Part shown: in pieces, positions 1 to 64,000 of the stretch | Layout: every line of letters begins with the position of its first letter | How positions within the stretch are numbered: position 1 is the stretch's first letter | Assembly: GCA_963749345.1 (NCBI GenBank) | Contig: CAVVMO010000001.1 | Coordinates: forward strand, 1,011,336-1,075,335 | Reading direction: 5' to 3' | Length of the DNA stretch: 64,000 nucleotides | From: an uncultured Bacteroidales bacterium | GTDB taxonomy: Bacteria > Bacteroidota > Bacteroidia > Bacteroidales > JAADJA01 | Notes under the pieces: model-generated | What the model saw: only the letters and a program-made list of their open reading frames with translations | What the model was told of the DNA's origin: nothing | The model's database searches: none | Program-made: the position numbers and the translations under genes

Positions 1-677
1 GTAACGGTATTGTTCCCGCCATGATATGTACCATCAGGATTTGCCAAAGGATTAATATAGATTTCAATATTGTTTATAAGGTTGGCAATGTTTGTGGATG
101 TTGAATAAGTTGTCAGCAACGAATCGATCAATCTTAACATGAGCACATAACCTGTAATCTCATCGCCATGGATACTCGAAGTATAAAAAAACTCAGGCTC
201 TGCCTCATCCGTCAAGACATTATCGGAAATTTTGGCGACCAGTATTTCTCTTCCCTGAATAGATTGACCTATGCTGAACACATCGCATAATCCAGGGTAA
301 TTCGTTTCAAAAGCATACATCATGCTTACATAGGCAGTATAAGTTGGATAAGCATCCCAGGCATCGGTTCCTTTTATAGCTTCATAATCTTTCATCACAG
401 GATTAAATCCTTCATTTGGATGGGGTAGTAAAGTATAGGGAATCCCGGTTACTTCAAAGTCATTCATTTCCTTTTCATTGGCGTAGGCAAAAACGAGGTT
501 GCCGCTGACATTGTCAATCGAGATGATTTTGGTGATCCACGAAATATCTTTTTTATCTGAAACCTGGAATTGAAAATAGACCTCACCATTTTTCTTAAGC
601 ATTTCATCTTTGCTAAACTGGCTAAAACCAATAAAAGCTGACAAAAGGAATACAGCAACAAAAACTAATCTTTTCAT
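1..677 (-). CDS. Zinc carboxypeptidase, peptidase M14 family (N-terminal part; gene runs off the window start)
   Basis: Own translation of the minus strand from the ATG at 675-677. It reads MKRLVFVAVFLLSAFIGFSQ (signal peptide) ... PEFFYTSSIHGDEITGY (M14 HxxE zinc-ligand motif) ... INPLANPDGTYHGGNNTV, with no stop down to position 1. It is absent from the ORF track because it is open-ended. Confidence 0.75.
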   Translation of the reverse strand, partial: MKRLVFVAVFLLSAFIGFSQFSKDEMLKKNGEVYFQFQVSDKKDISWITKIISIDNVSGNLVFAYANEKEMNDFEVTGIPYTLLPHPNEGFNPVMKDYEAIKGTDAWDAYPTYTAYVSMMYAFETNYPGLCDVFSIGQSIQGREILVAKISDNVLTDEAEPEFFYTSSIHGDEITGYVLMLRLIDSLLTTYSTSTNIANLINNIEIYINPLANPDGTYHGGNNTV

Positions 678-712
678 AAAAAAATAAGGATATAAAAACG
701 ACCAAATAAATA

Positions 713-1916
713 CTATTCAAAATCAGGGTAAAGTAAGTACTTTTTCCTGATTTCCTTAAATGCCTGAATATCTTTCTCCCAGCTTTGCCTGATCTCGTCT
801 TCTGTAGATCCGGCAATGATTTGTTTTCGCAGCTGATCTGACCCGGCGAGTTTATCAAAAAAAGGATTGAAAAAATCTTTGCGTTGACTAAAAACCTTAT
901 ACATTTCGAGCAGATAAAACAAGTTCAGTTTCCGAATGGTATCCTGCACATTTTCAGCATACCCAGCAAGGGAGTGTCCATAACAATGAACTCCTTCATA
1001 CGGCGGATCCATTGCCTTACCGGGAATATCTCTGGGAACAAAATCATAACTCCCAACCAAATAATCAGGATGGCCGATAACCTGGAAAGGATTATCAGTA
1101 CCACGTCCGACACTGATAATTGTACCTTCAAAAAAGCAAAGTGAGGGATAAAGTTGGATGGCTGTATTGTTCGGCAAGTTCGGAGAAGGGGGAACCGGCA
1201 ATTCATAGATCGTTTTATGATTGTAATTTTCACAACTTACAATGATCAGGTCGCAACAGGTTATACTGTCCTTTAGCCAATGCTCACCGATTATCATTCT
1301 AGCATATTCCCCGATCGTCATGCCGTAAACAACCGGAACAGGATGCAATCCAACAAATGATGAAAAAGCAGTATTGAGCACAGGACCATCAATATAATCG
1401 CCATGAGGATTTGGACGGTCAAGCACAATCAATGGAATGTTGTTTTCTGCGCAAGCTTCCATCACATAAGTCAGGGTCGAAATATAAGTATAGAACCTTG
1501 CGCCGACATCCTGAATATCGAAGATCATGAGATCGATACCGGCTAAATCTCCAGGAGTCGGTTTCTTGTTTTTACCATACAGTGAAACAACCGGAATGCC
1601 CGTTTTTGGATCAATATTACTTTTGATTTCCTCACCTGCGCCTGCACCTCCCCTGAAACCATGTTCAGGTCCAAAAGCTTTCACCACATTGAAGCCAGCA
1701 AGAATGAGGCTGTCGACGATATGAGTTGTTCTAATTAGTGAGATTCTGGTTGGCAACCACACCGATTCTCTTTCCTTCTAAATCCTTAAAGTAAGTATAT
1801 GTTCGCTCAGCACCAACCATGACAGGCACTTTGGATTCCTGCGCAAAAATGTAGCCCCATTGAGTAACCAGATTAAAAATAGTTATCCAAAAGATGATTG
1901 AAATTCCTGGTCTCAC
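713..1916 (-). pseudogene. DUF1343 / NamZ-like exo-beta-N-acetylmuramidase family gene with a broken reading frame (apparent 1-nt insertion near 1745-1752, or an assembly error)
   Basis: ORFs 1731..2012 and 713..1762 together give one family-typical protein. The join reads ...VMVGAERTYTYFKDLEGKRIGVVANQ | frame change | SLIRTTHIVDSLILAGFNVVKAFGPEHGFRG... The likely start is the GTG at 1914-1916, giving MRPGISIIFWITIFNLV (signal-like). Confidence 0.6.
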
Positions 1917-2088
1917 TCCCCCTTTGAAGGGGGTTGGGGGGATGTTATTTTGCTTTTTCAAGTTCCTCAATTTTTTGCAAGGAGTATCCATTGGAACCAC
2001 GATTAATAACACAAGCGATCTGGCTGCAAAATTAATTTTGTAATTCTTAACCTTAAACCTGCTATCCTTCCGGCGATCACCCTTGGGG

Positions 2089-2123
2089 TGAAACTTGAAA
2101 CTTTGAACTTGAAACCTTGAACT
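2089..2123. repeat. Five tandem degenerate heptamers (TGAAACT TGAAACT TTGAACT TGAAACC TTGAACT) abutting the stop codon of the 2127..5441 gene
   Basis: Direct reading of 2089-2123. The stop codon (tta on the + strand) is at 2127-2129. Confidence 0.8.
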
Positions 2124-2126
2124 AAA

Positions 2127-5100
2127 TTATTCAATATTCCATTCCGGTAACCTTCCGGGTGTCCAGGGTGCTCCAATGCTTTCAAGCTCTTTTTCAATCG
2201 CAGGAAGTTCATTTTCAAAAATATCTTTAAGTTCATTCAGAATCGGCGGGAACTCCTCTTTTAGAATTTCATAACCATCCTTCTGGGTTTGAGTAATTCC
2301 AGACGTAGAACTGTAATGAGTATAAATAATGGAATAAAGCCTGTCGTTGATGGAAGGTATGGCCGGCCAGTTCTCTTCCTGGCTTGCCTTTGCTTCCTGT
2401 CCGTTATATTTCCATAGGATGTTGTCCATTTGTGTCTCCACTTTTTCAATTTTCTTTATCAATTCTATTCCGGCTTCGGGTGTACGTTGTGCTGCTTGCT
2501 TATCGCTTCTGATTCTTTCCATTAGATCGTTGGCAAAATCTTCAGTTCCCCTGATCACGCGGCCGAGTTCTGAAAGCTTTTGCTGGAAAGCAACAAGTTC
2601 TGCCCTGTCTTCTGCAGGAAGCGTTGTATTGTTCAACGGTTTTGCAATAAAATCAACCGGGCCAGCCAGTTCTTTCAACTCACCCCTGAAAACCTGCGCC
2701 ATCGATATCGTATATTTACCGGGAAGAACAAACATTCCATCGCCACCCATACTCATCGGATCAAATTTTTCTTCAACCCTGACCGGTGATGCAGATGGAT
2801 ACCTGAAGTTCCAGGTCAACCGGCTGATGCCTTCGCTTATACTTTTAGTTAGTTTTCTGACAATTTCTCCCTTTTCATCTTTAATCGTAAAAACCAGGTA
2901 GGGTTCTATTTCATTTTCCTCGGCGCGCAACTCATCCATAGTCGGTGTAGGGATGGGCTTTTTATCTTTGGCCAGTTCCTTTTCCTTTTCGCGCCTCTCA
3001 TCCTTCAGGGTTTTTGGTGTTTCCTTCACATAATAGGTAAATGTAGCACCGTATGACGGATTCTCAGCAATATAAAGATTCGAACCACTGCCATAACCAC
3101 CTCTATATTTTTGAACATACATCAATGCATCTTTGATTGGAAAAATATAAGCGGTTGAATCAAGAAGTTCCTTGTTTAATTTTCGCAATGGTGAATAATC
3201 ATCAAGAATGTAAAATCCGCGTCCGAAAGTGGCTAGTACGAGATCACTCTCTCTTTCCTGTATCGCAATGTCTTTAACTGAAACTGCAGGAATTCCCGAT
3301 TTAAGCTGTGTCCAGATTTTACCACCGTCTATTGTAAAGAAACAACCAAACTCGGTTCCCACGAACAATAAATCAGGATTGATGAAATCCTGCTGGATGG
3401 TGTGAACTGTTCCTTTATCAGGAAGATTTCCTGCAATGGATGTCCATGATTTCCCTTTATCTGTGCTTTTCAGCAAATACGGTTTGAAATCATCTCTGAG
3501 AATATTATCAAAGGATGCAAAAACAATGTTTTCATCAAACTTTGAAGCAAGGATATCACTCACATAAGTATTGGCAGGAACACCCGGGAAGGATTCGCAT
3601 TTTCTCCAGCTTCCGCCGGCATCTTCAGTTACCTGGATCAATCCGTCATCAGTTCCGATAAAGAGCAGGTTTTCTTTCACTTTTGATTCATCAATGGAAA
3701 CAGCCATGCCATAAAGCGAGGTCGAAACATCTTTTGCAACAGCATCAATGCTCCAAAACTGATCCATCACTGGCCAGGTATTCCTGTCGATCTTTGCAGT
3801 AATGTCATCACTTATAACTTTCCATGATTGTCCCCGGTCATCGCTCCTGAATATCTTGTTGGCGCCCATGTATAGCCGTGTGGGCGAATGCGGGCTTAGC
3901 ATATAAGGTGTATTCCAGTTCCATTTGTAGCTCTCCTCCCCTTTCCTCGGTTGTGGTTTGATGTTGATTGCTTCCCCGCTCTTCTTATCGTAACGATAAA
4001 TGTTTCCATACTGGTAAGCAGAATAGACAATATCGGGATTTGTAGGCTCGATTGCCTGAAAGAATCCATCGCCACCTAAGGTAGTAACCCATTCGCAACT
4101 GGAAACACCATCAGTATTTATGTTTCGGGAAGGTCCTCCAAAGCTGCTGTTGTCCTGTGTTCCGCCATAAACCCAGTAAAAAGGTTCGGTATTGTCGACT
4201 GCAACCCTGTAAAACTGAGTTACCGGCAGGTTGGTTTTATGAATATAGGTTGCGCCCCTATCAAAAGTTTCATAAACACCACCATCACCCCCGATCATAA
4301 AATGACGGGTATCTGTTGGATCGATCCATAATGCATGGTCATCCACGTGCCGGTCATTATTCCCCATGCTCTGCCATGTTTTACCTCCGTCCTCTGTAAA
4401 AGCCGAAACGGTTTCAGTGGAATAGACTTTATTTGCATTCACTGGGTCGCAATATATTTCATTATAATATTGGCCGGCATCATGATGGTCGCTCATTTTT
4501 TCCCAGGATTCTCCCATATCTGTCGAACGATAGAACCCGCTATTGTCCATGGCTGCTTCAATGATGGCATAAACAATATTGGGATCAACCGGTGAAATAG
4601 CGATTCCCATTCCTCCTTTATCCACTCCCGGAATCCCTGATTCCAGTTTGCGCCAGTTTTTACCGCCGTCTTCTGATTTATAAACGGCTGTTTCGGGTCC
4701 TCCACCAATTTTGGTATGGACATGACTTCTTCTTTGCTCTGAAGTTGCAAACATAATATCCGGATTGCACGGATGAATAATTACATTGTTTACACCTGTA
4801 TGCTCCGAAATATTCAACACCTTTTCCCAGGTTTTTCCGCCATCTGCAGTTTTATAAAGTCCTCTTTCACCACCCGGACCCCAAACGGAGCCTTCAGCTG
4901 CGACAAAAACTATATCTGTATTCCGGGGATCAATGGCAATCATACCGATCTGGCGTGATTCTTTCAAACCCATGTTTTTCCATGATTTGCCGCCGTCAGT
5001 GGTTTTATAAACTCCATCACCATAGCCAAGTGCCCGTTGATGATTATTTTCACCGGTACCAGCCCAAACTACATTTGGATTTTTTGGATCCATCTCCAGA

Positions 5101-5441
5101 CAACCGATCGCATAGGCGCCATAGTTATCAAAGACAGGCTCGAATGTGGTACCGTTATTAACTGTTTTCCAGATATGGCCTGATGCCACTGCCACATAAT
5201 ATTCACTGTGATTTTTTGGATTGACTGCAAAATCAGCAATCCTGCCTGAAGTGAAAGCCGGTCCGATACTGCGGAATTTTAATCCGCTTACATGGCTCGT
5301 TTTTATCGTATCGTTTTTTTTGTCGTCATCTTTTCCTTTTCCGGCAAACAGGGAATTCGACATAAACAGGAATGACAGTAATATAGCCATTCCTAAAGAT
5401 AGGTTAACTAACCTTTGTTTTGATTGTGTTGATTTTTTCAT
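2127..5441 (-). CDS. Secreted BNR/Asp-box repeat protein, sortilin/VPS10-like beta-propeller family
   Basis: 1104-aa ORF with an N-terminal signal peptide. It has many S/T-x-D-x-G-x-[ST]-W boxes (TTDGGKSWK, TADGGKTWE, SEDGGKNWR, STDMGESWE, TEDGGKTWQ, SDDRGQSWK, TEDAGGSWR, STDKGKSWT, TIDGGKIWT). It is a clear paralog of 17086..20178. Confidence 0.8.
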   Translation of the reverse strand: MKKSTQSKQRLVNLSLGMAILLSFLFMSNSLFAGKGKDDDKKNDTIKTSHVSGLKFRSIGPAFTSGRIADFAVNPKNHSEYYVAVASGHIWKTVNNGTTFEPVFDNYGAYAIGCLEMDPKNPNVVWAGTGENNHQRALGYGDGVYKTTDGGKSWKNMGLKESRQIGMIAIDPRNTDIVFVAAEGSVWGPGGERGLYKTADGGKTWEKVLNISEHTGVNNVIIHPCNPDIMFATSEQRRSHVHTKIGGGPETAVYKSEDGGKNWRKLESGIPGVDKGGMGIAISPVDPNIVYAIIEAAMDNSGFYRSTDMGESWEKMSDHHDAGQYYNEIYCDPVNANKVYSTETVSAFTEDGGKTWQSMGNNDRHVDDHALWIDPTDTRHFMIGGDGGVYETFDRGATYIHKTNLPVTQFYRVAVDNTEPFYWVYGGTQDNSSFGGPSRNINTDGVSSCEWVTTLGGDGFFQAIEPTNPDIVYSAYQYGNIYRYDKKSGEAINIKPQPRKGEESYKWNWNTPYMLSPHSPTRLYMGANKIFRSDDRGQSWKVISDDITAKIDRNTWPVMDQFWSIDAVAKDVSTSLYGMAVSIDESKVKENLLFIGTDDGLIQVTEDAGGSWRKCESFPGVPANTYVSDILASKFDENIVFASFDNILRDDFKPYLLKSTDKGKSWTSIAGNLPDKGTVHTIQQDFINPDLLFVGTEFGCFFTIDGGKIWTQLKSGIPAVSVKDIAIQERESDLVLATFGRGFYILDDYSPLRKLNKELLDSTAYIFPIKDALMYVQKYRGGYGSGSNLYIAENPSYGATFTYYVKETPKTLKDERREKEKELAKDKKPIPTPTMDELRAEENEIEPYLVFTIKDEKGEIVRKLTKSISEGISRLTWNFRYPSASPVRVEEKFDPMSMGGDGMFVLPGKYTISMAQVFRGELKELAGPVDFIAKPLNNTTLPAEDRAELVAFQQKLSELGRVIRGTEDFANDLMERIRSDKQAAQRTPEAGIELIKKIEKVETQMDNILWKYNGQEAKASQEENWPAIPSINDRLYSIIYTHYSSTSGITQTQKDGYEILKEEFPPILNELKDIFENELPAIEKELESIGAPWTPGRLPEWNIE

Positions 5442-5530
5442 TGTTTTTTTATTTCGTTATATATTTAAAACTCACCATGCGGTTGGAAAATATTACCAAC
5501 AAAATGAACTGAAATTCCGGAAATCCAATT

Positions 5531-5694
5531 TACCACATTGAATCATGGGATCATAGTTTTCACATAGTCTGGCATTGAATTTAAAATCTAAATATTTGGT
5601 TTTTAGATTTATTGAAACCTATGTGATTGCCTATGTTTCTAATGTGCCTTATGTGGTAAAAAAATTTTCTTGTCTTTTTAAATTTTCACATAGA
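5531..5694. repeat. Composite inverted/direct repeat region built on the CCTATGTG / CACATAGG motif
   Basis: TTTTCACATAG occurs at 5557-5567 and 5684-5694. These copies flank an opposite-orientation array, cctATGTgattgcctATGTttctaATGTgccttATGTggt (5618-5657). ACCACAT (5532-5538) pairs with ATGTGGT (5651-5657). The region lies in the 312-nt spacer upstream of the 2127..5441 gene. Confidence 0.7.
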
Positions 5695-5753
5695 CAAATT
5701 TCAGTGGCTAAAAGTACGGTAATTTTAAAGAAATTTTAATTAACCTGAAAAAA

Positions 5754-7001
5754 TTATTCCTCCATTATTTCCTCGGCCATTAAATATCCGTGAGCGGTGG
5801 CATAAATTATGGAACGAGTGTATCCTGAGCAATCGCCTATAAATTTCAGGTTTGAAAATTCCCGGTTGTTTAAAGTGTTCGAATAAAACTTTATCTCAGG
5901 AGCATAAACCAAATTATCAGGGTGAGTGATCCCAGGAATGACCTTGTTCAGGTTTTCGGCAAAGTCAATAATGCTCTCAATGATCCTCCTTGGATAAGCA
6001 AGGTTAATATCACCCAGTATGTATTTCTCATGCGGGAGTGTCGGCAAAACCCGGTACAAATTTTTGGTTCTCCTTGAATTAACAAAGTGACTATAGGTTT
6101 GAAGGATGACCCGGTTTCCTCCCAGCATATTTGACATTTGAGCAATATTGGAACCATAACCGATGGGGTCATTAAAAGGTTCGGTAAGCTGAACAGTAGT
6201 TAAAATGGCGAAGTTGGTGTTTTTGCTCTTTTCTCTGATTTTGGCATGACCATTTACCGTTGTAAAATCATCGTAATTTTCCGTTACCACATACCCCGAA
6301 GGATTATTGCAAAAGGTCCTGACCATATAACCGGTTTTACTTTTATATTTTATTTTAAATTCGTACATCTCACGGTTAAGGTCTTCGACTATGTGATCCG
6401 GAAGTTCAAAACGGACACCAATATCCACCCTTGTGCTATCCAAAACTAATTTTGGATACTGATTTATGATGGCTTTAATGAGTTTATGTCCGCTTCGCCC
6501 TATTGCTACAACGACCTTGTCGAAATCCTTATCAAATCCTATATCAACTTTATTATCCTTAACCTCAATCCGTGTGACCTCTTTTTCAAAATGAAAATGA
6601 ACTTTTGGTAACGACCGGTATTCCTCATAAATATTGTACAACACCTCTTTCAGTTGGTCCGTTCCCAGGTGATAAAATTCAGAAATGACCGGCAGGAAGC
6701 CTTTTTCATAGAACTTTTTATAATAATCCATGTTGGTAAAGGAGCTGCCTCTTTCGTATTTTCCATTGTCGGTCTTCTCAATCCAGAAATCGACTAATTT
6801 TTTTTGAAGATCCAATTCTACATCCAGCTCACCACCCATTTCCTTTGAAACGAACAACTTTCCATCGGCACGTATACCTGAAATGCTGGATGAGTAAATA
6901 TCTTTGCTTTTTTCAAAGATGTGAATTTCGTGACCTGCGTTTTTAATCCGCTCTATAAAACCCATGGCTGCCGCGCCAAATCCAATGATTGCTATTTTCA
7001 T
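5754..7001 (-). CDS. NAD(P)/FAD-dependent oxidoreductase (COG2509-like uncharacterised FAD-dependent dehydrogenase)
   Basis: 415-aa ORF. It has an N-terminal Rossmann motif (KIAIIGFGAAAMG) and a C-terminal IGDCSGYTRSIIYATAHG. Confidence 0.7.
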   Translation of the reverse strand: MKIAIIGFGAAAMGFIERIKNAGHEIHIFEKSKDIYSSSISGIRADGKLFVSKEMGGELDVELDLQKKLVDFWIEKTDNGKYERGSSFTNMDYYKKFYEKGFLPVISEFYHLGTDQLKEVLYNIYEEYRSLPKVHFHFEKEVTRIEVKDNKVDIGFDKDFDKVVVAIGRSGHKLIKAIINQYPKLVLDSTRVDIGVRFELPDHIVEDLNREMYEFKIKYKSKTGYMVRTFCNNPSGYVVTENYDDFTTVNGHAKIREKSKNTNFAILTTVQLTEPFNDPIGYGSNIAQMSNMLGGNRVILQTYSHFVNSRRTKNLYRVLPTLPHEKYILGDINLAYPRRIIESIIDFAENLNKVIPGITHPDNLVYAPEIKFYSNTLNNREFSNLKFIGDCSGYTRSIIYATAHGYLMAEEIMEE

Positions 7002-7068
7002 AATTTATTTTTCAAGCCTGATAAAATTAATCGTTTTTTAAAATTTATGATAAAATTAAAAACTTATC

Positions 7069-7099
7069 TTGATATGGGCTTTACAATTTCGTATCTTTG
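7069..7099 (+). promoter_or_regulatory. Candidate Bacteroidota sigma-A promoter for the dodecin gene (TTG - 20 nt - TATCTTTG)
   Basis: TATCTTTG at 7092-7099 matches the -7 consensus TAnnTTTG exactly. A TTG lies at 7069-7071, and the start codon is 49 nt downstream of the -7 box. Confidence 0.45.
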
Positions 7100-7133
7100 G
7101 CAAGATCAAAAAACATATTGTTTAATAAAACTT

Positions 7134-7140
7134 AAGGAGG
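7134..7140 (+). promoter_or_regulatory. Strong Shine-Dalgarno sequence AAGGAGG, 7 nt upstream of the dodecin ATG
   Basis: Sequence cttAAGGAGGaaaaacgATG. Confidence 0.6.
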
Positions 7141-7147
7141 AAAAACG

Positions 7148-7360
7148 ATGCCCGATAGTATTTACAAAGTGATCGAACTGATCGGTTCCAGCGATAAAAG
7201 CTGGGAAGACGCCGCCAAAAAAGCCGTTGAAAAGGCCGCCGAAACACTTGAAGACCTTCGCATTGCTGAAGTCTCAGCCATGGACATGAAAATAGAGGAA
7301 GGAAAGGTAGTGGCTTACAGAACAAAGGTAAAATTATCTTTCAGGTTCAGAGAAAGGTAA
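7148..7360 (+). CDS. Dodecin family flavin-binding protein
   Basis: 70-aa ORF MPDSIYKVIELIGSSDKSWEDAAKKAVEKAAETLEDLRIAEV...GKVVAYRTKVKLSFRF, which matches the dodecin size and pattern. Confidence 0.85.
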   Translation: MPDSIYKVIELIGSSDKSWEDAAKKAVEKAAETLEDLRIAEVSAMDMKIEEGKVVAYRTKVKLSFRFRER

Positions 7361-7378
7361 TAGTTAACGTCAGATCAT

Positions 7379-7420
7379 AAAATCCTTTTCGCTCTGTGCG
7401 GGAAGGATTTTTTCATTTTC
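7379..7420 (+). terminator. Rho-independent terminator after the dodecin gene
   Basis: A 9-bp stem (AAAATCCTT at 7379-7387 with AAGGATTTT at 7403-7411) is followed by a T-rich run. Confidence 0.7.
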
Positions 7421-7448
7421 ATGAGAGGAAAAAATTATTTTTGTCCCG

Positions 7449-8018
7449 ATGATTATCATTGATAATACAATTATTTCTGAAGAAATACGGGACATCCATT
7501 TTTGCTGTAACATCGAAAAATGTAAAGGCGCCTGCTGTGTTGAAGGCGATGCAGGAGCCCCGCTTGAGGAAGAAGAGATTTCAGAGTTGGAGGATTACAT
7601 CGACAGGATCAAACCCTTTATGCAAAAGGAAGGGGTAAGTGTTGTTGAAAAATCCGGTGTTTTTGACTACGACATGCATGGTGAATATGTAACTCCGCTT
7701 ATTGCTGATAAAGACTGTGCATTTGTTTATTATGAAAAGGATATTGCAAGATGTGCTATTGAAAAAGCCTATGAAGAAAAGAAAATCGGGTTCAGGAAAC
7801 CGCTTTCCTGCCATCTCTATCCAATAAGAATAAAAAAGCATAATGGTTTCGACGCCGTAAATTATCATAAATGGTCTATCTGTCGGCCGGCCTGTATAAA
7901 TGGAAAAGAAATGAATTTACCTCTTTTCAGATTCTTAAAAGAACCTTTAATCAGGAAGTTTGGTGAGGAATGGTACAAGAAATTATTGAAATCTATTATC
8001 CAGGAGAACCATCCATAA
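7449..8018 (+). CDS. DUF3109 family Cys-rich protein
   Basis: 189-aa ORF with the family-typical N-terminus FCCNIEKCKGACCVEGDAGAPLEEEEISELE. Confidence 0.75.
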   Translation: MIIIDNTIISEEIRDIHFCCNIEKCKGACCVEGDAGAPLEEEEISELEDYIDRIKPFMQKEGVSVVEKSGVFDYDMHGEYVTPLIADKDCAFVYYEKDIARCAIEKAYEEKKIGFRKPLSCHLYPIRIKKHNGFDAVNYHKWSICRPACINGKEMNLPLFRFLKEPLIRKFGEEWYKKLLKSIIQENHP

Positions 8019-8104
8019 AAAATCATTTTCAATGAGATCATTTACCCAAATGATTATAAATGTACATTTGCTAAGTAAATATCAATAGATTTTGATCAAA
8101 AGAC

Positions 8105-8785
8105 ATGTATTATAGTTTTATGAAAGAAAACAATGGTTTGGCCTGGATGTCATTGGTCATTATTACTTTGCTCATTTCTTCGTGTCGTCATGAACCAGTA
8201 TTAATGGAAGGCACGCCTCCAGTTTGTTTCCAGGATCAGGTTTTACCTTTAATCCGATCGAATTGTGCAATTCCGGGTTGTCATGATGCTGGTTCCGATG
8301 AAGGTCCAACACTGACTGATTATGATAATATTTCACAATATGTTGAGCCGGGAAAACCCAATCACAGTGAACTCTATAAAGTGATAACGACTACCTCAGT
8401 GCTGGTAGAATTTATGCCTCCCTCACCCAGGGAACCATTAACCCAAAATCAGATCGACCTTATAAGTATTTGGATTTTACAGGGTGCTGAGAACAATTCC
8501 TGCTTATTATTCCCTTGCGATACACTGAATGTGACTTTTGCAGCAGATATTTTTCCAATTATCGAAAATTATTGCAAAGGTTGTCATAGCGGTAGTAATC
8601 CATCCGGAGGTATTGGCCTCGAAAACTATGATCAAATTGCAGCTGCAGGATTAAATGGCAAACTTTATGGGTCAGTCAGTTTTGCATCCGGATATGTTCC
8701 AATGCCATACCAGGGGGATATGTTACCTGAATGCTATATTGCTATGATAAAAATATGGGTTGATGCAGGAGCACCTAATAATTAA
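8105..8785 (+). CDS. Lipoprotein with two tandem planctomycete-cytochrome-c-like (PSCyt1-type) units
   Basis: Lipobox LLISSC. Two units fit the pattern F..V.P(L/I)I...C..CH....G..L..Y..I...L....MP...L....I..W...GA.NN. Unit 2 has a canonical CKGCH, while unit 1 has CAIPGCH (a C-x4-CH spacing). Confidence 0.55.
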   Translation: MYYSFMKENNGLAWMSLVIITLLISSCRHEPVLMEGTPPVCFQDQVLPLIRSNCAIPGCHDAGSDEGPTLTDYDNISQYVEPGKPNHSELYKVITTTSVLVEFMPPSPREPLTQNQIDLISIWILQGAENNSCLLFPCDTLNVTFAADIFPIIENYCKGCHSGSNPSGGIGLENYDQIAAAGLNGKLYGSVSFASGYVPMPYQGDMLPECYIAMIKIWVDAGAPNN

Positions 8786-8830
8786 TCAAGAACAATTTTT
8801 TTTCTTCACCAATTTCCTGAATATCACAAT

Positions 8831-10138
8831 CTAATTCCCTGAAAGGCCTTTCTTATAAACTGAAATTGCTCTCATTCTGGCAAATTGATGGTCAACAACA
8901 GGATTTGGGTAGGCACTTGTTTGTAATTCAGGAACCCACTTTTTGATATACTTCTTTTCAGCATCAAACTTTTTCATTTGCTCGGTTGGATTAAAAATCC
9001 TGAAATATGGCGCAGCATCACACCCTGTGCCCGCAGCCCACTGCCAGTTACCGTTGTTGGATGATAATTCATAATCCAGCAATTTCCTGGCAAAATAACC
9101 TTCGCCCCAGCGCCAGTCGATCAGCAGATGTTTACAAAGAAAGCTTGCAACAACCATCCGAACCCGGTTGTGCATAAAGCCAGTAGTGTTTAGCGCCCTC
9201 ATTCCGGCATCCACCATAGGATAACCGGTTTTCCCCCCGCACCATTGATGAAATTGATCTTCATCGTTAATCCATTCAATTTTATCATAAGCAGGTTTGA
9301 AACTTTCCCTGACAACTTTGGGAAAGTGATAAAGTATCTGCATGAAAAATTCACGCCACACAAGTTCTTTTAAAAAGGTTCTATTTGCAAAAGAATCTGC
9401 CTTTATGATAAGCTCCCGAATGCTTATCGTCCCGAATCTCAAATGAGTTCCTGCCATCGAAGTTCCATCTATAAAAGGAAAATTCCTGGTTTGTTCGTAC
9501 TTTTCAATCCGGTCGCTATCCAGTCGTGCCTCTGGAATACTTATATCACTTTTAACAAATCCGATTTGCCTCAGTTCAGGAACTTCAGACCAGGGCAATT
9601 GAATAAAGTTTTGAAAATATTTTGCTGTATCAAAAATTCGAACAGGGTTTTCAGAGAGTCTTGACATCCACTTATTCATATAAGGTGTGTAAACCGTATA
9701 AGGCTTTCCATCATCCTTTACTACCTCATCCTTTTCAAAAATCACGTGGTCTTTAAATGTTCGAGAACTTATTTTTTGGGTTTGGAGAAAGTCGAATATT
9801 TGCTGGTCCCTCCTGATTGAATATGGCTCATAATCATGGTTGGTATAGACTTCCAAAATGTCGTATTCATCGACAAGGTTTTTCCAAACGGTAAGAGGTT
9901 CGCCATGTTTTACTATTAAGCGACTTCCAGTGCTTTTTAACTTTTCATTAATCTTTTTAAGTTCTTCGAATATGAAGGTCACCCGCGGATCATTTTTTTC
10001 CAGCTCGTTCAGAATATTCGTATCGAAGACAAAAACCGGTAAAACCGGCAATCCGGATTTCAAAGCATGGAAAAGACCGGCATTATCATTCAACCGCAGA
10101 TCGCGGCGAAACCAGAAAATATTAATGGAATTCTTCAA
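8831..10138 (-). CDS. Deoxyribodipyrimidine photolyase / cryptochrome family protein
   Basis: 435-aa ORF. The N-terminus is INIFWFRRDLRLNDNAGL, and the FAD-binding C-terminus reads GYPMVDAGMRALNTTGFMHNRVRMVVASFL...WGEGYF...LLDYELSSNNGNWQW. Confidence 0.9.
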   Translation of the reverse strand: MKNSINIFWFRRDLRLNDNAGLFHALKSGLPVLPVFVFDTNILNELEKNDPRVTFIFEELKKINEKLKSTGSRLIVKHGEPLTVWKNLVDEYDILEVYTNHDYEPYSIRRDQQIFDFLQTQKISSRTFKDHVIFEKDEVVKDDGKPYTVYTPYMNKWMSRLSENPVRIFDTAKYFQNFIQLPWSEVPELRQIGFVKSDISIPEARLDSDRIEKYEQTRNFPFIDGTSMAGTHLRFGTISIRELIIKADSFANRTFLKELVWREFFMQILYHFPKVVRESFKPAYDKIEWINDEDQFHQWCGGKTGYPMVDAGMRALNTTGFMHNRVRMVVASFLCKHLLIDWRWGEGYFARKLLDYELSSNNGNWQWAAGTGCDAAPYFRIFNPTEQMKKFDAEKKYIKKWVPELQTSAYPNPVVDHQFARMRAISVYKKGLSGN

Positions 10139-10165
10139 ACTAAATAATGATCACAGGTTTTGAAA

Positions 10166-10194
10166 TAAAAAAACCTCCGGTTTAGCAGAGGTTT
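10166..10194 (-). terminator. Rho-independent terminator after the ferritin gene
   Basis: A 7-bp stem (AAACCTC at 10171-10177 with GAGGTTT at 10188-10194) is followed on the minus strand by TTTTTTT (the + strand A-run at 10167-10173). Confidence 0.7.
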
Positions 10195-10225
10195 TGTATT
10201 TTACAATTCAAAATTAATCATTGCC

Positions 10226-10744
10226 TCAAGCAGGAGTTCCGGTCGCAAGTTTTGCTGTGCCAAGCGCATCCAGTTCCTTATCCAGCATAAATAACCCGCC
10301 TTTCTCATTACCTGCCAATCTGAATTTGTCTAGAATACCTTTGAACATGCTTTCCTCCTCAATTTGTTCCATGATATACCATTGCAGGAATTGCCCGGTG
10401 GTGTAATCCTTTTCGGAGAAAGCTGTCTCGTAAAGTTTATTTATGCTCAGCGTAATGAATTCTTCATGTTTGAGAATCTTTTCAAAAATATCAAGCAATG
10501 AATTGTATTTATTATCCGGCATTTCCAAACTCTGCAGAACCCCATAACCTCCTTTATCATTGACATATTTGATAAGCTTGGTCATGTGCAACCGCTCCTC
10601 ATCCGAATGAGCATATAAAAATTTGGCGGCACCCGGAAAACCGTTCACTTCACACCATGAAGCCATGGCCATGTATATCCTGGAAGATTGTTCCTCATAC
10701 TGAATCTGTTTGATGATAACCTTTTCAACTTTTTTTGAGATCAT
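10226..10744 (-). CDS. ftnA: Non-heme ferritin
   Basis: 172-aa ORF with ferroxidase-centre context: QIQYEEQSSRIYMAMASW...AHSDEERLHMTKLIKYV...FLQWYIMEQIEEE. Confidence 0.85.
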   Translation of the reverse strand: MISKKVEKVIIKQIQYEEQSSRIYMAMASWCEVNGFPGAAKFLYAHSDEERLHMTKLIKYVNDKGGYGVLQSLEMPDNKYNSLLDIFEKILKHEEFITLSINKLYETAFSEKDYTTGQFLQWYIMEQIEEESMFKGILDKFRLAGNEKGGLFMLDKELDALGTAKLATGTPA

Positions 10745-10852
10745 ATTTTATAGTGTTTATTGTGTAATATTAATCAGTTGACAAATATACAACAATCAAC
10801 AGGACACCTTTTCAAATTGTTCAAAATTCTTTAACTTTGATTCCAGAAAAAC

Positions 10853-10884
10853 TAAAAACCCTGTTGGGACAGTGCCTGACAGGG
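10853..10884 (-). terminator. Rho-independent terminator after atpG
   Basis: Stem CCCTGT (10859-10864) pairs with ACAGGG (10879-10884). It is followed on the minus strand by TTTTT (the + strand A-run at 10854-10858). Confidence 0.6.
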
Positions 10885-10907
10885 CCATATATTTTTGAAT
10901 AAAAAAA

Positions 10908-11798
10908 TTATCCTTTCAATGCTTCAGCTCCTCCAACAATTTCAAGAATTTCACCGGTAATGGAAGCCTGCCGTGCTTTATTATAAGCCAGATTGAGGTC
11001 CTTGAGAATTTCTTTTGCATTGTCGGTTGCCTGGTGCATTGCCGTCATCCGCGCGCCGTGTTCCGAAGCATATGAATCGAGCAGGGCTTTATAGAATTGT
11101 ATCTTCAGCGATTTTGGAATCAGGTCCAGTACGATCTCCTCTTTGCTGGGTTCAAATATATAATCCACCTTTGAGTTCTTCTTTTTTGTGTCATCCTTTG
11201 CAGGAGGCAATACCGGTAAAAACTGCTCGGCCACGAGTTTCTGTGTAGCAGCATTTTTAAACTGGTTGTAAATTATTTCAATCCGGTCAAAGCTCTTATT
11301 CGAAAACAGGTTCATTACATTCTCCGCAATCACTGAAACATTTTCAAAAGTAAGGTGATTGAAAACATCATCGTGGGATTCGATCACCTTGTAATTCTTT
11401 CTTTTGTAAAATTCAGTTGCCTTTTTTCCAATGGTCATAAGGCTCACATTTCCTTTCTGATGCTGAGCCGCATATTTATCTGCCATCAGGTTGTTAGCCA
11501 TTTTCATCACATTTGCATTGAAAGCACCGCATAACCCACGATTGGAAGTAACTACGACAATCAATACTTTTTCAGGCTGGCGCTGGACAGAATAAACACT
11601 GCTTGAATCACCTGCATCAAGGCTGACCGAAAGGTTTTGCAGAAATTCCTGCAATTTAGCAGCATAAGGGCGCATCCTGATTATAGCAGACTGTGCCCGA
11701 CGCAATTTGGATGCCGCCACCATTTTCATAGCGCTGGTAATCTGCTGGGTTGATTTAACGGATGCTATCCTTATTCTTACTTCCTTTAAATTAGCCAC
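10908..11798 (-). CDS. atpG: F0F1 ATP synthase subunit gamma
   Basis: 296-aa ORF starting MANLKEVRIRIASVKSTQQITSAMKMVAASKLRRAQ and ending ...ITGEILEIVGGAEAL. Confidence 0.95.
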   Translation of the reverse strand: MANLKEVRIRIASVKSTQQITSAMKMVAASKLRRAQSAIIRMRPYAAKLQEFLQNLSVSLDAGDSSSVYSVQRQPEKVLIVVVTSNRGLCGAFNANVMKMANNLMADKYAAQHQKGNVSLMTIGKKATEFYKRKNYKVIESHDDVFNHLTFENVSVIAENVMNLFSNKSFDRIEIIYNQFKNAATQKLVAEQFLPVLPPAKDDTKKKNSKVDYIFEPSKEEIVLDLIPKSLKIQFYKALLDSYASEHGARMTAMHQATDNAKEILKDLNLAYNKARQASITGEILEIVGGAEALKG

Positions 11799-11802
11799 TT
11801 TT

Positions 11803-11837
11803 CGATTTACGATTTACGATTTACAAATTAGGAATTA
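11803..11837. repeat. Five tandem heptamers (CGATTTA x3, CAAATTA, GGAATTA) filling the atpA-atpG spacer
   Basis: Direct reading. The last unit overlaps the atpA stop codon. Confidence 0.8.
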
Positions 11838-13418
11838 AACCTCGAATTTTTTTGCTACTTCCGATGCAACCTGTTCAAGTTTTTTTAATACATCATCCGG
11901 AAATTGTCCTTTTCTTAACGTTTCGAGGACATCCTTATGCTTCTCTTCAAGCTCGTGCAAAAAGAATTCTTCAAAGTCACGAACTTTATTTACCGGGACT
12001 TTTTTAACCAATCCTTTGGTACCGCAATAGATAATGGCAACCTGGTTTTCGACCGGCATGGGCGAATACTGTGGTTGTTTCAAGATCTCCACATTTCTCC
12101 TTCCTTTATCCAGAACCGCAAGGGTGGCAGCATCAAGGTCGGAACCAAATTTCGAGAAAGCTTCCAGCTCACGGAACTGGGCCTGATCGAGTTTCAGGGT
12201 TCCTGCAATTTTCTTCATTGATTTGATCTGAGCATTGCCTCCAACCCTTGACACCGAAATCCCTACGTTAATGGCTGGACGAATACCCGAATTGAACAAG
12301 GTGGTTTCGAGAAATATCTGACCATCGGTAATCGAGATCACATTGGTTGGAATATATGCTGAAACATCGCCTGCCTGTGTTTCGATGATGGGCAGAGCGG
12401 TAAGCGAACCACCTCCCTTAACCAATGGTTTCAACGATTCTGGCAGGTCATTCATTTGAGCTGCAACTTCATTCGATTCGATGATCTTGGCAGCTCTTTC
12501 GAGCAACCTTGAGTGAAGATAGAAAACATCGCCCGGGTAAGCTTCTCGTCCCGGAGGACGGCGCAGCAATAAGGATACTTCACGATATGCAACTGCCTGT
12601 TTCGACAGGTCATCAAAAATAATGAGAGCAGGTCTGCCGGTATCTCTCAAAAATTCACCGATAGCAGCTCCTGCAAAAGGTGCATAAAATTGCATCGCCG
12701 CCGGATCAGAAGCTGTCGCCATAACTACGGTTGTATAAGCCATTGCTCCATTGTCGTCTAAAGTTTTTACGATGTTGGCTACAGAAGATCCCTTTTGTCC
12801 AATAGCCACATAAATACAGAATACCGGTTTCCCTTGTTCGAAACCTTCTTTCTGGTTGATAATAGTATCAATAGCAATAGCGGTTTTACCGGTCTGGCGG
12901 TCACCAATAATCAACTCCCGCTGACCTCGGCCGATGGGTATCATGGCATCAATCGCTTTGATCCCAGTTTGGAGTGGTTCATTTACCGGTTGACGGAATA
13001 TTACACCCGGTGCTTTTCTCTCAAGCGGCATTTCAAATAAGGTTCCTTTGATTTCACCTTTTCCATCAATCGGTTCACCCAGCGTGTTGATCACCCTGCC
13101 AATCAATCCTTCGCCCACATTAATAGAAGCAATCTTACCGGTGCGCTTTACTTTATCACCTTCCAGAATATCATGCGCCTCACCCAATAAAACAGCACCT
13201 ACATTGTCTTGTTCGAGATTAAGCACAATACCTTTCAAACCGGTTTTTTCAAATTCAATCAATTCACCCGACTGCGCATTGTTCAATCCATAGATACGGG
13301 CAATGCCGTCACCGATTTGCAGCACGGTTCCTATTTCCTCAAGTTGAGCGGTATCATTAAACCCTGACAACTGTTGCCTCAATATTGCCGATACTTCCGA
13401 TGGTTTTATTTCTGCCAT
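11835..13418 (-). CDS. atpA: F0F1 ATP synthase subunit alpha
   Basis: 527-aa ORF with Walker A GDRQTGKT and a typical alpha-subunit sequence throughout. Confidence 0.97.
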
Positions 13419-13441
13419 GTTTGGATAATTTGTTATTTCAA

Positions 13442-13999
13442 TTAAAATCCTTTGATGTATAAATTTATATCAAACTCACGCCGCAAATTCTTGATTTGCC
13501 TGATGATGCTTGCGTCATATTGTTTATCCTCGTACGAAAGCACAAACCCGCCGATGATTTCTTCATCTATCTTTTCTTTCAAATCAACCTGTGCACTCGC
13601 TCGTTTTTCGAGCAGGGTCAATATTCTTTTACGAAGTGTCTCATCAATCTGAGCTGCTGTAGTAATTTCAACGGTGATGATATTTTTGTGAATTTTGTAT
13701 ATTTCAATGAATTGGATAAAGATTTCAGGAATCAGTTTTTCCCTTTTGTTTCGGGTAATGATCAATAAAAAATTCAGGGTGATCTCCTGTAAATGCTTAC
13801 TAAAAATTTCTTTAATGACCAGCGCTTTTTTATCAGCTCTGATCACGGGACTGCGGAGCATAAAAACAAAATCCTTATTTGAATTGCAGACCTCATGAAG
13901 CAAAAGTGCATCCTGCCTGACCTTTTCCAAAACATCCATTTCAATGGTCAGATCAAAAAGCGCCTTTGCATACCTGTTGGCTATTTTAGTTTCGTTCAT
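13442..13999 (-). CDS. atpH: F0F1 ATP synthase subunit delta (OSCP)
   Basis: 185-aa ORF. The call rests on its position between atpF and atpA, the N-terminus [12 protein letters not shown] and the C-terminus GGFVL...DASI. Confidence 0.9.
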
Positions 14000-14025
14000 G
14001 CCTCAATCCTCTTTGTTATCCCGAA

Positions 14026-14520
14026 TCAATTTACATTCACCTCATCAATCAGCCTCTGAATAAACTCCTTTTGACTGTCTTTGCCCGACAATTCCTTCTT
14101 AATGATCTTTTCAGCAATTTCGATAGACAAGAGGGCTAACTGGTTTTTCATATCGTGAATGGCTGCTAATTTTTCATTATTGATGGCTTCCCTGGCATTC
14201 TCAATAATGCGGTTTCCCTCTTCATTGGCTTTAATCCTGGCCGCTTCTATGATTGATTCTTTTACTTTTCGGGCATCTCTCAGGATATTATCCCTGTCTT
14301 CTTTAGCTTCCTTCAGTAATTGCTCATTGCTGAACTTTAGAGCTTTCATTTCCTCATGGGCTTTGTTGGCCGTATTCAAAGCCTCCTCAATGGTTTGTTC
14401 ACGTTCTTTCAATCCTTTCATGATGGGTTTCCATGCGAATTTAGCCAGTATCCAAAGCAATAGCGAGAATGCGATGGTCATCCAAATAATGAGGCCTATT
14501 CCGGGTTGTACAAGTTCCAT
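14026..14520 (-). CDS. atpF: F0F1 ATP synthase subunit b
   Basis: 164-aa ORF with a single N-terminal TM segment followed by a long charged helix, in the expected operon position. Confidence 0.9.
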   Translation of the reverse strand: MELVQPGIGLIIWMTIAFSLLLWILAKFAWKPIMKGLKEREQTIEEALNTANKAHEEMKALKFSNEQLLKEAKEDRDNILRDARKVKESIIEAARIKANEEGNRIIENAREAINNEKLAAIHDMKNQLALLSIEIAEKIIKKELSGKDSQKEFIQRLIDEVNVN

Positions 14521-14559
14521 TTTCTATGTTTTAATAATGGTTTCCTGAATTATAAAAGT

Positions 14560-14609
14560 TCAAATAATAAACCTTTACACCACAGCCAACCGCTATGATG
14601 TAAAGGTTT
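14560..14609 (-). terminator. Strong intra-operon hairpin downstream of atpE (possible attenuator or partial terminator)
   Basis: An 11-bp stem (AAACCTTTACA at 14569-14579 with TGTAAAGGTTT at 14599-14609) is followed on the minus strand by TTATTATTTG. Confidence 0.45.
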
Positions 14610-14619
14610 TATGTTGCTG

Positions 14620-14871
<252 letters not shown>

Positions 14872-14885
14872 CTAAATATTAATTA

Positions 14886-14948
14886 AAAACCAAATTCTAA
14901 AACCAAAACTCCAAACCCCGAACATCGAACTTTGAACTTCAAACTGCT
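14886..14948. repeat. Nine tandem degenerate heptamers (AAAACCA AATTCTA AAACCAA AACTCCA AACCCCG AACATCG AACTTTG AACTTCA AACTGCT) filling the atpB-atpE spacer
   Basis: Direct reading. The AAC phase is kept across all units, and the last unit overlaps the atpB stop codon. Confidence 0.8.
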
Positions 14949-16032
14949 AGTGATGTTCCTCCATCGCCATTCCGAAATACAGGGCTGACAATAACGTAAA
15001 TACATACGCCTGGATAAATGCAACCAGCAGTTCGAGCAATCCCATAAAAACGGCGAAGGCAACCGAAACGACAGAAACGCCATAGCCAATGGCAGGATTC
15101 ATATTTCCAAAAATAAAGATTAAACTCATAAAGCCAAGCACGATAATGTGTCCGGCGGTAATGTTTGCAAAAAGACGGACCATGAGAACAAATGGTTTTG
15201 TGAAGACTCCCATTAGTTCAACAACCGGCATCAAAGGCACCGGAATTTTCAGCCACCAGGGTACACCCGGTGTATTCACAATATGGACCCAATAATTCTT
15301 ATTTGCGCTAAATGAAGTTATAATAAAAGTGAACAGAGCCATTACCATGGTCACTCCTATATTCCCGGTCAGGTTAACGCCTCCCGGAAAAAATGGCACC
15401 AATCCCAGCAGATTATTGAAGAAAATAAAGAAAAAGATGGTTAGCAGGTAGGGTAAAAACTTTTCATACTTCTTCTCGCCTATCGAGGTCTTTGCTACAT
15501 CATCGCGGATAAAAAGGATTAATGGCTCCAGCAACGATTGCAAGCCTTTTGGTGGCAGACCTTTCCGTCGCACATAAGATTTCCCTATTGAAATAAATAT
15601 AACAACAATCAGCACCATGCTGATCAGCATGGAAGCAATATTTTTTGTGATCGACAAATCTAAGGGAAGTTCACCGGTCTCTACATTAATGATCTTTCCC
15701 TTGTTCTCTCCTTCAGCCTCAAGCCTGTATCCTTTATAAGCATCATGACCATGATGAAATTTACTTGACAGAAAGACATCAAGCTTACCATTTGAATAAA
15801 GAATCACTGGCAAGGGAATTGAAACATGGGTTTCACCTAAGGTCAGAATATGCCATTCATGAGCGTCGGTTATGTGTTCGATGATCATGGCTCCGGGATC
15901 GAATTCCGATTCCTGGTGACTGACAGTTGTATCATTTTCGGAGGCAGCTGCTACCTGAAAAGTAAAAATGAGTATCCCTGCAATCATTGCTGCCAAAAGC
16001 CTTCTGCCTGACCGACCGTAATTAATGATCAT
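14947..16032 (-). CDS. atpB: F0F1 ATP synthase subunit a
   Basis: 361-aa polytopic ORF with the conserved LMVRLFANITAGH and an N-terminal extension typical of Bacteroidota. Confidence 0.9.
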   Translation of the reverse strand: MIINYGRSGRRLLAAMIAGILIFTFQVAAASENDTTVSHQESEFDPGAMIIEHITDAHEWHILTLGETHVSIPLPVILYSNGKLDVFLSSKFHHGHDAYKGYRLEAEGENKGKIINVETGELPLDLSITKNIASMLISMVLIVVIFISIGKSYVRRKGLPPKGLQSLLEPLILFIRDDVAKTSIGEKKYEKFLPYLLTIFFFIFFNNLLGLVPFFPGGVNLTGNIGVTMVMALFTFIITSFSANKNYWVHIVNTPGVPWWLKIPVPLMPVVELMGVFTKPFVLMVRLFANITAGHIIVLGFMSLIFIFGNMNPAIGYGVSVVSVAFAVFMGLLELLVAFIQAYVFTLLSALYFGMAMEEHH

Positions 16033-16263
16033 TTGAATAAATGCGGTTTTTAAAACGGGTGCAATTTTACAAATAAATACTTAAATAACTAAAAAAAATT
16101 ATCCTCACTTTTTAATATCACGAACCTAATCAAATATTCTCATGAAAATGATTTTAGTATTAAAATCCTGCGAGCTCAAAATTATTTATATTTATTTAAC
16201 ATTTGCCTTAACTTTTTTTGTTTAAGTTTGTTCCATAAAATCAAACATTTAAAATAATACACC

Positions 16264-17001
16264 ATGAAAAAATTAATCAGTCTTATTTTTATCTTCTCAG
16301 TTCTTTTTTCTATTGTCAGGTCGCAGGATCTAACTGAAGTCCTGAACTCCCATTTCAAAGCGATTGGTCAGGAAAAACTGACTGCTGTCAATTCCATGAA
16401 AACGTCAGGTAAGACGATCGCTCAGGGTATGGAACTCGATTTTAACATTTTCACCCAGCGACCCGAAAAATTCAGACTTGAGGTGGATATCCAGGGTGCC
16501 AAAATGATTCAGGCATTTGATGGCGAAAAAGGTTGGTTTGTTGCGCCATGGACAGGCAGTTTGGATCCCATCGAAATTTCAGGTATACAATTGAAGTCGA
16601 TAAAGCAACAGGCCAATATGGATGGCATGCTCTATAACTATGCAGAAAAGGGATACACCACCGAATTGCTGGGCAAGGAGGATATGGAAGGGACAGAAGT
16701 CTTCAAAATTAAACAGACCGATAAGGATGGCGATGTTTACTATTATTTTATTGATGCTGAAAATTTCGTATTGCTGAAAACTTCTTCAAAAGTGAAGATG
16801 GGCGAATCGGAAGTCGAAAGTGAAACCTTTTACAGCAATTACAAGGAATTTGAAGGAATGATGATGGCTTATAGTTTTGAAAGTAAAACCAACGGGCAAA
16901 CAGTCAGCCAGATCAACATCAGTAATATTGAGTTGAATCCTGAAATCGATCCTGCAATCTTTACTATGCCTCCAAAACAGGAAGTCCCTGCTGAAAAATA
17001 A
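16264..17001 (+). CDS. Secreted hypothetical protein, LolA-like / outer-membrane lipoprotein-sorting-like fold suspected
   Basis: 245-aa ORF with a signal peptide. The fold guess rests only on size and a beta-rich pattern. It lies directly upstream of the second BNR/sortilin-like gene. Confidence 0.35.
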   Translation: MKKLISLIFIFSVLFSIVRSQDLTEVLNSHFKAIGQEKLTAVNSMKTSGKTIAQGMELDFNIFTQRPEKFRLEVDIQGAKMIQAFDGEKGWFVAPWTGSLDPIEISGIQLKSIKQQANMDGMLYNYAEKGYTTELLGKEDMEGTEVFKIKQTDKDGDVYYYFIDAENFVLLKTSSKVKMGESEVESETFYSNYKEFEGMMMAYSFESKTNGQTVSQINISNIELNPEIDPAIFTMPPKQEVPAEK

Positions 17002-17085
17002 CCAGCTAAATCAAAATAAGAATTTGAATATTTAACTCCGATAAAGATTACGTCCTCTATTTAAAAATTTATTATTCAAAAAGCC

Positions 17086-20000
17086 ATGAAAAGACCAGGT
17101 TTAGTTTTATCCTTTTTTGCATTGATGTTCGTGACTAATCATACCATTTCACAGACCGAAGGCGAAATCAAGGTAGACGAAAACACATTTGGAGCTATTG
17201 AAGTGCGCCATATAGGCCCTGCTGCCATGAGCGGAAGGATTGCTTCATTGGATGCTGTTCAAAACGATCCCCGCATCATCTATGCCGGAAGCGCAAGTGG
17301 CGGCCTTTGGAAAACGACGAACGGCGGAGTTATTTTCAAACCCATCTTTGATAAATACAATCAAAGCATTGGCGCTATTACTATTGATCAGAACCATCCC
17401 GATACAGTTTGGGTGGGAACAGGAGAGAGCTGGGTCAGAAACAGCACCTCAGTGGGTGATGGGGTTTATAAAACTACGGACGGAGGAGAAAACTGGAAAA
17501 AGGTTGGACTGGAAAACGCAGAACGGATTGGTAAAATTATTGTCCATCCTAAAGATCCAAATATAGTTTATGTAGCTGCCCTGGGTCATCTCTGGAACAG
17601 CAATGAAGAGCGAGGTATTTTTAAAACCACTGATGGTGGCGCTACCTGGGAAAAAATCCTATACATAAATGACAGCACTGGTTGCTCCGATCTGGCGATT
17701 GATCCTGAAAATCCGGAAATCCTTTACGCCGCCATGTGGCAGTTCAGGAGGTATCCCTATTTCTTCAACTCAGGTGGACAAGGAAGCGGCCTCTACATCA
17801 GCCGGGATGGTGGAACCAACTGGTCAAAAGCAACTGAAGGGTTACCAACCGGAACCATCGGGAGGATTGCATTAACTGTATCACCGGCTAAACCGGATAT
17901 TGTTTTTGCAGTTATAGAATCCGAAAAATCCGCACTGTACCGCTCTGATAACAAAGGGATTTCCTGGACGAAAATGAATGATAATCCTGATTTAGGATCC
18001 CGTCCGTTTTACTTCTCATTTTTGCTTGCCGATCCGGTTGACACAAACCGCGTTTATAAACCAGGTTATTACCTAAGTTATAGCGAAGATGGCGGAAAGA
18101 CTTTCAAAGCCACCTATGTTGCCGGAGGTAGCGTCCATAGCGATATTCATCCTATCTGGGTCAGTAAAAAAGATCCAAGCCTGATGTATGTAGGAACAGA
18201 TGGCGGACTGTATGTTTCGAATGACCGTGGAAGTTCGTGGCGGTTCATCCGTAACCTGCCTGTTTCGCAGTTTTATCATGTAACGGTGGATAATAAAAAA
18301 CCTTACTTTGTCTATGGAGGACTTCAGGACAATGGATCCTGGATGGCGCCATCCAAAAGCCCGGGAGGAATAGAAAACCGGGATTGGAGCAACGTGGGTG
18401 GTGGAGATGGATTTTATGTTTTTCCTGATAAGTATGATGAAAACATTATTTACTGGCAATACCAGGGAGGCAACATCATGCGCAAAACAATGGATACCCG
18501 TGAGACCAAAGAAATAAAACCTTTTGCGAAAGAAGGAGAAACAGAATTGCGTTTTCACTGGAATACGCCCGTTGTATTCAGCCCGACAAGAGATGCAATG
18601 TATGTCGGTGCGCAGTATTTATACCGGACTACAACCAAAGGTGACGTATGGGAAAGGATTTCACCCGACCTGACAACCAACAATCCTGAAAAGCTTAAAC
18701 AATTGCAAACCGGTGGAGTAACTATCGATAATACGACTGCTGAAAACCACTGTACAATTTATACGATCAATGAATCTGCCCTCGATCCGGATGTAATCTG
18801 GGTAGGTACTGATGATGGGAACCTTCAGATGACCAAAGATGGAGGCAAATCGTGGATAAATGTTGCAGCCAATGTTTCCGGCCTGCCATCCGGCACATGG
18901 GTAAGTTATGTTTATCCTTCCCGGTTTGATAGGGGGATGTGCTATGTAACTTTCGACGGGCACATGACGGGTGATATGAAGCCCTATTTATTCAAAACAA
19001 TGGATTATGGACAAACCTGGGTTTCGATCGCTGATGAAAACGTCAAAGGTTTTTGTCATGTTATATTAGAAGACCTTGTGAACCCTGAGCTATTATTTTT
19101 AGGTACAGAATTCGGGCTCTTTGTTTCGATTGATGGCGGCAAGGTCTGGTCGCAATTTAAAGGCAACATGCCCAAAGTGCCGGTGCGCGACCTCGTGATA
19201 CAGGAAAGGGAAAACGACCTGGTGATCGGAACTCATGGCAGGGGAATTATGATCATTGACGACATCACACCCTTGCGGCTCCTGTCGGAAGAAATTTTGC
19301 AAAAAGATGTGGCGTTCCTTGACTCACGGCCATTTGAGCTCGGGCATCTCGACTGGGAGCAGGGATGGGCGGGTGATGATGAATTTACCGGCTCTAATCC
19401 TCCCGGATCAACTCTCATTAATTATTACCTTAAAAAACGTCATGTTTTTGGAGATATGTTTATCGAAATTTACAATGATAAAGGTGAAAAAATTAAGGAA
19501 TTACCTGCCGGCAAGAGGAAAGGATTAAACAGGGTATATTGGCAAATGCAGATGAAAGGGCCAAAGGTTCCGCGGTCTCCTTTGCTTTCACCACAGGCCA
19601 TGTATGGCCCAACCTATCCTCCGGGAAAATATACTGTCAAAATTATAAAGGGAGATCAAACCTATGAAGGACAGGTAACGGTAGTATACGACCCGACCAT
19701 TCCGCATAGCATGGCCGACCGTGATAAACGTTACGAAATCCTGATGAAGGCCTACAACCTGCTCGAAGACCTTGCTTATACTGATAAAGTAGTAACCGAA
19801 ATCCGTGACCAGGCAAAGGAAAAATCAGCAAAAGCCAACAATAAATCCTTAGGTAAAAAGCTTACAGTTGTGTCGGAAAGTATGGAAACACTTCACAAAG
19901 AACTTGTCGCTACCAATGTTACTTCTGCCATTACCGGTGAGGAGAAACTCAGGGAAAAGATTGGGGATATTTACAGCGCGGTGAACGGTTACCAGGGACG

Positions 20001-20178
20001 ACCGACGCAAAACCAAATGGACAGGCTGCAAATATTATCAAAACAAGTTACCGAAAAGAAGACAGGGCTTGAACCCATTTTGACAACTGATATTCCCAAC
20101 CTGAATACCCAATTGGAAAAGAAAAAAATCGATCCTTTCAAGCTGACGACAAAGGAAGAATTTCTGAAAGAGGATTAG
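17086..20178 (+). CDS. Secreted BNR/Asp-box repeat protein, sortilin/VPS10-like beta-propeller family (paralog of 2127..5441)
   Basis: 1030-aa ORF with a signal peptide and Asp-boxes (TTDGGENWKK, TTDGGATWEK, SRDGGTNWSK, SNDRGSSWRF, TKDGGKSWIN, SIDGGKVWSQ). Shared blocks include RHIGPAAMSGRIASL versus RSIGPAFTSGRIADF, and LFLGTEFGLFVSIDGGKVW versus LFVGTEFGCFFTIDGGKIW. Confidence 0.8.
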   Translation: MKRPGLVLSFFALMFVTNHTISQTEGEIKVDENTFGAIEVRHIGPAAMSGRIASLDAVQNDPRIIYAGSASGGLWKTTNGGVIFKPIFDKYNQSIGAITIDQNHPDTVWVGTGESWVRNSTSVGDGVYKTTDGGENWKKVGLENAERIGKIIVHPKDPNIVYVAALGHLWNSNEERGIFKTTDGGATWEKILYINDSTGCSDLAIDPENPEILYAAMWQFRRYPYFFNSGGQGSGLYISRDGGTNWSKATEGLPTGTIGRIALTVSPAKPDIVFAVIESEKSALYRSDNKGISWTKMNDNPDLGSRPFYFSFLLADPVDTNRVYKPGYYLSYSEDGGKTFKATYVAGGSVHSDIHPIWVSKKDPSLMYVGTDGGLYVSNDRGSSWRFIRNLPVSQFYHVTVDNKKPYFVYGGLQDNGSWMAPSKSPGGIENRDWSNVGGGDGFYVFPDKYDENIIYWQYQGGNIMRKTMDTRETKEIKPFAKEGETELRFHWNTPVVFSPTRDAMYVGAQYLYRTTTKGDVWERISPDLTTNNPEKLKQLQTGGVTIDNTTAENHCTIYTINESALDPDVIWVGTDDGNLQMTKDGGKSWINVAANVSGLPSGTWVSYVYPSRFDRGMCYVTFDGHMTGDMKPYLFKTMDYGQTWVSIADENVKGFCHVILEDLVNPELLFLGTEFGLFVSIDGGKVWSQFKGNMPKVPVRDLVIQERENDLVIGTHGRGIMIIDDITPLRLLSEEILQKDVAFLDSRPFELGHLDWEQGWAGDDEFTGSNPPGSTLINYYLKKRHVFGDMFIEIYNDKGEKIKELPAGKRKGLNRVYWQMQMKGPKVPRSPLLSPQAMYGPTYPPGKYTVKIIKGDQTYEGQVTVVYDPTIPHSMADRDKRYEILMKAYNLLEDLAYTDKVVTEIRDQAKEKSAKANNKSLGKKLTVVSESMETLHKELVATNVTSAITGEEKLREKIGDIYSAVNGYQGRPTQNQMDRLQILSKQVTEKKTGLEPILTTDIPNLNTQLEKKKIDPFKLTTKEEFLKED

Positions 20179-20233
20179 CTTAACTCAGGATTTTTGATCT
20201 GTTTGGGATTTTTGGGATTTACTGACTGTTCTT

Positions 20234-20974
20234 TCAATCGATTTGTGAGATCAACCAATCATTGAAATTATCATCTTTTGCTTTAACAATAAGTTCTGCT
20301 AATGCAATCCTGTTTGCGAAATACCTGAAGATGTAATGGTACTTCTCATAACTTCCTCTTTCCGGTTCTTTCATCAATTCAATCATTTCATTTTTACCCA
20401 GAATAACCCTGGATTTTTTAAACTGGTCGGCAGCATAAAGGGCGAATCCTTCATAAAACCATACCGGTCCCATGGCTTCTTCGTTGCCGTTTAAAACTCT
20501 GATATGCAACCGGTGAGCTATTTCGTGGGTGAGAAGCTTTTCGTATGAATCTTCTTCAATTCCTTCAGGGTAAACCTGTGCATAAAACTCTGGAGAAACT
20601 GCTACCAAAGTTCGTTTTTCGAGGGCGGCGCAATAAGTGTCGGGTAATTCGATGGATGTGTCGGCTTCTGCAAGTATTAATAAAGCATTATTGAACTCTT
20701 TCTTGCTGTCGAAAATCATCACACTGTCGAAAAAGGATTCTTTGGTCAAATCCTGCCAATTATTCTTTTCCGCAAAACTTCTTATGTTTCTTACCGCTCC
20801 ACCCAGGTAGGTCTGAAACTCAGGCTTTCTTTTTTCCAAGCTTCCTGACAATTTCAATGGTATCGCCTTTTGCTGGCCATTTTGATCCGATCGTTTTTCG
20901 TTTTCTTTATCCTGTGATTGAAAATTACAGGAGACTATTATCACTATAATTAAAGGTATCAGAATTCGTCGCAT
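20234..20974 (-). CDS. Lipoprotein with an HExxH motif (putative zinc metallopeptidase)
   Basis: 246-aa ORF with lipobox IVSC and LLTHEIAHRLH followed by FYEGFALY. No specific family was recognised. Confidence 0.4.
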   Translation of the reverse strand: MRRILIPLIIVIIVSCNFQSQDKENEKRSDQNGQQKAIPLKLSGSLEKRKPEFQTYLGGAVRNIRSFAEKNNWQDLTKESFFDSVMIFDSKKEFNNALLILAEADTSIELPDTYCAALEKRTLVAVSPEFYAQVYPEGIEEDSYEKLLTHEIAHRLHIRVLNGNEEAMGPVWFYEGFALYAADQFKKSRVILGKNEMIELMKEPERGSYEKYHYIFRYFANRIALAELIVKAKDDNFNDWLISQID

Positions 20975-21055
20975 AAATTGAATTTATTCTAAGGCGTAAA
21001 TTTAATTGTAAAGTTACAATTCCGTTTTGCTATTTTTGCTTTTCATTCCCCAATC

Positions 21056-22798
21056 ATGAAAATTAAATATTCTTTTATCGCCTGCTGTATCATCGCTTGC
21101 ATTTTCATTTTCTATCGTTTGAGCTATTCCGAACTGGGTAACAAAGACCGGCTTAAAGTAACCACCTGGGATGCGCTGGGTTATTACATGTACTTGCCAT
21201 CCCTGTTTATTTACCACGACATGAAAGAGTTAAAATGGTTTCCTGCCATCGACAAGGAATATGAAGTATCAGGTGGTTGGTTTTACCAGGCTAATCCTTA
21301 TAAAGACGGCCCTTATGTTTTTAAATATCTGGGTGGTGTGGCAATCCTGGAAATTCCTTTTTTTCTGGCTGGTCATGTTGCTGCCGGTATACTTGGGTAT
21401 AAAACCGATGGGTTCTCACCCCCCTATCAATGGGCAATTGTATCGGGGGCGATTTTCTATTTTATGGTCATGCTATTCTTCCTTAGGAAAATACTGCTGA
21501 AGTTTTTCGACGATCGGACAACGACCCTCGCTCTGTTATTGCTTTGCCTTGCCACCAACATGATCCAGTATGTTTCCATCGACAGCGCTCAAAGTCATTC
21601 ATACATTTTACCATTGTACGCTTTGATCCTTTATACCACCATCAAATGGCATGAAAAACCGAAAATCATCTGGGCAGCCCTTACCGGTTATATCATCGGG
21701 CTGGCAACCATCAGCCGGCCGACAGAAGTCATTATGCTGTTTATCCCACTGCTCTGGAATACCCATACAAAAGAATGCTCAAAGGAGAAATGGAATCTTT
21801 TTAACAAGTACAGGTCACACCTTGCATTTGTGATTCTATCAGGATTTATTGGTATACTGCCTCAACTGATCTACTGGAAATATATCACGGGATCATTTAT
21901 TTACGATGTGGGAAGCAAATGGGACTTCCTCACGCCGCATCTGAGGGTTCTTGTTGGCTGGGAAAAGGGATGGTTCATTTATACACCGGTCACGATTTTT
22001 TTCATCCTCGGGATGTTCTACATCAGGCGGTTTCCATTTAAAAATGCTGCCATTACTTTTTGTCTGCTCAACATTTACATCATCATTTCTTGGCATGTGT
22101 GGAGGTATGGTGGCAGTTATTCCGCCCGTGCCCTGGTTCAAAGCTATCCCATATTTGCCCTGCCATTTGCCGCATTCATCAGCAGGGTAAACCAAACCAA
22201 ATGGCGATATGGGTTTTATATTCTGGGACTGTTTCTCCTGTTTGTGAACCTTTTCCAAATAAGGCAATACAACGATACCATTCTGCATTACGACGACATG
22301 AACCGAAAGTATTACTGCAGCATCTACCTGAACAGTCATCCTACTCCCCTCGACATGAGCCTGCTCGATACACCAGAAATGCTGAAGAGTGAAAAAGGCT
22401 ATAAATCCGAAACAATCCTGTCCGTCGATACGCTTATAAACCTGCAATTTCCGGGTGATGATTCGGCTAAGATGACAGAAATACCCTTGAGCAGGTATTT
22501 CCAAACCGGCTCCAAGGGGGATGCATGGCTGAAGATTGAATCGCAGGTAAAAGTGACCACTGGCTTTCATACAGCATGGCTGAATGCTGAGCTTCGGTCA
22601 GGCGATGCCCTAAAGCAGAATCGTATCCGCCTCTTCAGCCCCATCAGCCAAAAAGGAGCAAGCAATAAATATGAATTTTATGTTAAAGTACCGGCTGGGT
22701 TCCAACCTCCCGTCCTGAAGCTTTTCCTCTCTTCACCTGCCGATTTTGAAGGAGAGGTTGAAATGCTAAAGATTACCCTATTGAAAAAACAGCAGTGA
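21056..22798 (+). CDS. Polytopic membrane protein, GT-C/ArnT-PMT-like glycosyltransferase suspected
   Basis: 580-aa ORF with about 11 hydrophobic segments in the first ~400 aa and a soluble C-terminal domain. The assignment is by architecture only. Confidence 0.35.
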   Translation: MKIKYSFIACCIIACIFIFYRLSYSELGNKDRLKVTTWDALGYYMYLPSLFIYHDMKELKWFPAIDKEYEVSGGWFYQANPYKDGPYVFKYLGGVAILEIPFFLAGHVAAGILGYKTDGFSPPYQWAIVSGAIFYFMVMLFFLRKILLKFFDDRTTTLALLLLCLATNMIQYVSIDSAQSHSYILPLYALILYTTIKWHEKPKIIWAALTGYIIGLATISRPTEVIMLFIPLLWNTHTKECSKEKWNLFNKYRSHLAFVILSGFIGILPQLIYWKYITGSFIYDVGSKWDFLTPHLRVLVGWEKGWFIYTPVTIFFILGMFYIRRFPFKNAAITFCLLNIYIIISWHVWRYGGSYSARALVQSYPIFALPFAAFISRVNQTKWRYGFYILGLFLLFVNLFQIRQYNDTILHYDDMNRKYYCSIYLNSHPTPLDMSLLDTPEMLKSEKGYKSETILSVDTLINLQFPGDDSAKMTEIPLSRYFQTGSKGDAWLKIESQVKVTTGFHTAWLNAELRSGDALKQNRIRLFSPISQKGASNKYEFYVKVPAGFQPPVLKLFLSSPADFEGEVEMLKITLLKKQQ

Positions 22799-22894
22799 TC
22801 ATTTGGTTAAAATTGGTGGCGTTGTAATTGCCTGTTTTCCATTGGGTGGCTGTTGTGTCTTTCGCTACAAATAATAAGCCTGGGCTGCGACGCA

Positions 22895-23242
22895 TTAATC
22901 CAGATCAAGGGAAATGCTTATACATTCTTTAACCAGGCCTATCAAATCATCGGGAAGAGTTCCAATTTTTTTTATCAATCTTTTATTATCAATTGCCCTG
23001 ATCTGATCGATCATTATATCGCAATTCTCCTGCAAATTAGCCATGCCTTTCTTTAAATGCACCCTCAATATATCTGCCTCTTTTTCAATGTTTGTTGTAA
23101 TCGGGCATACGATTGTTGAAGGATGAGGAATTTTATTCAGAAGATTAGTCTGAACAATCAATACAGGTCTTGTTTTTCCGGGTTCAGTTCCTTGTTGCGG
23201 GTTCAAATCGGCAATCCAGATTTCAAATTGTTTAATCGCCAT
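22895..23242 (-). CDS. Type II toxin-antitoxin system toxin, PemK/MazF family
   Basis: 115-aa ORF with the family-typical FEIWIADLNPQQGTEPGKTRPVLIVQTN. It overlaps the upstream antitoxin ORF by 11 nt. Confidence 0.85.
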   Translation of the reverse strand: MAIKQFEIWIADLNPQQGTEPGKTRPVLIVQTNLLNKIPHPSTIVCPITTNIEKEADILRVHLKKGMANLQENCDIMIDQIRAIDNKRLIKKIGTLPDDLIGLVKECISISLDLD

Positions 23243-23462
23243 AATCTAATCTTTCAAATTCATAAAGAACGGCTAAAGAATCCTTTTTCACAAGATCAGA
23301 TTCGCTTTTAAGTTTTTTCTCAAGGATAATTCTTCGCTGATGGCGGTTATAATAGTCGATCGCCTCGTTAATATATCGATTCCTTGTTTTTTTGACCCGG
23401 GTAAGGATTTTCTCAGTTTCCCCAAAGATGGAGTCGTCAATTTTTAATGATACAGTTTTCAT
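23232..23462 (-). CDS. Cognate antitoxin, ribbon-helix-helix-like
   Basis: 76-aa ORF. The N-terminus is a beta-strand plus two helices (KTVSLKIDDSIFGETEKIL...NRYINEAIDYY). It is translationally coupled to the MazF-like gene. Confidence 0.7.
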   Translation of the reverse strand: MKTVSLKIDDSIFGETEKILTRVKKTRNRYINEAIDYYNRHQRRIILEKKLKSESDLVKKDSLAVLYEFERLDYGD

Positions 23463-23650
23463 TGTACAACTTTTATATCACAAAAGTATATCAAAATAGT
23501 ATATAATCAACTATCTATGGCAAATAAAATTTCCAGCATGCGGCACAATAGTGACCTTTTGGTGGCTGGCGGATGAATGGATAGAAGTTTCAAACTTGCG
23601 GTGGCGGAGGGCATATTAATGTACGATAGACATTGCTGTAGGTCGCGTAT

Positions 23651-24238
23651 TTAATCACACTTTACCGTTAACCGGACATCATTAAATATTTTCCATACTG
23701 CATGGTCAAAGGCCTTTGGTGAGATATCGCATTGGATAATTTGTTTATTCCTTTTAGGGCAGAAAGACTCCTTCACCTTGATGTTGAGTGTCATATAATC
23801 CTTGGTAAAAAAGGCATCATACACCCTCATTTTTCCCGAAAAGCCTGCATTGGTTTTGACGAATAAACCGAGCGTTCTTTCCAATGGGTTCGAATTTATG
23901 GTATCTGCCTGATTATTTAAATCTACTCCCATAAGCCCATCATAGTAAAGGTTAAAGGATTCGGTAAGTTTACTTTCTGTCAGGGCTGAATCCATTTCAA
24001 TGTACCAGGCAAAAGAGTAAGCCCAAAATTCCTGACTTGTTGAGTCGGACCATCCCGGAGAAAATCTCAGGTCTTCAAATCCAACAAAATCAATAGCCGG
24101 AGCAAAACTTAAAGGAAAAGGCAATATTTCACGCTGCCAATTATCCGGTGCGCTGAGAATACTTTCATTTTCCTGACCATAAGTGAGCATATTGCCAACT
24201 GTAAATAAAAGTAGAATTAAAACAGACTTTTTGTACAT
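23651..24238 (-). CDS. Secreted hypothetical protein
   Basis: The ORF is trimmed to the internal ATG at 24236-24238, which gives a signal peptide (MYKKSVLILLLFTVGNMLTYGQ). No family was recognised. Confidence 0.5.
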   Translation of the reverse strand: MYKKSVLILLLFTVGNMLTYGQENESILSAPDNWQREILPFPLSFAPAIDFVGFEDLRFSPGWSDSTSQEFWAYSFAWYIEMDSALTESKLTESFNLYYDGLMGVDLNNQADTINSNPLERTLGLFVKTNAGFSGKMRVYDAFFTKDYMTLNIKVKESFCPKRNKQIIQCDISPKAFDHAVWKIFNDVRLTVKCD

Positions 24239-24508
24239 AATGTAATTTTCAAATGATCTATAACTTCTTAGTGTTTTATCCGACGTCCCCCCAAGCCAGC
24301 GGTTCAAAGATAGGGAAAAAGCAGGAAGATGGGGAAATAATTATTAAAATACCACAGCGTGCTTAATTTCACTATGCGGTATTTGTTCTATTGCCTGAAC
24401 ATTCTAATCGCTGATCCATTTAACAATTGAAGTGTAATAAAAATATGTAATTTTGGCTCAATTAATTTGAATCATCAAGCAAATACAAATTATTAAATTC
24501 AAATCATT

Positions 24509-24883
24509 ATGGCACAAAAATCTGAAAGAAAGGTTCCATTGTCAATCCAGTTAGCAATAGTTGCAAATATTTTGCTGTTTTTTTCCTTTGGTATCCGCTA
24601 CCTCATTATTAAAGATACAGGTAACTTTATAGGCTGGATGCTGATCATCGCCGGGTTAACAAATATCATTCTGCTGATATTTAATTTCAACAAGAAGAAT
24701 AAATTTTTTATGGTGCTCAACCTGGTTTATGCGGCTATCACTTTTATTGTCTTAATGGATTTTTGGGATTCAGGCTTTTTCAAGTATCTTTGGCTTATAA
24801 TTACACTATACTATCTAATTTCAGGCCTATATTTGATGTACAAGCTCAATAAGGAAAAGGAAAAGGCCACAACGGCAAGCTAA
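24509..24883 (+). CDS. Small integral membrane protein (4 predicted TM segments), hypothetical
   Basis: 124-aa ORF with four hydrophobic stretches. Confidence 0.5.
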   Translation: MAQKSERKVPLSIQLAIVANILLFFSFGIRYLIIKDTGNFIGWMLIIAGLTNIILLIFNFNKKNKFFMVLNLVYAAITFIVLMDFWDSGFFKYLWLIITLYYLISGLYLMYKLNKEKEKATTAS

Positions 24884-24891
24884 GCATTAGA

Positions 24892-24954
24892 CAGTTGGCA
24901 GTTGGCAGTTGGCAGTCGGCAGTCAGCAATTGGCAATGGACAGTCGGCAATTGG
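24892..24954. repeat. Nine tandem heptamers of the CAGTTGG type
   Basis: The units are CAGTTGG x3, CAGTCGG, CAGTCAG, CAATTGG, CAATGGA, CAGTCGG, CAATTGG. Confidence 0.9.
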
Positions 24955-24961
24955 AAATCCC

Positions 24962-25024
24962 GGAACTCAGAACCCGGAACCTTGAACCTTGAACTTCGAA
25001 CTTTGAACCTCAAACCCTGAACCT
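24962..25024. repeat. Nine tandem heptamers of the NGAACYY type
   Basis: The units are GGAACTC AGAACCC GGAACCT TGAACCT TGAACTT CGAACTT TGAACCT CAAACCC TGAACCT. The array ends 2 nt before the pdxH stop codon. Confidence 0.9.
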
Positions 25025-25026
25025 CC

Positions 25027-25662
25027 TCAAGGCTGTAGTCTTTCAATTTTCCATCCGGTTTCGGTCCGTGAATAGAGTATCCTGTCGTGAAGGCGGTTGG
25101 GCCTGCCCTGCCAGAATTCAATTTTCTCTGGAATAACCCTGTAACCTCCCCAATAATCCGGCCTGGGAATATCCTTATCATAATTTTCTTTCAGGAATTC
25201 CACCCAAAGTTCTTCGAGTTGCTGGCGGCTTTCAACAGGTTGGCTCTGCTTCGAAACGATGGCGCTCATTTTACTTTCCAAAGGACGGGAATTAAAATAT
25301 TCATCCGATTCAACCGCTGATACCTTTTCTACTTTTCCTTCAATCCGGATCTGGCGTTCAAGCTCTTTCCAGAAAATCAGCAATGCGGCAACAGGATTTT
25401 TTTCAATTTCAGTTGCTTTGCGGCCCTTATAATTGGTATAGAAAACGAATCCCTTCTCATCAAATCCTTTCAGAAGCACTGTCCGGGCCGAAGGTTTTCC
25501 ATCAGGAGTAGCCGTTGCCAAAGTCATGGCATTCACTTCTGAAAGTCCGGACTTTACAGCACCTTCAAACCACTGACTAAACAAGATCATTGGATTGGAT
25601 TCCAGCAATTCCTCCTTCAATTCATCTTTACTATATTCGCTCCTTATTTTTTTAATATCCAT
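25027..25662 (-). CDS. pdxH: Pyridoxamine 5'-phosphate oxidase
   Basis: The ORF is trimmed to [10 protein letters not shown]. Conserved blocks are [37 protein letters not shown] and [14 protein letters not shown]. Confidence 0.9.
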
Positions 25663-25712
25663 TCCTCGGGGTAAAATAATAATTTTGAAACCGAAAGTAA
25701 ACAAAATTCCGG

Positions 25713-26375
25713 ATGGGAAAGTTTGCAATTTTTAGAAAAAAAGAGAGATGGTCAACCACATGGCTGGGTAAAGTCCTTATTCTTACATTATTTATCGTTT
25801 TAGCCTGGTTGTTCGTAAAGAATAGTTACTCCTTCCTTGCACAAAATTCACACCTCAACTCCGAAATCATGATCCTGGAAGGATTTCTGCCTGATTTCGC
25901 CATTGAGGAATCCATAAAAATTTTCAATGATGGGAATTACAAGCTTATGATCATAAGTGGTAAGAAGATGATTAAAGGCGCTTCCCTTGTCCCTTATGAA
26001 AACGATGGTTTATACACAGCTGCTATTCTTGTTAAAATGGGATTCGACTCCACCCTGATAAAAGTGATATGTCTTGAAAGCGATGTAATGAAGGACCGTA
26101 CTTATGCTTCTGCAACAGCTATAACGGATTGGATGAGCCAAAATGGATTGAACCCTGAAACCGTAAATGTTGTTTCACTCGGTTGCCATTCGCGGCGAAG
26201 CCGGTTGCTGTTTGAAAAAGCTTTTAAAGACGAAATTAAAATCGGAATTATCTCTGTTCAGGATATTGGTTATGACCCGGAAGTTTGGTGGAAATCAAGC
26301 TATGGGTTTAAAACTGTATTAAATGAAGTATTTGCTTTGACTTATACCTATTTGTTTTTCCGGCCACCGGATTAA
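25713..26375 (+). CDS. DUF218 (YdcF/SanA/ElyC) family protein
   Basis: 220-aa ORF with an N-terminal TM anchor and a DUF218-like core (...[19 protein letters not shown]...). Confidence 0.6.
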
Positions 26376-26485
26376 CTAGGAATAATTCTTTTGTTACTTT
26401 TGCGCACCTTTGAAGAAAGAGAAGAAATGCTGAATTACTGATTTTGAATAATGATTCCTGATCCCTAAAACTCTTAACCTGAGAA

Positions 26486-26932
26486 TTGGATAACAAGATA
26501 AAAATAAAGAATAAAAAAGCCTTTTTCGAATATTTTATATCTGATAAATTCGTAGCAGGCATAGTCCTGACAGGCACTGAAATAAAATCCATTCGTGAAG
26601 GCAAGGTGAGTCTTGAGGAAGCCTATTGCGCGTTTAAAGAGGATGAGCTTTTTGTGATCAATATGCACATTGCAGAATATAAATTCGGAACTTACAACAA
26701 CCATGAGCCTAAACATGATAGAAAATTGCTTTTAAACCGGAAGGAATTAAAAAAACTTAATAATAAGATTAAAGAAAAAGGATTTACCATCATTCCGACG
26801 GTTCTTTTCGTTAACGAAAAAGGACTGGCCAAACTTGAAATCGGCCTGGCGAAAGGTAAAAAGCTTTATGACAAACGGGAATCCATCAAAACAAAAGATA
26901 ACAAAAGAGATTTGGAACGAGGCAGGTTTTAA
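26486..26932 (+). CDS. smpB: SsrA-binding protein
   Basis: 148-aa ORF containing [32 protein letters not shown]...[11 protein letters not shown]. Confidence 0.95.
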
Positions 26933-27052
26933 GCAATGTGTTTCTCTTAATCCCTTTGATATAAAGCATTTGAGTGTTAAATAATGTTAAAAGAAAATAG
27001 TCGGTTTGTTTAATTAGACTTTGATACTTTTCTTTGCAAAAAATTTGAACCT

Positions 27053-27982
27053 ATGGATATAGTAGTAGAAAATCTGACAAAACGATTTGGTGCCCAGAGA
27101 GCCGTGGACAATATCTCGTTCAAGGTGAAAACAGGCGAAATTCTTGGTTTTTTAGGACCCAACGGTGCCGGGAAGACCACCACGATGAAAGCCATCGTCA
27201 CTTACCTTACACCCAACGAAGGTGATATTCATGTGGGAAATTTTTCAATTCATCAAAACCCTGATGAAATTAAAAAGCTGATCGGTTACCTGCCGGAGAA
27301 TAATCCGCTCTATGTCGATATGCCCGTGATCGATTACCTGAGATTTGTAGCAGAATTACAGGGAATTGAAAAATCAAAGATTAAGGATAAAATCCTTGAA
27401 ATGATTACCACCTGCGGCCTTGAGGGTGAAAAACACAAGAAGATCGGTGAACTCTCGAAGGGATACAAGCAGCGCGTGGGTCTTGCACAGGCACTGATCC
27501 ATAATCCGCAGGTACTTATCCTCGACGAGCCTACTTCAGGTCTTGACCCAAACCAGATCGTTGAGATCCGTGAGCTTATAAAAAAGATCGGGAGAGAAAA
27601 AACCGTAATCCTCAGTTCACATATCCTGGCCGAAGTGGAAGCTACCTGCGACCGCATTCTTATTATCAACAAAGGAAAGATCGTTGCTGATGGCACATCA
27701 AAAGATTTGCGGAAGCAATCGGAAGGACGAGAAATACTGAAGGTGAAAATTGAGGATGGAGACAAGAATGATATATTCAAATCATTGCAGGGACTGAGTT
27801 CAATAGGTATAGTCGATTTTATGAAAAAGGACGAAAGTGCTTTTGAAATTCAAAGCAAACCGGGAATCTCATCAAGGAAGGAGATATTCAAACTTTGTGT
27901 TGGAAAAGGCTGGACCCTGACTGAGATGACTCCTATTGAAACCAAGCTTGAAGATATCTTCCGTGAGTTGACTATGAATTAA
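27053..27982 (+). CDS. gldA: ABC transporter ATP-binding protein (GldA-like)
   Basis: Walker A GPNGAGKTT, signature LSKGYKQR and Walker B LILDEPTSGLD. It is the first gene of the ATPase / ABC-2 permease / GldG / DUF4340 cassette. Confidence 0.7.
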   Translation: MDIVVENLTKRFGAQRAVDNISFKVKTGEILGFLGPNGAGKTTTMKAIVTYLTPNEGDIHVGNFSIHQNPDEIKKLIGYLPENNPLYVDMPVIDYLRFVAELQGIEKSKIKDKILEMITTCGLEGEKHKKIGELSKGYKQRVGLAQALIHNPQVLILDEPTSGLDPNQIVEIRELIKKIGREKTVILSSHILAEVEATCDRILIINKGKIVADGTSKDLRKQSEGREILKVKIEDGDKNDIFKSLQGLSSIGIVDFMKKDESAFEIQSKPGISSRKEIFKLCVGKGWTLTEMTPIETKLEDIFRELTMN

Positions 27983-28035
27983 TTAATTGAATGATCCGAA
28001 AAAGTAAAAACTAAAAAATTTCAAAATATTCTTTT

Positions 28036-28755
28036 ATGAAAGCAATTTGGACAATCACCCGGCGAGAGCTGCAATCGTTCTTCGATTCGCTGATGGCTTA
28101 CATTATGCTGATCGCATTCTTAGGCTTCAGCGGATTTTTCACCTGGCTGTTCGGCGCCGATATCTTTTTTGTTAAGCAGGCAAGTCTACAGTCTTTTTTC
28201 AGCATTGCCTACTGGACACTGTTCTTCTTTATTCCAGCGTTGACCATGCGCCAGTTTGCTGAAGAAAACCGTGCCGGCACACTGGAACTTTTATTAACCA
28301 AACCTGTAAGCGACTGGCAGGTGGTACTTGGAAAGTTTATGTCAACTTTTGTCCTGATTCTGATTGCACTTGCATTGACTCTGCCTTATTACATCACAGT
28401 AGCAACGTTAGGACCGATCGATCATGGGGCTGTGTGGTCAGGTTATTTAGGACTGATCCTGATGAGCGCAGCCTATATCAGCATTGGTATTTTTACCAGC
28501 AGCATTTCCAATAACCAGATTGTAAGTTACCTTCTTGCTTTGTTTATCGGAATCTTTTTCCAGATCATTTTTTCTCTGCTATCAAGCAATTTTGGTGGCT
28601 TCATTGGTGAGGTGCTCAACTTCTTTAGTGTATCCACTCATTTCGATTCCATTTCCAGGGGAGTAATCGACACCAAGGATCTTTTATTCTTCTTTTCATT
28701 GATATTTTTAGGGTTGATCCTTACAGAGGCCAACCTTTCTAAAAAAAGACTTTAA
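28036..28755 (+). CDS. gldF: ABC-2 type permease (GldF-like)
   Basis: 239-aa ORF with six hydrophobic segments, in the expected cassette position. Confidence 0.65.
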   Translation: MKAIWTITRRELQSFFDSLMAYIMLIAFLGFSGFFTWLFGADIFFVKQASLQSFFSIAYWTLFFFIPALTMRQFAEENRAGTLELLLTKPVSDWQVVLGKFMSTFVLILIALALTLPYYITVATLGPIDHGAVWSGYLGLILMSAAYISIGIFTSSISNNQIVSYLLALFIGIFFQIIFSLLSSNFGGFIGEVLNFFSVSTHFDSISRGVIDTKDLLFFFSLIFLGLILTEANLSKKRL

Positions 28756-28786
28756 CCTGAAACCCGATTAAGATAATTTATTCAAT

Positions 28787-30301
28787 ATGAAAAACAGAAA
28801 ATCAATAACGACACAGATTTTATTAATCATTGCAGTATTAGTGGTGATCAATATTTTGTCGGAACGGTTTTTCTTCCGGCTCGATTTTACCGAAGATGGC
28901 CGTTATACCCTTAGCAAGGCTACCAAAGATATTTTGAAACAACTGGAAGAACCTGTTACAGTGACGGCCTATTTTACAGAAGAGCTGCCACCGGATCTCT
29001 CGGTTACGAGAAATGATTTTAAAGACTTGCTGGTAGAATATGCCAATATTTCGAAAGGCAAGGTATTGTACGAATTTATCGATCCCAACAAAGATCAGGC
29101 TACCGAGCAAAAGGCATTCCAGGCAGGGGTTCAGCCGGTACTGGTAAGTACGCGTGAAAAGGATGAATCTACTCAGAAGAAAGTCTTTATGGGTGCACTG
29201 GTTCAACTGGGCAACGACAAAGAGGTTATCCCCTTCATGCAACCCGGTGCAGCCATGGAATATTCCCTTTCGACCAGCATTAAAAAGCTGTCAGTCGCCA
29301 ATAAACCACAGATAGGTCTGTTGCAGGGACATGGTGAACCCGGTGTAGCTTCCATGAGTCAGGTAATGCAATCACTCGCAGTGCTTTACCAGGTAGTTCC
29401 TGTTTACCTAAAAGACAGCGACAATTTGAACCAGTATAAAACCATTGTCATTATTTCTCCAAAAGATACCATCCCGTCCGGTCATTTTCAATTGCTCGAT
29501 AATTACCTGGCACAGGGTGGAAACTTAGTTATAGCAATGGATCGTGTGGATGGTGACTTTTCAACGGTTCAGGGAAAATCAGTTGAAACCGGGCTGGAGC
29601 GCTGGCTGAGCGAGAAGGGAATGGTGGTTGAGAATAACTTTGTTGTGGATGCTAATTGTGGAAGTGTGGGTGTCCAGCAGCGTCAGGGGGTTTTCAACTT
29701 CACTACCAATGTTAAGTTCCCCTTTCTTCCCATCATCAATTCTTTCGAAGTTCATCCCATTACGAAAGGCCTTGAACAGGTATTACTGCCTTTTGCAAGT
29801 TCCATTACCTATACAGGCGACGCTTCAAAAACTTTTATTCCTTTGGCTAAAAGTTCGGATAAATCGGGAACATTATCACCACCCCTTTACTTTGATGTGA
29901 ATAAAAAATGGAATGACGCAGATTTTCCATTGTCAAAACTAACCGTTGGCGCTTTATTAAGCGGTAAACTATCAGGAAGTGCTGAATCAAATATCGTGGT
30001 TTTTTCAGATGGCCAGTTCTGCATTAATGGAGAAGGGCAGCAGGCGCAGCAGTTATCACCCGACAACATTAGTCTCATGGTAAACTCTATTGATTTTCTC
30101 TCGGATGATACCGGCTTAATCGATCTGAGGACAAAAGGTGTAACATCCCGCCCGCTCGATCAGATTGAAGATGGAAAGAAGGCTTTCCTGAAATGGTTAA
30201 ACTTCCTGTTGCCTATTATCCTAATTCTGATCTACGGAATTTTCAGGATGCAGCAAAAAAGAAACCTGCGGGTAAAAAGAATGGAACAAGGGTATGTTTG
30301 A
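28787..30301 (+). CDS. gldG: GldG-type ABC transporter auxiliary component
   Basis: 504-aa ORF with N- and C-terminal TM anchors and a large external domain, in the expected cassette position. Confidence 0.65.
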   Translation: MKNRKSITTQILLIIAVLVVINILSERFFFRLDFTEDGRYTLSKATKDILKQLEEPVTVTAYFTEELPPDLSVTRNDFKDLLVEYANISKGKVLYEFIDPNKDQATEQKAFQAGVQPVLVSTREKDESTQKKVFMGALVQLGNDKEVIPFMQPGAAMEYSLSTSIKKLSVANKPQIGLLQGHGEPGVASMSQVMQSLAVLYQVVPVYLKDSDNLNQYKTIVIISPKDTIPSGHFQLLDNYLAQGGNLVIAMDRVDGDFSTVQGKSVETGLERWLSEKGMVVENNFVVDANCGSVGVQQRQGVFNFTTNVKFPFLPIINSFEVHPITKGLEQVLLPFASSITYTGDASKTFIPLAKSSDKSGTLSPPLYFDVNKKWNDADFPLSKLTVGALLSGKLSGSAESNIVVFSDGQFCINGEGQQAQQLSPDNISLMVNSIDFLSDDTGLIDLRTKGVTSRPLDQIEDGKKAFLKWLNFLLPIILILIYGIFRMQQKRNLRVKRMEQGYV

Positions 30302-30345
30302 TTTTAGATTTACGATTTTTGGTTTGAAATAAAAAATTTATTAAC

Positions 30346-31341
30346 ATGCTATCAAAATTTTTAAATACAAAGACATTAATCATTTTACTGGTTGTTTTAG
30401 GATTGGTTTATCTTATCTCCAAACTAACGGAAAGAGAAGAAAGAACCTTTAAAAGTGAAATGGTATCCATTGATACTGCAGTTGTGACTAAAATGATCAT
30501 CCACCCCAAACTTGGGGATCAGGGGAAAGAGGTAACCTTTACTAAAACAGGTGCAGAGTGGAAACTGGAATCGGATATGAAATCTTATAAACCGGATCCG
30601 ACATCAGTTAAAAATATCCTATCTGAATTGGTCAGGATGAAGTCGGAGAGAGTTGCAGCTACAGAGGAAGCAAAATGGAAAGAATTTGAAGTAACGGATT
30701 CAACTGCCACCCGGATTATGCTTTACAACGATAGTAAATTACTCGCTGATCTTTATGTTGGAAAGTTCAATTATGTGCAGCCACCGCAGGGACAGGGTCA
30801 GCAAAACCCATATCAGCAGCAAAGCAAAGGCAAGATGTCAACCTATGTGAGACCGGCAGGTGATAAGGAGGTTTATGTGGTGGATGGGTTTATAAAAATG
30901 AGTATTCAGGCCAATGTGAACGCATACAGGGATAAGACTTTGTTTGCCTGCAACAAGGATGACCTGACAAAAATTGCCTTTAATTATCCGAACAATGAAA
31001 GTTTCGTGTTAGGCAAAGAAGGAACGAAATGGTTCCTCAATGGTCAACCCACCGACTCAACAAAAACAGCAAAATACCTAAATAAGCTTGCACGCATAAC
31101 CAGCTCAAACTTCATTGATGAGGTGATTCCGCTTACCAGCTCTCCCACCCATCAGGTAAAGTTTGAAGGGAACAACCTAATACCTTCCGAAATTAACGCA
31201 TTTCCTGCTGATTCGGTTAACCAGTTTGTAGTTACATCATCACTTGTTCCTGATGCAAAATACAGCGGTTCTAAATCAGGCTTGTTCGAAAGGGTTTTTG
31301 CTAAAAGCAGTGAGTTTTTTGCAGACGAGAAGAAAGATTAA
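30346..31341 (+). CDS. DUF4340-like protein (fourth gene of the GldG cassette)
   Basis: 331-aa ORF with an N-terminal TM anchor. It occupies the usual position downstream of GldG-type genes. Confidence 0.55.
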   Translation: MLSKFLNTKTLIILLVVLGLVYLISKLTEREERTFKSEMVSIDTAVVTKMIIHPKLGDQGKEVTFTKTGAEWKLESDMKSYKPDPTSVKNILSELVRMKSERVAATEEAKWKEFEVTDSTATRIMLYNDSKLLADLYVGKFNYVQPPQGQGQQNPYQQQSKGKMSTYVRPAGDKEVYVVDGFIKMSIQANVNAYRDKTLFACNKDDLTKIAFNYPNNESFVLGKEGTKWFLNGQPTDSTKTAKYLNKLARITSSNFIDEVIPLTSSPTHQVKFEGNNLIPSEINAFPADSVNQFVVTSSLVPDAKYSGSKSGLFERVFAKSSEFFADEKKD

Positions 31342-31394
31342 GAAGGAAATTTGAAAATTGAAATTTGAGGTCACTGCAAAAAATAGTCCCTTCA

Positions 31395-31429
31395 AACTTT
31401 GAACTTTGAACCCTGAACTTTAAACCCTT
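31395..31429. repeat. Five tandem heptamers (AACTTTG AACTTTG AACCCTG AACTTTA AACCCTT) abutting the start of the next gene
   Basis: Direct reading. They are the same motif type as at 14921-14948 and 24962-25024. Confidence 0.8.
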
Positions 31430-31977
31430 TGTCCTTTCCACAATATATCCGACAGAATGATACTGTTTTCCTCGGCGATAGCCTGACTGAAAGCTTTGAC
31501 CTGCAAAAGCATTTTGGGAGGAATGATCTCAGGAACCGTGGAATGAGCGGCGACCTTACGGATCATGTTCTTTACCGGCTGGAAGAAATAACCAACGTAA
31601 AGCCGGCAAAAGTTTTCCTGATGATCGGCATCAATGATATTTATCAGGGGTACGAACCGGATCACATCCTTTCGAACATTGAAAGGATCATAACTGAATT
31701 CCGCCAGAAAACTCCTGATACCAATTTATTGGTTCAAAGCATTCTTCCTATTAATCACAGCAAACTTTTCATTGAAAAATCAGTCAATACTAAAATTTAC
31801 CAAATCAATCTTCGGTTAAAATCCATTTGCGAAAATAAACAAGTGACCTTTATCGACATCCATCCTGATTTTCTGAATAATGAAGGTGAAATGGACGAAG
31901 GTTATACTTATGATGGTGTTCATTTGTCGGAAGCGGGATATATCCATTGGGCTGAGCTAATCCAGAGCTACTTTTGA
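31429..31977 (+). CDS. SGNH/GDSL hydrolase family protein
   Basis: 182-aa ORF with an apparent TTG start. It has block I (VFLGDSLTE) and the catalytic end motif DGVHLSEAGY. Confidence 0.8.
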   Translation: MSFPQYIRQNDTVFLGDSLTESFDLQKHFGRNDLRNRGMSGDLTDHVLYRLEEITNVKPAKVFLMIGINDIYQGYEPDHILSNIERIITEFRQKTPDTNLLVQSILPINHSKLFIEKSVNTKIYQINLRLKSICENKQVTFIDIHPDFLNNEGEMDEGYTYDGVHLSEAGYIHWAELIQSYF

Positions 31978-32084
31978 TGGAAGAATTTCTCTAAAGCCTT
32001 GAAAATACCTTTGTTAAAAAGTTTTTATAGCCTTATATTGTGACCATTTGGTGTTTTATCTATTTTTACCGCAAATTCAAGATT

Positions 32085-32312
32085 ATGCCTGCTATAAAAC
32101 GGATAAAACACCGCAAGAAAGTACGCTATTCCAAGTTTACCATCAAGTTGAGCACAAGACAAAAAAGGTCACTCGAAAACTATTGTACCGCCCGAAAAAC
32201 AACACCCACTAAGCTGATCAAAAAAATGATTCACCGGTATATCAATGGTTTTGACAAACTGGTACCTGATGAATATTTTGTAAGCGAAAAACAGCTTGAA
32301 TTATTTAACTAA
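32085..32312 (+). CDS. Small basic hypothetical protein
   Basis: The ORF is trimmed to the ATG at 32085 (MPAIKRIKHRKKVRYSKFTIKLSTRQKRSLENYC...). No family was recognised. Confidence 0.45.
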   Translation: MPAIKRIKHRKKVRYSKFTIKLSTRQKRSLENYCTARKTTPTKLIKKMIHRYINGFDKLVPDEYFVSEKQLELFN

Positions 32313-32464
32313 TAATCCCTGTTGGTAGGAATATTTCCCGATTGATTATCTATAAAATTGAGCGGCGTTAAATTTTGTATCAAATCGGTTTTCACAGGAA
32401 CCGGGTTAATCACTTCAAATTAAAATCAAGCGCAGGACAATGGCATTCAAATTCTGATTTGTAA

Positions 32465-32950
32465 TCAGATTCCATTCTTTTTTATGAGGACTACTGCATA
32501 AGCAGCGATTCCTTCTTCGCGGCCTGTAAAACCAAGCTTCTCAGTGGTGGTTGCTTTGATTGAAATATCTTCTTCGTTCAGGCAGCTTACTGAAGCAAGT
32601 GTTTTTTTCATCCGGGGAATGTATTCTGATATCTTGGGCTTCTCAAGACAAAGTGTAGAATCAATGTTATTAACCGTATACTTATGTTCCCTTACCATAT
32701 CGCAAACTTTCTCGAGGAGTTTCATGCTTTCAATACCTTTATATTTGGGATCGGTATTCGGAAAATGAAAACCAATATCCCTTAGATTTAAAGCGCCAAG
32801 AATGGCATCACATATAGCATGAATTAATACATCCGCATCAGAGTGGCCAATGGCTCCTTTTTCGGAAGGAATATTTACGCCTCCGATCCAGAGAGGTTCA
32901 CCCTCTTTCAGTTTATGAACATCAAACCCAAATCCAACTTTAATTTTCAT
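32465..32950 (-). CDS. ispF: 2-C-methyl-D-erythritol 2,4-cyclodiphosphate synthase
   Basis: Contains KVGFGFDVHKL...GHSDADVLIHAICDAILGA and KATTTEKLGF. Confidence 0.95.
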   Translation of the reverse strand: MKIKVGFGFDVHKLKEGEPLWIGGVNIPSEKGAIGHSDADVLIHAICDAILGALNLRDIGFHFPNTDPKYKGIESMKLLEKVCDMVREHKYTVNNIDSTLCLEKPKISEYIPRMKKTLASVSCLNEEDISIKATTTEKLGFTGREEGIAAYAVVLIKKNGI

Positions 32951-33080
32951 AAGCATACCCAAGTTTATTCTTTACCTGATAATAGTGCATTTCAAACATG
33001 AAATGTATCGCCATTAAAAAAGGCTCATGCCATTGTACGCACAAGCCTCAAAATCGTTATCTGAATTTTTAGTTTTATAC

Positions 33081-34274
33081 TTAATTGCTTTGTTTCTTAA
33101 ATCCGTCAAAATCGAAAACAAGTGTGAATCGAAGTGTATTTGCAAGTGGATTTTGTTGTTCTGTCGGGATCAGGTATGAAAAATCAAGGCCAAAAACATT
33201 GTACCTTAATCCAACACCCAAAGTGAAGAATTGTCTGCCACCTTTCATGGTACTTTCATGGAAATATCCGCCTCTCACGCTGAACTGCTTGGCATACCAG
33301 TATTCTACACCGAGTACCCAAATGATTTCTTTCAGCTCCTCGCTGAATCCACCCGGAGCATCATAAAAGGACTGCACCATTCCTTTGGGAACCGATACAT
33401 TATCGTCCATTCCATCATAGATGACATAGTTTCCTGAAGCATCAACAGAATCAGGATACAGAATGGGTGGCGTGGGCACAAGAAGTTTATCCAGGTCGAT
33501 TGAAAAACGAAAGGAATTAAATTCGTCAATGTTCATGAGCCAGGAGGGTCCGATCCGTAAATTTGTAGGAATAAAATCTTTATTTAGGTCATCAACTGAA
33601 TAAGACATTTTTGCACCGATGTTGGTAATTGCAGCTCCAAATGCAAGCTTTGATGATTCAAGCCAGGGGATGCTCAGATCACTGGTATAAAAAAAAGTGA
33701 CATCAGCAGCAACAGATGTTCCGGCTTTTGTTGTAGTACCTTCAACTTCCTGCCCTGCAGTAAGGTTTGAGTATATGAACCGGGCAGCTATAGCGCCTGA
33801 AATTTTCTGAGAGAATTTCCTGGAATAGGCTCCGTCAAGTGAAAATTCACTTGGGCGGACATTCATATAATTATAGCCTGTTATATCAGTAAAAGCAATT
33901 TCACCCAATGAGAAAAATTTAAGTGAACCCGCTACCGCTGAACGGTCATCAATTTTTGCATATCCTGTAAGATAAGCAAGGTTGATATCAGGTACCAGCT
34001 TTTTCAGCCAGGGGCTATAACTCACTGAGAATCCAAATTGTTTATCGATAAAGGCATATTTAGCAGCATTCCAATGCATGGAATTTGCATCCGGTTCGGT
34101 AGCAGCCCCTAATTCTCCCATTCCTCCCGATCGTGCATCAGGACCGATGCCTAAAAATGGAACAGCCGTTGTAATTGTATTGGTTGAATTTTGCCCGATT
34201 AAAGTTTCGTCCTGAGATTGTAAAATACCAATGGCTAAAAAAAGCCCGGAAATAATTAAAGAAAGTCTCTTCAT
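33081..34274 (-). CDS. porV: Type IX secretion system outer-membrane protein PorV (LptO)
   Basis: 397-aa ORF with a signal peptide, the PorV-typical block ITTAVPFLGIGPDARSGGMGELGAATEPDANSMHWNAAKYAF and a beta-barrel-like C-terminus (RFTLVFDF). Confidence 0.85.
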   Translation of the reverse strand: MKRLSLIISGLFLAIGILQSQDETLIGQNSTNTITTAVPFLGIGPDARSGGMGELGAATEPDANSMHWNAAKYAFIDKQFGFSVSYSPWLKKLVPDINLAYLTGYAKIDDRSAVAGSLKFFSLGEIAFTDITGYNYMNVRPSEFSLDGAYSRKFSQKISGAIAARFIYSNLTAGQEVEGTTTKAGTSVAADVTFFYTSDLSIPWLESSKLAFGAAITNIGAKMSYSVDDLNKDFIPTNLRIGPSWLMNIDEFNSFRFSIDLDKLLVPTPPILYPDSVDASGNYVIYDGMDDNVSVPKGMVQSFYDAPGGFSEELKEIIWVLGVEYWYAKQFSVRGGYFHESTMKGGRQFFTLGVGLRYNVFGLDFSYLIPTEQQNPLANTLRFTLVFDFDGFKKQSN

Positions 34275-34641
34275 AAAAAATTTTCGAAAATGTTAAAGAT
34301 TAAAAAAAGTTTGCAAAGTTAACGATATTTTGGAGATAATATTGCCAAATTTTTCTATTCCTAATGATATTATATGCCATACCAATTAAGAATAACTTCA
34401 CCCTTCAAACTAAACAGACATAAAAACTTAAACAAACCTATATTATTGTATTCACAACAATAATTTGAAAATTCCGTATTTATAAACCAATATAAAATTC
34501 AAAATAGCCCATTTTCCAGTCCTTAGTTTTTGGAATCTCTTTTCAATATATTGACCATCAAAATCAATAATTTGAAAAGTAATTGTTCAGTCGCACTAAC
34601 AATTTTTCCTAATTTAGCGGCAGTTTTTAAAACTTACTTTT

Positions 34642-36111
34642 ATGCATTTCGATAAAGATAAATTTGCTGGTGAAGGACTTACCTACGATGATGTTTTGCT
34701 GCTACCGGCGTACTCTGAAGTATTGCCCCGCGGGGTTGATACAACCACACTTTTTACAAAAACCATCAGGCTTAACATCCCTATCGTGTCAGCAGCTATG
34801 GATACTGTGACCGAACATAAAATGGCGATAGCTTTGGCTCAGGAAGGAGGCATCGGGGTAATTCATAAAAATATGACCATTGAGGAACAGGCCAGTGAAG
34901 TGCGAAGGGTAAAGCGAGCTGAAAACGGGATGATACTGGATCCTATCACCATCGAAAAGGATGCACTTGTCGGAGACGCTTTGAGGTTAATGAGCGAATA
35001 CGGAATTGGGGGGATCCCGGTGGTAGATAAAAAGAATGTCCTTGTTGGAATTGTTACTAACCGCGATTTAAGATTTGAAAAAAATCCTGATAAACCTGTT
35101 GATGAGGTAATGACCAAAGAGAATCTTATCACGACTACCGAATTTACAGATTTTGAGAAAGCAGGCGATATTCTTCAGCAATATAAAATTGAAAAATTAC
35201 CGGTTGTCGATAGCAATTATAAATTGGTGGGATTAATCACCTATAAAGATATTATTAAAATAAAGGAAAGGCCCAATGCCTGCAAGGACAGCAGGGGACG
35301 ATTAAGGGTAGCCGCCGCTGTTGGAGTTACCGGAGATACCCTTGATAGGGTGAGCGCATTGATTGAATCTCAGGTAGATGCCATTGTGATCGATACGGCT
35401 CATGGTTTTTCAAAAGGAGTCATGATTATGGCAAAGGAAGTAAAAAAACGCTACCCGGACTTGCAGTTGATCGTCGGGAATATCGGTACTTCAGATGCCG
35501 CTGAAACCCTGGCAAAGATTGGAGTGGATGCAGTAAAGGTTGGGATTGGGCCAGGCTCCATTTGCACTACCCGTGTAATTGCCGGGATTGGGATTCCTCA
35601 GCTTACTGCGATTCATGAAGTATCGAAAGGGCTTAAGGGAAGCGGAATTCCGCTTATTGCAGATGGTGGTATACGATACACCGGCGATATTGTGAAAGCT
35701 ATCGCGGCCGGGGCGGACAGCATCATGGCCGGGTCCTTATTTGCAGGGGTTGATGAATCTCCGGGTGAAACCATCATCTTTGAAGGAAGGAAATTCAAAA
35801 CCTACAGGGGAATGGGATCCATCGAAGCGATGCAAAAAGGCTCTAAGGACAGGTACTTCCAGGATGTAGAAGACGATATTAGAAAGCTTGTTCCGGAAGG
35901 AATTGTGGGGAGGGTTCCGTTTAAAGGCGGATTATCAGAAGTGATTCATCAAATGGTTGGAGGGTTAAGAGCCGGGATGGGTTACACCGGTTCAGCTAAT
36001 ATCCAGCAATTGCAAAAGGCCAAGTTCATTAAGATTACTTCGGCAGGAATGATCGAAAGCCATCCCCACGACATAACCATTACACGGGAAGCTCCAAATT
36101 ACAGCCGGTAG
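34642..36111 (+). CDS. guaB: IMP dehydrogenase
   Basis: 489-aa ORF with a CBS pair, catalytic [11 protein letters not shown] and GGIRYTGD. Confidence 0.97.
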
Positions 36112-36230
36112 AAAAGTTAAAATTTCTAAAAACCGTTATTTATTGCCTAAAAGCGGCTTTTGATTCTTCCAGATGTATTACTAATTAAATTATCTTTGCC
36201 CCTTGTAAATAAATTTTAATCCGAAATATA

Positions 36231-38222
36231 ATGATTATGAGTAGTTTAAGAAAATTTTTAACGATTTGCATGTTAACTTTAGCAGTATTTGAATTATCTG
36301 CCCAGGATAAACGTTCCCTTATTAATATTGCAGGGGAAGATGTAACTGTGGATGATTTTATGTATGTTTATAAGAAGAACAATACTCAGGGGAACATCAC
36401 CGATAAAAAATCAATTGAAGAATACCTGGGGCTGTATATCAACTTTAAATTGAAGGTTAAAGAAGCCGAAGCGCTGGGATATGACACCGTTACAGCATTT
36501 ATAAAGGAGCTTGCCGGTTACCGTGAACAATTAGCTGAGCCTTATTTTGTGAATGAAGAAATAACGGAGGCATTATTAAAAGAGGCCTATGAAAGGTATA
36601 AGGAGGATATCAGGGCCAGTCATATTTTAATAAAGGTAGGTCCTGCTGCTATGCCTGCCGATACATTGGTAGCATATAATAAAATGATGTCAGCCAAAAA
36701 CCGGATTGCCAATGGGGAATCGTTTGAAATGGTTGCTAAAGATGTTTCGGATGATCCATCAGCCCGCGACAGGATGTCACCGAAGAATAAAACAATGCCC
36801 GGCAATGGAGGCGACCTTGGATATTTTACAGTATTTGATATGGTTTATCCATTTGAAACCGGAGCCTATACCACTCAAACCGGTAACGTTTCCAAACCGG
36901 TCCGTTCCGATTTTGGTTACCATCTAATAAAAGTAACCGACCGGATTCCGGCTCAGGGATCCATTGAGGTGGCTCATCTTTTCCTTCAGATGCCGGAAAA
37001 TGCTACACATGAAGATTCATTGAATATCCATTTAAGAGTTGATTCTTTATATCAGAGAATTCAAATTGGAGAAAACTTTGAAGATCTTGTTAAGCAATAT
37101 TCTGATGATAAAGGTTCAGCCCAGAGAGGAGGAATGCTCCCAAAATTCAATGTCAACCGAATGGTTCCTGAGTTTATACAGACAATCAATTCCCTTAGCG
37201 ATTCAGGTGATATTTCAAATCCGGTGCAGACATATTACGGATGGCATATCATAAAATTGTATAGCAAGTCGGGGATTAATTCATTTGATGAAGAGAAGGA
37301 AAACCTGGGTAAAAGAATAAAAAAAGATAGTCGTGCACAAAAAAGTAAAGATGTAATCATAAGTGACATCAAAAAAGAATACGGATATAAAGTCAATGAA
37401 AAGGGATTAAATAAAATGTACAGCCTCTTCGATTCAACAATATACCAGGGCAAATGGACTGTTCCGGCTGGTGAGGCGTTGAGTAGTGCAGTGTTTACCC
37501 TCGATAAGCAACCCTTTACCCAAAAACAATTTGCTGAGTTTATTGCCGCTGATCAGAATATTGCCAAAGAGGAAAGCATCAACGAGTTTGTAAATAAGAA
37601 ATTTGCTGAATTTTCAAATAAGGAATGTAAAGCCTACGAGGATAAACATCTGGAAGAAAAGTATCCTGAATTCAAGGCTATCACGAAAGAATACCGTGAT
37701 GGTATCCTTTTATTCGAATTGACTAACGACAAAATCTGGACTTATGCCACTAAAGATACAACCGGATTAAAGAACTACTATGACCAGCACAGTTCTGATT
37801 TTATGTGGGATACCCGTCTTGATGCTTCCATATACACTTTCAGCGATACATCTTATGTCCGGCTAGCAAGGACTTTGGCTAATGAAGGAAAATCGGATGA
37901 GGAAGTACTGACAGCTATCAATAATGACTCATTGAATGTTTTAAAAATAGAGAGAAAAAAATTCCAGAGCAAGGACAACAGCCTCATAGATTCGATAAAA
38001 TGGAAAAAAGGAATTTCTGAGAATAAGATAGAAAAAGGAAAGACTGTTTTTGTTGTCGTTCATGACAAAGTTGAACCAGAGCCTAAAACTTTTGATGAGG
38101 CCAGAGGATTAATTACTGCAGGCTATCAGGAATACCTGGAGAAAGAATGGATAAAGGAATTAAAAGCCAAATATCCAGTGGTGATTCATGAGGATGTTTT
38201 GGCCTCATTGACCAAGAAATAA
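36231..38222 (+). CDS. Peptidyl-prolyl cis-trans isomerase, parvulin-domain (PpiC-type) periplasmic chaperone
   Basis: 663-aa ORF with a signal peptide and two parvulin-like cores (ASHILIK..., GGDLGYF...FGYHLIKV and GGMLPKF...YGWHIIKL). Confidence 0.8.
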   Translation: MIMSSLRKFLTICMLTLAVFELSAQDKRSLINIAGEDVTVDDFMYVYKKNNTQGNITDKKSIEEYLGLYINFKLKVKEAEALGYDTVTAFIKELAGYREQLAEPYFVNEEITEALLKEAYERYKEDIRASHILIKVGPAAMPADTLVAYNKMMSAKNRIANGESFEMVAKDVSDDPSARDRMSPKNKTMPGNGGDLGYFTVFDMVYPFETGAYTTQTGNVSKPVRSDFGYHLIKVTDRIPAQGSIEVAHLFLQMPENATHEDSLNIHLRVDSLYQRIQIGENFEDLVKQYSDDKGSAQRGGMLPKFNVNRMVPEFIQTINSLSDSGDISNPVQTYYGWHIIKLYSKSGINSFDEEKENLGKRIKKDSRAQKSKDVIISDIKKEYGYKVNEKGLNKMYSLFDSTIYQGKWTVPAGEALSSAVFTLDKQPFTQKQFAEFIAADQNIAKEESINEFVNKKFAEFSNKECKAYEDKHLEEKYPEFKAITKEYRDGILLFELTNDKIWTYATKDTTGLKNYYDQHSSDFMWDTRLDASIYTFSDTSYVRLARTLANEGKSDEEVLTAINNDSLNVLKIERKKFQSKDNSLIDSIKWKKGISENKIEKGKTVFVVVHDKVEPEPKTFDEARGLITAGYQEYLEKEWIKELKAKYPVVIHEDVLASLTKK

Positions 38223-38230
38223 CATTTCAC

Positions 38231-39067
38231 TTGAACAAGTTTTTATTGCCGGGATTGATTTTATTAACTTCTTGTTTTAATGGTATGGACAAGAATAATG
38301 AATCTCTGGCAAGGGTAAATAATGATTATCTTTATAAATCGGAACTTAAGAATATTGTTCCGGAAGGGACATCAGGACGAGATAGTATTTTAATTGTCCA
38401 AAATTTTGTCAATAACTGGGTAACTGAAAAGCTTATCCTTAATAAAGCACAAAAAAACCTGAGGAAGGCAGACATACAGTTTGAAAAACAATTAGAAGAG
38501 TACAGAAATTCACTCATTATTTATAAATACGAATCTCAACTGATCAACCAAACTTTGGATACGATAGTTTCTGCTGCGGAAATTGAAAAGTTTTACTACG
38601 ACAACATCAGCAATTTTCAATTGAAAGACAATATCATTAAAGTGTATTATGCCCGGTTCGACAGCAATCTCCCTGAATTTAATAAGATCAGGAGATTTTT
38701 TTATTCCGATACACCTGAACACAGAGACTCACTGCAGAAATACGTTGAAAAATATTCCGATCTTTACTACAGGGATGATGAAACCTGGATTTTATTTGAT
38801 GATTTAATTAAATACATCCCCATCAATACATACAACCAGGAATCGTATTTGCAAAATCACCGGAAAATAGAAATCAACGACGATCCGATGGTTTATTTTG
38901 TCAATTTTACAGATTTTAAGATCAAAGATGGGGAGTCGCCCCTGAGTTTTGAAAAAGAGAATATAAGGCAAATCATTATTAATAAAAGAAAGTTGAAAAT
39001 TATAAGCCAGATGCGTGAAAATGTATTTCAGGCGGCATTAAAAGAGAACAGTTTTGAAATATATTAA
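38231..39067 (+). CDS. Hypothetical lipoprotein, SurA-N-like chaperone domain suspected
   Basis: 278-aa ORF with a TTG start and lipobox LLTSC. It sits between two PPIase genes. Confidence 0.4.
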   Translation: MNKFLLPGLILLTSCFNGMDKNNESLARVNNDYLYKSELKNIVPEGTSGRDSILIVQNFVNNWVTEKLILNKAQKNLRKADIQFEKQLEEYRNSLIIYKYESQLINQTLDTIVSAAEIEKFYYDNISNFQLKDNIIKVYYARFDSNLPEFNKIRRFFYSDTPEHRDSLQKYVEKYSDLYYRDDETWILFDDLIKYIPINTYNQESYLQNHRKIEINDDPMVYFVNFTDFKIKDGESPLSFEKENIRQIIINKRKLKIISQMRENVFQAALKENSFEIY

Positions 39068-39161
39068 GGCCTTCATGTACTTTTTGTAAGCTTTGTTTGT
39101 TATATATTTTCGAATTGTGATTCATCAGCATCTGTGACACAGCATTTATCATTCAAAAATT

Positions 39162-40520
39162 ATGTTTTTTAAGATTAACAAAATTTTCCTGACGCTATTC
39201 TGTTTAACTGTTTATCCTTTACTATTTGCCCAGGAGCAGGGAAAAATAATTGATCAGGTGATTGCTGTGGTAGGAGGACACATTATTCTTGAATCAGATG
39301 TTGAGGCACAATACATGCAATACCGCATGCAGGAAGAAATTACCGGTAGCAGCTCAACGGTAAAATGCGAGATGCTTGAGTCAATGCTTTACCAGAAATT
39401 GTTGCTAAACCAGGCTGAACTCGACAGTATTGAAGTAACGGATTCGCAAGTTGAAGCCACCCTGGACCAAAGGCTCCGATACTATATTGGATTACTTGGT
39501 TCGCCTGAAAAATTTGAAGAATACTATCAAAAAACCATTGAAGAATTTAAGGATGAACTCAGAGAACAGGTTAAAGAGCTATTGCTGGTTGAAAGTGTTC
39601 AGGAAAAAATAACCGGAGACGTTAAAATAACGCCTACAGAAGTTAAGGCTTTCTTTAAGAAAATACCCGAGGACAGTATTCCATTTGTGAATTCTGAGGT
39701 TGAGTTAGCTCAGATTGTTAAGCTCCCCCCCATCAATCGGGAGGAAACCGAAAAAGTTAAAAATAAGCTGCAGGAACTTAGATACCGGGTATTGAACGGG
39801 GAGAATTTTGCTACACTGGCCATCCTGTATTCTGAAGATCCGGGATCAGCAAAGAATGGCGGAGAACTTGGATTATTTGGCAGGGGAGAAATGTACCCGG
39901 CTTTCGAGGCTGCTGCTTTCAGTGTTGAAAAAGGTACTGTTTCCGAAATTGTTGAAACTGAGGCTGGTTTTCATATCCTGCAGCTGATCGAGCGAAGGGG
40001 AGAATACGTTAATGTGCGTCACATTTTGCTGCGTCCTAAAGTATCACCCTTCGACCTTGCCCGCGCTAAGGTTCAGCTCGACAGCATAGCCAATCTGATC
40101 GCTGAAAAAAAATACACTTTCGATGAAGCCATTATTAAATTTTCAGATGATCCCAGCAAAAACAACGGAGGTCTTTTGATCAATCAAATGACCAAAACTT
40201 CGCTATTCGAGATGGATCAGCTAGATCCGAAAGTTTCGTTTGTCATTGCTAAACTTGAAGTGGGTGAAATATCTGCACCGGTGCAGTTTCAGACACTAGA
40301 TACGAAAGATGCCTACCGGATTTTATACCTGAAAAAGAGGACTGAACCTCATCAGGCTAACTTAAAACAGGACTACGATCGTATTCAGGAATCTGCGATG
40401 GCAAATAAGAAACAGCAGGTGATTAATGACTGGATTGAAGATAAGGCAAGTCAGACCTACGTCAGAATTAATGACAGTTATAAAGATTGTAATTTTATCA
40501 ACCAATGGGCTAATAAATAA
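39162..40520 (+). CDS. SurA-like periplasmic chaperone / peptidyl-prolyl isomerase
   Basis: 452-aa ORF with a signal peptide, a SurA N-terminal-type region and a parvulin core (GGELGLF...EAGFHILQL). Confidence 0.8.
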   Translation: MFFKINKIFLTLFCLTVYPLLFAQEQGKIIDQVIAVVGGHIILESDVEAQYMQYRMQEEITGSSSTVKCEMLESMLYQKLLLNQAELDSIEVTDSQVEATLDQRLRYYIGLLGSPEKFEEYYQKTIEEFKDELREQVKELLLVESVQEKITGDVKITPTEVKAFFKKIPEDSIPFVNSEVELAQIVKLPPINREETEKVKNKLQELRYRVLNGENFATLAILYSEDPGSAKNGGELGLFGRGEMYPAFEAAAFSVEKGTVSEIVETEAGFHILQLIERRGEYVNVRHILLRPKVSPFDLARAKVQLDSIANLIAEKKYTFDEAIIKFSDDPSKNNGGLLINQMTKTSLFEMDQLDPKVSFVIAKLEVGEISAPVQFQTLDTKDAYRILYLKKRTEPHQANLKQDYDRIQESAMANKKQQVINDWIEDKASQTYVRINDSYKDCNFINQWANK

Positions 40521-40576
40521 GCCACACTATTATCTATTAAAAACTTAAAATAACTTTTAAACCTGAAAATTCAGAT

Positions 40577-41539
40577 ATGTACAAGAATGACGTTGAAGCG
40601 GTAGATGCATTCGTTGAAAAATATAAAACACTGCGTACGGAAATTGCCAAAGTAATTGTGGGGCAGGATCGGGTGGTTGAAGATGTCCTCATTGCAATAT
40701 TCAGTAAAGGACATGGATTGCTGGTGGGTGTTCCCGGGCTCGCAAAGACTTTGCTCGTGAATACCATTTCAAAAGTACTGGGATTAAGTTACAAAAGGAT
40801 CCAGTTCACCCCCGACCTTATGCCATCGGATATTTTAGGAACTGAAATTCTGGATGAGAACAGGCGGTTCAGGTTTATCAAAGGTCCGGTGTTTGCAAAT
40901 ATCATCCTCGCTGATGAAATAAACCGTACCCCCCCGAAAACACAGGCAGCATTGCTTGAAGCTATGCAGGAAAAAGCTGTAACTGTAGCCGGTGAAAGGT
41001 ATATTTTGGAAGAGCCATTTTTTGTTTTGGCCACTCAGAACCCTATTGAACAGGAAGGAACTTATCCTCTGCCTGAAGCACAACTCGATCGCTTCATGTT
41101 TAACATTTGGCTTGATTACCCTTCTTTTGAAGAAGAGATTAAAGTGGTAAAAACCACCACTACTGAGTATGAACCCGATCCGAAAGTTGTAATAACCGGT
41201 GCTGAAATACTTTACTTTCAGAACCTGATCAGGAAGATACCTGTTCCTGATAATGTATTTGAATATGCAGTAAAATTATCGGCAAAGACCCGGCCAGGCG
41301 TCAACGGATCGCATCAGTGGGCTGATAACTACCTGACCTGGGGAGCCGGTCCAAGATCTTCCCAATATCTGATCATTGGTGCAAAATGTTACGCTGTGAT
41401 CCATGGGAAATATTCACCCGACATCGAAGATGTGAAAGCAGTAGCTGCCAATGTATTGCGGCATCGTATCATCCGAAATTATAAAGCTGAAGCCGAAGGA
41501 ATTAAAGTTGAAGATATTATTCGTCAGTTGATCAGCTAA
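40577..41539 (+). CDS. MoxR-family AAA+ ATPase
   Basis: Contains GHGLLVGVPGLAKT (Walker A), ILADEINR (Walker B) and ATQNPIEQEGTYPLPEAQLDRF. Confidence 0.92.
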   Translation: MYKNDVEAVDAFVEKYKTLRTEIAKVIVGQDRVVEDVLIAIFSKGHGLLVGVPGLAKTLLVNTISKVLGLSYKRIQFTPDLMPSDILGTEILDENRRFRFIKGPVFANIILADEINRTPPKTQAALLEAMQEKAVTVAGERYILEEPFFVLATQNPIEQEGTYPLPEAQLDRFMFNIWLDYPSFEEEIKVVKTTTTEYEPDPKVVITGAEILYFQNLIRKIPVPDNVFEYAVKLSAKTRPGVNGSHQWADNYLTWGAGPRSSQYLIIGAKCYAVIHGKYSPDIEDVKAVAANVLRHRIIRNYKAEAEGIKVEDIIRQLIS

Positions 41540-41654
41540 AAATCTTCATCTGCTTTCGCCGGAAACCGAAATCCAAATTGATGGTCATCCTATATTCTGT
41601 ATTGGAAATTCTTTTACATTTGCATCAAATGAAATCAAAATTAAAAGAGGTAAT

Positions 41655-42668
41655 ATGATAGATTTATCAACGAAGTATTTAGGTCTGACGCTCACCAATC
41701 CAATAATCGTTGGAAGTTCAGGGCTTACTGATTCTCCTGAAAAAATCCAAAAACTCGAGGAAAATGGTGCTGCTGCTGTTGTTTTGAAATCAATTTTTGA
41801 AGAAGAAATCACCCATGAGTATGAAAAAATTGTAGCCGAAGAAGCTTCAAAGCGTTACAAGGATGAATTTCTTGATTACCTGGATTACCGTATAAAGTCT
41901 GAAAATATTGACAAGTATATCAAGCTGATCACCGGAGCAAAAAAGGTGGCCGGAATCCCGGTTATAGCAAGCGTAAATTGTGCTTCGAAACATGAGTGGA
42001 CCAATTTTGCTAAAGCTTTTGAGGATGCCGGAGCAGATGCTCTTGAGGTAAATCTTTTTATATTACCCTCCAACTTAACCAAAAGTCCCGAAGAAATCGA
42101 AAAAACATATTTTGAGATTGTGAGCAAGCTGAAAGAAAAGATAAAGATCCCCATTGCTTTGAAAATCAGTTATTATTTTACTTCCCTGGCGCAAACCATT
42201 CAAAAATTGTCATCATCTGGCGTTTCCGGCCTTGTGTTATTCAACAGGTTTTACAGCCCTGATATTGACATCGAAAAAATGACCATCACTTCCTCCAATG
42301 TTTTCAGCCAGCCCGATGAATTATCCATTTCACTCAGATGGATCGCCATTATGTCGAACCGGGTGAGTTGTGACCTGGCGGCTTCAACAGGAATTCATGA
42401 CGGCGGAGCAATAATCAAACAATTGCTGGCAGGTGCAAATGCTGTCCAGGTGGTTTCTTCCATTTACAATAAAGGTCCCGAAAAAATTCAAAACATGCTT
42501 AAGGATTTGAAAAAGTGGATGATCAGTAATAATTACACCTCCATCGATCAGTTCAGGGGAAAACTCAGCCAGGATAAAAGCGTAAATCCGGCCATTTACG
42601 AGCGGGTTCAGTTTATGAAGTATTTCAGCGACAGAGATAAGGGTTCCAGTCTGGAAGTTAGTTCCTGA
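41655..42668 (+). CDS. Dihydroorotate dehydrogenase-like (PyrD family) flavoprotein
   Basis: 337-aa ORF. The N-terminus is LSTKYLGLTLTNPIIVGSSGLT, followed by a TIM-barrel-like pattern. Confidence 0.7.
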   Translation: MIDLSTKYLGLTLTNPIIVGSSGLTDSPEKIQKLEENGAAAVVLKSIFEEEITHEYEKIVAEEASKRYKDEFLDYLDYRIKSENIDKYIKLITGAKKVAGIPVIASVNCASKHEWTNFAKAFEDAGADALEVNLFILPSNLTKSPEEIEKTYFEIVSKLKEKIKIPIALKISYYFTSLAQTIQKLSSSGVSGLVLFNRFYSPDIDIEKMTITSSNVFSQPDELSISLRWIAIMSNRVSCDLAASTGIHDGGAIIKQLLAGANAVQVVSSIYNKGPEKIQNMLKDLKKWMISNNYTSIDQFRGKLSQDKSVNPAIYERVQFMKYFSDRDKGSSLEVSS

Positions 42669-43110
42669 GTCTTACATCAATATAACCACCCTTGAAATAG
42701 TAACATTCCTTATCACAATCTTTGATGTTTTTCTTCATCTTCAGTTTATCACCATCAACAGCAAAAATAGTTTTACCACCATCTTTATATTCTGCAGTCA
42801 CTGAGTAGTATTTATCTGGTGGCACATCCACCGTGTATTCGGAACTGTAGGCTATGTCCATGTATTCGATTTCGTTACTCTCAATATCTCCCCTGTAAAT
42901 TACAAGCGGCACAGAGGGATTTTCGTTATTGATGGTTACCTTAATTTGAAGCGGGCCCCAGTCAGGCTTATCCTGATAACAGGTCGCACAGTCGAAAGAT
43001 TCCAATGGTTCATTTCTCTCACAACCTGCAAGAAATACAAGCGAAAAAATAAGAACTACAAATGACCATTTATTTACTAATTTTAAACCTGTAATAAAAT
43101 GATTACTCAT
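42658..43110 (-). CDS. Small lipoprotein, hypothetical
   Basis: The ORF is trimmed to the ATG at 43108-43110, giving a signal peptide plus lipobox (FLAGC). It is the last gene of the 45683 -> 42658 minus-strand cluster. Confidence 0.5.
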   Translation of the reverse strand: MSNHFITGLKLVNKWSFVVLIFSLVFLAGCERNEPLESFDCATCYQDKPDWGPLQIKVTINNENPSVPLVIYRGDIESNEIEYMDIAYSSEYTVDVPPDKYYSVTAEYKDGGKTIFAVDGDKLKMKKNIKDCDKECYYFKGGYIDVRLRN

Positions 43111-43160
43111 ATATTGCACTGTATAAATAACAAAATTTAAAAGTAAATATTCTAAAAACC

Positions 43161-44585
43161 TCACCACACCGGCTCCTCCTTCAGGGCTATTTTTCCTTTT
43201 CCCGAATTTATATTAAAACCAAACGAAAAGTTGATCCGGTTTCTCGATACATTCGGATTTTTCAGATTCATATATTCATAATTCAACTTTACATTGAAAG
43301 ACTGTGAACTCCAAAAAACACCAGCTTTTGGAACCAGCAAAAATGCATCTTCCGGTTTCCTTTCTGATCCCCGAAAATTCCCGTATGTATAGGCAATATT
43401 TAGCCCTGCGAATACTCCACTTTTCTTCCGAACCGTTTTTTTAATAACTGAAAATAATTTATTCGCTCCCACATGCATAACCGACCTGCTTTCCCAGAAC
43501 TGGTAATAAGTAGTTGGATTTATTTCGTAAAGAATAGTTCTTACCCCTGTTCTTGTTTTGTACCCCGCTTGAAACTCAATACCATATTTTGTTGAAGCAA
43601 AACCCAGGGTGCCACCGATCATAAAATCATCAAAATTTCCATTAAGATCCAAATTAACCATGACCCGGTCAACAAAAGGTGCCGGAAGATTACTTGCACC
43701 TTTTAGCTGAAGCAATTGCAGCATCTCGTTATCTGCAAATTCTTGTGCAAGGGTGTATTGATTTCTGGTACCCGAAATCTTATGGTCTGGATTAGCACCG
43801 CTTTGTATGAGCAATTCAGCTGTTTCATGGTGACGGTTGATAATAGCAAAAGACAACGCTGTCAGGTTGTCTTCATTCACGGTATCAACGACTGCACCGT
43901 TTTGTATATAAAGATCAGCCAGGTAACTGTAGCCTTTTTGAGCGGCAATCATCAATGGTGTAAATCCTTTGTTGTCACCCACGTTTGTTTTAGCCTGCTT
44001 TTCAATCAGCAACTCAGAGACTCCTGATGAGCCATAATAACTAGCATAATGCACAGCTGTGTTCCCCTTAACATCCTGCTTATTCAGATCAGCCTTGTAA
44101 AAGATCAGCATATCTGCCATGAGGGAATCGTTATAAGTGGCTGCTATCATAAGAGGTGTGATTCCATCCAAGTTTTTTGTGTTTACATCGGCTCCATTCA
44201 GGATAAGCGTATCTGCAATATACACATGACCAAACATACAGGCACCCAGCAATGCGCTGACATGATTTACCGGCAAAGTATTTTCATTTGCACCCTTGTG
44301 AAGGAGTATTCTTACCGTTTCCAGATGCCCGTTTTGTGCTGCATACATCAAGGGTGTCACTCCTTCATAGGAGGATTTGCAATTTACATCTGCACCTTTT
44401 TCAATCCATTTAATGACTTTGGTTGTATCTCCTTCACTTGAAGCCAGCAACAATTCCAGATTCGGATCGGGGATAGTTTGCGAAGTATCCGCTTCCGCAA
44501 TTTTATCATCATTCTGGGCAATACATATTACGGAGGTAAAAGTTAGTAAAAAAGCTGCAATAAGATTTACATCTACATACTTCAT
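43161..44585 (-). CDS. Ankyrin-repeat protein with a predicted C-terminal outer-membrane beta-barrel-like domain
   Basis: 474-aa ORF with a signal peptide and about 8 ankyrin repeats (for example GVTPLMYAAQNGHLETVRILLHKGANEN, GITPLMIAATYNDSLMADMLIFYKADLN, GFTPLMIAAQKGYSYLADLYIQNGAVVD). The last ~190 aa show an alternating hydrophobic beta-strand pattern ending in RINFSFGFNIN. Confidence 0.7.
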   Translation of the reverse strand: MKYVDVNLIAAFLLTFTSVICIAQNDDKIAEADTSQTIPDPNLELLLASSEGDTTKVIKWIEKGADVNCKSSYEGVTPLMYAAQNGHLETVRILLHKGANENTLPVNHVSALLGACMFGHVYIADTLILNGADVNTKNLDGITPLMIAATYNDSLMADMLIFYKADLNKQDVKGNTAVHYASYYGSSGVSELLIEKQAKTNVGDNKGFTPLMIAAQKGYSYLADLYIQNGAVVDTVNEDNLTALSFAIINRHHETAELLIQSGANPDHKISGTRNQYTLAQEFADNEMLQLLQLKGASNLPAPFVDRVMVNLDLNGNFDDFMIGGTLGFASTKYGIEFQAGYKTRTGVRTILYEINPTTYYQFWESRSVMHVGANKLFSVIKKTVRKKSGVFAGLNIAYTYGNFRGSERKPEDAFLLVPKAGVFWSSQSFNVKLNYEYMNLKNPNVSRNRINFSFGFNINSGKGKIALKEEPVW

Positions 44586-44663
44586 TTGCCCGTGAATTAA
44601 GTTCTACAACATCAATAACGTGGCAGATTTAAAGGTTCTTATTAAGGTTTGTTTTCAGCTTGA

Positions 44664-45683
44664 TTATTCATTACGCCAGGTATTTTTGTCGAATGTCACC
44701 CAATAAATATTCCCCAGGCCATTTTTAATTCCATCAGCCATTTGAAGGATAAGGCTCAATTTTCTGTGAGTTTTAACGGTGAATTCATCGCTTTTGCGCT
44801 GACTCGTAAAAAACAGGTATTTGCCGTCAGAAGAAACAAAAGGACAATAATCCAGTTCATTGGAATTGATAGCCTTACCTAAATTTACAGGCTTTGTCCA
44901 TGAATTATCCTCCGACCTATAAGCAATATAGAGATCGCCTCCACCCATGTCATCTTCCCTTCCAAGGGAGGAAAAAATCAGGTAGCTTTCATCAGGCGCA
45001 ATAAAAGCATTAAATTCATAAAAGGAAGAGTTAATCGATTCTCCCAGATTAATTGGTTGGGTATAGCTGCCGCTTTCGAACCGCGAAAAGTAAATGTCTT
45101 CCAGCCCAAAGGAATCGCTGTATTTGGCTGTGAAATAAAGGTTACCGTTAGATGCTATTGAGGGGAAATATTCATCTTCATCTGAATTAACCGGTGAACC
45201 AAGATTAATAGCATTTTCCCATCCCTTTTCAGGTTCAACATACCAGATGTCATAATCTCTTTTTTCAACACTCCCCGAAACAGGTCTTTTTGAAACAAAG
45301 AAAAGCTTTTTACCGTCAGGCGAAAAGGCTGGTTCCAGGTCTTTATATGCTCCTGAGAATGCCGCTGTTTCAGGCTCCGACCAGAAGAAACCATCAAAGG
45401 CCAGATAGGCTATCAGACTTAAATTGTTTGCCGGCATCACAATACTGTAAAACATCACATTTCCCGCAGGTGAAATTGTAAAGTCCCTTTCATTCCTCGA
45501 TGTCGAAACAATATCTGGCGAAAACACCTGGGGTACATTTCCGGGAGAAGCAAGCCCAAAATACTGCCAGTCAGTATCGCCTTTATGGGCCGGTGGTACT
45601 TTTTTTTGTGAAGGATCACAAGATAGGATGACAAAGGTTAGAGTAACTATCGACAACCACCACCTTAAACGATTTAAAATCAT
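44664..45683 (-). CDS. TolB-like / PD40 (WD40-like) beta-propeller lipoprotein
   Basis: The ORF is trimmed to the ATG at 45681-45683, giving lipobox ILSC. It has repeated PD40-type units (EPAFSPDGKKLFFVS, YFPSIASNGNLYFTA, AFIAPDESYLIFSS, CPFVSSDGKYLFFTS). Confidence 0.7.
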   Translation of the reverse strand: MILNRLRWWLSIVTLTFVILSCDPSQKKVPPAHKGDTDWQYFGLASPGNVPQVFSPDIVSTSRNERDFTISPAGNVMFYSIVMPANNLSLIAYLAFDGFFWSEPETAAFSGAYKDLEPAFSPDGKKLFFVSKRPVSGSVEKRDYDIWYVEPEKGWENAINLGSPVNSDEDEYFPSIASNGNLYFTAKYSDSFGLEDIYFSRFESGSYTQPINLGESINSSFYEFNAFIAPDESYLIFSSLGREDDMGGGDLYIAYRSEDNSWTKPVNLGKAINSNELDYCPFVSSDGKYLFFTSQRKSDEFTVKTHRKLSLILQMADGIKNGLGNIYWVTFDKNTWRNE

Positions 45684-45870
45684 AAAAATAATTTTTATTA
45701 TTACTAACAAAAATACGAAAGTAATATGAATTCAAACGCTCAAGGAATATTAAAGCTAAATCTCATTTTTGATGTGCTGTTAGTGAAATGATTTTGAATT
45801 TTTATGCACTATTCAACCTGATTTTATCAGTTTTGGAATAATCATTATTTTTGCAAGAGAAGAATTTATT

Positions 45871-45932
45871 AGCCCGTAGGGCTTCAATATCAATAGGATC
45901 AATAATCAAAAGAATTTTATTGTCCGTAGGAC
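45871..45932. repeat. Two REP-like hairpin units upstream of the RAYT gene
   Basis: AGCCC-GTA-GGGCT (45871-45883) and GTCC-GTA-GGAC (45922-45932). Each is preceded by AGAATTT(T)ATT and followed by (T/A)TCAA. Confidence 0.75.
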
Positions 45933-45953
45933 ATCAACAAAAACCAGAAAAAA

Positions 45954-46415
45954 ATGGCTAATACCCATACCCAACTGTATGTTCATTATGTTTTTGCTGT
46001 ACAGGACCGATTATGCCTCATCAATAATAAATGGCAGGATAACCTATACAAGTATATAAATGGTATTATTGATCAACAAGGACATAAGTTGTATGTGATA
46101 AACGGCATGAACGATCATATTCACATTTTAATAAGCATGACCCCAAAACAGGCTCCTTCCGATTTAATGTATCATTTGAAAAGAAGTTCATCATTGTGGA
46201 TAAACCAAAGCCGGCTATCGGCAGGGAAGTTTTCGTGGCAAGAGGGTTTTGGAGCCTTTTCTCTTGGGAAATCACAATTGCCCGAAAAAATAAAATACAT
46301 TGAAGACCAACAGCAGCACCATAAAAAAGAATCCTTTAGAGAAGAATACCTGAAGTTTCTTACAGAGAATGATATCGAATATGATGAACGCTACATTTTC
46401 AAGCCTGTTGAATAA
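45954..46415 (+). CDS. REP-associated tyrosine transposase (RAYT) / IS200-like Y1 transposase
   Basis: 153-aa ORF with an HUH motif (DHIHILIS) and the C-terminal YIEDQQQHH block typical of Bacteroidota IS200-like/RAYT proteins. Confidence 0.8.
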   Translation: MANTHTQLYVHYVFAVQDRLCLINNKWQDNLYKYINGIIDQQGHKLYVINGMNDHIHILISMTPKQAPSDLMYHLKRSSSLWINQSRLSAGKFSWQEGFGAFSLGKSQLPEKIKYIEDQQQHHKKESFREEYLKFLTENDIEYDERYIFKPVE

Positions 46416-46453
46416 ATATTGATTTTCCTGATTAAATTTGGGGCTATTGTTTA

Positions 46454-46516
46454 TTCCCTAAGGGAAAATGATCAAACGGAAAACTAATTGCTATGAATAT
46501 AAATGCCCTACGGGCA
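46454..46516. repeat. Two REP-like hairpin units downstream of the RAYT gene (inverted relative to the upstream ones)
   Basis: TTCCC-TAA-GGGAA (46454-46466) and TGCCC-TAC-GGGCA (46504-46516). GCCCTACGGGC is the reverse complement of the upstream GCCCGTAGGGC. Confidence 0.75.
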
Positions 46517-46706
46517 AGGGAATCAAACCTAATTACAATATATTTAAACCCTCTGAAATCCAGTCAAAATTATCACAGCACATCAAATTAGAATTCTGCC
46601 AATATTAACTTTTAGATCAATTTACACTGTATTTACTAACAATTAATTTCAGGCAATTTAGTCACTGCCTTAGTAACATTCTCCCTACTTTTGAAAAAAA
46701 TTAAGA

Positions 46707-49091
46707 ATGGCTCAGCCTTGTATTCATTGTGGGGAAGATTGTGGAAACTATCCGGTAATGTGGAATGATAAACCCTTTTGTTGCAATGGATGCAAAACCG
46801 TTTACCAGATCCTGAATGAAAAAGACCTCAAGCAATATTATGAAATTGCACCCATGCCGGGCATCAGGGTTGAAACCCAGGAGCAGGGAGAAAAATACGC
46901 CTATCTCGATCTTGATGAGATCAAAACCAAATTACTCGATTTCTCGGATGGAGGGATCAGCAAAATTACCTTCTTTGTTCCAGCCATTCATTGCGCTTCC
47001 TGCATTTGGCTGCTCGAACACCTCAGTATATTAAATCCTTCCATCACCCAATCCTTTGTTAATTTTCCAAAGAAAGAAGTCGTCATTAATTTTAAAGATA
47101 ATGAAATAACCCTTCGGGAAATTGTTGAATTGCTGGCTTCTATTCACTACATACCTGAAATAACCCTTGACCATCTCCAAAAAAGAAAAAAAACAAAAGG
47201 AAACAAGCAACTCATATTAAAGATAGGCATCACAGGCTTCGTGCTCATGAATGTGATGATGTATAATTTTCCCGAATACCTGCCGGGCGGGGAGTTACTC
47301 GAACCAGGATTTAAAAAGTTTTTTGGCTGGCTGAGTCTTATATTATCCATTCCTGTTGTTGTTTATTGCGCCAATGATTATTTCTTATCTTCCGTTAAAA
47401 GCCTCCGTCACAAAATCATCAGCATCGACCTGCCTATTGCTTTAGGAATATTAGCGCTTTTCCTTCAGAGTGCTTTTGACATTGTAACTGAGCAGGGAAC
47501 CGGTTACCTCGATTCCCTTTCAGGGCTTGTTTTTTTTATGCTGGTCGGAAAATGGTACCAGGGTAAAACTTACCAGGCACTATCGTTCGAGCGGGATTAT
47601 AAATCCTATTTTCCGGTGGCTGTAACTAAAATTGAACACGGGAAAGAATTTGTCATACCTCTTAATGAACTCAAAACCGGCGATCATATCCTCATCCGCA
47701 ATAAGGAGCTAATACCCGCTGATTCAAAGATTGTCGCGGGTGATGGTAATATTGATTATAGTTTTGTTACCGGCGAATCGCTTCCGGTTCGGAAGAACAA
47801 AGGGGATACGGTTTTTGCAGGCGGACGGCAGGCAGGAAGTTCAGTTGAACTGGAAATCATAAAAGTAGTGGAACAAAGCTATTTAACCCAGCTATGGAAC
47901 CAGGACAACAAAAGTGGCAAAGATGATCCGGGGATGAAAAGGATCATTGACGGGGTCAGTCAGTATTTCACTGTCATAATCCTTATTATCGCCGTAGCCG
48001 CAGGTATTTACTGGTTGTTCAACGACCCGTCCAAAGCTATCTTTGCTTTTACTTCGGTGTTGATTGTAGCCTGTCCGTGTGCCCTTGCTCTTACCCTGCC
48101 TTTTACCTTCGGGAGTACCATGCGTTATTTTGGACGGAACGGTTTCTACCTGAAAAAAACCCAGGTTGTTGAAGAGCTTTTCAAGGCCAACACCATTGTA
48201 TTTGACAAAACAGGTACCATCACCCATACCAAATCTATGGAAATTGATTTTGTTGGGCAATCACTTACAACGGACCAGATACGAATGATCAAATCCCTCG
48301 TCAGGCATTCAACCCATCCTTTAAGCGCTGCACTGTTTCAAAAGCTCGACGGAGATCAATATTATTCGGTGGATCATTTTAAGGAAATCCCTGGACTTGG
48401 CATTACGGGTGAAATAAATGGAGTAAAGATCAATGTGGGTTCACACAAGTTTGTCACCGGGAAGGAAGATGAAGAAAAAGGTCTTAAAACCCAGGTCTAT
48501 ATTTTTATAGGTGATAAGGTTCTCGGCTACTTCCAGCTTGAGAACAGTTACCGCAAAGGACTCAAAGAAATGATCACCCGCTTTTCCAAAAAATACGACC
48601 TCCATTTGTTAACAGGCGACAATGAAGCTGAAAAGACAAACCTTTTGCCATTGTTTCTGGTGGAAGACCGCATCCATTTTAACCAGTCACCCACCGACAA
48701 GCTGGCTTATGTAAAAAACCTTAAGAGTCAGGGCAAAAAAGTTTTGATGATCGGCGACGGGCTGAATGATGCCGGCGCTCTCAACGAAAGCAATGTGGGC
48801 ATCACCATTGCCGATGATGTGTATCATTTCTCCCCTGCCTGCGATGCCATCCTCGAATCATCAGGATTTGGTAAGCTCGAAAAATTTATCCGATTTACCC
48901 ACACCAGCATGAACATTGCCTATATCAGTTTCACGCTTTCTTTCATCTACAATGTTTTTGGCCTCTGGTTCGCGGTTCAGGGGTTGCTAACACCCATCTT
49001 CGCTGCTATCCTTATGCCCATCAGTTCTGTTTCGGTTGTAGCTTTTGCTACCCTTTCGATTGCTTTCCTTTCAAAGAGATCGCTGAAATAA
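46707..49091 (+). CDS. ccoI: Heavy-metal (copper) translocating P-type ATPase, CcoI/FixI type
   Basis: 794-aa ORF. The N-terminal Cys box is CIHCGEDCG...FCCNGCKTVYQIL. It also has CPC (VACPCALAL), DKTGT, HP (STHPLS) and GDGLNDAGAL. Confidence 0.85.
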   Translation: MAQPCIHCGEDCGNYPVMWNDKPFCCNGCKTVYQILNEKDLKQYYEIAPMPGIRVETQEQGEKYAYLDLDEIKTKLLDFSDGGISKITFFVPAIHCASCIWLLEHLSILNPSITQSFVNFPKKEVVINFKDNEITLREIVELLASIHYIPEITLDHLQKRKKTKGNKQLILKIGITGFVLMNVMMYNFPEYLPGGELLEPGFKKFFGWLSLILSIPVVVYCANDYFLSSVKSLRHKIISIDLPIALGILALFLQSAFDIVTEQGTGYLDSLSGLVFFMLVGKWYQGKTYQALSFERDYKSYFPVAVTKIEHGKEFVIPLNELKTGDHILIRNKELIPADSKIVAGDGNIDYSFVTGESLPVRKNKGDTVFAGGRQAGSSVELEIIKVVEQSYLTQLWNQDNKSGKDDPGMKRIIDGVSQYFTVIILIIAVAAGIYWLFNDPSKAIFAFTSVLIVACPCALALTLPFTFGSTMRYFGRNGFYLKKTQVVEELFKANTIVFDKTGTITHTKSMEIDFVGQSLTTDQIRMIKSLVRHSTHPLSAALFQKLDGDQYYSVDHFKEIPGLGITGEINGVKINVGSHKFVTGKEDEEKGLKTQVYIFIGDKVLGYFQLENSYRKGLKEMITRFSKKYDLHLLTGDNEAEKTNLLPLFLVEDRIHFNQSPTDKLAYVKNLKSQGKKVLMIGDGLNDAGALNESNVGITIADDVYHFSPACDAILESSGFGKLEKFIRFTHTSMNIAYISFTLSFIYNVFGLWFAVQGLLTPIFAAILMPISSVSVVAFATLSIAFLSKRSLK

Positions 49092-49284
49092 GTAACCGCT
49101 GAATCGCTATGAAGATGTTGCACTGCAAGTAATCTATTGCAAGTTTAAAAATAGGCGCTATCCGTGTCATAAAAATATGGATAAAATAAAATGCAACTTA
49201 TTAATTAGTGCAAATCCAGAATTTAGTTGATACTGATTTTTCTTTATTAGCGTGCATTCTATCAAAATGCCAAAACCATATTTG

Positions 49285-49326
49285 AAAGAAAAAACAAAGC
49301 GTGCAGCTACAATCCACACGCTTTTG
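49285..49326 (-). terminator. Rho-independent terminator downstream of the 1405-aa gene (hairpin usable in both directions)
   Basis: Stem AAGCGTG (49297-49303) pairs with CACGCTT (49317-49323). It is followed on the minus strand by TGTTTTTTCTTTC and on the plus strand by TTG. Confidence 0.6.
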
Positions 49327-49377
49327 TCTACTTTATAAAGTCTTCGCACTTTTATTTAGGCATTTATAATTTTTACT

Positions 49378-52300
49378 TTAATCTTTAATACAACGAACAA
49401 CAAAACCATGTACTTTGGTTTCATAAGATCGTCCATATCCTCCACTTGATTTGTTAAGGTTTCGATAAATTGATTGTGTTTCCGAAAATTCAGTCGAAGT
49501 CCAGATATAGGTTGATAATTTTATCTCAGCAAAAACAGGACCAATAGGACTTACTTGACGACTTAAACCTGCACCAAGGAAAGATAAACCACTTGAGTTT
49601 GTTGCTCCAGTATTTGGCTCATCCCAATGTAAATATCCAGTTTCTTTAATCATCCCGCCTACATTACTTCCTGCCGGCCAACCCCAAGAATAACATTCTA
49701 AAGTCGGATCAAGAAAAGTCATTAAAGTGCAATATTCGTCATCAGTTGGCATATGCCAGCCTTCAGGACAAATTCCAACATTACTCTCACCTGTACTATA
49801 TTGCATTGCTTCATTCCATTGATATAATCCGCCATAAATCAAACAATTATTTTCATTATTTTCATAACAATACTTTTGGATTATACCATCATCTGATTGA
49901 TCAATTGGGAAATCAATCATGGTTCCGATATTCATGTTTTCAGCCATCCAGCATTGAGTTCCTATTTGGACAGTTGAATAAGATTGGCCATCACGAATGT
50001 CAATAATTCCTTCACCACAAGGTACAGATGGAATTGTAACTGTTATAATAATACCTTTCCCACTATTAGGTTTCCACTTAATAATTTTATCATCAATTTC
50101 TACCTGGCTGTTCATATTATAGTCTCCATTATAGTAACCTGTTAAACCCAATTGGGTAAGCCATACATCATTTTTATCCAGGTTATTTATCAGTCCGTCG
50201 GAATTTCCATCAGCAGCGATCATACCCCAAACATTTGGAGTTAGCTGACTTTGCGAATGAGAACCGCCAAGACCAGTGTTTGAAGAAACTGTAAAATCAT
50301 AATTATAAATACCGGCTGATCCTGTAATAGGAAAAGAAGATATAATCGGCAAATGATTCCGATGAATGACCCTCAGATAAAAATTTTCCGGCGGTAATTC
50401 AGGAAAATCTAGAGGAGAGGTTCCGTCAATATCCCTTACGACTCCATCATTAAATACAAATGCAGCTTTTCGGCTTATTGCAACATAATTTGTATCATTG
50501 CCTGAGATTAATTTTTGAAGTATTTCAATAAGCACCCAGTCGATAATATTAACGGATGGGATATTTATTACAGATTCATTTCCCAGGTATTGCCATGGCG
50601 CTGAATTATATGGCTGATCTAACGGTAAATATCCTAATGCATTTAAGAAGTTTGACATTTGACCGCTGAAATATGGCCCCTCAAGAAAAACTTTAATATT
50701 TATTGCTTTTGAAAGGGTGGTAAATGTATACGGACCTACCCATGCACTATTGCCATAGTTATTACTACAATTAGCTCTAACATAAAAATCATATTCAGTG
50801 TTTGCTAATAAGTTATTATAGTTGTATGGATTAGATGAAATATTGGATGCTGTTGGCACACCTGTTGGTATGAAACCAGCAGTGTCCAATTCAATTTCCC
50901 ATGTTGCAGCACTTCCGTTCTCTATCCAACCTAAGTTTGCAGAATAATGAGTTATGTTGGTAACAAACAAGTTAGAAGGTTCGGGACAAATACCTTCATC
51001 AACTGAAATGTTGTCAATAAATAGGTCAGAGCCAAAACCGGATATTCCATTACACTTTATTAAAATATTATCCCCAAAAGAAGAAAGATCAATAATTCCT
51101 GAAGAAATAAAGCTACCAGGTATCTGGTATGCTGCACCATCATTTGAATTAAAGTCCGGACCTCCAAGCGACCAAACTTTCGACCAACTAAAAGCATTGT
51201 CATCTGAAACAAAAACTTCTAAAGAATCATTCAATAACGTAGGATAGGGTATGTGAGACCAGAAAAATTCAAGTGAAGGAGTTTCTAGAGCTGATATATC
51301 AATAGTGTTTGTTATCATTAAACAATTATTGTTTTGATTGACAGACCAGAAGTTTGCTAATGCACTTCCTTGGGTAGAGGAAGGGGCATAATGCATCCAA
51401 CAAAAGGACCCTCCACTGAGGTCGAAACATAGTGGTGGCCAGGTAGAAAATGTTTCATAAAATGGTGCTATGAAAGAAGGGCCTTTGGTTGAAAATGACT
51501 TTGGTCCCGACCAAAAACTGGTTTCCTCCTCAGTGCAGACGGACCTAACATAAAAATCATAATTTGTACATGAAGTCAAATTTTCATAATTATATGAATT
51601 TGATTGCACACCGGTAACTGTTGGGATTCCTGTAGGAATAAAACCTATAGGTCCAAATTCTATATCCCATGATGTAGCTGAACCGGTTTCTAACCATTGA
51701 AGAGTTGCTGTTGTTTCCATCACATCAATGGCATCAAGTTCAATTGGAGCAGAACATGAATAAAAAGAAATATTGTCTAAAAGAAGATAAACTTGATTTG
51801 GTTCGCTGTAACCGTGAAAACCGATAAAATATACACCGCTGGTAGTGGGTGTAATTGTGCCAGTTCCATCATGCCATACATTGCTATATTGAATTGCTGC
51901 ATCATTGAAAATGGGACCATTAGTCATTGCTACTGAATTCGCTTCTAATCCCCACTTTACTTCTAATTTCTCAAAATAAATTGAAGAATTGTTTGTATAT
52001 TTAAAATTCAAAGTATATGTTGTTCCAGATGAAAGCCAGAATCCTGGGGTAAAGAACCAGTCATCCATTGCCAGGGAGGAATTATATCTCACATACAAAA
52101 CATTCGGTAAAGAAGGGGGATTTAATGCATTTGCATATGTTTGCCAGTAATAGGGATCTATATTGGTATTTTCATAGGTTGTGCAATTCGGTAACGCAGG
52201 TGCTGTTACCGAATCGAAATTCTGGAAATAGGGAAGCGAGACTATCTGACATATCGTAATGAAAGTCCATACAGGTCCATTTGTTGTAAGAGTACCATTG

Positions 52301-53595
52301 TGCTCAATAACCTGCCATTGATATGTGCTACCATAATCTGCTGTATATGTGTAGGAGCCAGTAGAACCAGCAATACCACCAGTAACAACCTGAACCATGC
52401 TTCCAGGATGCCCGAATTTAAGATCATAGGTTACAGTATTTGCTCCAAATGACCATGTTAAATTACCACTAATTTCAATATTTGCTGCTCCATCCGCTGG
52501 ACTGGGATTGAATGGATCAAAGGGAGTTCCCCCAACAGGTGGTATATAAGTAAAGATCAATCCACTGCTAGGATATACCGTGTTTGACATTATGCATGAT
52601 GCTGTATTGGAAGTACCTGCGGTCGTGGATGACCAGTTTGTAGTTGTAGTTCTATTATTATAATCATTATTATTTGCTCCTCTAATTCCAACCTGACCGG
52701 TTGTTAAAGCTGAATACCCAACATGATTACCATAGACAATTTCAGCTTTATTGGATGTTTCGTAAAGTTTGATTTGGAAATTATATAGTTCTCCATAATA
52801 AGTAGACCCATATCTTTTGAAATTTTTGAACTGAATTACATGAATCCGATTTGGGGAAGAACCCAAAGTTTGCGTTCTGATTTCAGCAGTATAAGCAATA
52901 CAGGTTTGCAAAGTACCTGTCGCTGTGGCATTGGCAGATAAAGTGATTGTCTGTGCTCCCGCGTTAAATGAAACAATGGTGGCGCCTGCTGGTATATTTG
53001 CAGAGGTAACTTGTTTCCCTACAACAATACCACCAAAATGAGATACAGACGACAGAACAGGGCTTCCCAAAGTTGTGGTTGCCTGGAAAACAAAACGGCC
53101 ATCATTATCCCGACTAAAAGCAGCGATTGCACCAGCATAATCTGTGGTCGCTGATATTGCCGTATAATTGTTATTAAGTGGAAGAGTTGTGCCAAATGTT
53201 ATATAACCATTAGAATTTATATTAAAATTAGTGTACGGCAAATCATTAAAAGTAAATGTAAATGGTATCGTTTGCATAGAATAATTAACATCATCCAAGT
53301 AATTAGTTCCACTGCCAGGAATTGAACTAGCAACCACAGTTCCTCCTGTAATTAGAGTATAAGTACCCAATGATTGACTAAATGTGTAGCTGGTGGCAGC
53401 ATCAGAGGGATAATCTATTTTAATGATTAAACCAGTTGTATTCTCAATAGAATTCAGTGTTGAATTTTCTATTATTTTATCATTGCCTGAATTTTGATAA
53501 TCTTTATATACGTCATTTTGAGCTTGAATTGTAATAATTGATAAAATGACCATTACCAAAAACGAAACAAGTGATAGCTTTAAAAGTTTTTTCAT
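49378..53595 (-). CDS. Giant secreted multidomain surface protein: two adhesin-like modules each followed by an FN3-like domain, a dockerin-like module and a C-terminal FISUMP (Fibrobacter succinogenes major paralogous, TIGR02145-like) domain
   Basis: 1405-aa ORF with a signal peptide. Two ~90-aa FN3-like repeats are present: CSAPIELDAIDVMETTATLQWLETGSATSWDIEFGPIGFIPTG...YDFYVRSVC at nt ~51487-51756, and CPEPSNLFVTNITHYSANLGWIENGSAATWEIELDTAGFIPTG...YDFYVRANC at nt ~50716-50988. The dockerin-type loops are DGNSDGLINNLD and DYNMNSQVEIDD. The C-terminus (DGQSYSTVQIGTQCWMAENMNIG...YGGLYQWNEAM...CPEGWHMPTDDEY...ATNSSGLSFLGAG...IWTSTE...HGFVVRCIKD) matches the FISUMP pattern. Confidence 0.8.
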   Translation of the reverse strand: MKKLLKLSLVSFLVMVILSIITIQAQNDVYKDYQNSGNDKIIENSTLNSIENTTGLIIKIDYPSDAATSYTFSQSLGTYTLITGGTVVASSIPGSGTNYLDDVNYSMQTIPFTFTFNDLPYTNFNINSNGYITFGTTLPLNNNYTAISATTDYAGAIAAFSRDNDGRFVFQATTTLGSPVLSSVSHFGGIVVGKQVTSANIPAGATIVSFNAGAQTITLSANATATGTLQTCIAYTAEIRTQTLGSSPNRIHVIQFKNFKRYGSTYYGELYNFQIKLYETSNKAEIVYGNHVGYSALTTGQVGIRGANNNDYNNRTTTTNWSSTTAGTSNTASCIMSNTVYPSSGLIFTYIPPVGGTPFDPFNPSPADGAANIEISGNLTWSFGANTVTYDLKFGHPGSMVQVVTGGIAGSTGSYTYTADYGSTYQWQVIEHNGTLTTNGPVWTFITICQIVSLPYFQNFDSVTAPALPNCTTYENTNIDPYYWQTYANALNPPSLPNVLYVRYNSSLAMDDWFFTPGFWLSSGTTYTLNFKYTNNSSIYFEKLEVKWGLEANSVAMTNGPIFNDAAIQYSNVWHDGTGTITPTTSGVYFIGFHGYSEPNQVYLLLDNISFYSCSAPIELDAIDVMETTATLQWLETGSATSWDIEFGPIGFIPTGIPTVTGVQSNSYNYENLTSCTNYDFYVRSVCTEEETSFWSGPKSFSTKGPSFIAPFYETFSTWPPLCFDLSGGSFCWMHYAPSSTQGSALANFWSVNQNNNCLMITNTIDISALETPSLEFFWSHIPYPTLLNDSLEVFVSDDNAFSWSKVWSLGGPDFNSNDGAAYQIPGSFISSGIIDLSSFGDNILIKCNGISGFGSDLFIDNISVDEGICPEPSNLFVTNITHYSANLGWIENGSAATWEIELDTAGFIPTGVPTASNISSNPYNYNNLLANTEYDFYVRANCSNNYGNSAWVGPYTFTTLSKAINIKVFLEGPYFSGQMSNFLNALGYLPLDQPYNSAPWQYLGNESVINIPSVNIIDWVLIEILQKLISGNDTNYVAISRKAAFVFNDGVVRDIDGTSPLDFPELPPENFYLRVIHRNHLPIISSFPITGSAGIYNYDFTVSSNTGLGGSHSQSQLTPNVWGMIAADGNSDGLINNLDKNDVWLTQLGLTGYYNGDYNMNSQVEIDDKIIKWKPNSGKGIIITVTIPSVPCGEGIIDIRDGQSYSTVQIGTQCWMAENMNIGTMIDFPIDQSDDGIIQKYCYENNENNCLIYGGLYQWNEAMQYSTGESNVGICPEGWHMPTDDEYCTLMTFLDPTLECYSWGWPAGSNVGGMIKETGYLHWDEPNTGATNSSGLSFLGAGLSRQVSPIGPVFAEIKLSTYIWTSTEFSETQSIYRNLNKSSGGYGRSYETKVHGFVVRCIKD

Positions 53596-53650
53596 TGATT
53601 TATAAAATTTATTGATTTAAAAATAAAAAAAAGTCTATCATCTTAAAATT

Positions 53651-53683
53651 CATCCTACCCACTTTTGTAAGTAGGGTAGGATA
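53651..53683 (-). terminator. Strong hairpin between the small ORF and the giant gene (weak U-tract; possible terminator)
   Basis: ATCCTACCCACT (53652-53663) pairs with AGTAGGGTAGGAT (53670-53682), giving 12 bp with one bulged A. On the minus strand it is followed by GAATTTTAAG. Confidence 0.4.
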
Positions 53684-53735
53684 AAAAGTAGTTATTATTT
53701 GCGAAGAATGTTTGCTATATATCATTTAAAACATT

Positions 53736-53981
53736 TTAAATGCTTATTTCACCTCCACCATAAATCCCCTTCAAGCTTGCATCCGGATTGTAAACCATGA
53801 GGAATGTATTACCGGCAGCGCCAAGCTGGGCAGGGGTAAATTCATCTTCTTTGCCGGGCTGAAGTTCGGGGGCGGTTTCAGGTACAGGATTATCTGCCTT
53901 GGCAGCAGTGTAGAAGCGCAACGGGGCATCACCAGTGTTTTCGACGGTAAATACTGAGGCTGCAGTAAACCCGTCTTTCAT
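53736..53981 (-). CDS. Small acidic orphan protein (81 aa from the ATG at 53981), GC-rich; possibly the 3' remnant of a larger gene
   Basis: Sequence MKDGFTAASVFTVENTGDAPLRFYTAAKADNPVPETAPELQPGKEDEFTPAQLGAAGNTFLMVYNPDASLKGIYGGGEISI. By hand count, 122 of 246 nt are G+C (about 50%), against visibly AT-richer flanks. The supplied ORF extends to 54233 through AT-rich sequence. Confidence 0.4.
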   Translation of the reverse strand: MKDGFTAASVFTVENTGDAPLRFYTAAKADNPVPETAPELQPGKEDEFTPAQLGAAGNTFLMVYNPDASLKGIYGGGEISI

Positions 53982-54269
53982 GATGATCACCTTTGCGGCA
54001 GAATTTACGGAACCGGAGAATGCAAGGACACATTGAGGGTTTTTTATAGTATTGCAGATATTAAAATTATGGGTTATCAATGTTTTAAATTTGATGCAAG
54101 TAAAATTATAATCGAAAAATTGCTTAAAAACAATATGATCAAACTGGTGTAGGAAGGGCATGAATTTTTTGAGGAAATGATGTGTTTGGATTAGGAAACT
54201 ATTGATTATTTTTAAACCCGGTAAATAAATCATGATTCTGAATCCATTTATTTAAATAAAAATCATTCG

Positions 54270-56369
54270 GTGACGGAAGGAAAACATAATTCGGGAAGTT
54301 GGCCTATACTTATCAATCCTTATATATTGGCATTGGTGGCTTCCTTAATAATTATTTTGCTTCTGCCAATGGACTTCCCTAAATATAAAATTGAAATAAT
54401 TGATAACCAGGTGCATCAAAGTAATAATTTCAGGATTTTTGATGATCTGGATAATAATGGTTATAGCGATGAAATAAACCTTGCGAACAACTTTATCGGC
54501 TCAACCGGATTATCCGTCAGATTTAATCCACACAACATAATAGAACAATGGAATTTTCAGGGAAGCAATATTTTTGTTTCTAAGGAAAACTTAATTATTG
54601 GTGACTTTGATAACAATTTGATTAAAGAAATATATGGTTTTACAATTTCAAACGACAGTATTTTTCTAAACTGGGTACCAAATATTACAGGTAAGGAAGT
54701 CAAACAGAGATTCATCACTAAGGTGCGTATAAAAAAAGGTAAATGCGACCCGGTTAATATTCCTCTTGAAATGGACGACCTGGATGGAGATGGTTACAAG
54801 GAATTGCTTTTTGGCATCAATACCGGATTTTCAGTTCAGCCTAGAAATGTTTTTGCATATAACATTGTAAGCGACTCATTGAAACAAAGCCCCAAAAGTG
54901 CAGCTGCATTCATAGATATATTTCAGTACGATGTTACCGGTGATGGCTTGAATGAAATATTACTTTATACTTATTCTCCTGAAAATCTGCACGACACAGG
55001 ATATCAATACCACGACAGCAGCGCCTGGATGATGGTTCTTGACAGAAAACTGGAATATTTATTTCCCCCAATTGAGATCAAAGGACGCTGGGGAACAGTC
55101 ATGCCGATAATTTTCAGAAATACAGGTTTACAGCTGATCTTCGGAGCAATGCATTATTGGCGCGACACTAATCATATTGGAATGAAAATGATGCTGCTTG
55201 ACACAATAGGCAACATTATAAAAGAACAGGTTTGTGACCCAGTGCCACCCAATGCAACAATTAAATTTTTCCAAACCTTTAGCAAAAGAGGAGATTACGC
55301 AGTAATTTCAACCGGAAATGAAATTCGTATTTATGATCAGTTCCTTGATCTTGATAGGGAAATTCCCTTAAACCAAAGGATATCTTGTCAGCATCAAATG
55401 GATCTGGATTTGGATGGCAGCAATGAAATACTATTGTATGCTACCGATAATAAATTGAGAATTTTCAGAGAAAATATGAAGCATCCTGCGATAATAGATA
55501 TAAGTAATATGGCCGATGAATATAACACTGCATTTTCATTAGTTAAAGTACCCGGCTTGCTGCCATTAATTTCGATTTTTTCTAATAATAAATGGTATTT
55601 GATTTCGTATGCCCTTAATCATATGTTTTATTGGCGGTGGGCAATCTATGCTGCCATATATTTAAGTGTTTTAGTATTTACTTTATTCGTACAGAAAATC
55701 CAGCGTATTCAACTCCAGAGCAAGTACAATACCGAAAAGAAAATTACTGAGTTGCAGCTAAAGATTATAAAAAACCAGCTCGACCCGCATTTCGTACTCA
55801 ATGCCATTAATTCAATCACCAGTTCGGTTTCCAACCAAAAAAAGGAAGAAGCTACTGAACATTTGCAGCAATTCTCTCAAATGTACCGGTCGCTGGTTTT
55901 GTCATCGGACAAGATCACACGCACATTGACTGAGGAGATTGCTTTTACTGAAAACTACCTGAAAATGGAGCAGTTCAGGTTTAGCATGAAGTTTCAATAT
56001 TCCATTGTTATTGATCCGGCCATTGATACAACAATTGAAGTCCCCAAGATGATCGTTCAGTCGTACACTGAGAATGCCATTAAGCATGGATTGGCAGGCA
56101 GAAAGGAAGGAGGAGGCATACTTGAAATAATGGCTAAGCAATTTGACCAAAAGTTAATCCTTACCATCAAAGACAATGGAGGTGGAAGAAAAGAATCTGC
56201 ACAGGCAGGATCTACTTCAACCGGCAAAGGCGTTGAAATGATGAACAACCTCTACGATCTGTACTATAAAATAACCAACAGAAAAATTACGGGTGAAATA
56301 GTGGATTTATATGACGATGAAGAGAAATCAGCGGGAACAAGCGTTATCGTAACAATTCCAATTAATTAA
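54270..56369 (+). CDS. Sensor histidine kinase, LytS/His_kinase (PF06580-like) type, with an extracytoplasmic FG-GAP/VCBS-like beta-propeller sensor domain
   Basis: 699-aa ORF with a GTG start and a first TM segment. The ~400-aa external region carries Ca-binding-type loops (DDLDNNGYSDEINL, GDFDNNLIKEIY, DDLDGDGYKELLF, DVTGDGLNEILLY, DLDLDGSNEILLY). A second TM segment (WAIYAAIYLSVLVFTLFV) follows, then the H-box (LKIIKNQLDPHFVLNAINSI) and the ATPase domain (ENAIKHG, DNGGG, STGKGVEMMN). Confidence 0.8.
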   Translation: MTEGKHNSGSWPILINPYILALVASLIIILLLPMDFPKYKIEIIDNQVHQSNNFRIFDDLDNNGYSDEINLANNFIGSTGLSVRFNPHNIIEQWNFQGSNIFVSKENLIIGDFDNNLIKEIYGFTISNDSIFLNWVPNITGKEVKQRFITKVRIKKGKCDPVNIPLEMDDLDGDGYKELLFGINTGFSVQPRNVFAYNIVSDSLKQSPKSAAAFIDIFQYDVTGDGLNEILLYTYSPENLHDTGYQYHDSSAWMMVLDRKLEYLFPPIEIKGRWGTVMPIIFRNTGLQLIFGAMHYWRDTNHIGMKMMLLDTIGNIIKEQVCDPVPPNATIKFFQTFSKRGDYAVISTGNEIRIYDQFLDLDREIPLNQRISCQHQMDLDLDGSNEILLYATDNKLRIFRENMKHPAIIDISNMADEYNTAFSLVKVPGLLPLISIFSNNKWYLISYALNHMFYWRWAIYAAIYLSVLVFTLFVQKIQRIQLQSKYNTEKKITELQLKIIKNQLDPHFVLNAINSITSSVSNQKKEEATEHLQQFSQMYRSLVLSSDKITRTLTEEIAFTENYLKMEQFRFSMKFQYSIVIDPAIDTTIEVPKMIVQSYTENAIKHGLAGRKEGGGILEIMAKQFDQKLILTIKDNGGGRKESAQAGSTSTGKGVEMMNNLYDLYYKITNRKITGEIVDLYDDEEKSAGTSVIVTIPIN

Positions 56370-56377
56370 ACTGAAAT

Positions 56378-57127
56378 ATGCAAAACCGGCAACTAAGGAC
56401 AATTATAGTAGATGATGAGGAAAAGGCAATAAATAATCTGGAAACCCTATTGAATAATTTCCCGCAGGTTCAGATCATAGATAAATCAACAGATCCTGAA
56501 AAGGCATTGGGTAAAATACTGCTCCAAAAACCCGATTTACTATTTATGGATATTCAAATGCCGGATAAAACAGGGTTTGAAATCGTATCAGAAGTTTATC
56601 GGAGTGGATTAAGACCCGACATTATATTTGTAACAGCTTTTGATAAGTATGCCATCACTGCCATTCGTTATGCTGCATTCGATTACCTGCTGAAACCAGT
56701 TAACAAGGAAGAACTTAAAGATGCGTTGGAACGGTTACTGAAAAAAACAACTGAAACAGATAAGGAGGAACAGATTAAAATACTTATCGAGAAAACGAGT
56801 AGACATAAAATCAAATTCTCAAATGCAGGCGGATTCATTCTTATTAAACCCGAGGATATTATTTACATCGAGGCCGACTGGAATTATTCCGAAATTTATT
56901 TCAGCAAGGAAATAAAGGAAGTCGTTACAATGAATATCGGAAGTGTTGAAGAACTATTACCAAAAGAAGATTTTTACAGGATCAATCGTTCAATAATCAT
57001 TAATATTAACTACCTTTCGAGGGTAATTCGTAAAAAGCTTTTGGCCATACTTATTAAAGATGGCCAGGAATACCAGTTCAAAATACCAATATTAAAAATC
57101 CGGGGACTGGAAAGGTTTTTAGCTTAA
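56378..57127 (+). CDS. LytTR-family (LytR/AlgR) response regulator
   Basis: 249-aa ORF. The receiver domain reads IIVDDEEKAI...DLLFMDIQMPDKTGFE...FVTAFDKYA, and the LytTR domain reads IIYIEADWNYSEIYF...FYRINRSIIININYL. It starts 8 nt after the kinase stop codon. Confidence 0.9.
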   Translation: MQNRQLRTIIVDDEEKAINNLETLLNNFPQVQIIDKSTDPEKALGKILLQKPDLLFMDIQMPDKTGFEIVSEVYRSGLRPDIIFVTAFDKYAITAIRYAAFDYLLKPVNKEELKDALERLLKKTTETDKEEQIKILIEKTSRHKIKFSNAGGFILIKPEDIIYIEADWNYSEIYFSKEIKEVVTMNIGSVEELLPKEDFYRINRSIIININYLSRVIRKKLLAILIKDGQEYQFKIPILKIRGLERFLA

Positions 57128-57322
57128 GGAATAATATTAATCTATCAGATCCTGTAACTTCCCTAGCAGCCGCAAGTTTATAACTTTTATCAATAAGTAA
57201 CTTATTTTCCTTTATTTAAAACAAATTATGTTTTGGTTAATAATTATTTTTCAAATCACTAATTCTTAATTGAATGATGATTTGTTAGATTGTTAAAATC
57301 TAATTTTTGGAAGACTTTTTAT

Positions 57323-57358
57323 GAAAAAAAAGAGACTACCTTTGTCAGGTAATCTCTT
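57323..57358 (-). terminator. Strong Rho-independent terminator immediately 3' of the tRNA-like gene
   Basis: On the minus strand, AAGAGATTACC-tgacaaa-GGTAGTCTCTT forms an 11-bp stem with one G-U pair, followed by TTTTTTTT. Confidence 0.75.
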
Positions 57359-57362
57359 GTTA

Positions 57363-57435
57363 GCAGGGAGGAGGGGCTCGAACCCTCATCAGTCTAGTTA
57401 GTTCTAGAATATCTATCCAGTTGACTACTTCCTGC
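57363..57435 (-). tRNA. tRNA-like sequence, non-canonical (probable tRNA pseudogene or relic, or an atypical tRNA-derived RNA)
   Basis: Minus-strand sequence: GCAGGAAGTAGTCAACTGGATAGATATTCTAGAACTAACTAGACTGATGAGGGTTCGAGCCCCTCCTCCCTGC. The T arm is perfect (GAGGG-TTCGAGC-CCCTC), and U8/A9/A14/GG-like positions are present if G1 is treated as a -1 base. The acceptor helix is 8 bp with one A-C mismatch and the D stem has only 3 bp. The only good anticodon stem (TCTAG/CTAGA) encloses a 6-nt loop, AACTAA, which contains CTA. No CCA is encoded. Confidence 0.45.
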
Positions 57436-57440
57436 TTGTT

Positions 57441-57465
57441 AGGACTGCAGCAACAGTCCTTTTTT
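57441..57465 (+). terminator. Hairpin plus T-run (plus-strand terminator-like), 5 nt from the 5' end of the tRNA-like gene
   Basis: AGGACTG-cagcaa-CAGTCCT followed by TTTTT. Confidence 0.5.
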
Positions 57466-58129
57466 AATCCAAAACAAAAGTACTATCAGTCAAAGGTACA
57501 ATGCAACTTCATTTATAAACATTTGATTGTTGTTAAAATGCTATCCCCTTGAATTCAACTGAAGTAGATTGCGGAAAGATGATTTAGTAACAATGTATTG
57601 ATAAAAAAATGAGGCTTTCGTATAATTGAATAATGATATACCAAAGTCAGGCAGCCAAGGCCTTCCATGAATTTTTGTTTGGACAAGAATGTAATGACTA
57701 TAATTAAATTTTTTCAAAAATCAATAAAAACATATAAAATTTAATGACGGGGTTATTTAATAGTTCCTTTTTTATTCGTAATAAAATCTCCCCGTGTCAC
57801 CGCAAGTTTGTAATTTGTTGCAAGAAATACCAGCGCCTGTGTATGTCACATAGGATCCCCCCGCTGGCGCAAGCATCTCCCCCTTTAACATTAAAATATT
57901 TCCTCATTAAATTCAAATATTCTTAAATTTGCCTTACTCAAAAGCAGGAAATGAAGCAACGAACCTTTTCATACTTTTTAATTTCACTAAGGGAAAATGT
58001 AAATTTTATTCCCGTTTACACACCTGTATGGAACAAAAACGGGAATAAAGTTCATGTTATAGTAACGTAAACGTTCATTGTAAAAAAAGACAACAGACAA
58101 AAATAAATTAACCATTTAATTGTATAATT

Positions 58130-58930
58130 ATGAAAAAGAACTACAGAATTTGGATTTACTCATTAACATTAGTGGGTTTTATATTAGTTCTTGCAATTGG
58201 TTGTAAGAAAGATGAATCGCCATCAAAGAAAACTCCATTAATCACCTGGGCAAATCCTGAAGATATTGTTTATGGTACCTTGCTAAGCGCGACCCAGCTA
58301 AACGCCACAGCTGATGTAGAAGGTACCTTTTCTTACACTCCCCAGATTGGCACATTACTGGATGCAGGCGCTAATCAGGTTTTGAAAGTGTCCTTTACGC
58401 CAGCCGATGCCGAAGCCAACGATACCGCAAGCAAAACAGTGAAAATTAATGTACTTTATATAGGCGATAGCTATAGAGGTGGTAAAGTAGCCTATATTTT
58501 ACAAGCAGGAGACCCAGGCTATGCAGCTGCAGAAGCACACGGTTTAATAGCCGCACCAGGCGACCAAAGTACAGGCATACAATGGTATAATGGAAGCTAT
58601 ACAACAACAGGAGCAACTGCAACAGCATTAGGCACGGGGAATGACAACACAGCCACTATTGTTGCCAGTCAGGGAGCAGGCAGCTATGCAGCGAAATTGT
58701 GTTCTGATTTGGTATTAGGTGGCTATTCCGACTGGTTTTTACCCAGTAAAGATGAGTTAAATAAGCTCTACATAAACAGAGCAGCGATTGGTGGTTTTGC
58801 TAATGAAAACTATTGGAGTTCCAGCGAGGCCGGCACCAACGCCGCATGGAAGCAGAGCTTCACCACTGGCATGCAGGGTGGCCTCTATAAAAACAACGAC
58901 TACTATGTGCGCTCGGTTCGGGCTTTTTAA
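58130..58930 (+). CDS. Lipoprotein with an Ig-like N-terminal region and a C-terminal DUF1566 (Lcl C-terminal-like) domain
   Basis: 266-aa ORF with lipobox LAIGC. The C-terminus (GGYSDWFLPSKDELNKLY...NYWSSSE...AWKQSF...YYVRSVRAF) fits the DUF1566 pattern. Confidence 0.75.
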   Translation: MKKNYRIWIYSLTLVGFILVLAIGCKKDESPSKKTPLITWANPEDIVYGTLLSATQLNATADVEGTFSYTPQIGTLLDAGANQVLKVSFTPADAEANDTASKTVKINVLYIGDSYRGGKVAYILQAGDPGYAAAEAHGLIAAPGDQSTGIQWYNGSYTTTGATATALGTGNDNTATIVASQGAGSYAAKLCSDLVLGGYSDWFLPSKDELNKLYINRAAIGGFANENYWSSSEAGTNAAWKQSFTTGMQGGLYKNNDYYVRSVRAF

Positions 58931-59195
58931 CTATTTAACTATTTTGTGTTTTCAAGGAAACTGTAATTGCAGTTTTACGCTCGCATCCAGCCCGTCAGCC
59001 AACTGGCAAATTATTTAATTTGCACATTGAACAATCAGCACATTGATTAAACCGTTTTGTGACATCAAAAATGTAATTAGCTAATTTTGTTCATTGTTAA
59101 ATTCATGGGATTTAAATTGTAAAAAACCTCACTGCTTCAAGCCCTTGCTTGTACAGTAACATAACTCGTACTGTTAAAGTCCCTTATTTGTCTTT

Positions 59196-59245
59196 CCTCC
59201 GTGTTCCTCCGTGTCCCTCCATGCTCTCTGTATCTCGGTGGTTTT
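59196..59245. repeat. Five tandem ~10-nt units of the C-rich/GTG family (CCTCCGTGTT CCTCCGTGTC CCTCCATGCT CTCTGTATCT CGGTGGTTTT)
   Basis: Direct reading. The array ends 57 nt upstream of the IS3 left end. Confidence 0.8.
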
Positions 59246-59344
59246 CTTGTCTGATTATTATTTCCATTCCTCTGCTGATTTTAGATTATTGTGTTTGTCC
59301 ATGACTGAAATAGGTTGACCAAAAATAAGATAAAAAGTCAACTT

Positions 59345-59767
59345 ATGGAAACAAAGCAAAAAGGGAAAAAGGGGTTAAGGCTCCGACGTCATTTCAGTGT
59401 AGGGATAAAGAAACAAGTAGTAAGGGATATTGAAAAAGGAAAGTGTACTGTATTGGAAGCCAGTCGTGAGTTGGGAGTAAGTTTTCAAACTGTGTACCTC
59501 TGGCTTTATAAGTATAGTTTATATTTGCAAAAAAACAAGATACTTATAGTGGAAGATAAAAGCGAAGCCTATCGCAGCAAAGACCTTGAGAAACGGATAT
59601 TAGAATTGGAAGCTGTTTTGGGGCGCAAGCAAATGGAAATTGATTTGCTCAACAAAGTAATTGAACTGGCCAACGGAGAATACAAGACAGATTTAAAAAA
59701 AAGCATGTTAAAGAAGCCCTTGGATGGTTCCGGCTCAATAAAGGGATCAAGCACTTCTACAAGATGA
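59345..59767 (+). CDS. IS3 transposase OrfA (HTH plus leucine-zipper region)
   Basis: METKQKGKKGLRLRRHFSVGIKKQVVRDIEKGKCTVLEASRELGVSFQTVYLWLYKY..., followed by a coiled-coil region. The ATG at 59345 is preferred over the TTG at 59315, which lies inside IRL. Confidence 0.8.
   Translation: METKQKGKKGLRLRRHFSVGIKKQVVRDIEKGKCTVLEASRELGVSFQTVYLWLYKYSLYLQKNKILIVEDKSEAYRSKDLEKRILELEAVLGRKQMEIDLLNKVIELANGEYKTDLKKSMLKKPLDGSGSIKGSSTSTR
59695..59701 (+). promoter_or_regulatory. Programmed -1 ribosomal frameshift heptamer A_AAA_AAA in orfA
   Basis: The orfA frame reads TTA AAA AAA AGC. The -1 frame is open from here (KKHVKEALGWFRLNKGIKHFYK) into the orfB ATG at 59764, which would give an OrfAB fusion. 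Confidence 0.6.
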
Positions 59768-60696
59768 AAGAGTTATATTCGATAGCCAACATAAGTAAGC
59801 AGGCACTGTGGAAGCATGACAGGCGGCAGGAAACAGTCACAGCAATCACAGGGCAGATGGTAGATATAATGGAAGACATCAGACAACGACATAAACGTAT
59901 GGGATGCAGGCGGATGTACTATGCGACTCAGGGAACTTTACCTGTAGGCAGGGATCTGTTCGAGAAAATCGGTTTTGCCAATGGTTTCAAGTTGCGGCGT
60001 AAACCAAATACAATAAAAACCACCTGGGGTCAAAGAGTAGAGGTTCATCCCAACCTGATCGAAGGCAAAATACTCACTGACATCAACCAGGTGTGGCAAA
60101 GCGACATTTTCTACATCAAGATAGAAGGAAAAGACTATTACGGAGTAAGCATAGAAGATGTATACTCAAGAAAAATGCTATCCATGCACATTTCAAAAAG
60201 CCTGCAGGCAGAACAAGTTGAGAACGCCTTAAAAAAGGCAATCAAAGTAAGAAAGAACATGGATTTAACCGGCTGTATCTTTCATTCGGACCGTGGCAGC
60301 CAATACATCAGTACCCGGATAAAAAAACTCTTGCGCGACACACAAATGCAAATCAGTATGTGCAAAATACCGCAGGAGAATGCCTATGTCGAACGTGTGC
60401 AGGGAACCCTCAAGTACGAATACTTGTATGAATTTGATTTAACCGAAAAGAATTTGCCTAACACGATTCGTAAAATACTGGAATATTATAACAAGGAGCG
60501 CCCTCATAGTAACTTAAAGATGAATAATCCTGAAAGATTTGAATTAGAAGTTGAAAAGCTTGTTGAAAAACAACGTCCAAAACTCCAGATATACAAATGG
60601 ACTCATGGGGTATCAACAAAAGAAGATGATATTAACAAAAAAGAAAAAAGTAGCAAAAAAGAAAAAATGAATACAATAAAAACAAATAGTATTTAA
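59764..60696 (+). CDS. IS3 transposase OrfB (rve/DDE integrase core)
   Basis: 310-aa ORF containing WQSDIFYI (D), FHSDRGSQYIS (D) and ENAYVERVQGTLKYE (E). Its ATG overlaps the orfA stop (ATGA). Confidence 0.9.
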   Translation: MKELYSIANISKQALWKHDRRQETVTAITGQMVDIMEDIRQRHKRMGCRRMYYATQGTLPVGRDLFEKIGFANGFKLRRKPNTIKTTWGQRVEVHPNLIEGKILTDINQVWQSDIFYIKIEGKDYYGVSIEDVYSRKMLSMHISKSLQAEQVENALKKAIKVRKNMDLTGCIFHSDRGSQYISTRIKKLLRDTQMQISMCKIPQENAYVERVQGTLKYEYLYEFDLTEKNLPNTIRKILEYYNKERPHSNLKMNNPERFELEVEKLVEKQRPKLQIYKWTHGVSTKEDDINKKEKSSKKEKMNTIKTNSI

Positions 60697-60805
60697 TTGA
60701 AAAAAGTCAACCTATTTCAGGCAAGTACAGTTAATCAGATTTCATATATCCTATTTCGGATTTCAAAATTTATTTTACTTTTGCCACGTATTCAGGTCGA
60801 AAAAT

Positions 60806-62431
60806 ATGCGTCGTTTACTTACATTGCTTGCAGTGTTATTGTGTTTTGTTGGTTTTACCCAAACCGATACGGCAACTGTCATGTATTACAATGTTCTTAA
60901 CTATCCAGGTAGCACCGGGTCGCGGGTTCAGTATTTCAGAAAAATTAATCAATACATCAAACCCGATTTCGTTTTGATTACCGAATTGGTTTCTAACGCC
61001 GGAGCAGTCACCCTTCTGCAGGATGGCTTAAACGTTTTTGGCGAAACAAAGTATCAAAAAGCAACTTTCATTGATGGCCCCGATACCGACAACATGCTTT
61101 TCTACAATAGTGATAAGTTTACCCTCTATTCACAGGATACCATCGGAACCTTGCCCCGCAGGATGAATGAATATGTTCTCTATTACAACTTACAGCAACC
61201 GGCAGAAGATACTGTATTTTTCTATTTCTATGTGGCCCATCTGAAAGCCAGTACTGGGTTTGAATCTGAGCGCCTGGAAGAAGTCATGAAGTTTAAAAAT
61301 TATGTCAACAGCAAACTCAACATTGAAAACATGATTTTCGGTGGCGACCTGAACTTTTACAATGCTTCATCTGAGCCGGCTTACTGGGCCCTTATCAACG
61401 ATGGATTATACCCCCTCAATGATGTTTTGCCCGCAGGCGACTGGCACGAAGATCCTGCTTATGCATCTATTCATACCCAAAGTCCCAGGACAGCATCATT
61501 TGGCGGTGGGGCAAATGGCGGAATGGATGACCGTTTTGATTTTATGTTATTCACGGATGACATTCTTTCAGGATCAAACAATTTAAGTTACATTAATAAT
61601 TCCATTACTGCATTTGGTAACGATGGCCAGCATTTTAATGTGGCGCTTACTGATTCCCCGGTAAATACTTCACTTCCCGATTCCATAATTCAGGCTCTGT
61701 ACTATATGTCCGACCACCTGCCCGTTTTCAGCAAATTTATTATCCAGCCTGATGTTGTTTTTCAGAATTACGAACTTTCCTTAAAGGTATTTCTGGAAGG
61801 CCCTTTCAATGGTTCAGAAATGAGTACCGGCATAAATCCTGTTTTGCCACTAAGCGATCCCTATGTTGGAGCGCCCTGGTACGCAACCGACAGTGAACCT
61901 GTTGTCAGCATTCCAAACTCTGATATTGTCGATTGGGTTTTAGCTGAACTAAGGGATGCTCCCGATGCTGTATCTGCCGGTTCTGGAACAATCATCAGCC
62001 GGCAAACAGGATTTTTATTAAGGGATGGTACAATAAAAGGATTGGATGGCATGTCAAATCTACAATTCAACAATTCAATAATTCATCAATTATTTCTTGT
62101 CATCTGGCACCGAAATCACCTCGGAGTGATGAGCGCTTTCCCTCTCAGTTTGACAGGTAATTTCTTTAATTACGACTTTACAACCGGCACAGACAAAGCC
62201 TACCTCAACGGACAGAAACAGCTGGCTCCCGGAATTTGGGGGATGATTGCCGGCGATTGCGATGCCAACAGTGTGGTGAATGAAAATGACAAATCCTTAA
62301 TCTGGAAAAATCAAGGGGGGAATGCAGGTTATCTGCCTGGCGATCTTAATTTCAACGGGCAGGCTAACAATCCGGATAAAAACGAATTTATAATTATCAA
62401 CTTTCTGAATCACTCCAAAATTCCTCAGTAG
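60806..62431 (+). CDS. Secreted endonuclease/exonuclease/phosphatase (EEP) fold protein with a C-terminal dockerin-like module shared with the 1405-aa protein
   Basis: 541-aa ORF with a signal peptide. EEP-type blocks are VMYYNVLNYPG, FVLITEL, YVAHLKAS, IFGGDLNF, GGMDDRFDFML and MSDHLPVF. The C-terminal ~215 aa (nt ~61772-62428) begin KVFLEGPF and contain DCDANSVVNEND and DLNFNGQANNPD. Confidence 0.75.
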   Translation: MRRLLTLLAVLLCFVGFTQTDTATVMYYNVLNYPGSTGSRVQYFRKINQYIKPDFVLITELVSNAGAVTLLQDGLNVFGETKYQKATFIDGPDTDNMLFYNSDKFTLYSQDTIGTLPRRMNEYVLYYNLQQPAEDTVFFYFYVAHLKASTGFESERLEEVMKFKNYVNSKLNIENMIFGGDLNFYNASSEPAYWALINDGLYPLNDVLPAGDWHEDPAYASIHTQSPRTASFGGGANGGMDDRFDFMLFTDDILSGSNNLSYINNSITAFGNDGQHFNVALTDSPVNTSLPDSIIQALYYMSDHLPVFSKFIIQPDVVFQNYELSLKVFLEGPFNGSEMSTGINPVLPLSDPYVGAPWYATDSEPVVSIPNSDIVDWVLAELRDAPDAVSAGSGTIISRQTGFLLRDGTIKGLDGMSNLQFNNSIIHQLFLVIWHRNHLGVMSAFPLSLTGNFFNYDFTTGTDKAYLNGQKQLAPGIWGMIAGDCDANSVVNENDKSLIWKNQGGNAGYLPGDLNFNGQANNPDKNEFIIINFLNHSKIPQ

Positions 62432-62550
62432 AAGTAAAATAGATTTGCACCCAACTTCTTTTTCTCCCTTTGTTCGTAAGTTCATTTGTTAAAAATTTGT
62501 TAAATTTCCGGATAAATTTATTTTTGTATCGAAATATTTAAATAAATTTA

Positions 62551-62784
62551 ATGTCTGTCATTTATTTTCTTATTGGGGTTGGAGTTTTAGTAGCCGGAGG
62601 ATTTTTGTTTGCCTTTATCTGGGCTGTAAAATCAGGGCAATATGATGATGACTACACCCCTTCCGTTCGAATCCTGTTCGACAATTTTAAAACTGACAAC
62701 CAAGAGCCGGAGAAGCAAAATTCAGATCAACCGGTAAATGGAAAAAGCAAAGAGATGGAAAAATCCAATAATAACAAATCCTGA
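62551..62784 (+). CDS. ccoS: cbb3-type cytochrome oxidase assembly protein CcoS
   Basis: 77-aa ORF: MSVIYFLIGVGVLVAGGFLFAFIWAVKSGQYDDDYTPSVRILFDN, followed by a K/N/E-rich tail. Confidence 0.85.
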   Translation: MSVIYFLIGVGVLVAGGFLFAFIWAVKSGQYDDDYTPSVRILFDNFKTDNQEPEKQNSDQPVNGKSKEMEKSNNNKS

Positions 62785-62788
62785 ATTT

Positions 62789-64000
62789 ATGGCAATAGAG
62801 AAATTTACGTACGACAACAAAATTGCAAAGTACTTCGCAAACGCAACCATTGTATGGGGTGTTGTAGCTTTCCTGGTGGGATTAATAGCGGCTTTAGAGC
62901 TGATTTTCCCCGCCTTTAGCCTGAACCTTCAATACATTACCTTTGGCAGACTGAGACCTTTGCACACCAATGCTGCTATTTTTGCATTCGTTGGTAATGG
63001 CATCTTTGCAGCAATTTATTATTCAACCCCCCGGCTGCTTAAGACTCCAATGTTCAGCAAAACATTGAGTTTAATTAATTTCTGGGGATGGCAGCTGATC
63101 ATTGTCCTGGCAGCGGTTACCTTGCTTGCAGGGTTTACCACAGGAAAAGAATATGCCGAACTGGAATGGCCGGTCGATATTCTGATCGCTATCGTCTGGG
63201 TGATTTTCGGCTGGAACCTTATCGGCACCATGCTGCAACGGCGGACCAAACACATTTATGTGGCGATTTGGTTTTATATAGCCACGTTTGTCACGGTAGC
63301 CGTTCTCCACATTGTGAATTCTATTGAATTGCCGGTGTCTGTTTTAAAAAGTTATCCGGTGTATGCCGGCGTTCAGGACGCCCTTGTGCAATGGTGGTAT
63401 GGCCATAATGCGGTAGCGTTTTTCCTCACAACCCCGGTTTTGGGTTTAATGTACTATTTTATTCCCAAAGCTGCAAACCGTCCGGTTTATTCTTATAAGC
63501 TTTCGATCATTCACTTCTGGTCTTTGATCTTTCTTTATATCTGGGCAGGGCCGCATCACCTGTTATATTCCTCCACTCCTGATTGGGCTCAGGCATTGGG
63601 TGTTGTGTTTTCAATAGCTCTTATTGCACCGTCCTGGGGAGGTATGATCAATGGTTTGCTAACCCTGAGAGGAGCCTGGGATAAAGTCCGTGAGGACCCG
63701 GTTTTAAAAATGTTTGTTGTTGGCATCACAGCTTATGGTATGTCGACTTTTGAAGGTCCTTTGCTTTCATTAAAAAGCGTAAATGCCATCAGCCATTTTA
63801 CTGATTGGACCATTGCACATGTGCACATTGGAACTTTGGGCTGGAACGGGATGCTGATGTTCGGGATGCTTTACTGGTTGTATCCGCGTTTTTACAAAGT
63901 AAAATTATATTCAAAATCATGGGCCAATACCCATTTCTGGTTGGCTACATTAGGCATGCTTTTCTTTGCAATTCCACTCTATTTTGCTGGATTTACACAG
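62789..64000 (+). CDS. ccoN: cbb3-type cytochrome c oxidase subunit I (CcoN or fused CcoNO), N-terminal part; gene runs off the window end
   Basis: Own translation from the ATG at 62789: MAIEKFTYDNKIAKYF...RLRPLHTNAAIFAFVGN...VQWWYGHNAVAFFLTTP...GPHHLLYS...IAHVHIGTLGWNG... There is no stop up to position 64000. It is not in the ORF track because it is open-ended. Confidence 0.9.
   Translation, partial: MAIEKFTYDNKIAKYFANATIVWGVVAFLVGLIAALELIFPAFSLNLQYITFGRLRPLHTNAAIFAFVGNGIFAAIYYSTPRLLKTPMFSKTLSLINFWGWQLIIVLAAVTLLAGFTTGKEYAELEWPVDILIAIVWVIFGWNLIGTMLQRRTKHIYVAIWFYIATFVTVAVLHIVNSIELPVSVLKSYPVYAGVQDALVQWWYGHNAVAFFLTTPVLGLMYYFIPKAANRPVYSYKLSIIHFWSLIFLYIWAGPHHLLYSSTPDWAQALGVVFSIALIAPSWGGMINGLLTLRGAWDKVREDPVLKMFVVGITAYGMSTFEGPLLSLKSVNAISHFTDWTIAHVHIGTLGWNGMLMFGMLYWLYPRFYKVKLYSKSWANTHFWLATLGMLFFAIPLYFAGFTQ

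Follow-up and report, generated by a model that had tools for sequence, protein, structure and literature searches.

Two questions, which signal enters and which genes respond, are raised by an adjacent gene pair encoding a 699-aa sensor histidine kinase and a REC-LytTR response regulator in a 64-kb stretch of a contig from an uncultured Bacteroidota bacterium (hereafter, the window). LytTR systems have been characterized mainly in Firmicutes and Proteobacteria, and our literature text searches returned nothing on sensors combining a propeller with a PF06580 kinase, or on their targets, in Bacteroidota. The pair was studied together with the gene neighborhoods of kinase relatives, referred to as contexts (L002, L004, L091, L092, L173 to L175, and others), among which the window is counted as one. 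The signaling pair of the window is intact, and the cassette presumed to be its target has been partly deleted.

A classical two-component system with a LytS-type kinase core

The kinase gene (54270..56369, plus strand, as are all parts of the pair) was delimited by its open reading frame, Pfam matches, an AlphaFold2 model, and homolog alignments, in which its GTG start agrees with the ATG of the closest homolog. Two transmembrane helices (TM1, residues 12-33, nt 54303-54368; TM2, residues ~455-478, nt 55632-55703) precede an H-box/DHp domain with the phospho-acceptor His507 (residues 496-574, nt 55755-55991) and an HATPase_c domain (residues 594-698, nt 56049-56363). The Pfam match to His_kinase PF06580 spans residues 496-574 (4e-18; 65.8 bits, cut-off 25.2), and H507, which lies within an NQLDPHF motif, is invariant in 41 homologs. 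HATPase_c scores below its cut-off in the window kinase (21.2 versus 26.4 bits) and is present in 62 of 66 relatives; the N and G boxes of the Bergerat-fold ATPase are supported by E601, N602, D635, N636, G637, and G639, which, like H507 and N511, are invariant or nearly so across 41 to 66 homologs. A Foldseek search of the AlphaFold2 model against the PDB showed that the core resembles the kinase domains of GanS, HK853, and ZraS. Both hallmarks of a PF06580-type (LytS/YehU-like) kinase, the H-box and the Bergerat ATPase, are thus present, and the fusion of a LytS-type H-box to an external domain, proposed in a previous sequence-only reading of this DNA, is borne out. LytS proper (LytS/BtsS/YpdA) was considered and ruled out: the kinase has no Pfam match to the multi-pass 5TM-Lyt sensor domain, and the model contains only two membrane helices, which flank a beta domain, so that the kinase is LytS-type in its core alone.

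The gene for the 249-aa regulator (56378..57127) starts exactly 8 nt past the kinase stop, as that reading had stated, and encodes both the receiver and the LytTR domain that characterize the LytTR family, each above the Pfam cut-off (Response_reg, 1e-21, residues 9-117, nt 56402-56728; LytTR, 2e-13, residues 153-231, nt 56834-57070). Among named models, BtsR and LytR come nearest, each scoring below its cut-off. The kinase family comprises at least 818 representatives (clusters) at E<=1e-10, with an almost fixed architecture, and in most family contexts the regulator gene immediately follows the kinase gene. Among kinases less than 40% identical to that of the window, several have no adjacent regulator, and neighbors include housekeeping genes (ETF, POR, malonyl-CoA decarboxylase, thioredoxin-like). 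Kinase and regulator form a two-component system of the classical type, and the Bacteroidota family to which they belong is large and uncharacterized.

The sensor domain is modeled as a beta-propeller

The AlphaFold2 model of the kinase (mean pLDDT 84.9) shows a helix at residues 17-31, an all-beta region of 411 residues (39-449, nt 54384-55616), and a long helix (451-521) that runs into the kinase core. An external FG-GAP propeller of ~400 aa with at least five calcium-type loops had been read from the sequence, and structure prediction agrees, modeling the domain as a beta-propeller with confidence. Its top Foldseek matches in the PDB are propellers (KICSTOR chain B, the BBS9 N-terminus, the LRRK2 WD40 domain, and the LGI1 EPTP domain; E ~4e-10), with E-values of ~1e-10 to 1e-7 overall, TM-scores of ~0.5, and identities of 10-13%. 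The closed beta-propeller fold of the sensor is a confident prediction, as opposed to an experimentally solved structure. FG-GAP_3 remains below cut-off in the window kinase (17.2 versus 26.9 bits, Pfam) and is matched by 58 of 66 sampled homologs (best 2e-13), while FG-GAP is matched by 24 of the 66 (best 4e-8).

Five loops of the form D-x-D/N-x-D-G-x-x-E (residues 59-68, 112-120, 170-178, 221-229, and 378-386) are all kept across 41 homologs and represent the best-conserved feature of the sensor; from their sequence, they may bind Ca2+. The seven blades assumed previously are probably wrong. Although the best structural matches are seven-bladed, their TM-score is only ~0.5, and the model has 32 strands, which fall into eight sets of four and make eight blades more likely; the loops are spaced by 51-58 residues, and 411 residues would accommodate 8 x 51. 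Judged by strand counts, the propeller is probably eight-bladed. The domain also evolves much faster than the rest of the pair: between the window and L004, identity is 36.9% in the sensor, 74.2% in TM2 plus kinase, and 81.5% in the regulator (82.3% for the L173 regulator), a pattern consistent with a diversifying specificity of the input domain.

A conserved intergenic block with candidate LytTR sites

Upstream of the kinase gene lies a conserved non-coding block of 187 bp (54034..54220), presumed to comprise promoter and operator. Its nucleotide identity between window and L004 is 78%, which exceeds that of the regulator gene (76%) and of the DNA encoding the sensor (57%). The block is conserved among the window, L004, and L173, which are homologous copies and hence not independent. 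It contains three AGGAA direct repeats with an exact spacing of 21 bp (54151..54197, plus strand; starts at 54151, 54172, and 54193). This triple pattern occurs once in the 64 kb, was not obtained in any of 100 shuffles, and recurs in L004, L173, L174, and L175; in the alignment, 15/15 repeat columns are invariant, with 13/16 columns kept in the first spacer and 5/16 in the second. Against a background of 0.011 AGGAA pairs per kb per strand (4.9 Mb of strand sequence), a pair is found in L092 within an otherwise different block, and imperfect copies occupy the same place in L091 and L002; the motif is absent from relatives more distant than these three. In the window, no AGGAA pair precedes the genes for the neighboring FISUMP or Lcl_C proteins described below.

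Bacteroidota promoters carry a -7 element with the consensus TAnnTTTG. A putative -7 box, TATTTTTA (54206..54213, plus strand), follows the third repeat by 13 nt and precedes the GTG by ~57 nt; TAyTTTTA is found at this position in the window, L004, L173, L002, and L091, and L092 has the near-match TATTTTAG. The element may represent the promoter of the pair. Published LytTR sites are repeats of 9-11 nt separated by 11-13 nt, and the operators of LytS/LytR-, BtsS/BtsR-, and YpdA/YpdB-type systems are direct repeats about two helical turns apart (PMC4847170). Since LytTR sites lack a universal consensus (PMC4847170), they cannot be assigned from sequence alone, and the AGGAA repeats, whose 21-bp period fits this geometry, are regarded as candidate sites.

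Surface-protein genes in the neighborhood

On the minus strand, the block is adjoined by a 5'-truncated gene remnant (53736..54035) that encodes only the C-terminal beta-sandwich (~90 aa) of a 325-aa protein and is 75% identical to residues 234-320 of the L004 homolog, in agreement with the family alignment. A full-length relative was modeled as a helical bundle with a small beta domain. What had been taken for an orphan open reading frame at 53736-54233 is genuinely coding only from 53736 to ~54035, its 5' part reading through the conserved non-coding block. The 325-aa gene adjoins the kinase gene in L004 and L173 to L175. Beyond the remnant and a terminator-like hairpin (53654..53675, minus strand, identified by consensus match alone) follows the gene for a 1405-aa secreted modular protein (49378..53595, minus strand). 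It has a signal peptide and two fn3 domains, followed by a module of ~200 aa without a name (residues 965-1170), and it ends in a FISUMP domain (Fib_succ_major/FISUMP 7e-28; TIGR02145 2e-38), which confirms the giant FISUMP-ended protein described from the sequence.

In all seven contexts with kinases at least 40% identical, window included, a secreted-protein gene lies divergently upstream, and 6/7 of these proteins are large and multidomain, with FISUMP, Laminin_G_3, BACON, PKD_6, CARDB, or T9SS C-terminal domains. They form a mosaic family, in which the L002 and L004 members share a 430-aa N-terminal half (45%) and carry different C-terminal lectin domains. Among more distant contexts, only ~2/12 have this arrangement, and the downstream flank of the pair differs in all seven close ones. 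The suggestion that such kinases have a conserved neighborhood of surface-protein genes thus holds for the upstream divergent side within the closer subclade, but not for the downstream DUF1566/EEP genes or for distant relatives. Genes for large surface proteins are common in Bacteroidota, so that some adjacency is expected by chance. The back-to-back position in close relatives suggests that the pair could control surface-protein genes. In the window, this presumably ancestral link is damaged, the neighboring gene being truncated and divided from the FISUMP gene by a terminator-like hairpin, and it is uncertain whether the pair controls this gene.

Downstream of the pair, the predicted DUF1566 lipoprotein was recovered as a 266-aa protein with an Lcl_C domain (formerly DUF1566; 3e-13; 58130..58930, plus strand). 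It is followed by an insertion sequence of the IS3 family, bounded by terminal inverted repeats of 24 nt (59296..60729, plus strand; orfA 59315-59767, orfB 59764-60696) and by the gene for a 541-aa secreted protein with a weakly EEP/MnuA-like N-terminal half (60806..62431, plus strand). The dockerin-bearing EEP enzyme assigned to the latter could not be confirmed by profile searches, which gave only sub-threshold matches (MnuA 6e-7, 29.7 bits where the cut-off is 185; Exo_endo_phos2 E=0.19) and no match to a dockerin profile; over its C-terminal 200 aa, it shows homology to the FISUMP protein (residues 965-1170). Lcl_C and EEP-like genes occur beside the pair in the window and in none of the other contexts examined, the IS3 element separates the EEP-like gene from the pair as well, and no repeat motif is shared between the kinase upstream region and either gene. 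We found no evidence that these two neighbors are linked to the system.

Proposed mechanism and alternative explanations

We consider it fairly probable that the pair regulates its own expression, that it was coupled in its ancestral state to a divergent operon for the 325-aa protein and a surface protein, and that this coupling has partly decayed in the window. The kinase would cross the inner membrane twice, exposing its probably eight-bladed FG-GAP/VCBS-type propeller with Ca2+ loops as the periplasmic input, and a continuous helix would relay the signal via TM2 to the PF06580 dimerization/His domain and the ATPase domain. Phosphate from His507 would then pass to the REC domain of the co-transcribed regulator, which most likely binds the AGGAA repeats directly upstream of the promoter of its own operon and overlapping it; binding there would make the system autoregulated. 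In the ancestral layout, which L004 and L173 retain, the same intergenic region would also serve a divergent operon encoding the highly conserved, cytoplasmic 325-aa protein and then a large surface protein whose lectin-like domains are exchangeable, and a pair sharing this region with the operon would probably be a dedicated controller of the surface-protein cassette. In the window, a deletion of ~1.1 kb took away two-thirds of the 325-aa gene, on its 5' side, together with the adjoining repeat array, leaving kinase, regulator, and presumed operator intact. The pair may sense a surface or polymer and deploy adhesins, as supposed in the sequence-only reading. It is also conceivable, if improbable, that all four genes form one cassette in which the propeller monitors the cognate giant, domain-swapping surface protein or a ligand captured by it; co-diversification of the two as a matched pair would then constitute a feedback circuit by which uncultured Bacteroidota deploy variable adhesins.

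The pair might instead be an ordinary stand-alone system with targets elsewhere, next to surface-protein genes by virtue of a mobile-element-rich island inherited in one subclade. We regard this as rather unlikely, even though distant family members adjoin unrelated housekeeping genes, mobile DNA recurs at these loci (besides IS3 in the window, IS4 and Y1 transposases, a 23S_rRNA_IVP gene, and an integrase fragment with an HNH gene), and operator-like repeats are missing before the FISUMP and Lcl_C genes of the window. An inherited island does not readily account for the upstream flank being conserved while the downstream flank varies in all seven close contexts, nor for an upstream gene whose position and divergent orientation are kept despite domain swaps; moreover, the intergenic region common to both directions spans only ~190 bp in L002, L091, and L092, where the conserved repeats lie within ~100 bp of the divergent gene.

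A further alternative concerns the block itself, which may be a promoter with sites for another factor or may encode a small or leader RNA, with the AGGAA spacing being incidental. The ~110 bp upstream of the repeats (54034-54150) are conserved beyond the need of three LytTR sites, the first spacer is conserved too, and the missing universal consensus leaves room for such a reading, yet we judge it improbable: the block has no Rfam match at E<=1 and no conserved open reading frame, its consensus RNA folds only weakly (-10 kcal/mol across 236 nt), three invariant pentamers in exact phase upstream of a -7-like box are the layout expected for the LytTR class, and the AGGAA pair reappears in L092, where the block is otherwise different. 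As to the input, the propeller might not recognize an external polymer or surface, and might report periplasmic Ca2+ or the envelope state or dock a partner, such as the surface protein during export; we regard this as unlikely. The prominence of the five acidic loops, the rapid diversification of both sensor and partner surface protein, and the best analogs (the ITFG2-like KICSTOR subunit, BBS9, and LGI1), which are protein-protein interaction propellers, would suit such a role; D-x-D-x-D-G loops of integrin alpha, however, are structural Ca2+ sites, with the ligand being bound elsewhere.

Comparison with known systems and significance

The pair shares its PF06580 plus HATPase_c core and REC-LytTR regulator type with LytS/LytR of Staphylococcus aureus and BtsS/BtsR and YpdA/YpdB of Escherichia coli. 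Those kinases, however, sense by a multi-pass 5TM-Lyt domain (plus GAF) and lack a large periplasmic domain, whereas the window kinase has 2 TM helices and a propeller of ~410 aa, and the known Lyt-type targets lrgAB, the pyruvate transporter gene btsT, and yhjX have no counterpart at the window locus. The best solved-structure match, GanS of Geobacillus stearothermophilus (6swk/6swj), belongs to the same structural class, the match being limited to the kinase core.

Bacteroides hybrid two-component systems (HTCS), such as the heparin sensor BT4663, use periplasmic Reg_prop beta-propellers as ligand input. The likeness is one of concept, a periplasmic beta-propeller as ligand input and control of adjacent surface or glycan-handling genes, which for the window would be putative. 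In contrast, HTCS combine Reg_prop/Y_Y_Y twin propellers with a HisKA kinase and a fused receiver and AraC domain and target polysaccharide utilization loci. HTCS identity was ruled out, as Pfam detected no Reg_prop, Y_Y_Y, HisKA, or AraC domain in the window pair and Reg_prop kinases are only distant matches via the kinase core. Integrin alpha, ITFG2, and BBS9, among the best fold matches, share FG-GAP-type repeats with D-x-D-x-D-G-like hairpin loops with the window sensor, but are seven-bladed eukaryotic interaction modules, while the window propeller is probably eight-bladed, with loops in five blades that have Glu as the last ligand, where the integrin-type motif D-x-D-x-D-G-x-x-D has Asp.

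Taken alone, the window is a modest result, with an intact pair and a presumed target cassette that is partly lost. What was an anonymous family of "histidine kinases" can now be tested as a unit of defined input domain, candidate operator (AGGAA x3, 21-bp period), and candidate regulon, the latter being the divergent genes for the 325-aa protein and the variable surface protein with its lectin domains. Should the link prove right, it would reveal how large, variable surface proteins are turned on in uncultured Bacteroidales, and the naturally occurring sensor variants could be used to study how the specificity of propeller inputs changes.

Architecture of the kinase-regulator pair

The kinase gene (54270-56369, plus strand, 699 aa) is co-oriented with the regulator gene (56378-57127, plus strand, 249 aa), which lies 8 nt from it. 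Pfam identified PF06580 His_kinase (4e-18) in the kinase, where HATPase_c and FG-GAP_3 matches stayed sub-threshold, as well as Response_reg (1e-21) and LytTR (2e-13) in the regulator. For the kinase, the GTG start is backed by the alignment with its closest homologue, whose ATG falls at the same position, and by conservation of the N-terminal residues and the first membrane helix. An AlphaFold2 model based on 41 homologues (mean pLDDT 84.9) shows a membrane helix (residues 17-31), an all-beta domain (39-449) and a single long helix (451-521) linking the second membrane span to the kinase core. In Foldseek searches, the best PDB matches of the external domain were beta-propellers (KICSTOR subunit, BBS9 N-terminus, LRRK2 WD40 and LGI1 EPTP; E 4e-10 to 1e-7), and the cytoplasmic part matched the GanS kinase domain. 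The five calcium-type loops of the sequence-only reading (D-x-D/N-x-D-G-x-x-E; residues 59-68, 112-120, 170-178, 221-229 and 378-386) are genuine and conserved across the family. The core observation, a kinase with an external propeller paired with a LytTR regulator, is thus confirmed. The seven blades proposed at the same time are probably wrong, since the 32 strands of the model fall into eight four-stranded groups, and loops spaced 51-58 residues apart are accommodated better by 8 x 51 residues than by seven blades; provisionally, the modelled propeller probably has eight blades.

The pair works like LytS/LytTR-type two-component systems, but its input is a periplasmic propeller, and it is not a member of LytS proper, whose 5TM-Lyt domain the window kinase lacks. 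In concept it resembles the hybrid sensors of Bacteroides; however, it has none of the Reg_prop, HisKA and AraC domains of the HTCS family and does not belong there.

Extent of the kinase family

A word-indexed search returned approximately 42 full-length relatives (25-52% identity), all of about 700 aa, and an exhaustive phmmer search of 1.84 billion cluster representatives with the sensor domain alone yielded 818 representatives at E<=1e-10 (1157 at E<=1e-3). With few exceptions, the best 150 phmmer matches are 680-720 aa long and have the sensor at residues ~30-460. Among 66 sampled sensor homologues (proteins P0070 to P0153 in alignment A8), PF06580 was found in 61, FG-GAP_3 in 58 (best 2e-13) and FG-GAP in 24. 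In two, a SpoIIE phosphatase domain replaces the PF06580 kinase, and HisKA_3 and HisKA occur in one each; therefore, the propeller input is occasionally rewired to other outputs. No part of the sensor-only alignment was sufficiently conserved for a genome scan to start from, and a scan with the whole protein mostly returned unrelated PF06580 kinases, with full-length relatives at 11 of 80 loci. Named genome matches were MAGs of Bacteroidales, Lentimicrobiaceae and Labilibaculum. The family is large, stable in architecture and uncharacterised: text searches of the literature gave no paper and nothing specific to it, and the window proteins are unnamed in the source databases.

Across about 20 distinct contexts of the family, the regulator directly follows the kinase in most, and the exceptions include intrusions of mobile DNA at three loci carrying kinase relatives: an IS4 transposase truncates the regulator in L092 (8767-10587), a Y1 transposase occupies its expected place in L091 (9429-9992), and a 23S_rRNA_IVP gene separates it from the kinase in L173 (4434-4820). 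Mobile or selfish DNA is recurrent around these systems, and L093 also carries a fragment resembling an integrase and an HNH gene (6070-6180 and 10731-11021). In two loci, L001 (7786-12091) and L090 (585-4903), two paralogous FG-GAP kinases stand in tandem ahead of one LytTR regulator, which suggests several inputs into one output.

A divergent surface-protein gene upstream of the close relatives

A divergent secreted-protein gene lies upstream in all seven contexts with a kinase at least 40% identical, the window included (a raw count of contexts), and in six of these the product is a large multidomain protein. It is the 1405-aa FISUMP protein in the window (49378-53595, minus strand), an fn3/Laminin_G_3 lipoprotein in L002, a T9SS-CTD protein together with a collagen-repeat protein in L001, a Laminin_G_3/FISUMP/BACON protein of at least 2278 aa in L091, and a 2146-aa PKD_6 protein in L092. 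In L004 and L173, a 325-aa protein comes first, followed by a PKD+FISUMP lipoprotein and a CARDB/Flg_new_2/T9SS-CTD protein, respectively. A further close relative outside those seven, P0006, has a 337-aa unknown protein upstream.

The lipoproteins of L002 (5361-7808, minus strand) and L004 (345-2438, minus strand) are orthologous, with 45% identity over an N-terminal half of 430 aa (E 4e-113), yet their C-terminal lectin-type domains differ (Laminin_G_3 versus PKD+FISUMP). The gene next to the kinase thus undergoes domain swapping, and the upstream proteins are mosaic. By contrast, the downstream flank is different in each of the seven contexts. That position and orientation are kept despite the swapping, and that the opposite flank is not conserved, argues for a functional coupling of the pair to the upstream surface-protein gene in this subclade rather than for leftover synteny. 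Among roughly 12 more distant contexts, the upstream pattern recurred only in L015 and perhaps L008, the others lying beside housekeeping genes. A regulator-based metagenome scan added only one more informative context (L093/L094), in which the kinase is 38% identical and has neither a surface gene nor an AGGAA pair (see below). For the upstream gene, and for it alone, the proposed link to surface-protein genes has genuine support, which is comparative throughout and confined to this clade.

The pair had also been proposed to form a self-contained module with a DUF1566 lipoprotein and an enzyme, a reading that is not supported. The Lcl_C (formerly DUF1566) lipoprotein gene (58130-58930, plus strand, 266 aa) adjoins the pair only in the window, with 1 kb of unrelated sequence between it and the regulator. 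The 541-aa gene (60806-62431, plus strand) lies beyond an IS3-family insertion sequence (59296-60729; 24-nt terminal inverted repeats, orfA/orfB) that ends 77 nt upstream of it. Its product had been taken for a dockerin-bearing EEP enzyme, yet EEP matches were only sub-threshold and no dockerin profile matched. It does share a module of ~200 aa with the FISUMP protein (residues 324-525 and 965-1170, respectively; 39% identity, E 1e-41), for which no Pfam match was found and which has two D/N-rich loops close to its end. A second contig (237,639 bp) encodes cluster mates (>=90% identity) of both the Lcl_C lipoprotein and the 541-aa protein, the mate of the latter being only 260 aa long, which points to a segment duplicated or shared elsewhere; no plasmid match was obtained for the locus. 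Past the regulator, a tRNA-like piece (57362-57436, minus strand) has a T-arm of canonical form (GAGGGTTCGAGCCCCTC) and a stem resembling that of an acceptor arm, and a terminator-like hairpin comes after it; the hairpins beside the piece are at 57358-57330 (minus) and 57441-57460 (plus). Neither ARAGORN nor Rfam (E<=1) called it, and it may represent either a decayed tRNA or what is left of an attachment site.

A remnant of a conserved 325-aa protein

The ORF at 53736-54233, previously read as an orphan ORF, is coding only in its GC-richer 3' part (53736 to about 54035), the 5' part being non-coding DNA in which this frame has a stop codon in L004. The 3' part encodes a counterpart, at 75% identity, of the C-terminal 87 residues of the L004 325-aa protein, whose gene lies between the FISUMP lipoprotein gene and the kinase. 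Conservation in the family of this protein is strong (70-83% identity for many members), and its members combine a helical bundle of ~225 aa with a beta domain of ~90 aa, of which the window keeps only the latter. Neither Pfam nor NCBIfam matched the 325-aa protein, and no PDB fold reached E<=1e-3; the only matches from fold searches were weak and partial, to proteins of phage tails and to small beta-sandwich proteins. Some 1.1 kb found in L004 and L173 has been lost from the window, comprising two-thirds of the 325-aa gene at its 5' end and the adjoining 42-bp tandem repeat array. The remnant and the FISUMP gene are separated by a terminator-like hairpin (53675-53654, minus strand).

The array, absent from the window, has the kinase promoter block on one side and the 325-aa gene on the other (L004 3646-3855; L173 7591-7807) and comprises five to six repeats, each with the palindrome TTCCAACTTTGGAA; gene callers miscalled it as spurious ORFs of 139-156 aa. 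A phasing of these repeats with the AGGAA sites described below was rejected, as the offsets of 173 and 341 bp, counted by hand, are not multiples of 21. Moreover, L004 (~4090-4274) and L173 (~7180-7345, minus strand) carry an insert of ~170 bp with long inverted repeats (CACAGATTCACAGATT ... AATCTGTGAA) between the promoter block and the kinase start. This insert is also absent from the window and may be either MITE-like or a structured leader.

A candidate operator upstream of the kinase gene

The non-coding block at 54034-54220 is 78% identical at the nucleotide level to L004 3896-4083, exceeding the regulator gene (76%), the kinase core (72%) and the sensor-coding DNA (57%) in the same comparison, and L173 has the same block. 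Within it, three AGGAA pentamers (54151, 54172 and 54193) are spaced by exactly 21 bp, a pattern with a single occurrence in the 64-kb window and none in 100 shuffles, and also present in L004 and L173-L175. The repeat columns are invariant (15/15), but no more than 5 of the 16 columns of the second spacer are. A TAyTTTTA box, which we take to resemble the Bacteroidota -7 element, follows 13 nt past the third repeat and is conserved in five loci, with a near-match (TATTTTAG) in L092. The latter also has an AGGAA-N16-AGGAA pair at -70/-49, and imperfect versions occupy this position in L091 and L002. Published LytTR sites consist of 9-11-nt repeats 11-13 nt apart (PMC4847170), a geometry that matches the 21-bp period.

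Two other explanations of the conservation were considered. An RNA was rejected because nothing in Rfam matched, the consensus fold was weak and no tRNA was called, and a small ORF because of a stop codon in that frame in L004. From the conservation of the block, the AGGAA triple, the box, the LytTR site geometry and the missing RNA signal, we infer that the block is the promoter/operator of the kinase operon, putatively bound by the regulator that this operon encodes. When metagenome contigs were scanned for an exact pattern of the operator core, no match was obtained. No motif common to both intergenic regions flanking the pair, as the sequence-only reading had envisaged, was found beyond chance, and no AGGAA pair was found before the FISUMP or Lcl_C gene in the window. 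Above all, the analysis yields a concrete candidate operator, together with a candidate target cassette, for testing.

Follow-up and report, generated by a model that had tools for sequence, protein, structure and literature searches.

Beside a genomic island of Bacillus cereus stands the pseudo-tRNA tRNA-Other, which has no part in translation and is linked to regulatory phenotypes (PMC3399842). It has a readable Trp anticodon, occurs in several Bacilli, and is documented by measured expression, weak lysylation, and deletion phenotypes (PMC3399842). Irregular and allo-tRNA-like sequences have been tied to transposable elements or toxin–antitoxin loci (Mukai et al., PMC5389517; review PMC7609411); allo-tRNAs combine a long variable arm with a 12-bp branch divided 8/4 or 9/3 (PMC5389517). 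YrlA and other bacterial Y RNAs carry tRNA-like acceptor, T, and D elements in a nondecoding small RNA, and in YrlA a long Ro60-binding helix replaces the anticodon arm (PMC4201824). The gene for bacterial tRNA-His encodes one more G at the 5′ end, which pairs with C73 and gives an 8-bp acceptor on a 5-bp T stem; histidine identity in bacteria depends mainly on this G-1:C73 pair, which is enough for HisRS to charge 13-bp minihelices (PMC9976931).

The element described here lies in a 64,000-nt stretch of DNA from an uncultured Bacteroidales bacterium, the whole of which was analyzed and is called the window below. It is another case of a known class, the pseudo-tRNA and tRNA-like genes on accessory DNA, combining tRNA ancestry with failed decoding features and a strain-variable location. 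Judged by likeness, its nearest described analogue is the B. cereus tRNA-Other: both are tRNA-shaped, unassignable by gene finders, carried on island or strain-variable DNA, and thought to be nontranslational, and both may be part of, or processed from, a longer RNA. Unlike tRNA-Other, the element has a 6-nt anticodon loop and no homologs were found for it; it is known here from sequence alone. The reading that we modestly favor is that of a strain-specific, probably transcribed, nondecoding pseudo-tRNA on variable DNA.

As in bacterial tRNA-His, an encoded extra 5′ G (57435) pairs with a C at the position of C73 (57363), and the 8-bp acceptor stands on a 5-bp T stem; GUG, however, is absent from the anticodon loop AACUAA, the first pair is C1-G72, the acceptor contains an A·C mismatch, and the loop is aberrant; in sequence, the two share nothing more than generic tRNA features. 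Allo-tRNA-like sequences and the element share a noncanonical cloverleaf, a lengthened acceptor (sometimes with G-1), and a place on accessory DNA, but the element has an 8/5 branch (13 bp), a variable loop of only 5 nt, and a shortened anticodon loop, none of which is the allo-tRNA arrangement. Irregular allo-tRNA-like sequences have proved unusable for translation in tests, whereas the element is judged nondecoding from its sequence. The 13-bp acceptor/T helix with its 8/5 branch is also that of bacterial tRNA-Sec, although the element lacks the long variable arm, the 6-bp D stem, the UCA anticodon, and any match to RF01852. The likeness to the bacterial Y RNAs lies in the acceptor, T, and D elements. 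YrlA is located beside rsr/rtcB; no Ro60 (TROVE) domain was found among the scanned neighbors of the element, and no Rfam match supports YrlA.

Anatomy and candidate transcription signals

The tRNA-like body occupies 74 nt of the minus strand (57435..57362) and forms a cloverleaf that was read from the sequence and drawn identically by ARAGORN -ps; its extent rests on that drawing, on the coordinates of its parts, on pairing statistics, and on a unique T arm. In minus-strand order it runs GCAGGAAG-TA-GTC-AACTGGATA-GAT-AT-TCTAG-AACTAA-CTAGA-CTGAT-GAGGG-TTCGAGC-CCCTC-CTCCCTGC-T. The acceptor strands GCAGGAAG (57435-57428) and CTCCCTGC (57370-57363) face each other at eight positions, seven of them Watson–Crick and one A·C. 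Between the 5′ acceptor strand and the D arm stand U8 and A9 (TA), followed by a D arm, GTC-AACTGGATA-GAT (57425-57411), with a 3-bp stem and a GG within its loop. The linker from the D stem to the anticodon stem consists of two bases (AT) instead of one, and so contains an extra base. The anticodon arm TCTAG-AACTAA-CTAGA (57408-57393) has a fully paired 5-bp stem and a 6-nt loop (57403-57398), and it is followed by a 5-nt variable loop, CTGAT (57392-57388), by a textbook T arm, GAGGG-TTCGAGC-CCCTC (57387-57371), and, after the 3′ acceptor strand, by a discriminator-like U (57362). CCA is not encoded at the 3′ end of the body. Part by part, this anatomy matched the initial annotation, which had listed the T arm, the GG-containing D loop, the 3-bp D stem, the eight-position acceptor with its A·C mismatch, and the 6-nt loop.

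The acceptor/T-arm half is kept almost perfectly. Eight acceptor positions and five in the T stem form a 13-bp helix, in which the extra pair is G-1:C73 if the acceptor is read as one of 7 bp. The tertiary nucleotides U8, A14, G18, G19, and the entire T-loop set (G53, T54, Psi55, C56, A58, C61) are retained; the departures, both in the D loop, are C at position 15 in place of R15 and U at position 21 in place of A21. In the naked transcript the cloverleaf has a folding energy of -18.4 kcal/mol, versus -21.5 for an alternative pairing of the D/anticodon region, and is thus 3.1 kcal/mol less stable. The thermodynamic minimum is therefore not the cloverleaf, and only the top of the acceptor and the T arm are robust across the ensemble.

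Signals flanking the body have the layout of a monocistronic tRNA gene: a promoter-like site, a leader of ~35 nt, the body, and a terminator. The candidate Bacteroidota-type promoter (57475..57507, minus strand) consists of a -33 GTTG (57507-57504) and a -7 box TACTTTTG (57482-57475) that lie 21 nt apart; the box stands ~40 nt upstream of the body, and transcription is predicted to start at ~57470. Sites of this GTTG/TAnnTTTG kind are the housekeeping promoter type of Bacteroidota. TAnnTTTG is enriched in the window (98 copies, versus 74.8±9.6 in shuffles), and at least 10 of the 45 long ORFs have it, correctly oriented, 13-45 nt before their start; we infer promoter function for the candidate site from its sequence. 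The two hairpins noted at the outset, one upstream of the body and one directly 3′ of it, were both recovered by the terminator scan and by folding. The former (57441..57460, minus strand) has an 8-bp stem and a 4-nt loop and lies in the leader, with 5 nt between it and the body. Six T residues (57461-57466) follow it on the plus strand, and it may also stop read-through on that strand from the convergent response-regulator gene. The latter is an intrinsic terminator (57322..57358, minus strand) that starts 3 nt after the body and comprises a 12-pair stem (57358-57330), a 5-nt loop, and a U-run. Transcribed from a promoter of its own, of Bacteroidota type, the gene would yield a primary transcript of ~145 nt containing the 5′ hairpin leader, the tRNA-like body, and the terminator.

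The strain-variable segment

The element sits in the largest noncoding gap of the window (57128-58129), between a LytTR response-regulator gene that ends at 57127, convergent with the element, and an Lcl_C/DUF1566 gene that starts at 58130 (Pfam). By its gene content the window is Bacteroidota chromosome; its other genes include F-ATPase alpha and GldG, with ccoS/ccoN at the right end. Two close relatives, L014 and L016, were reached by homology search with the Lcl_C protein, and both were aligned to the window by blastn. These alignments, together with Pfam annotation and junction alignments, delimit a strain-specific segment of 8.7 kb (49092..~57857) that contains a Fib_succ_major surface protein, a 165-aa ORF, a histidine kinase, the LytTR response regulator, and the tRNA-like gene. 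On both sides of this segment L014 follows the window collinearly at 93-95% nucleotide identity, and it passes from the stop codon of a P-type ATPase gene (window 49091) to window position 57858 with ~94 bp of its own sequence between; its similarity to the window resumes at ~57830-57858. L016 shares the left junction, with other sequence as its filler. The nearest homologs of the adjacent histidine kinase are 52% and 43% identical and keep the kinase/regulator pair; at these loci, neither a spacer nor a tRNA-like gene follows the response regulator. None of the neighboring proteins is a tRNA-related or tRNA-using enzyme, a HisRS paralog, Ro60 (TROVE), RtcB, or a protein of defense function. 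The element marks a small recombination hot spot, in this Bacteroidales lineage, between a cbb3-oxidase-associated ATPase gene and the cco genes.

Between the genes for the cbb3-associated P-type ATPase and Lcl_C, the intergenic site (49092-58130) is hypervariable, and three close relatives fill it in three ways, with 8.7 kb in the window, ~94 bp in L014 (7683-7776), and ~180 bp plus a 2047-bp insert in L016 (5661-8040). The insert in L016 is flanked by a 28-bp duplication of window 58037-58064. An IS3-family insertion sequence (59296-60732; orfA 59315-59767, orfB 59764-60696, inverted repeats TGACTGAAATAGGTTGAC) lies 2 kb from the element, and the same site in L014 and L016 is without it.

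A direct repeat of ~30 nt (CCGCAAGTTTRTAAYTT) bounds a 630-bp module (57170-57800) that holds the tRNA-like gene. Its left copy (CCGCAAGTTTATAACTT..., 57170..57199, plus strand) lies 43 nt after the stop codon of the response-regulator gene, and its right copy (CCGCAAGTTTGTAATTT..., 57800..57829, plus strand) stands at the right edge of the strain-specific segment; further copies occur at 23571-23600 (minus strand) and, in degenerate form, at ~49138 (49125-49160). The family has the form CCC-N5-6-CMSCCGCAAGTTTRWAAYTT with a palindromic core AAGTTTnnAAACTT, and its exact 10-mer occurs three times, against ~0.1 expected from the sequence length. Every copy lies ~45-50 nt after a stop codon, and copies stand at both ends of the strain-specific segment and on either side of the tRNA-like module. 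The repeat looks REP-like or att-like, and it may have mediated rearrangements here. The CCGCAAGTTT repeat was also compared by eye with consensus sequences of integron attC, sigma-54, and the standard -7 box, and fits none of them. Upstream of the Lcl_C gene, at 57829-57880, there is a GC-rich inverted repeat (CCAGCG...CGCTGG) with CTCCCCC after it, a feature that L014 has conserved in part; the surrounding GC-rich region (57770-57900), considered as a riboswitch, gave no Rfam match at E<=1.

Searches for relatives of the element itself were negative. The 25-nt string of T arm plus acceptor had no match in one genome each of 185,579 species, and a pattern of D arm plus T arm had none in viral (IMG/VR) contigs or in JGI metagenome contigs. 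The loop combined with a degenerate T arm likewise gave no match in viral contigs, and seven in metagenome contigs, all of them unrelated and without a cloverleaf; two more scans of viral contigs returned zero matches and two coding-sequence coincidences. Short chance matches were all that blastn returned against phage and plasmid records, and a single-sequence covariance model built from the element found only the element itself in 227 kb of fetched loci. The element is an orphan, with no homolog detected in the collections searched.

Origin, decoding, and possible roles outside translation

The tRNA origin of the body is secure, because 20 of its 21 cloverleaf positions pair, its T arm is unique, U8, A14, and G18G19 are in place, and it is set exactly between the promoter-like and terminator signals. 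Among 20,000 dinucleotide shuffles the mean number of paired positions was 8 and the maximum 16; the 17-nt T arm occurs once in the window, where 0.04 occurrences are expected. The initial view that this is not random debris is borne out by the same pairing, by the unique T arm, and by the promoter-like site and terminator around the body. ARAGORN at default settings reports zero tRNA genes in the window, and at 95% of its threshold (-ps) it reports a 74-nt "Possible pseudogene, tRNA-?(Ser|Pyl)(ct)" with the same cloverleaf, a call that is weak evidence when taken alone, given four false calls in 40 shuffled windows (~0.1 per window). Rfam at gathering scores found nothing. The initial annotation had named background-level covariance-model scores as evidence against its reading, and for the claim of a standard tRNA such scores were what was observed, with no match to RF00005 (tRNA) or RF01852 (tRNA-Sec) at E<=10 on 57250-57550 (301 nt). 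The Rfam matches that did appear at E<=10 were unrelated families at chance level, among them a plus-strand Bacteroides BTnc049 (13.6 bits) that was judged noise. The relaxed ARAGORN call rate and a minimum-energy fold other than the cloverleaf could be taken to suggest a chance resemblance, or a mere cluster of terminator hairpins between convergent genes; against pairing beyond anything seen in the shuffles, and against a perfect GAGGG-TTCGAGC-CCCTC that coincides with U8, A14, and G18G19 exactly between a promoter-like site and a terminator, the probability of such an explanation is close to negligible. The element is real by this joint evidence, in which the ARAGORN -ps call is not decisive by itself.

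Whether a tRNA-derived gene of this kind could decode turns on the anticodon loop. The canonical loop has 7 nt with Y32, U33, and R37; here it has 6 nt, AACUAA, with A where U33 belongs and A at position 32, and opening of the closing G-C pair gives an 8-nt loop that is still without U33. Because there is no normal three-base anticodon without a 7-nt loop and the U33 turn, the RNA would take no part in ordinary translation. The initial annotation had raised the possibility of an assembly indel in a real, amber-reading tRNA, with the prediction that an extra base at the 3′ side of the loop would bring CUA to positions 34-36. The prediction itself was reproduced: one base added anywhere in the loop leads ARAGORN to call a tRNA at its default threshold, and a base added 3′ of the U gives the anticodon CUA. 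The indel proper found no support. CUA lies in the loop but reaches positions 34-36 only with an invented extra base, and 23 of the 24 distinct single-base insertions into the loop give no U33. U33 arises only if a T enters behind the first A, which would not be an error of the homopolymer type and would give the anticodon ACU; homopolymer-type repairs (AAACTAA or AACTAAA) retain A32 and A33. An assembly indel that hides a normal or amber-reading tRNA is unlikely, since repairs of a plausible assembly-error type lack U33, the ORFs of the window are unbroken, and TAG is an ordinary stop there. TAG usage had been proposed as a check, and in the window it ends six of the 45 long ORFs, which read normally under code 11. 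These 45 ORFs have no frameshift signs except the expected IS3 orfA/orfB overlap.

A genuine decoder, whether an amber (CUA) suppressor with a base lost in assembly or an RNA that works through an unusual loop of 6 nt (8 nt if the G-C pair opens), is accordingly to be weighed on two sides. Any base 3′ of the U yields the CUA call at default threshold, and the frameshifted genes found in the L014 and L016 assemblies suggest that long-read assemblies of this lineage are error-prone. Yet every such repair leaves A32 and A33 rather than Y32 and U33, homopolymers in the loop are no longer than two, and the unbroken ORFs imply a low local rate of indel error; C15, U21, and the extra linker base also set the RNA apart from a working tRNA, and Rfam is without a match. 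We consider a decoder very unlikely. An exact-protein look-up of the flanking genes found an independent short-read contig that spans the element, and contigs of run ERR12035938 carry the flanking proteins. Nor is this the anatomy of tRNA-Pyl, which has a small D loop without GG, no T-Psi-C, and a 3-nt variable loop; the body has GG, TTCGA, and a 5-nt variable loop, and no Pyl-related Pfam domain occurs among the neighboring proteins. Annotators should not call the element a suppressor tRNA.

A decaying tRNA at an old integration site had also been suggested, and of this suggestion the strain-variable setting stood: the element does lie in the 8.7-kb block, near one end of it, and both the segment and the 630-bp module have short direct repeats at their borders, as might be expected for a remnant of a core-genome tRNA gene used as an island attB. 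If it were an attB tRNA, relatives should have the tRNA at their unoccupied site, and the far end of the island should carry a second copy of its 3′ part. The unoccupied sites of L014 and L016, however, contain no tRNA or tRNA fragment (blastn and the element covariance model), and the element is set back ~400 bp from the right end of the segment, its 5′ rather than its 3′ end facing the junction. The proposed check for an intact paralog of the 3′ half found none in the window, and no other part of the element has a second copy there either; the segment, moreover, holds no integrase (Pfam), nor are the flanking repeats related to the tRNA-like sequence. An attB remnant is thus highly improbable. 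The tRNA-like gene is cargo of the variable DNA and not a core-genome attB tRNA, because it is missing from the empty sites, has no 3′-half copy in the window, and turns its 5′ end to the junction.

Function outside decoding is a possibility of another order, though still an unlikely one: the RNA could be a regulatory RNA, which the initial annotation had suggested, or a structural module of a larger RNA, roles proposed for the B. cereus tRNA-Other, or it could be a His-chargeable minihelix. On the last account, HisRS would charge the G-1:C73 minihelix and the aberrant anticodon arm would bar the RNA from the ribosome. The stems are intact and the deviations confined to loops, the gene has its own promoter-like site and strong terminator, and the 13-bp acceptor/T helix with G-1:C73 is seen directly; HisRS charges 8-bp microhelices as well as 13-bp minihelices that carry this pair (PMC9976931), and the island-adjacent pseudo-tRNA of B. 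cereus, with its regulatory phenotype, is a precedent (PMC3399842). Against these points, the collections searched hold no homolog and so offer no covariation or conservation that would point to selection, the element is dispensable, being absent from two close relatives, and no gene for a tRNA-using enzyme, HisRS paralog, Ro60, RtcB, or defense lies nearby. A terminal extra G:C pair, furthermore, has a sizeable probability of arising by chance. In tRNA-His the usual 1:72 pair is G1-C72, unlike the C-G of the element. A more specific version, in which the repeat-flanked 630-bp cassette makes a functional nondecoding tRNA mimic that is processed, CCA-tailed, histidylated, and kept off the ribosome, is distinctly doubtful. 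Such a mimic might act as an amino-acid donor, as a decoy or sensor for tRNA-binding proteins, or as a regulator, and, if it were true, would be a bacterial chromosomal analogue of the histidine-accepting viral tRNA-like structures. Were the RNA found to be stable and charged, the element would represent a rare bacterial chromosomal tRNA mimic, a histidine-type minihelix with a deliberately disabled anticodon arm, and would bear on the recruitment of pseudo-tRNAs to functions outside translation.

The modestly favored pseudo-tRNA reading holds that the element derives from a tRNA and has lost, or never had, the ability to decode; the intact acceptor/T-arm minihelix would probably remain a substrate of RNase P, 3′ trimming, and the CCA-adding enzyme, and the gene most likely came with, or remains from, horizontally moved DNA and would have no essential role. 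In its favor, the cloverleaf is recognized only below the default threshold of ARAGORN and is flagged there as a possible pseudogene, the collinear L014 is without 49092-57857, as is L016, and the nearby IS3 copy is strain-specific too. On the other side, all four stems are intact (with one A·C), the deviations lie in loops, and the promoter-like site and terminator are intact, whereas long neutral decay would be expected to break stems as well. Intact stems with deviant loops fit either recent arrival or selection on structure. If the element is merely a pseudo-tRNA, its practical value is limited.

Further features of the window

Several genes that are intact in the window—those for a 794-aa ATPase, a 541-aa protein, and the 266-aa Lcl_C protein—are split in the relatives (L014 5298-7560 and 9204-10857; L016 8132-8933), which suggests frameshift errors in the long-read-style metagenome assemblies of L014 and L016. 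Two large paralogous proteins of 1104 and 1030 aa are encoded at 2127-5441 and 17086-20178, and have sub-threshold matches to the F510_1955 glycosylhydrolase and Ycf48-like beta-propeller models. At 43161-44585, a gene for a 474-aa ankyrin-repeat protein has sub-threshold matches to models of Legionella Dot/Icm Ank effectors and MzaA, and is conserved in both L014 and L016.
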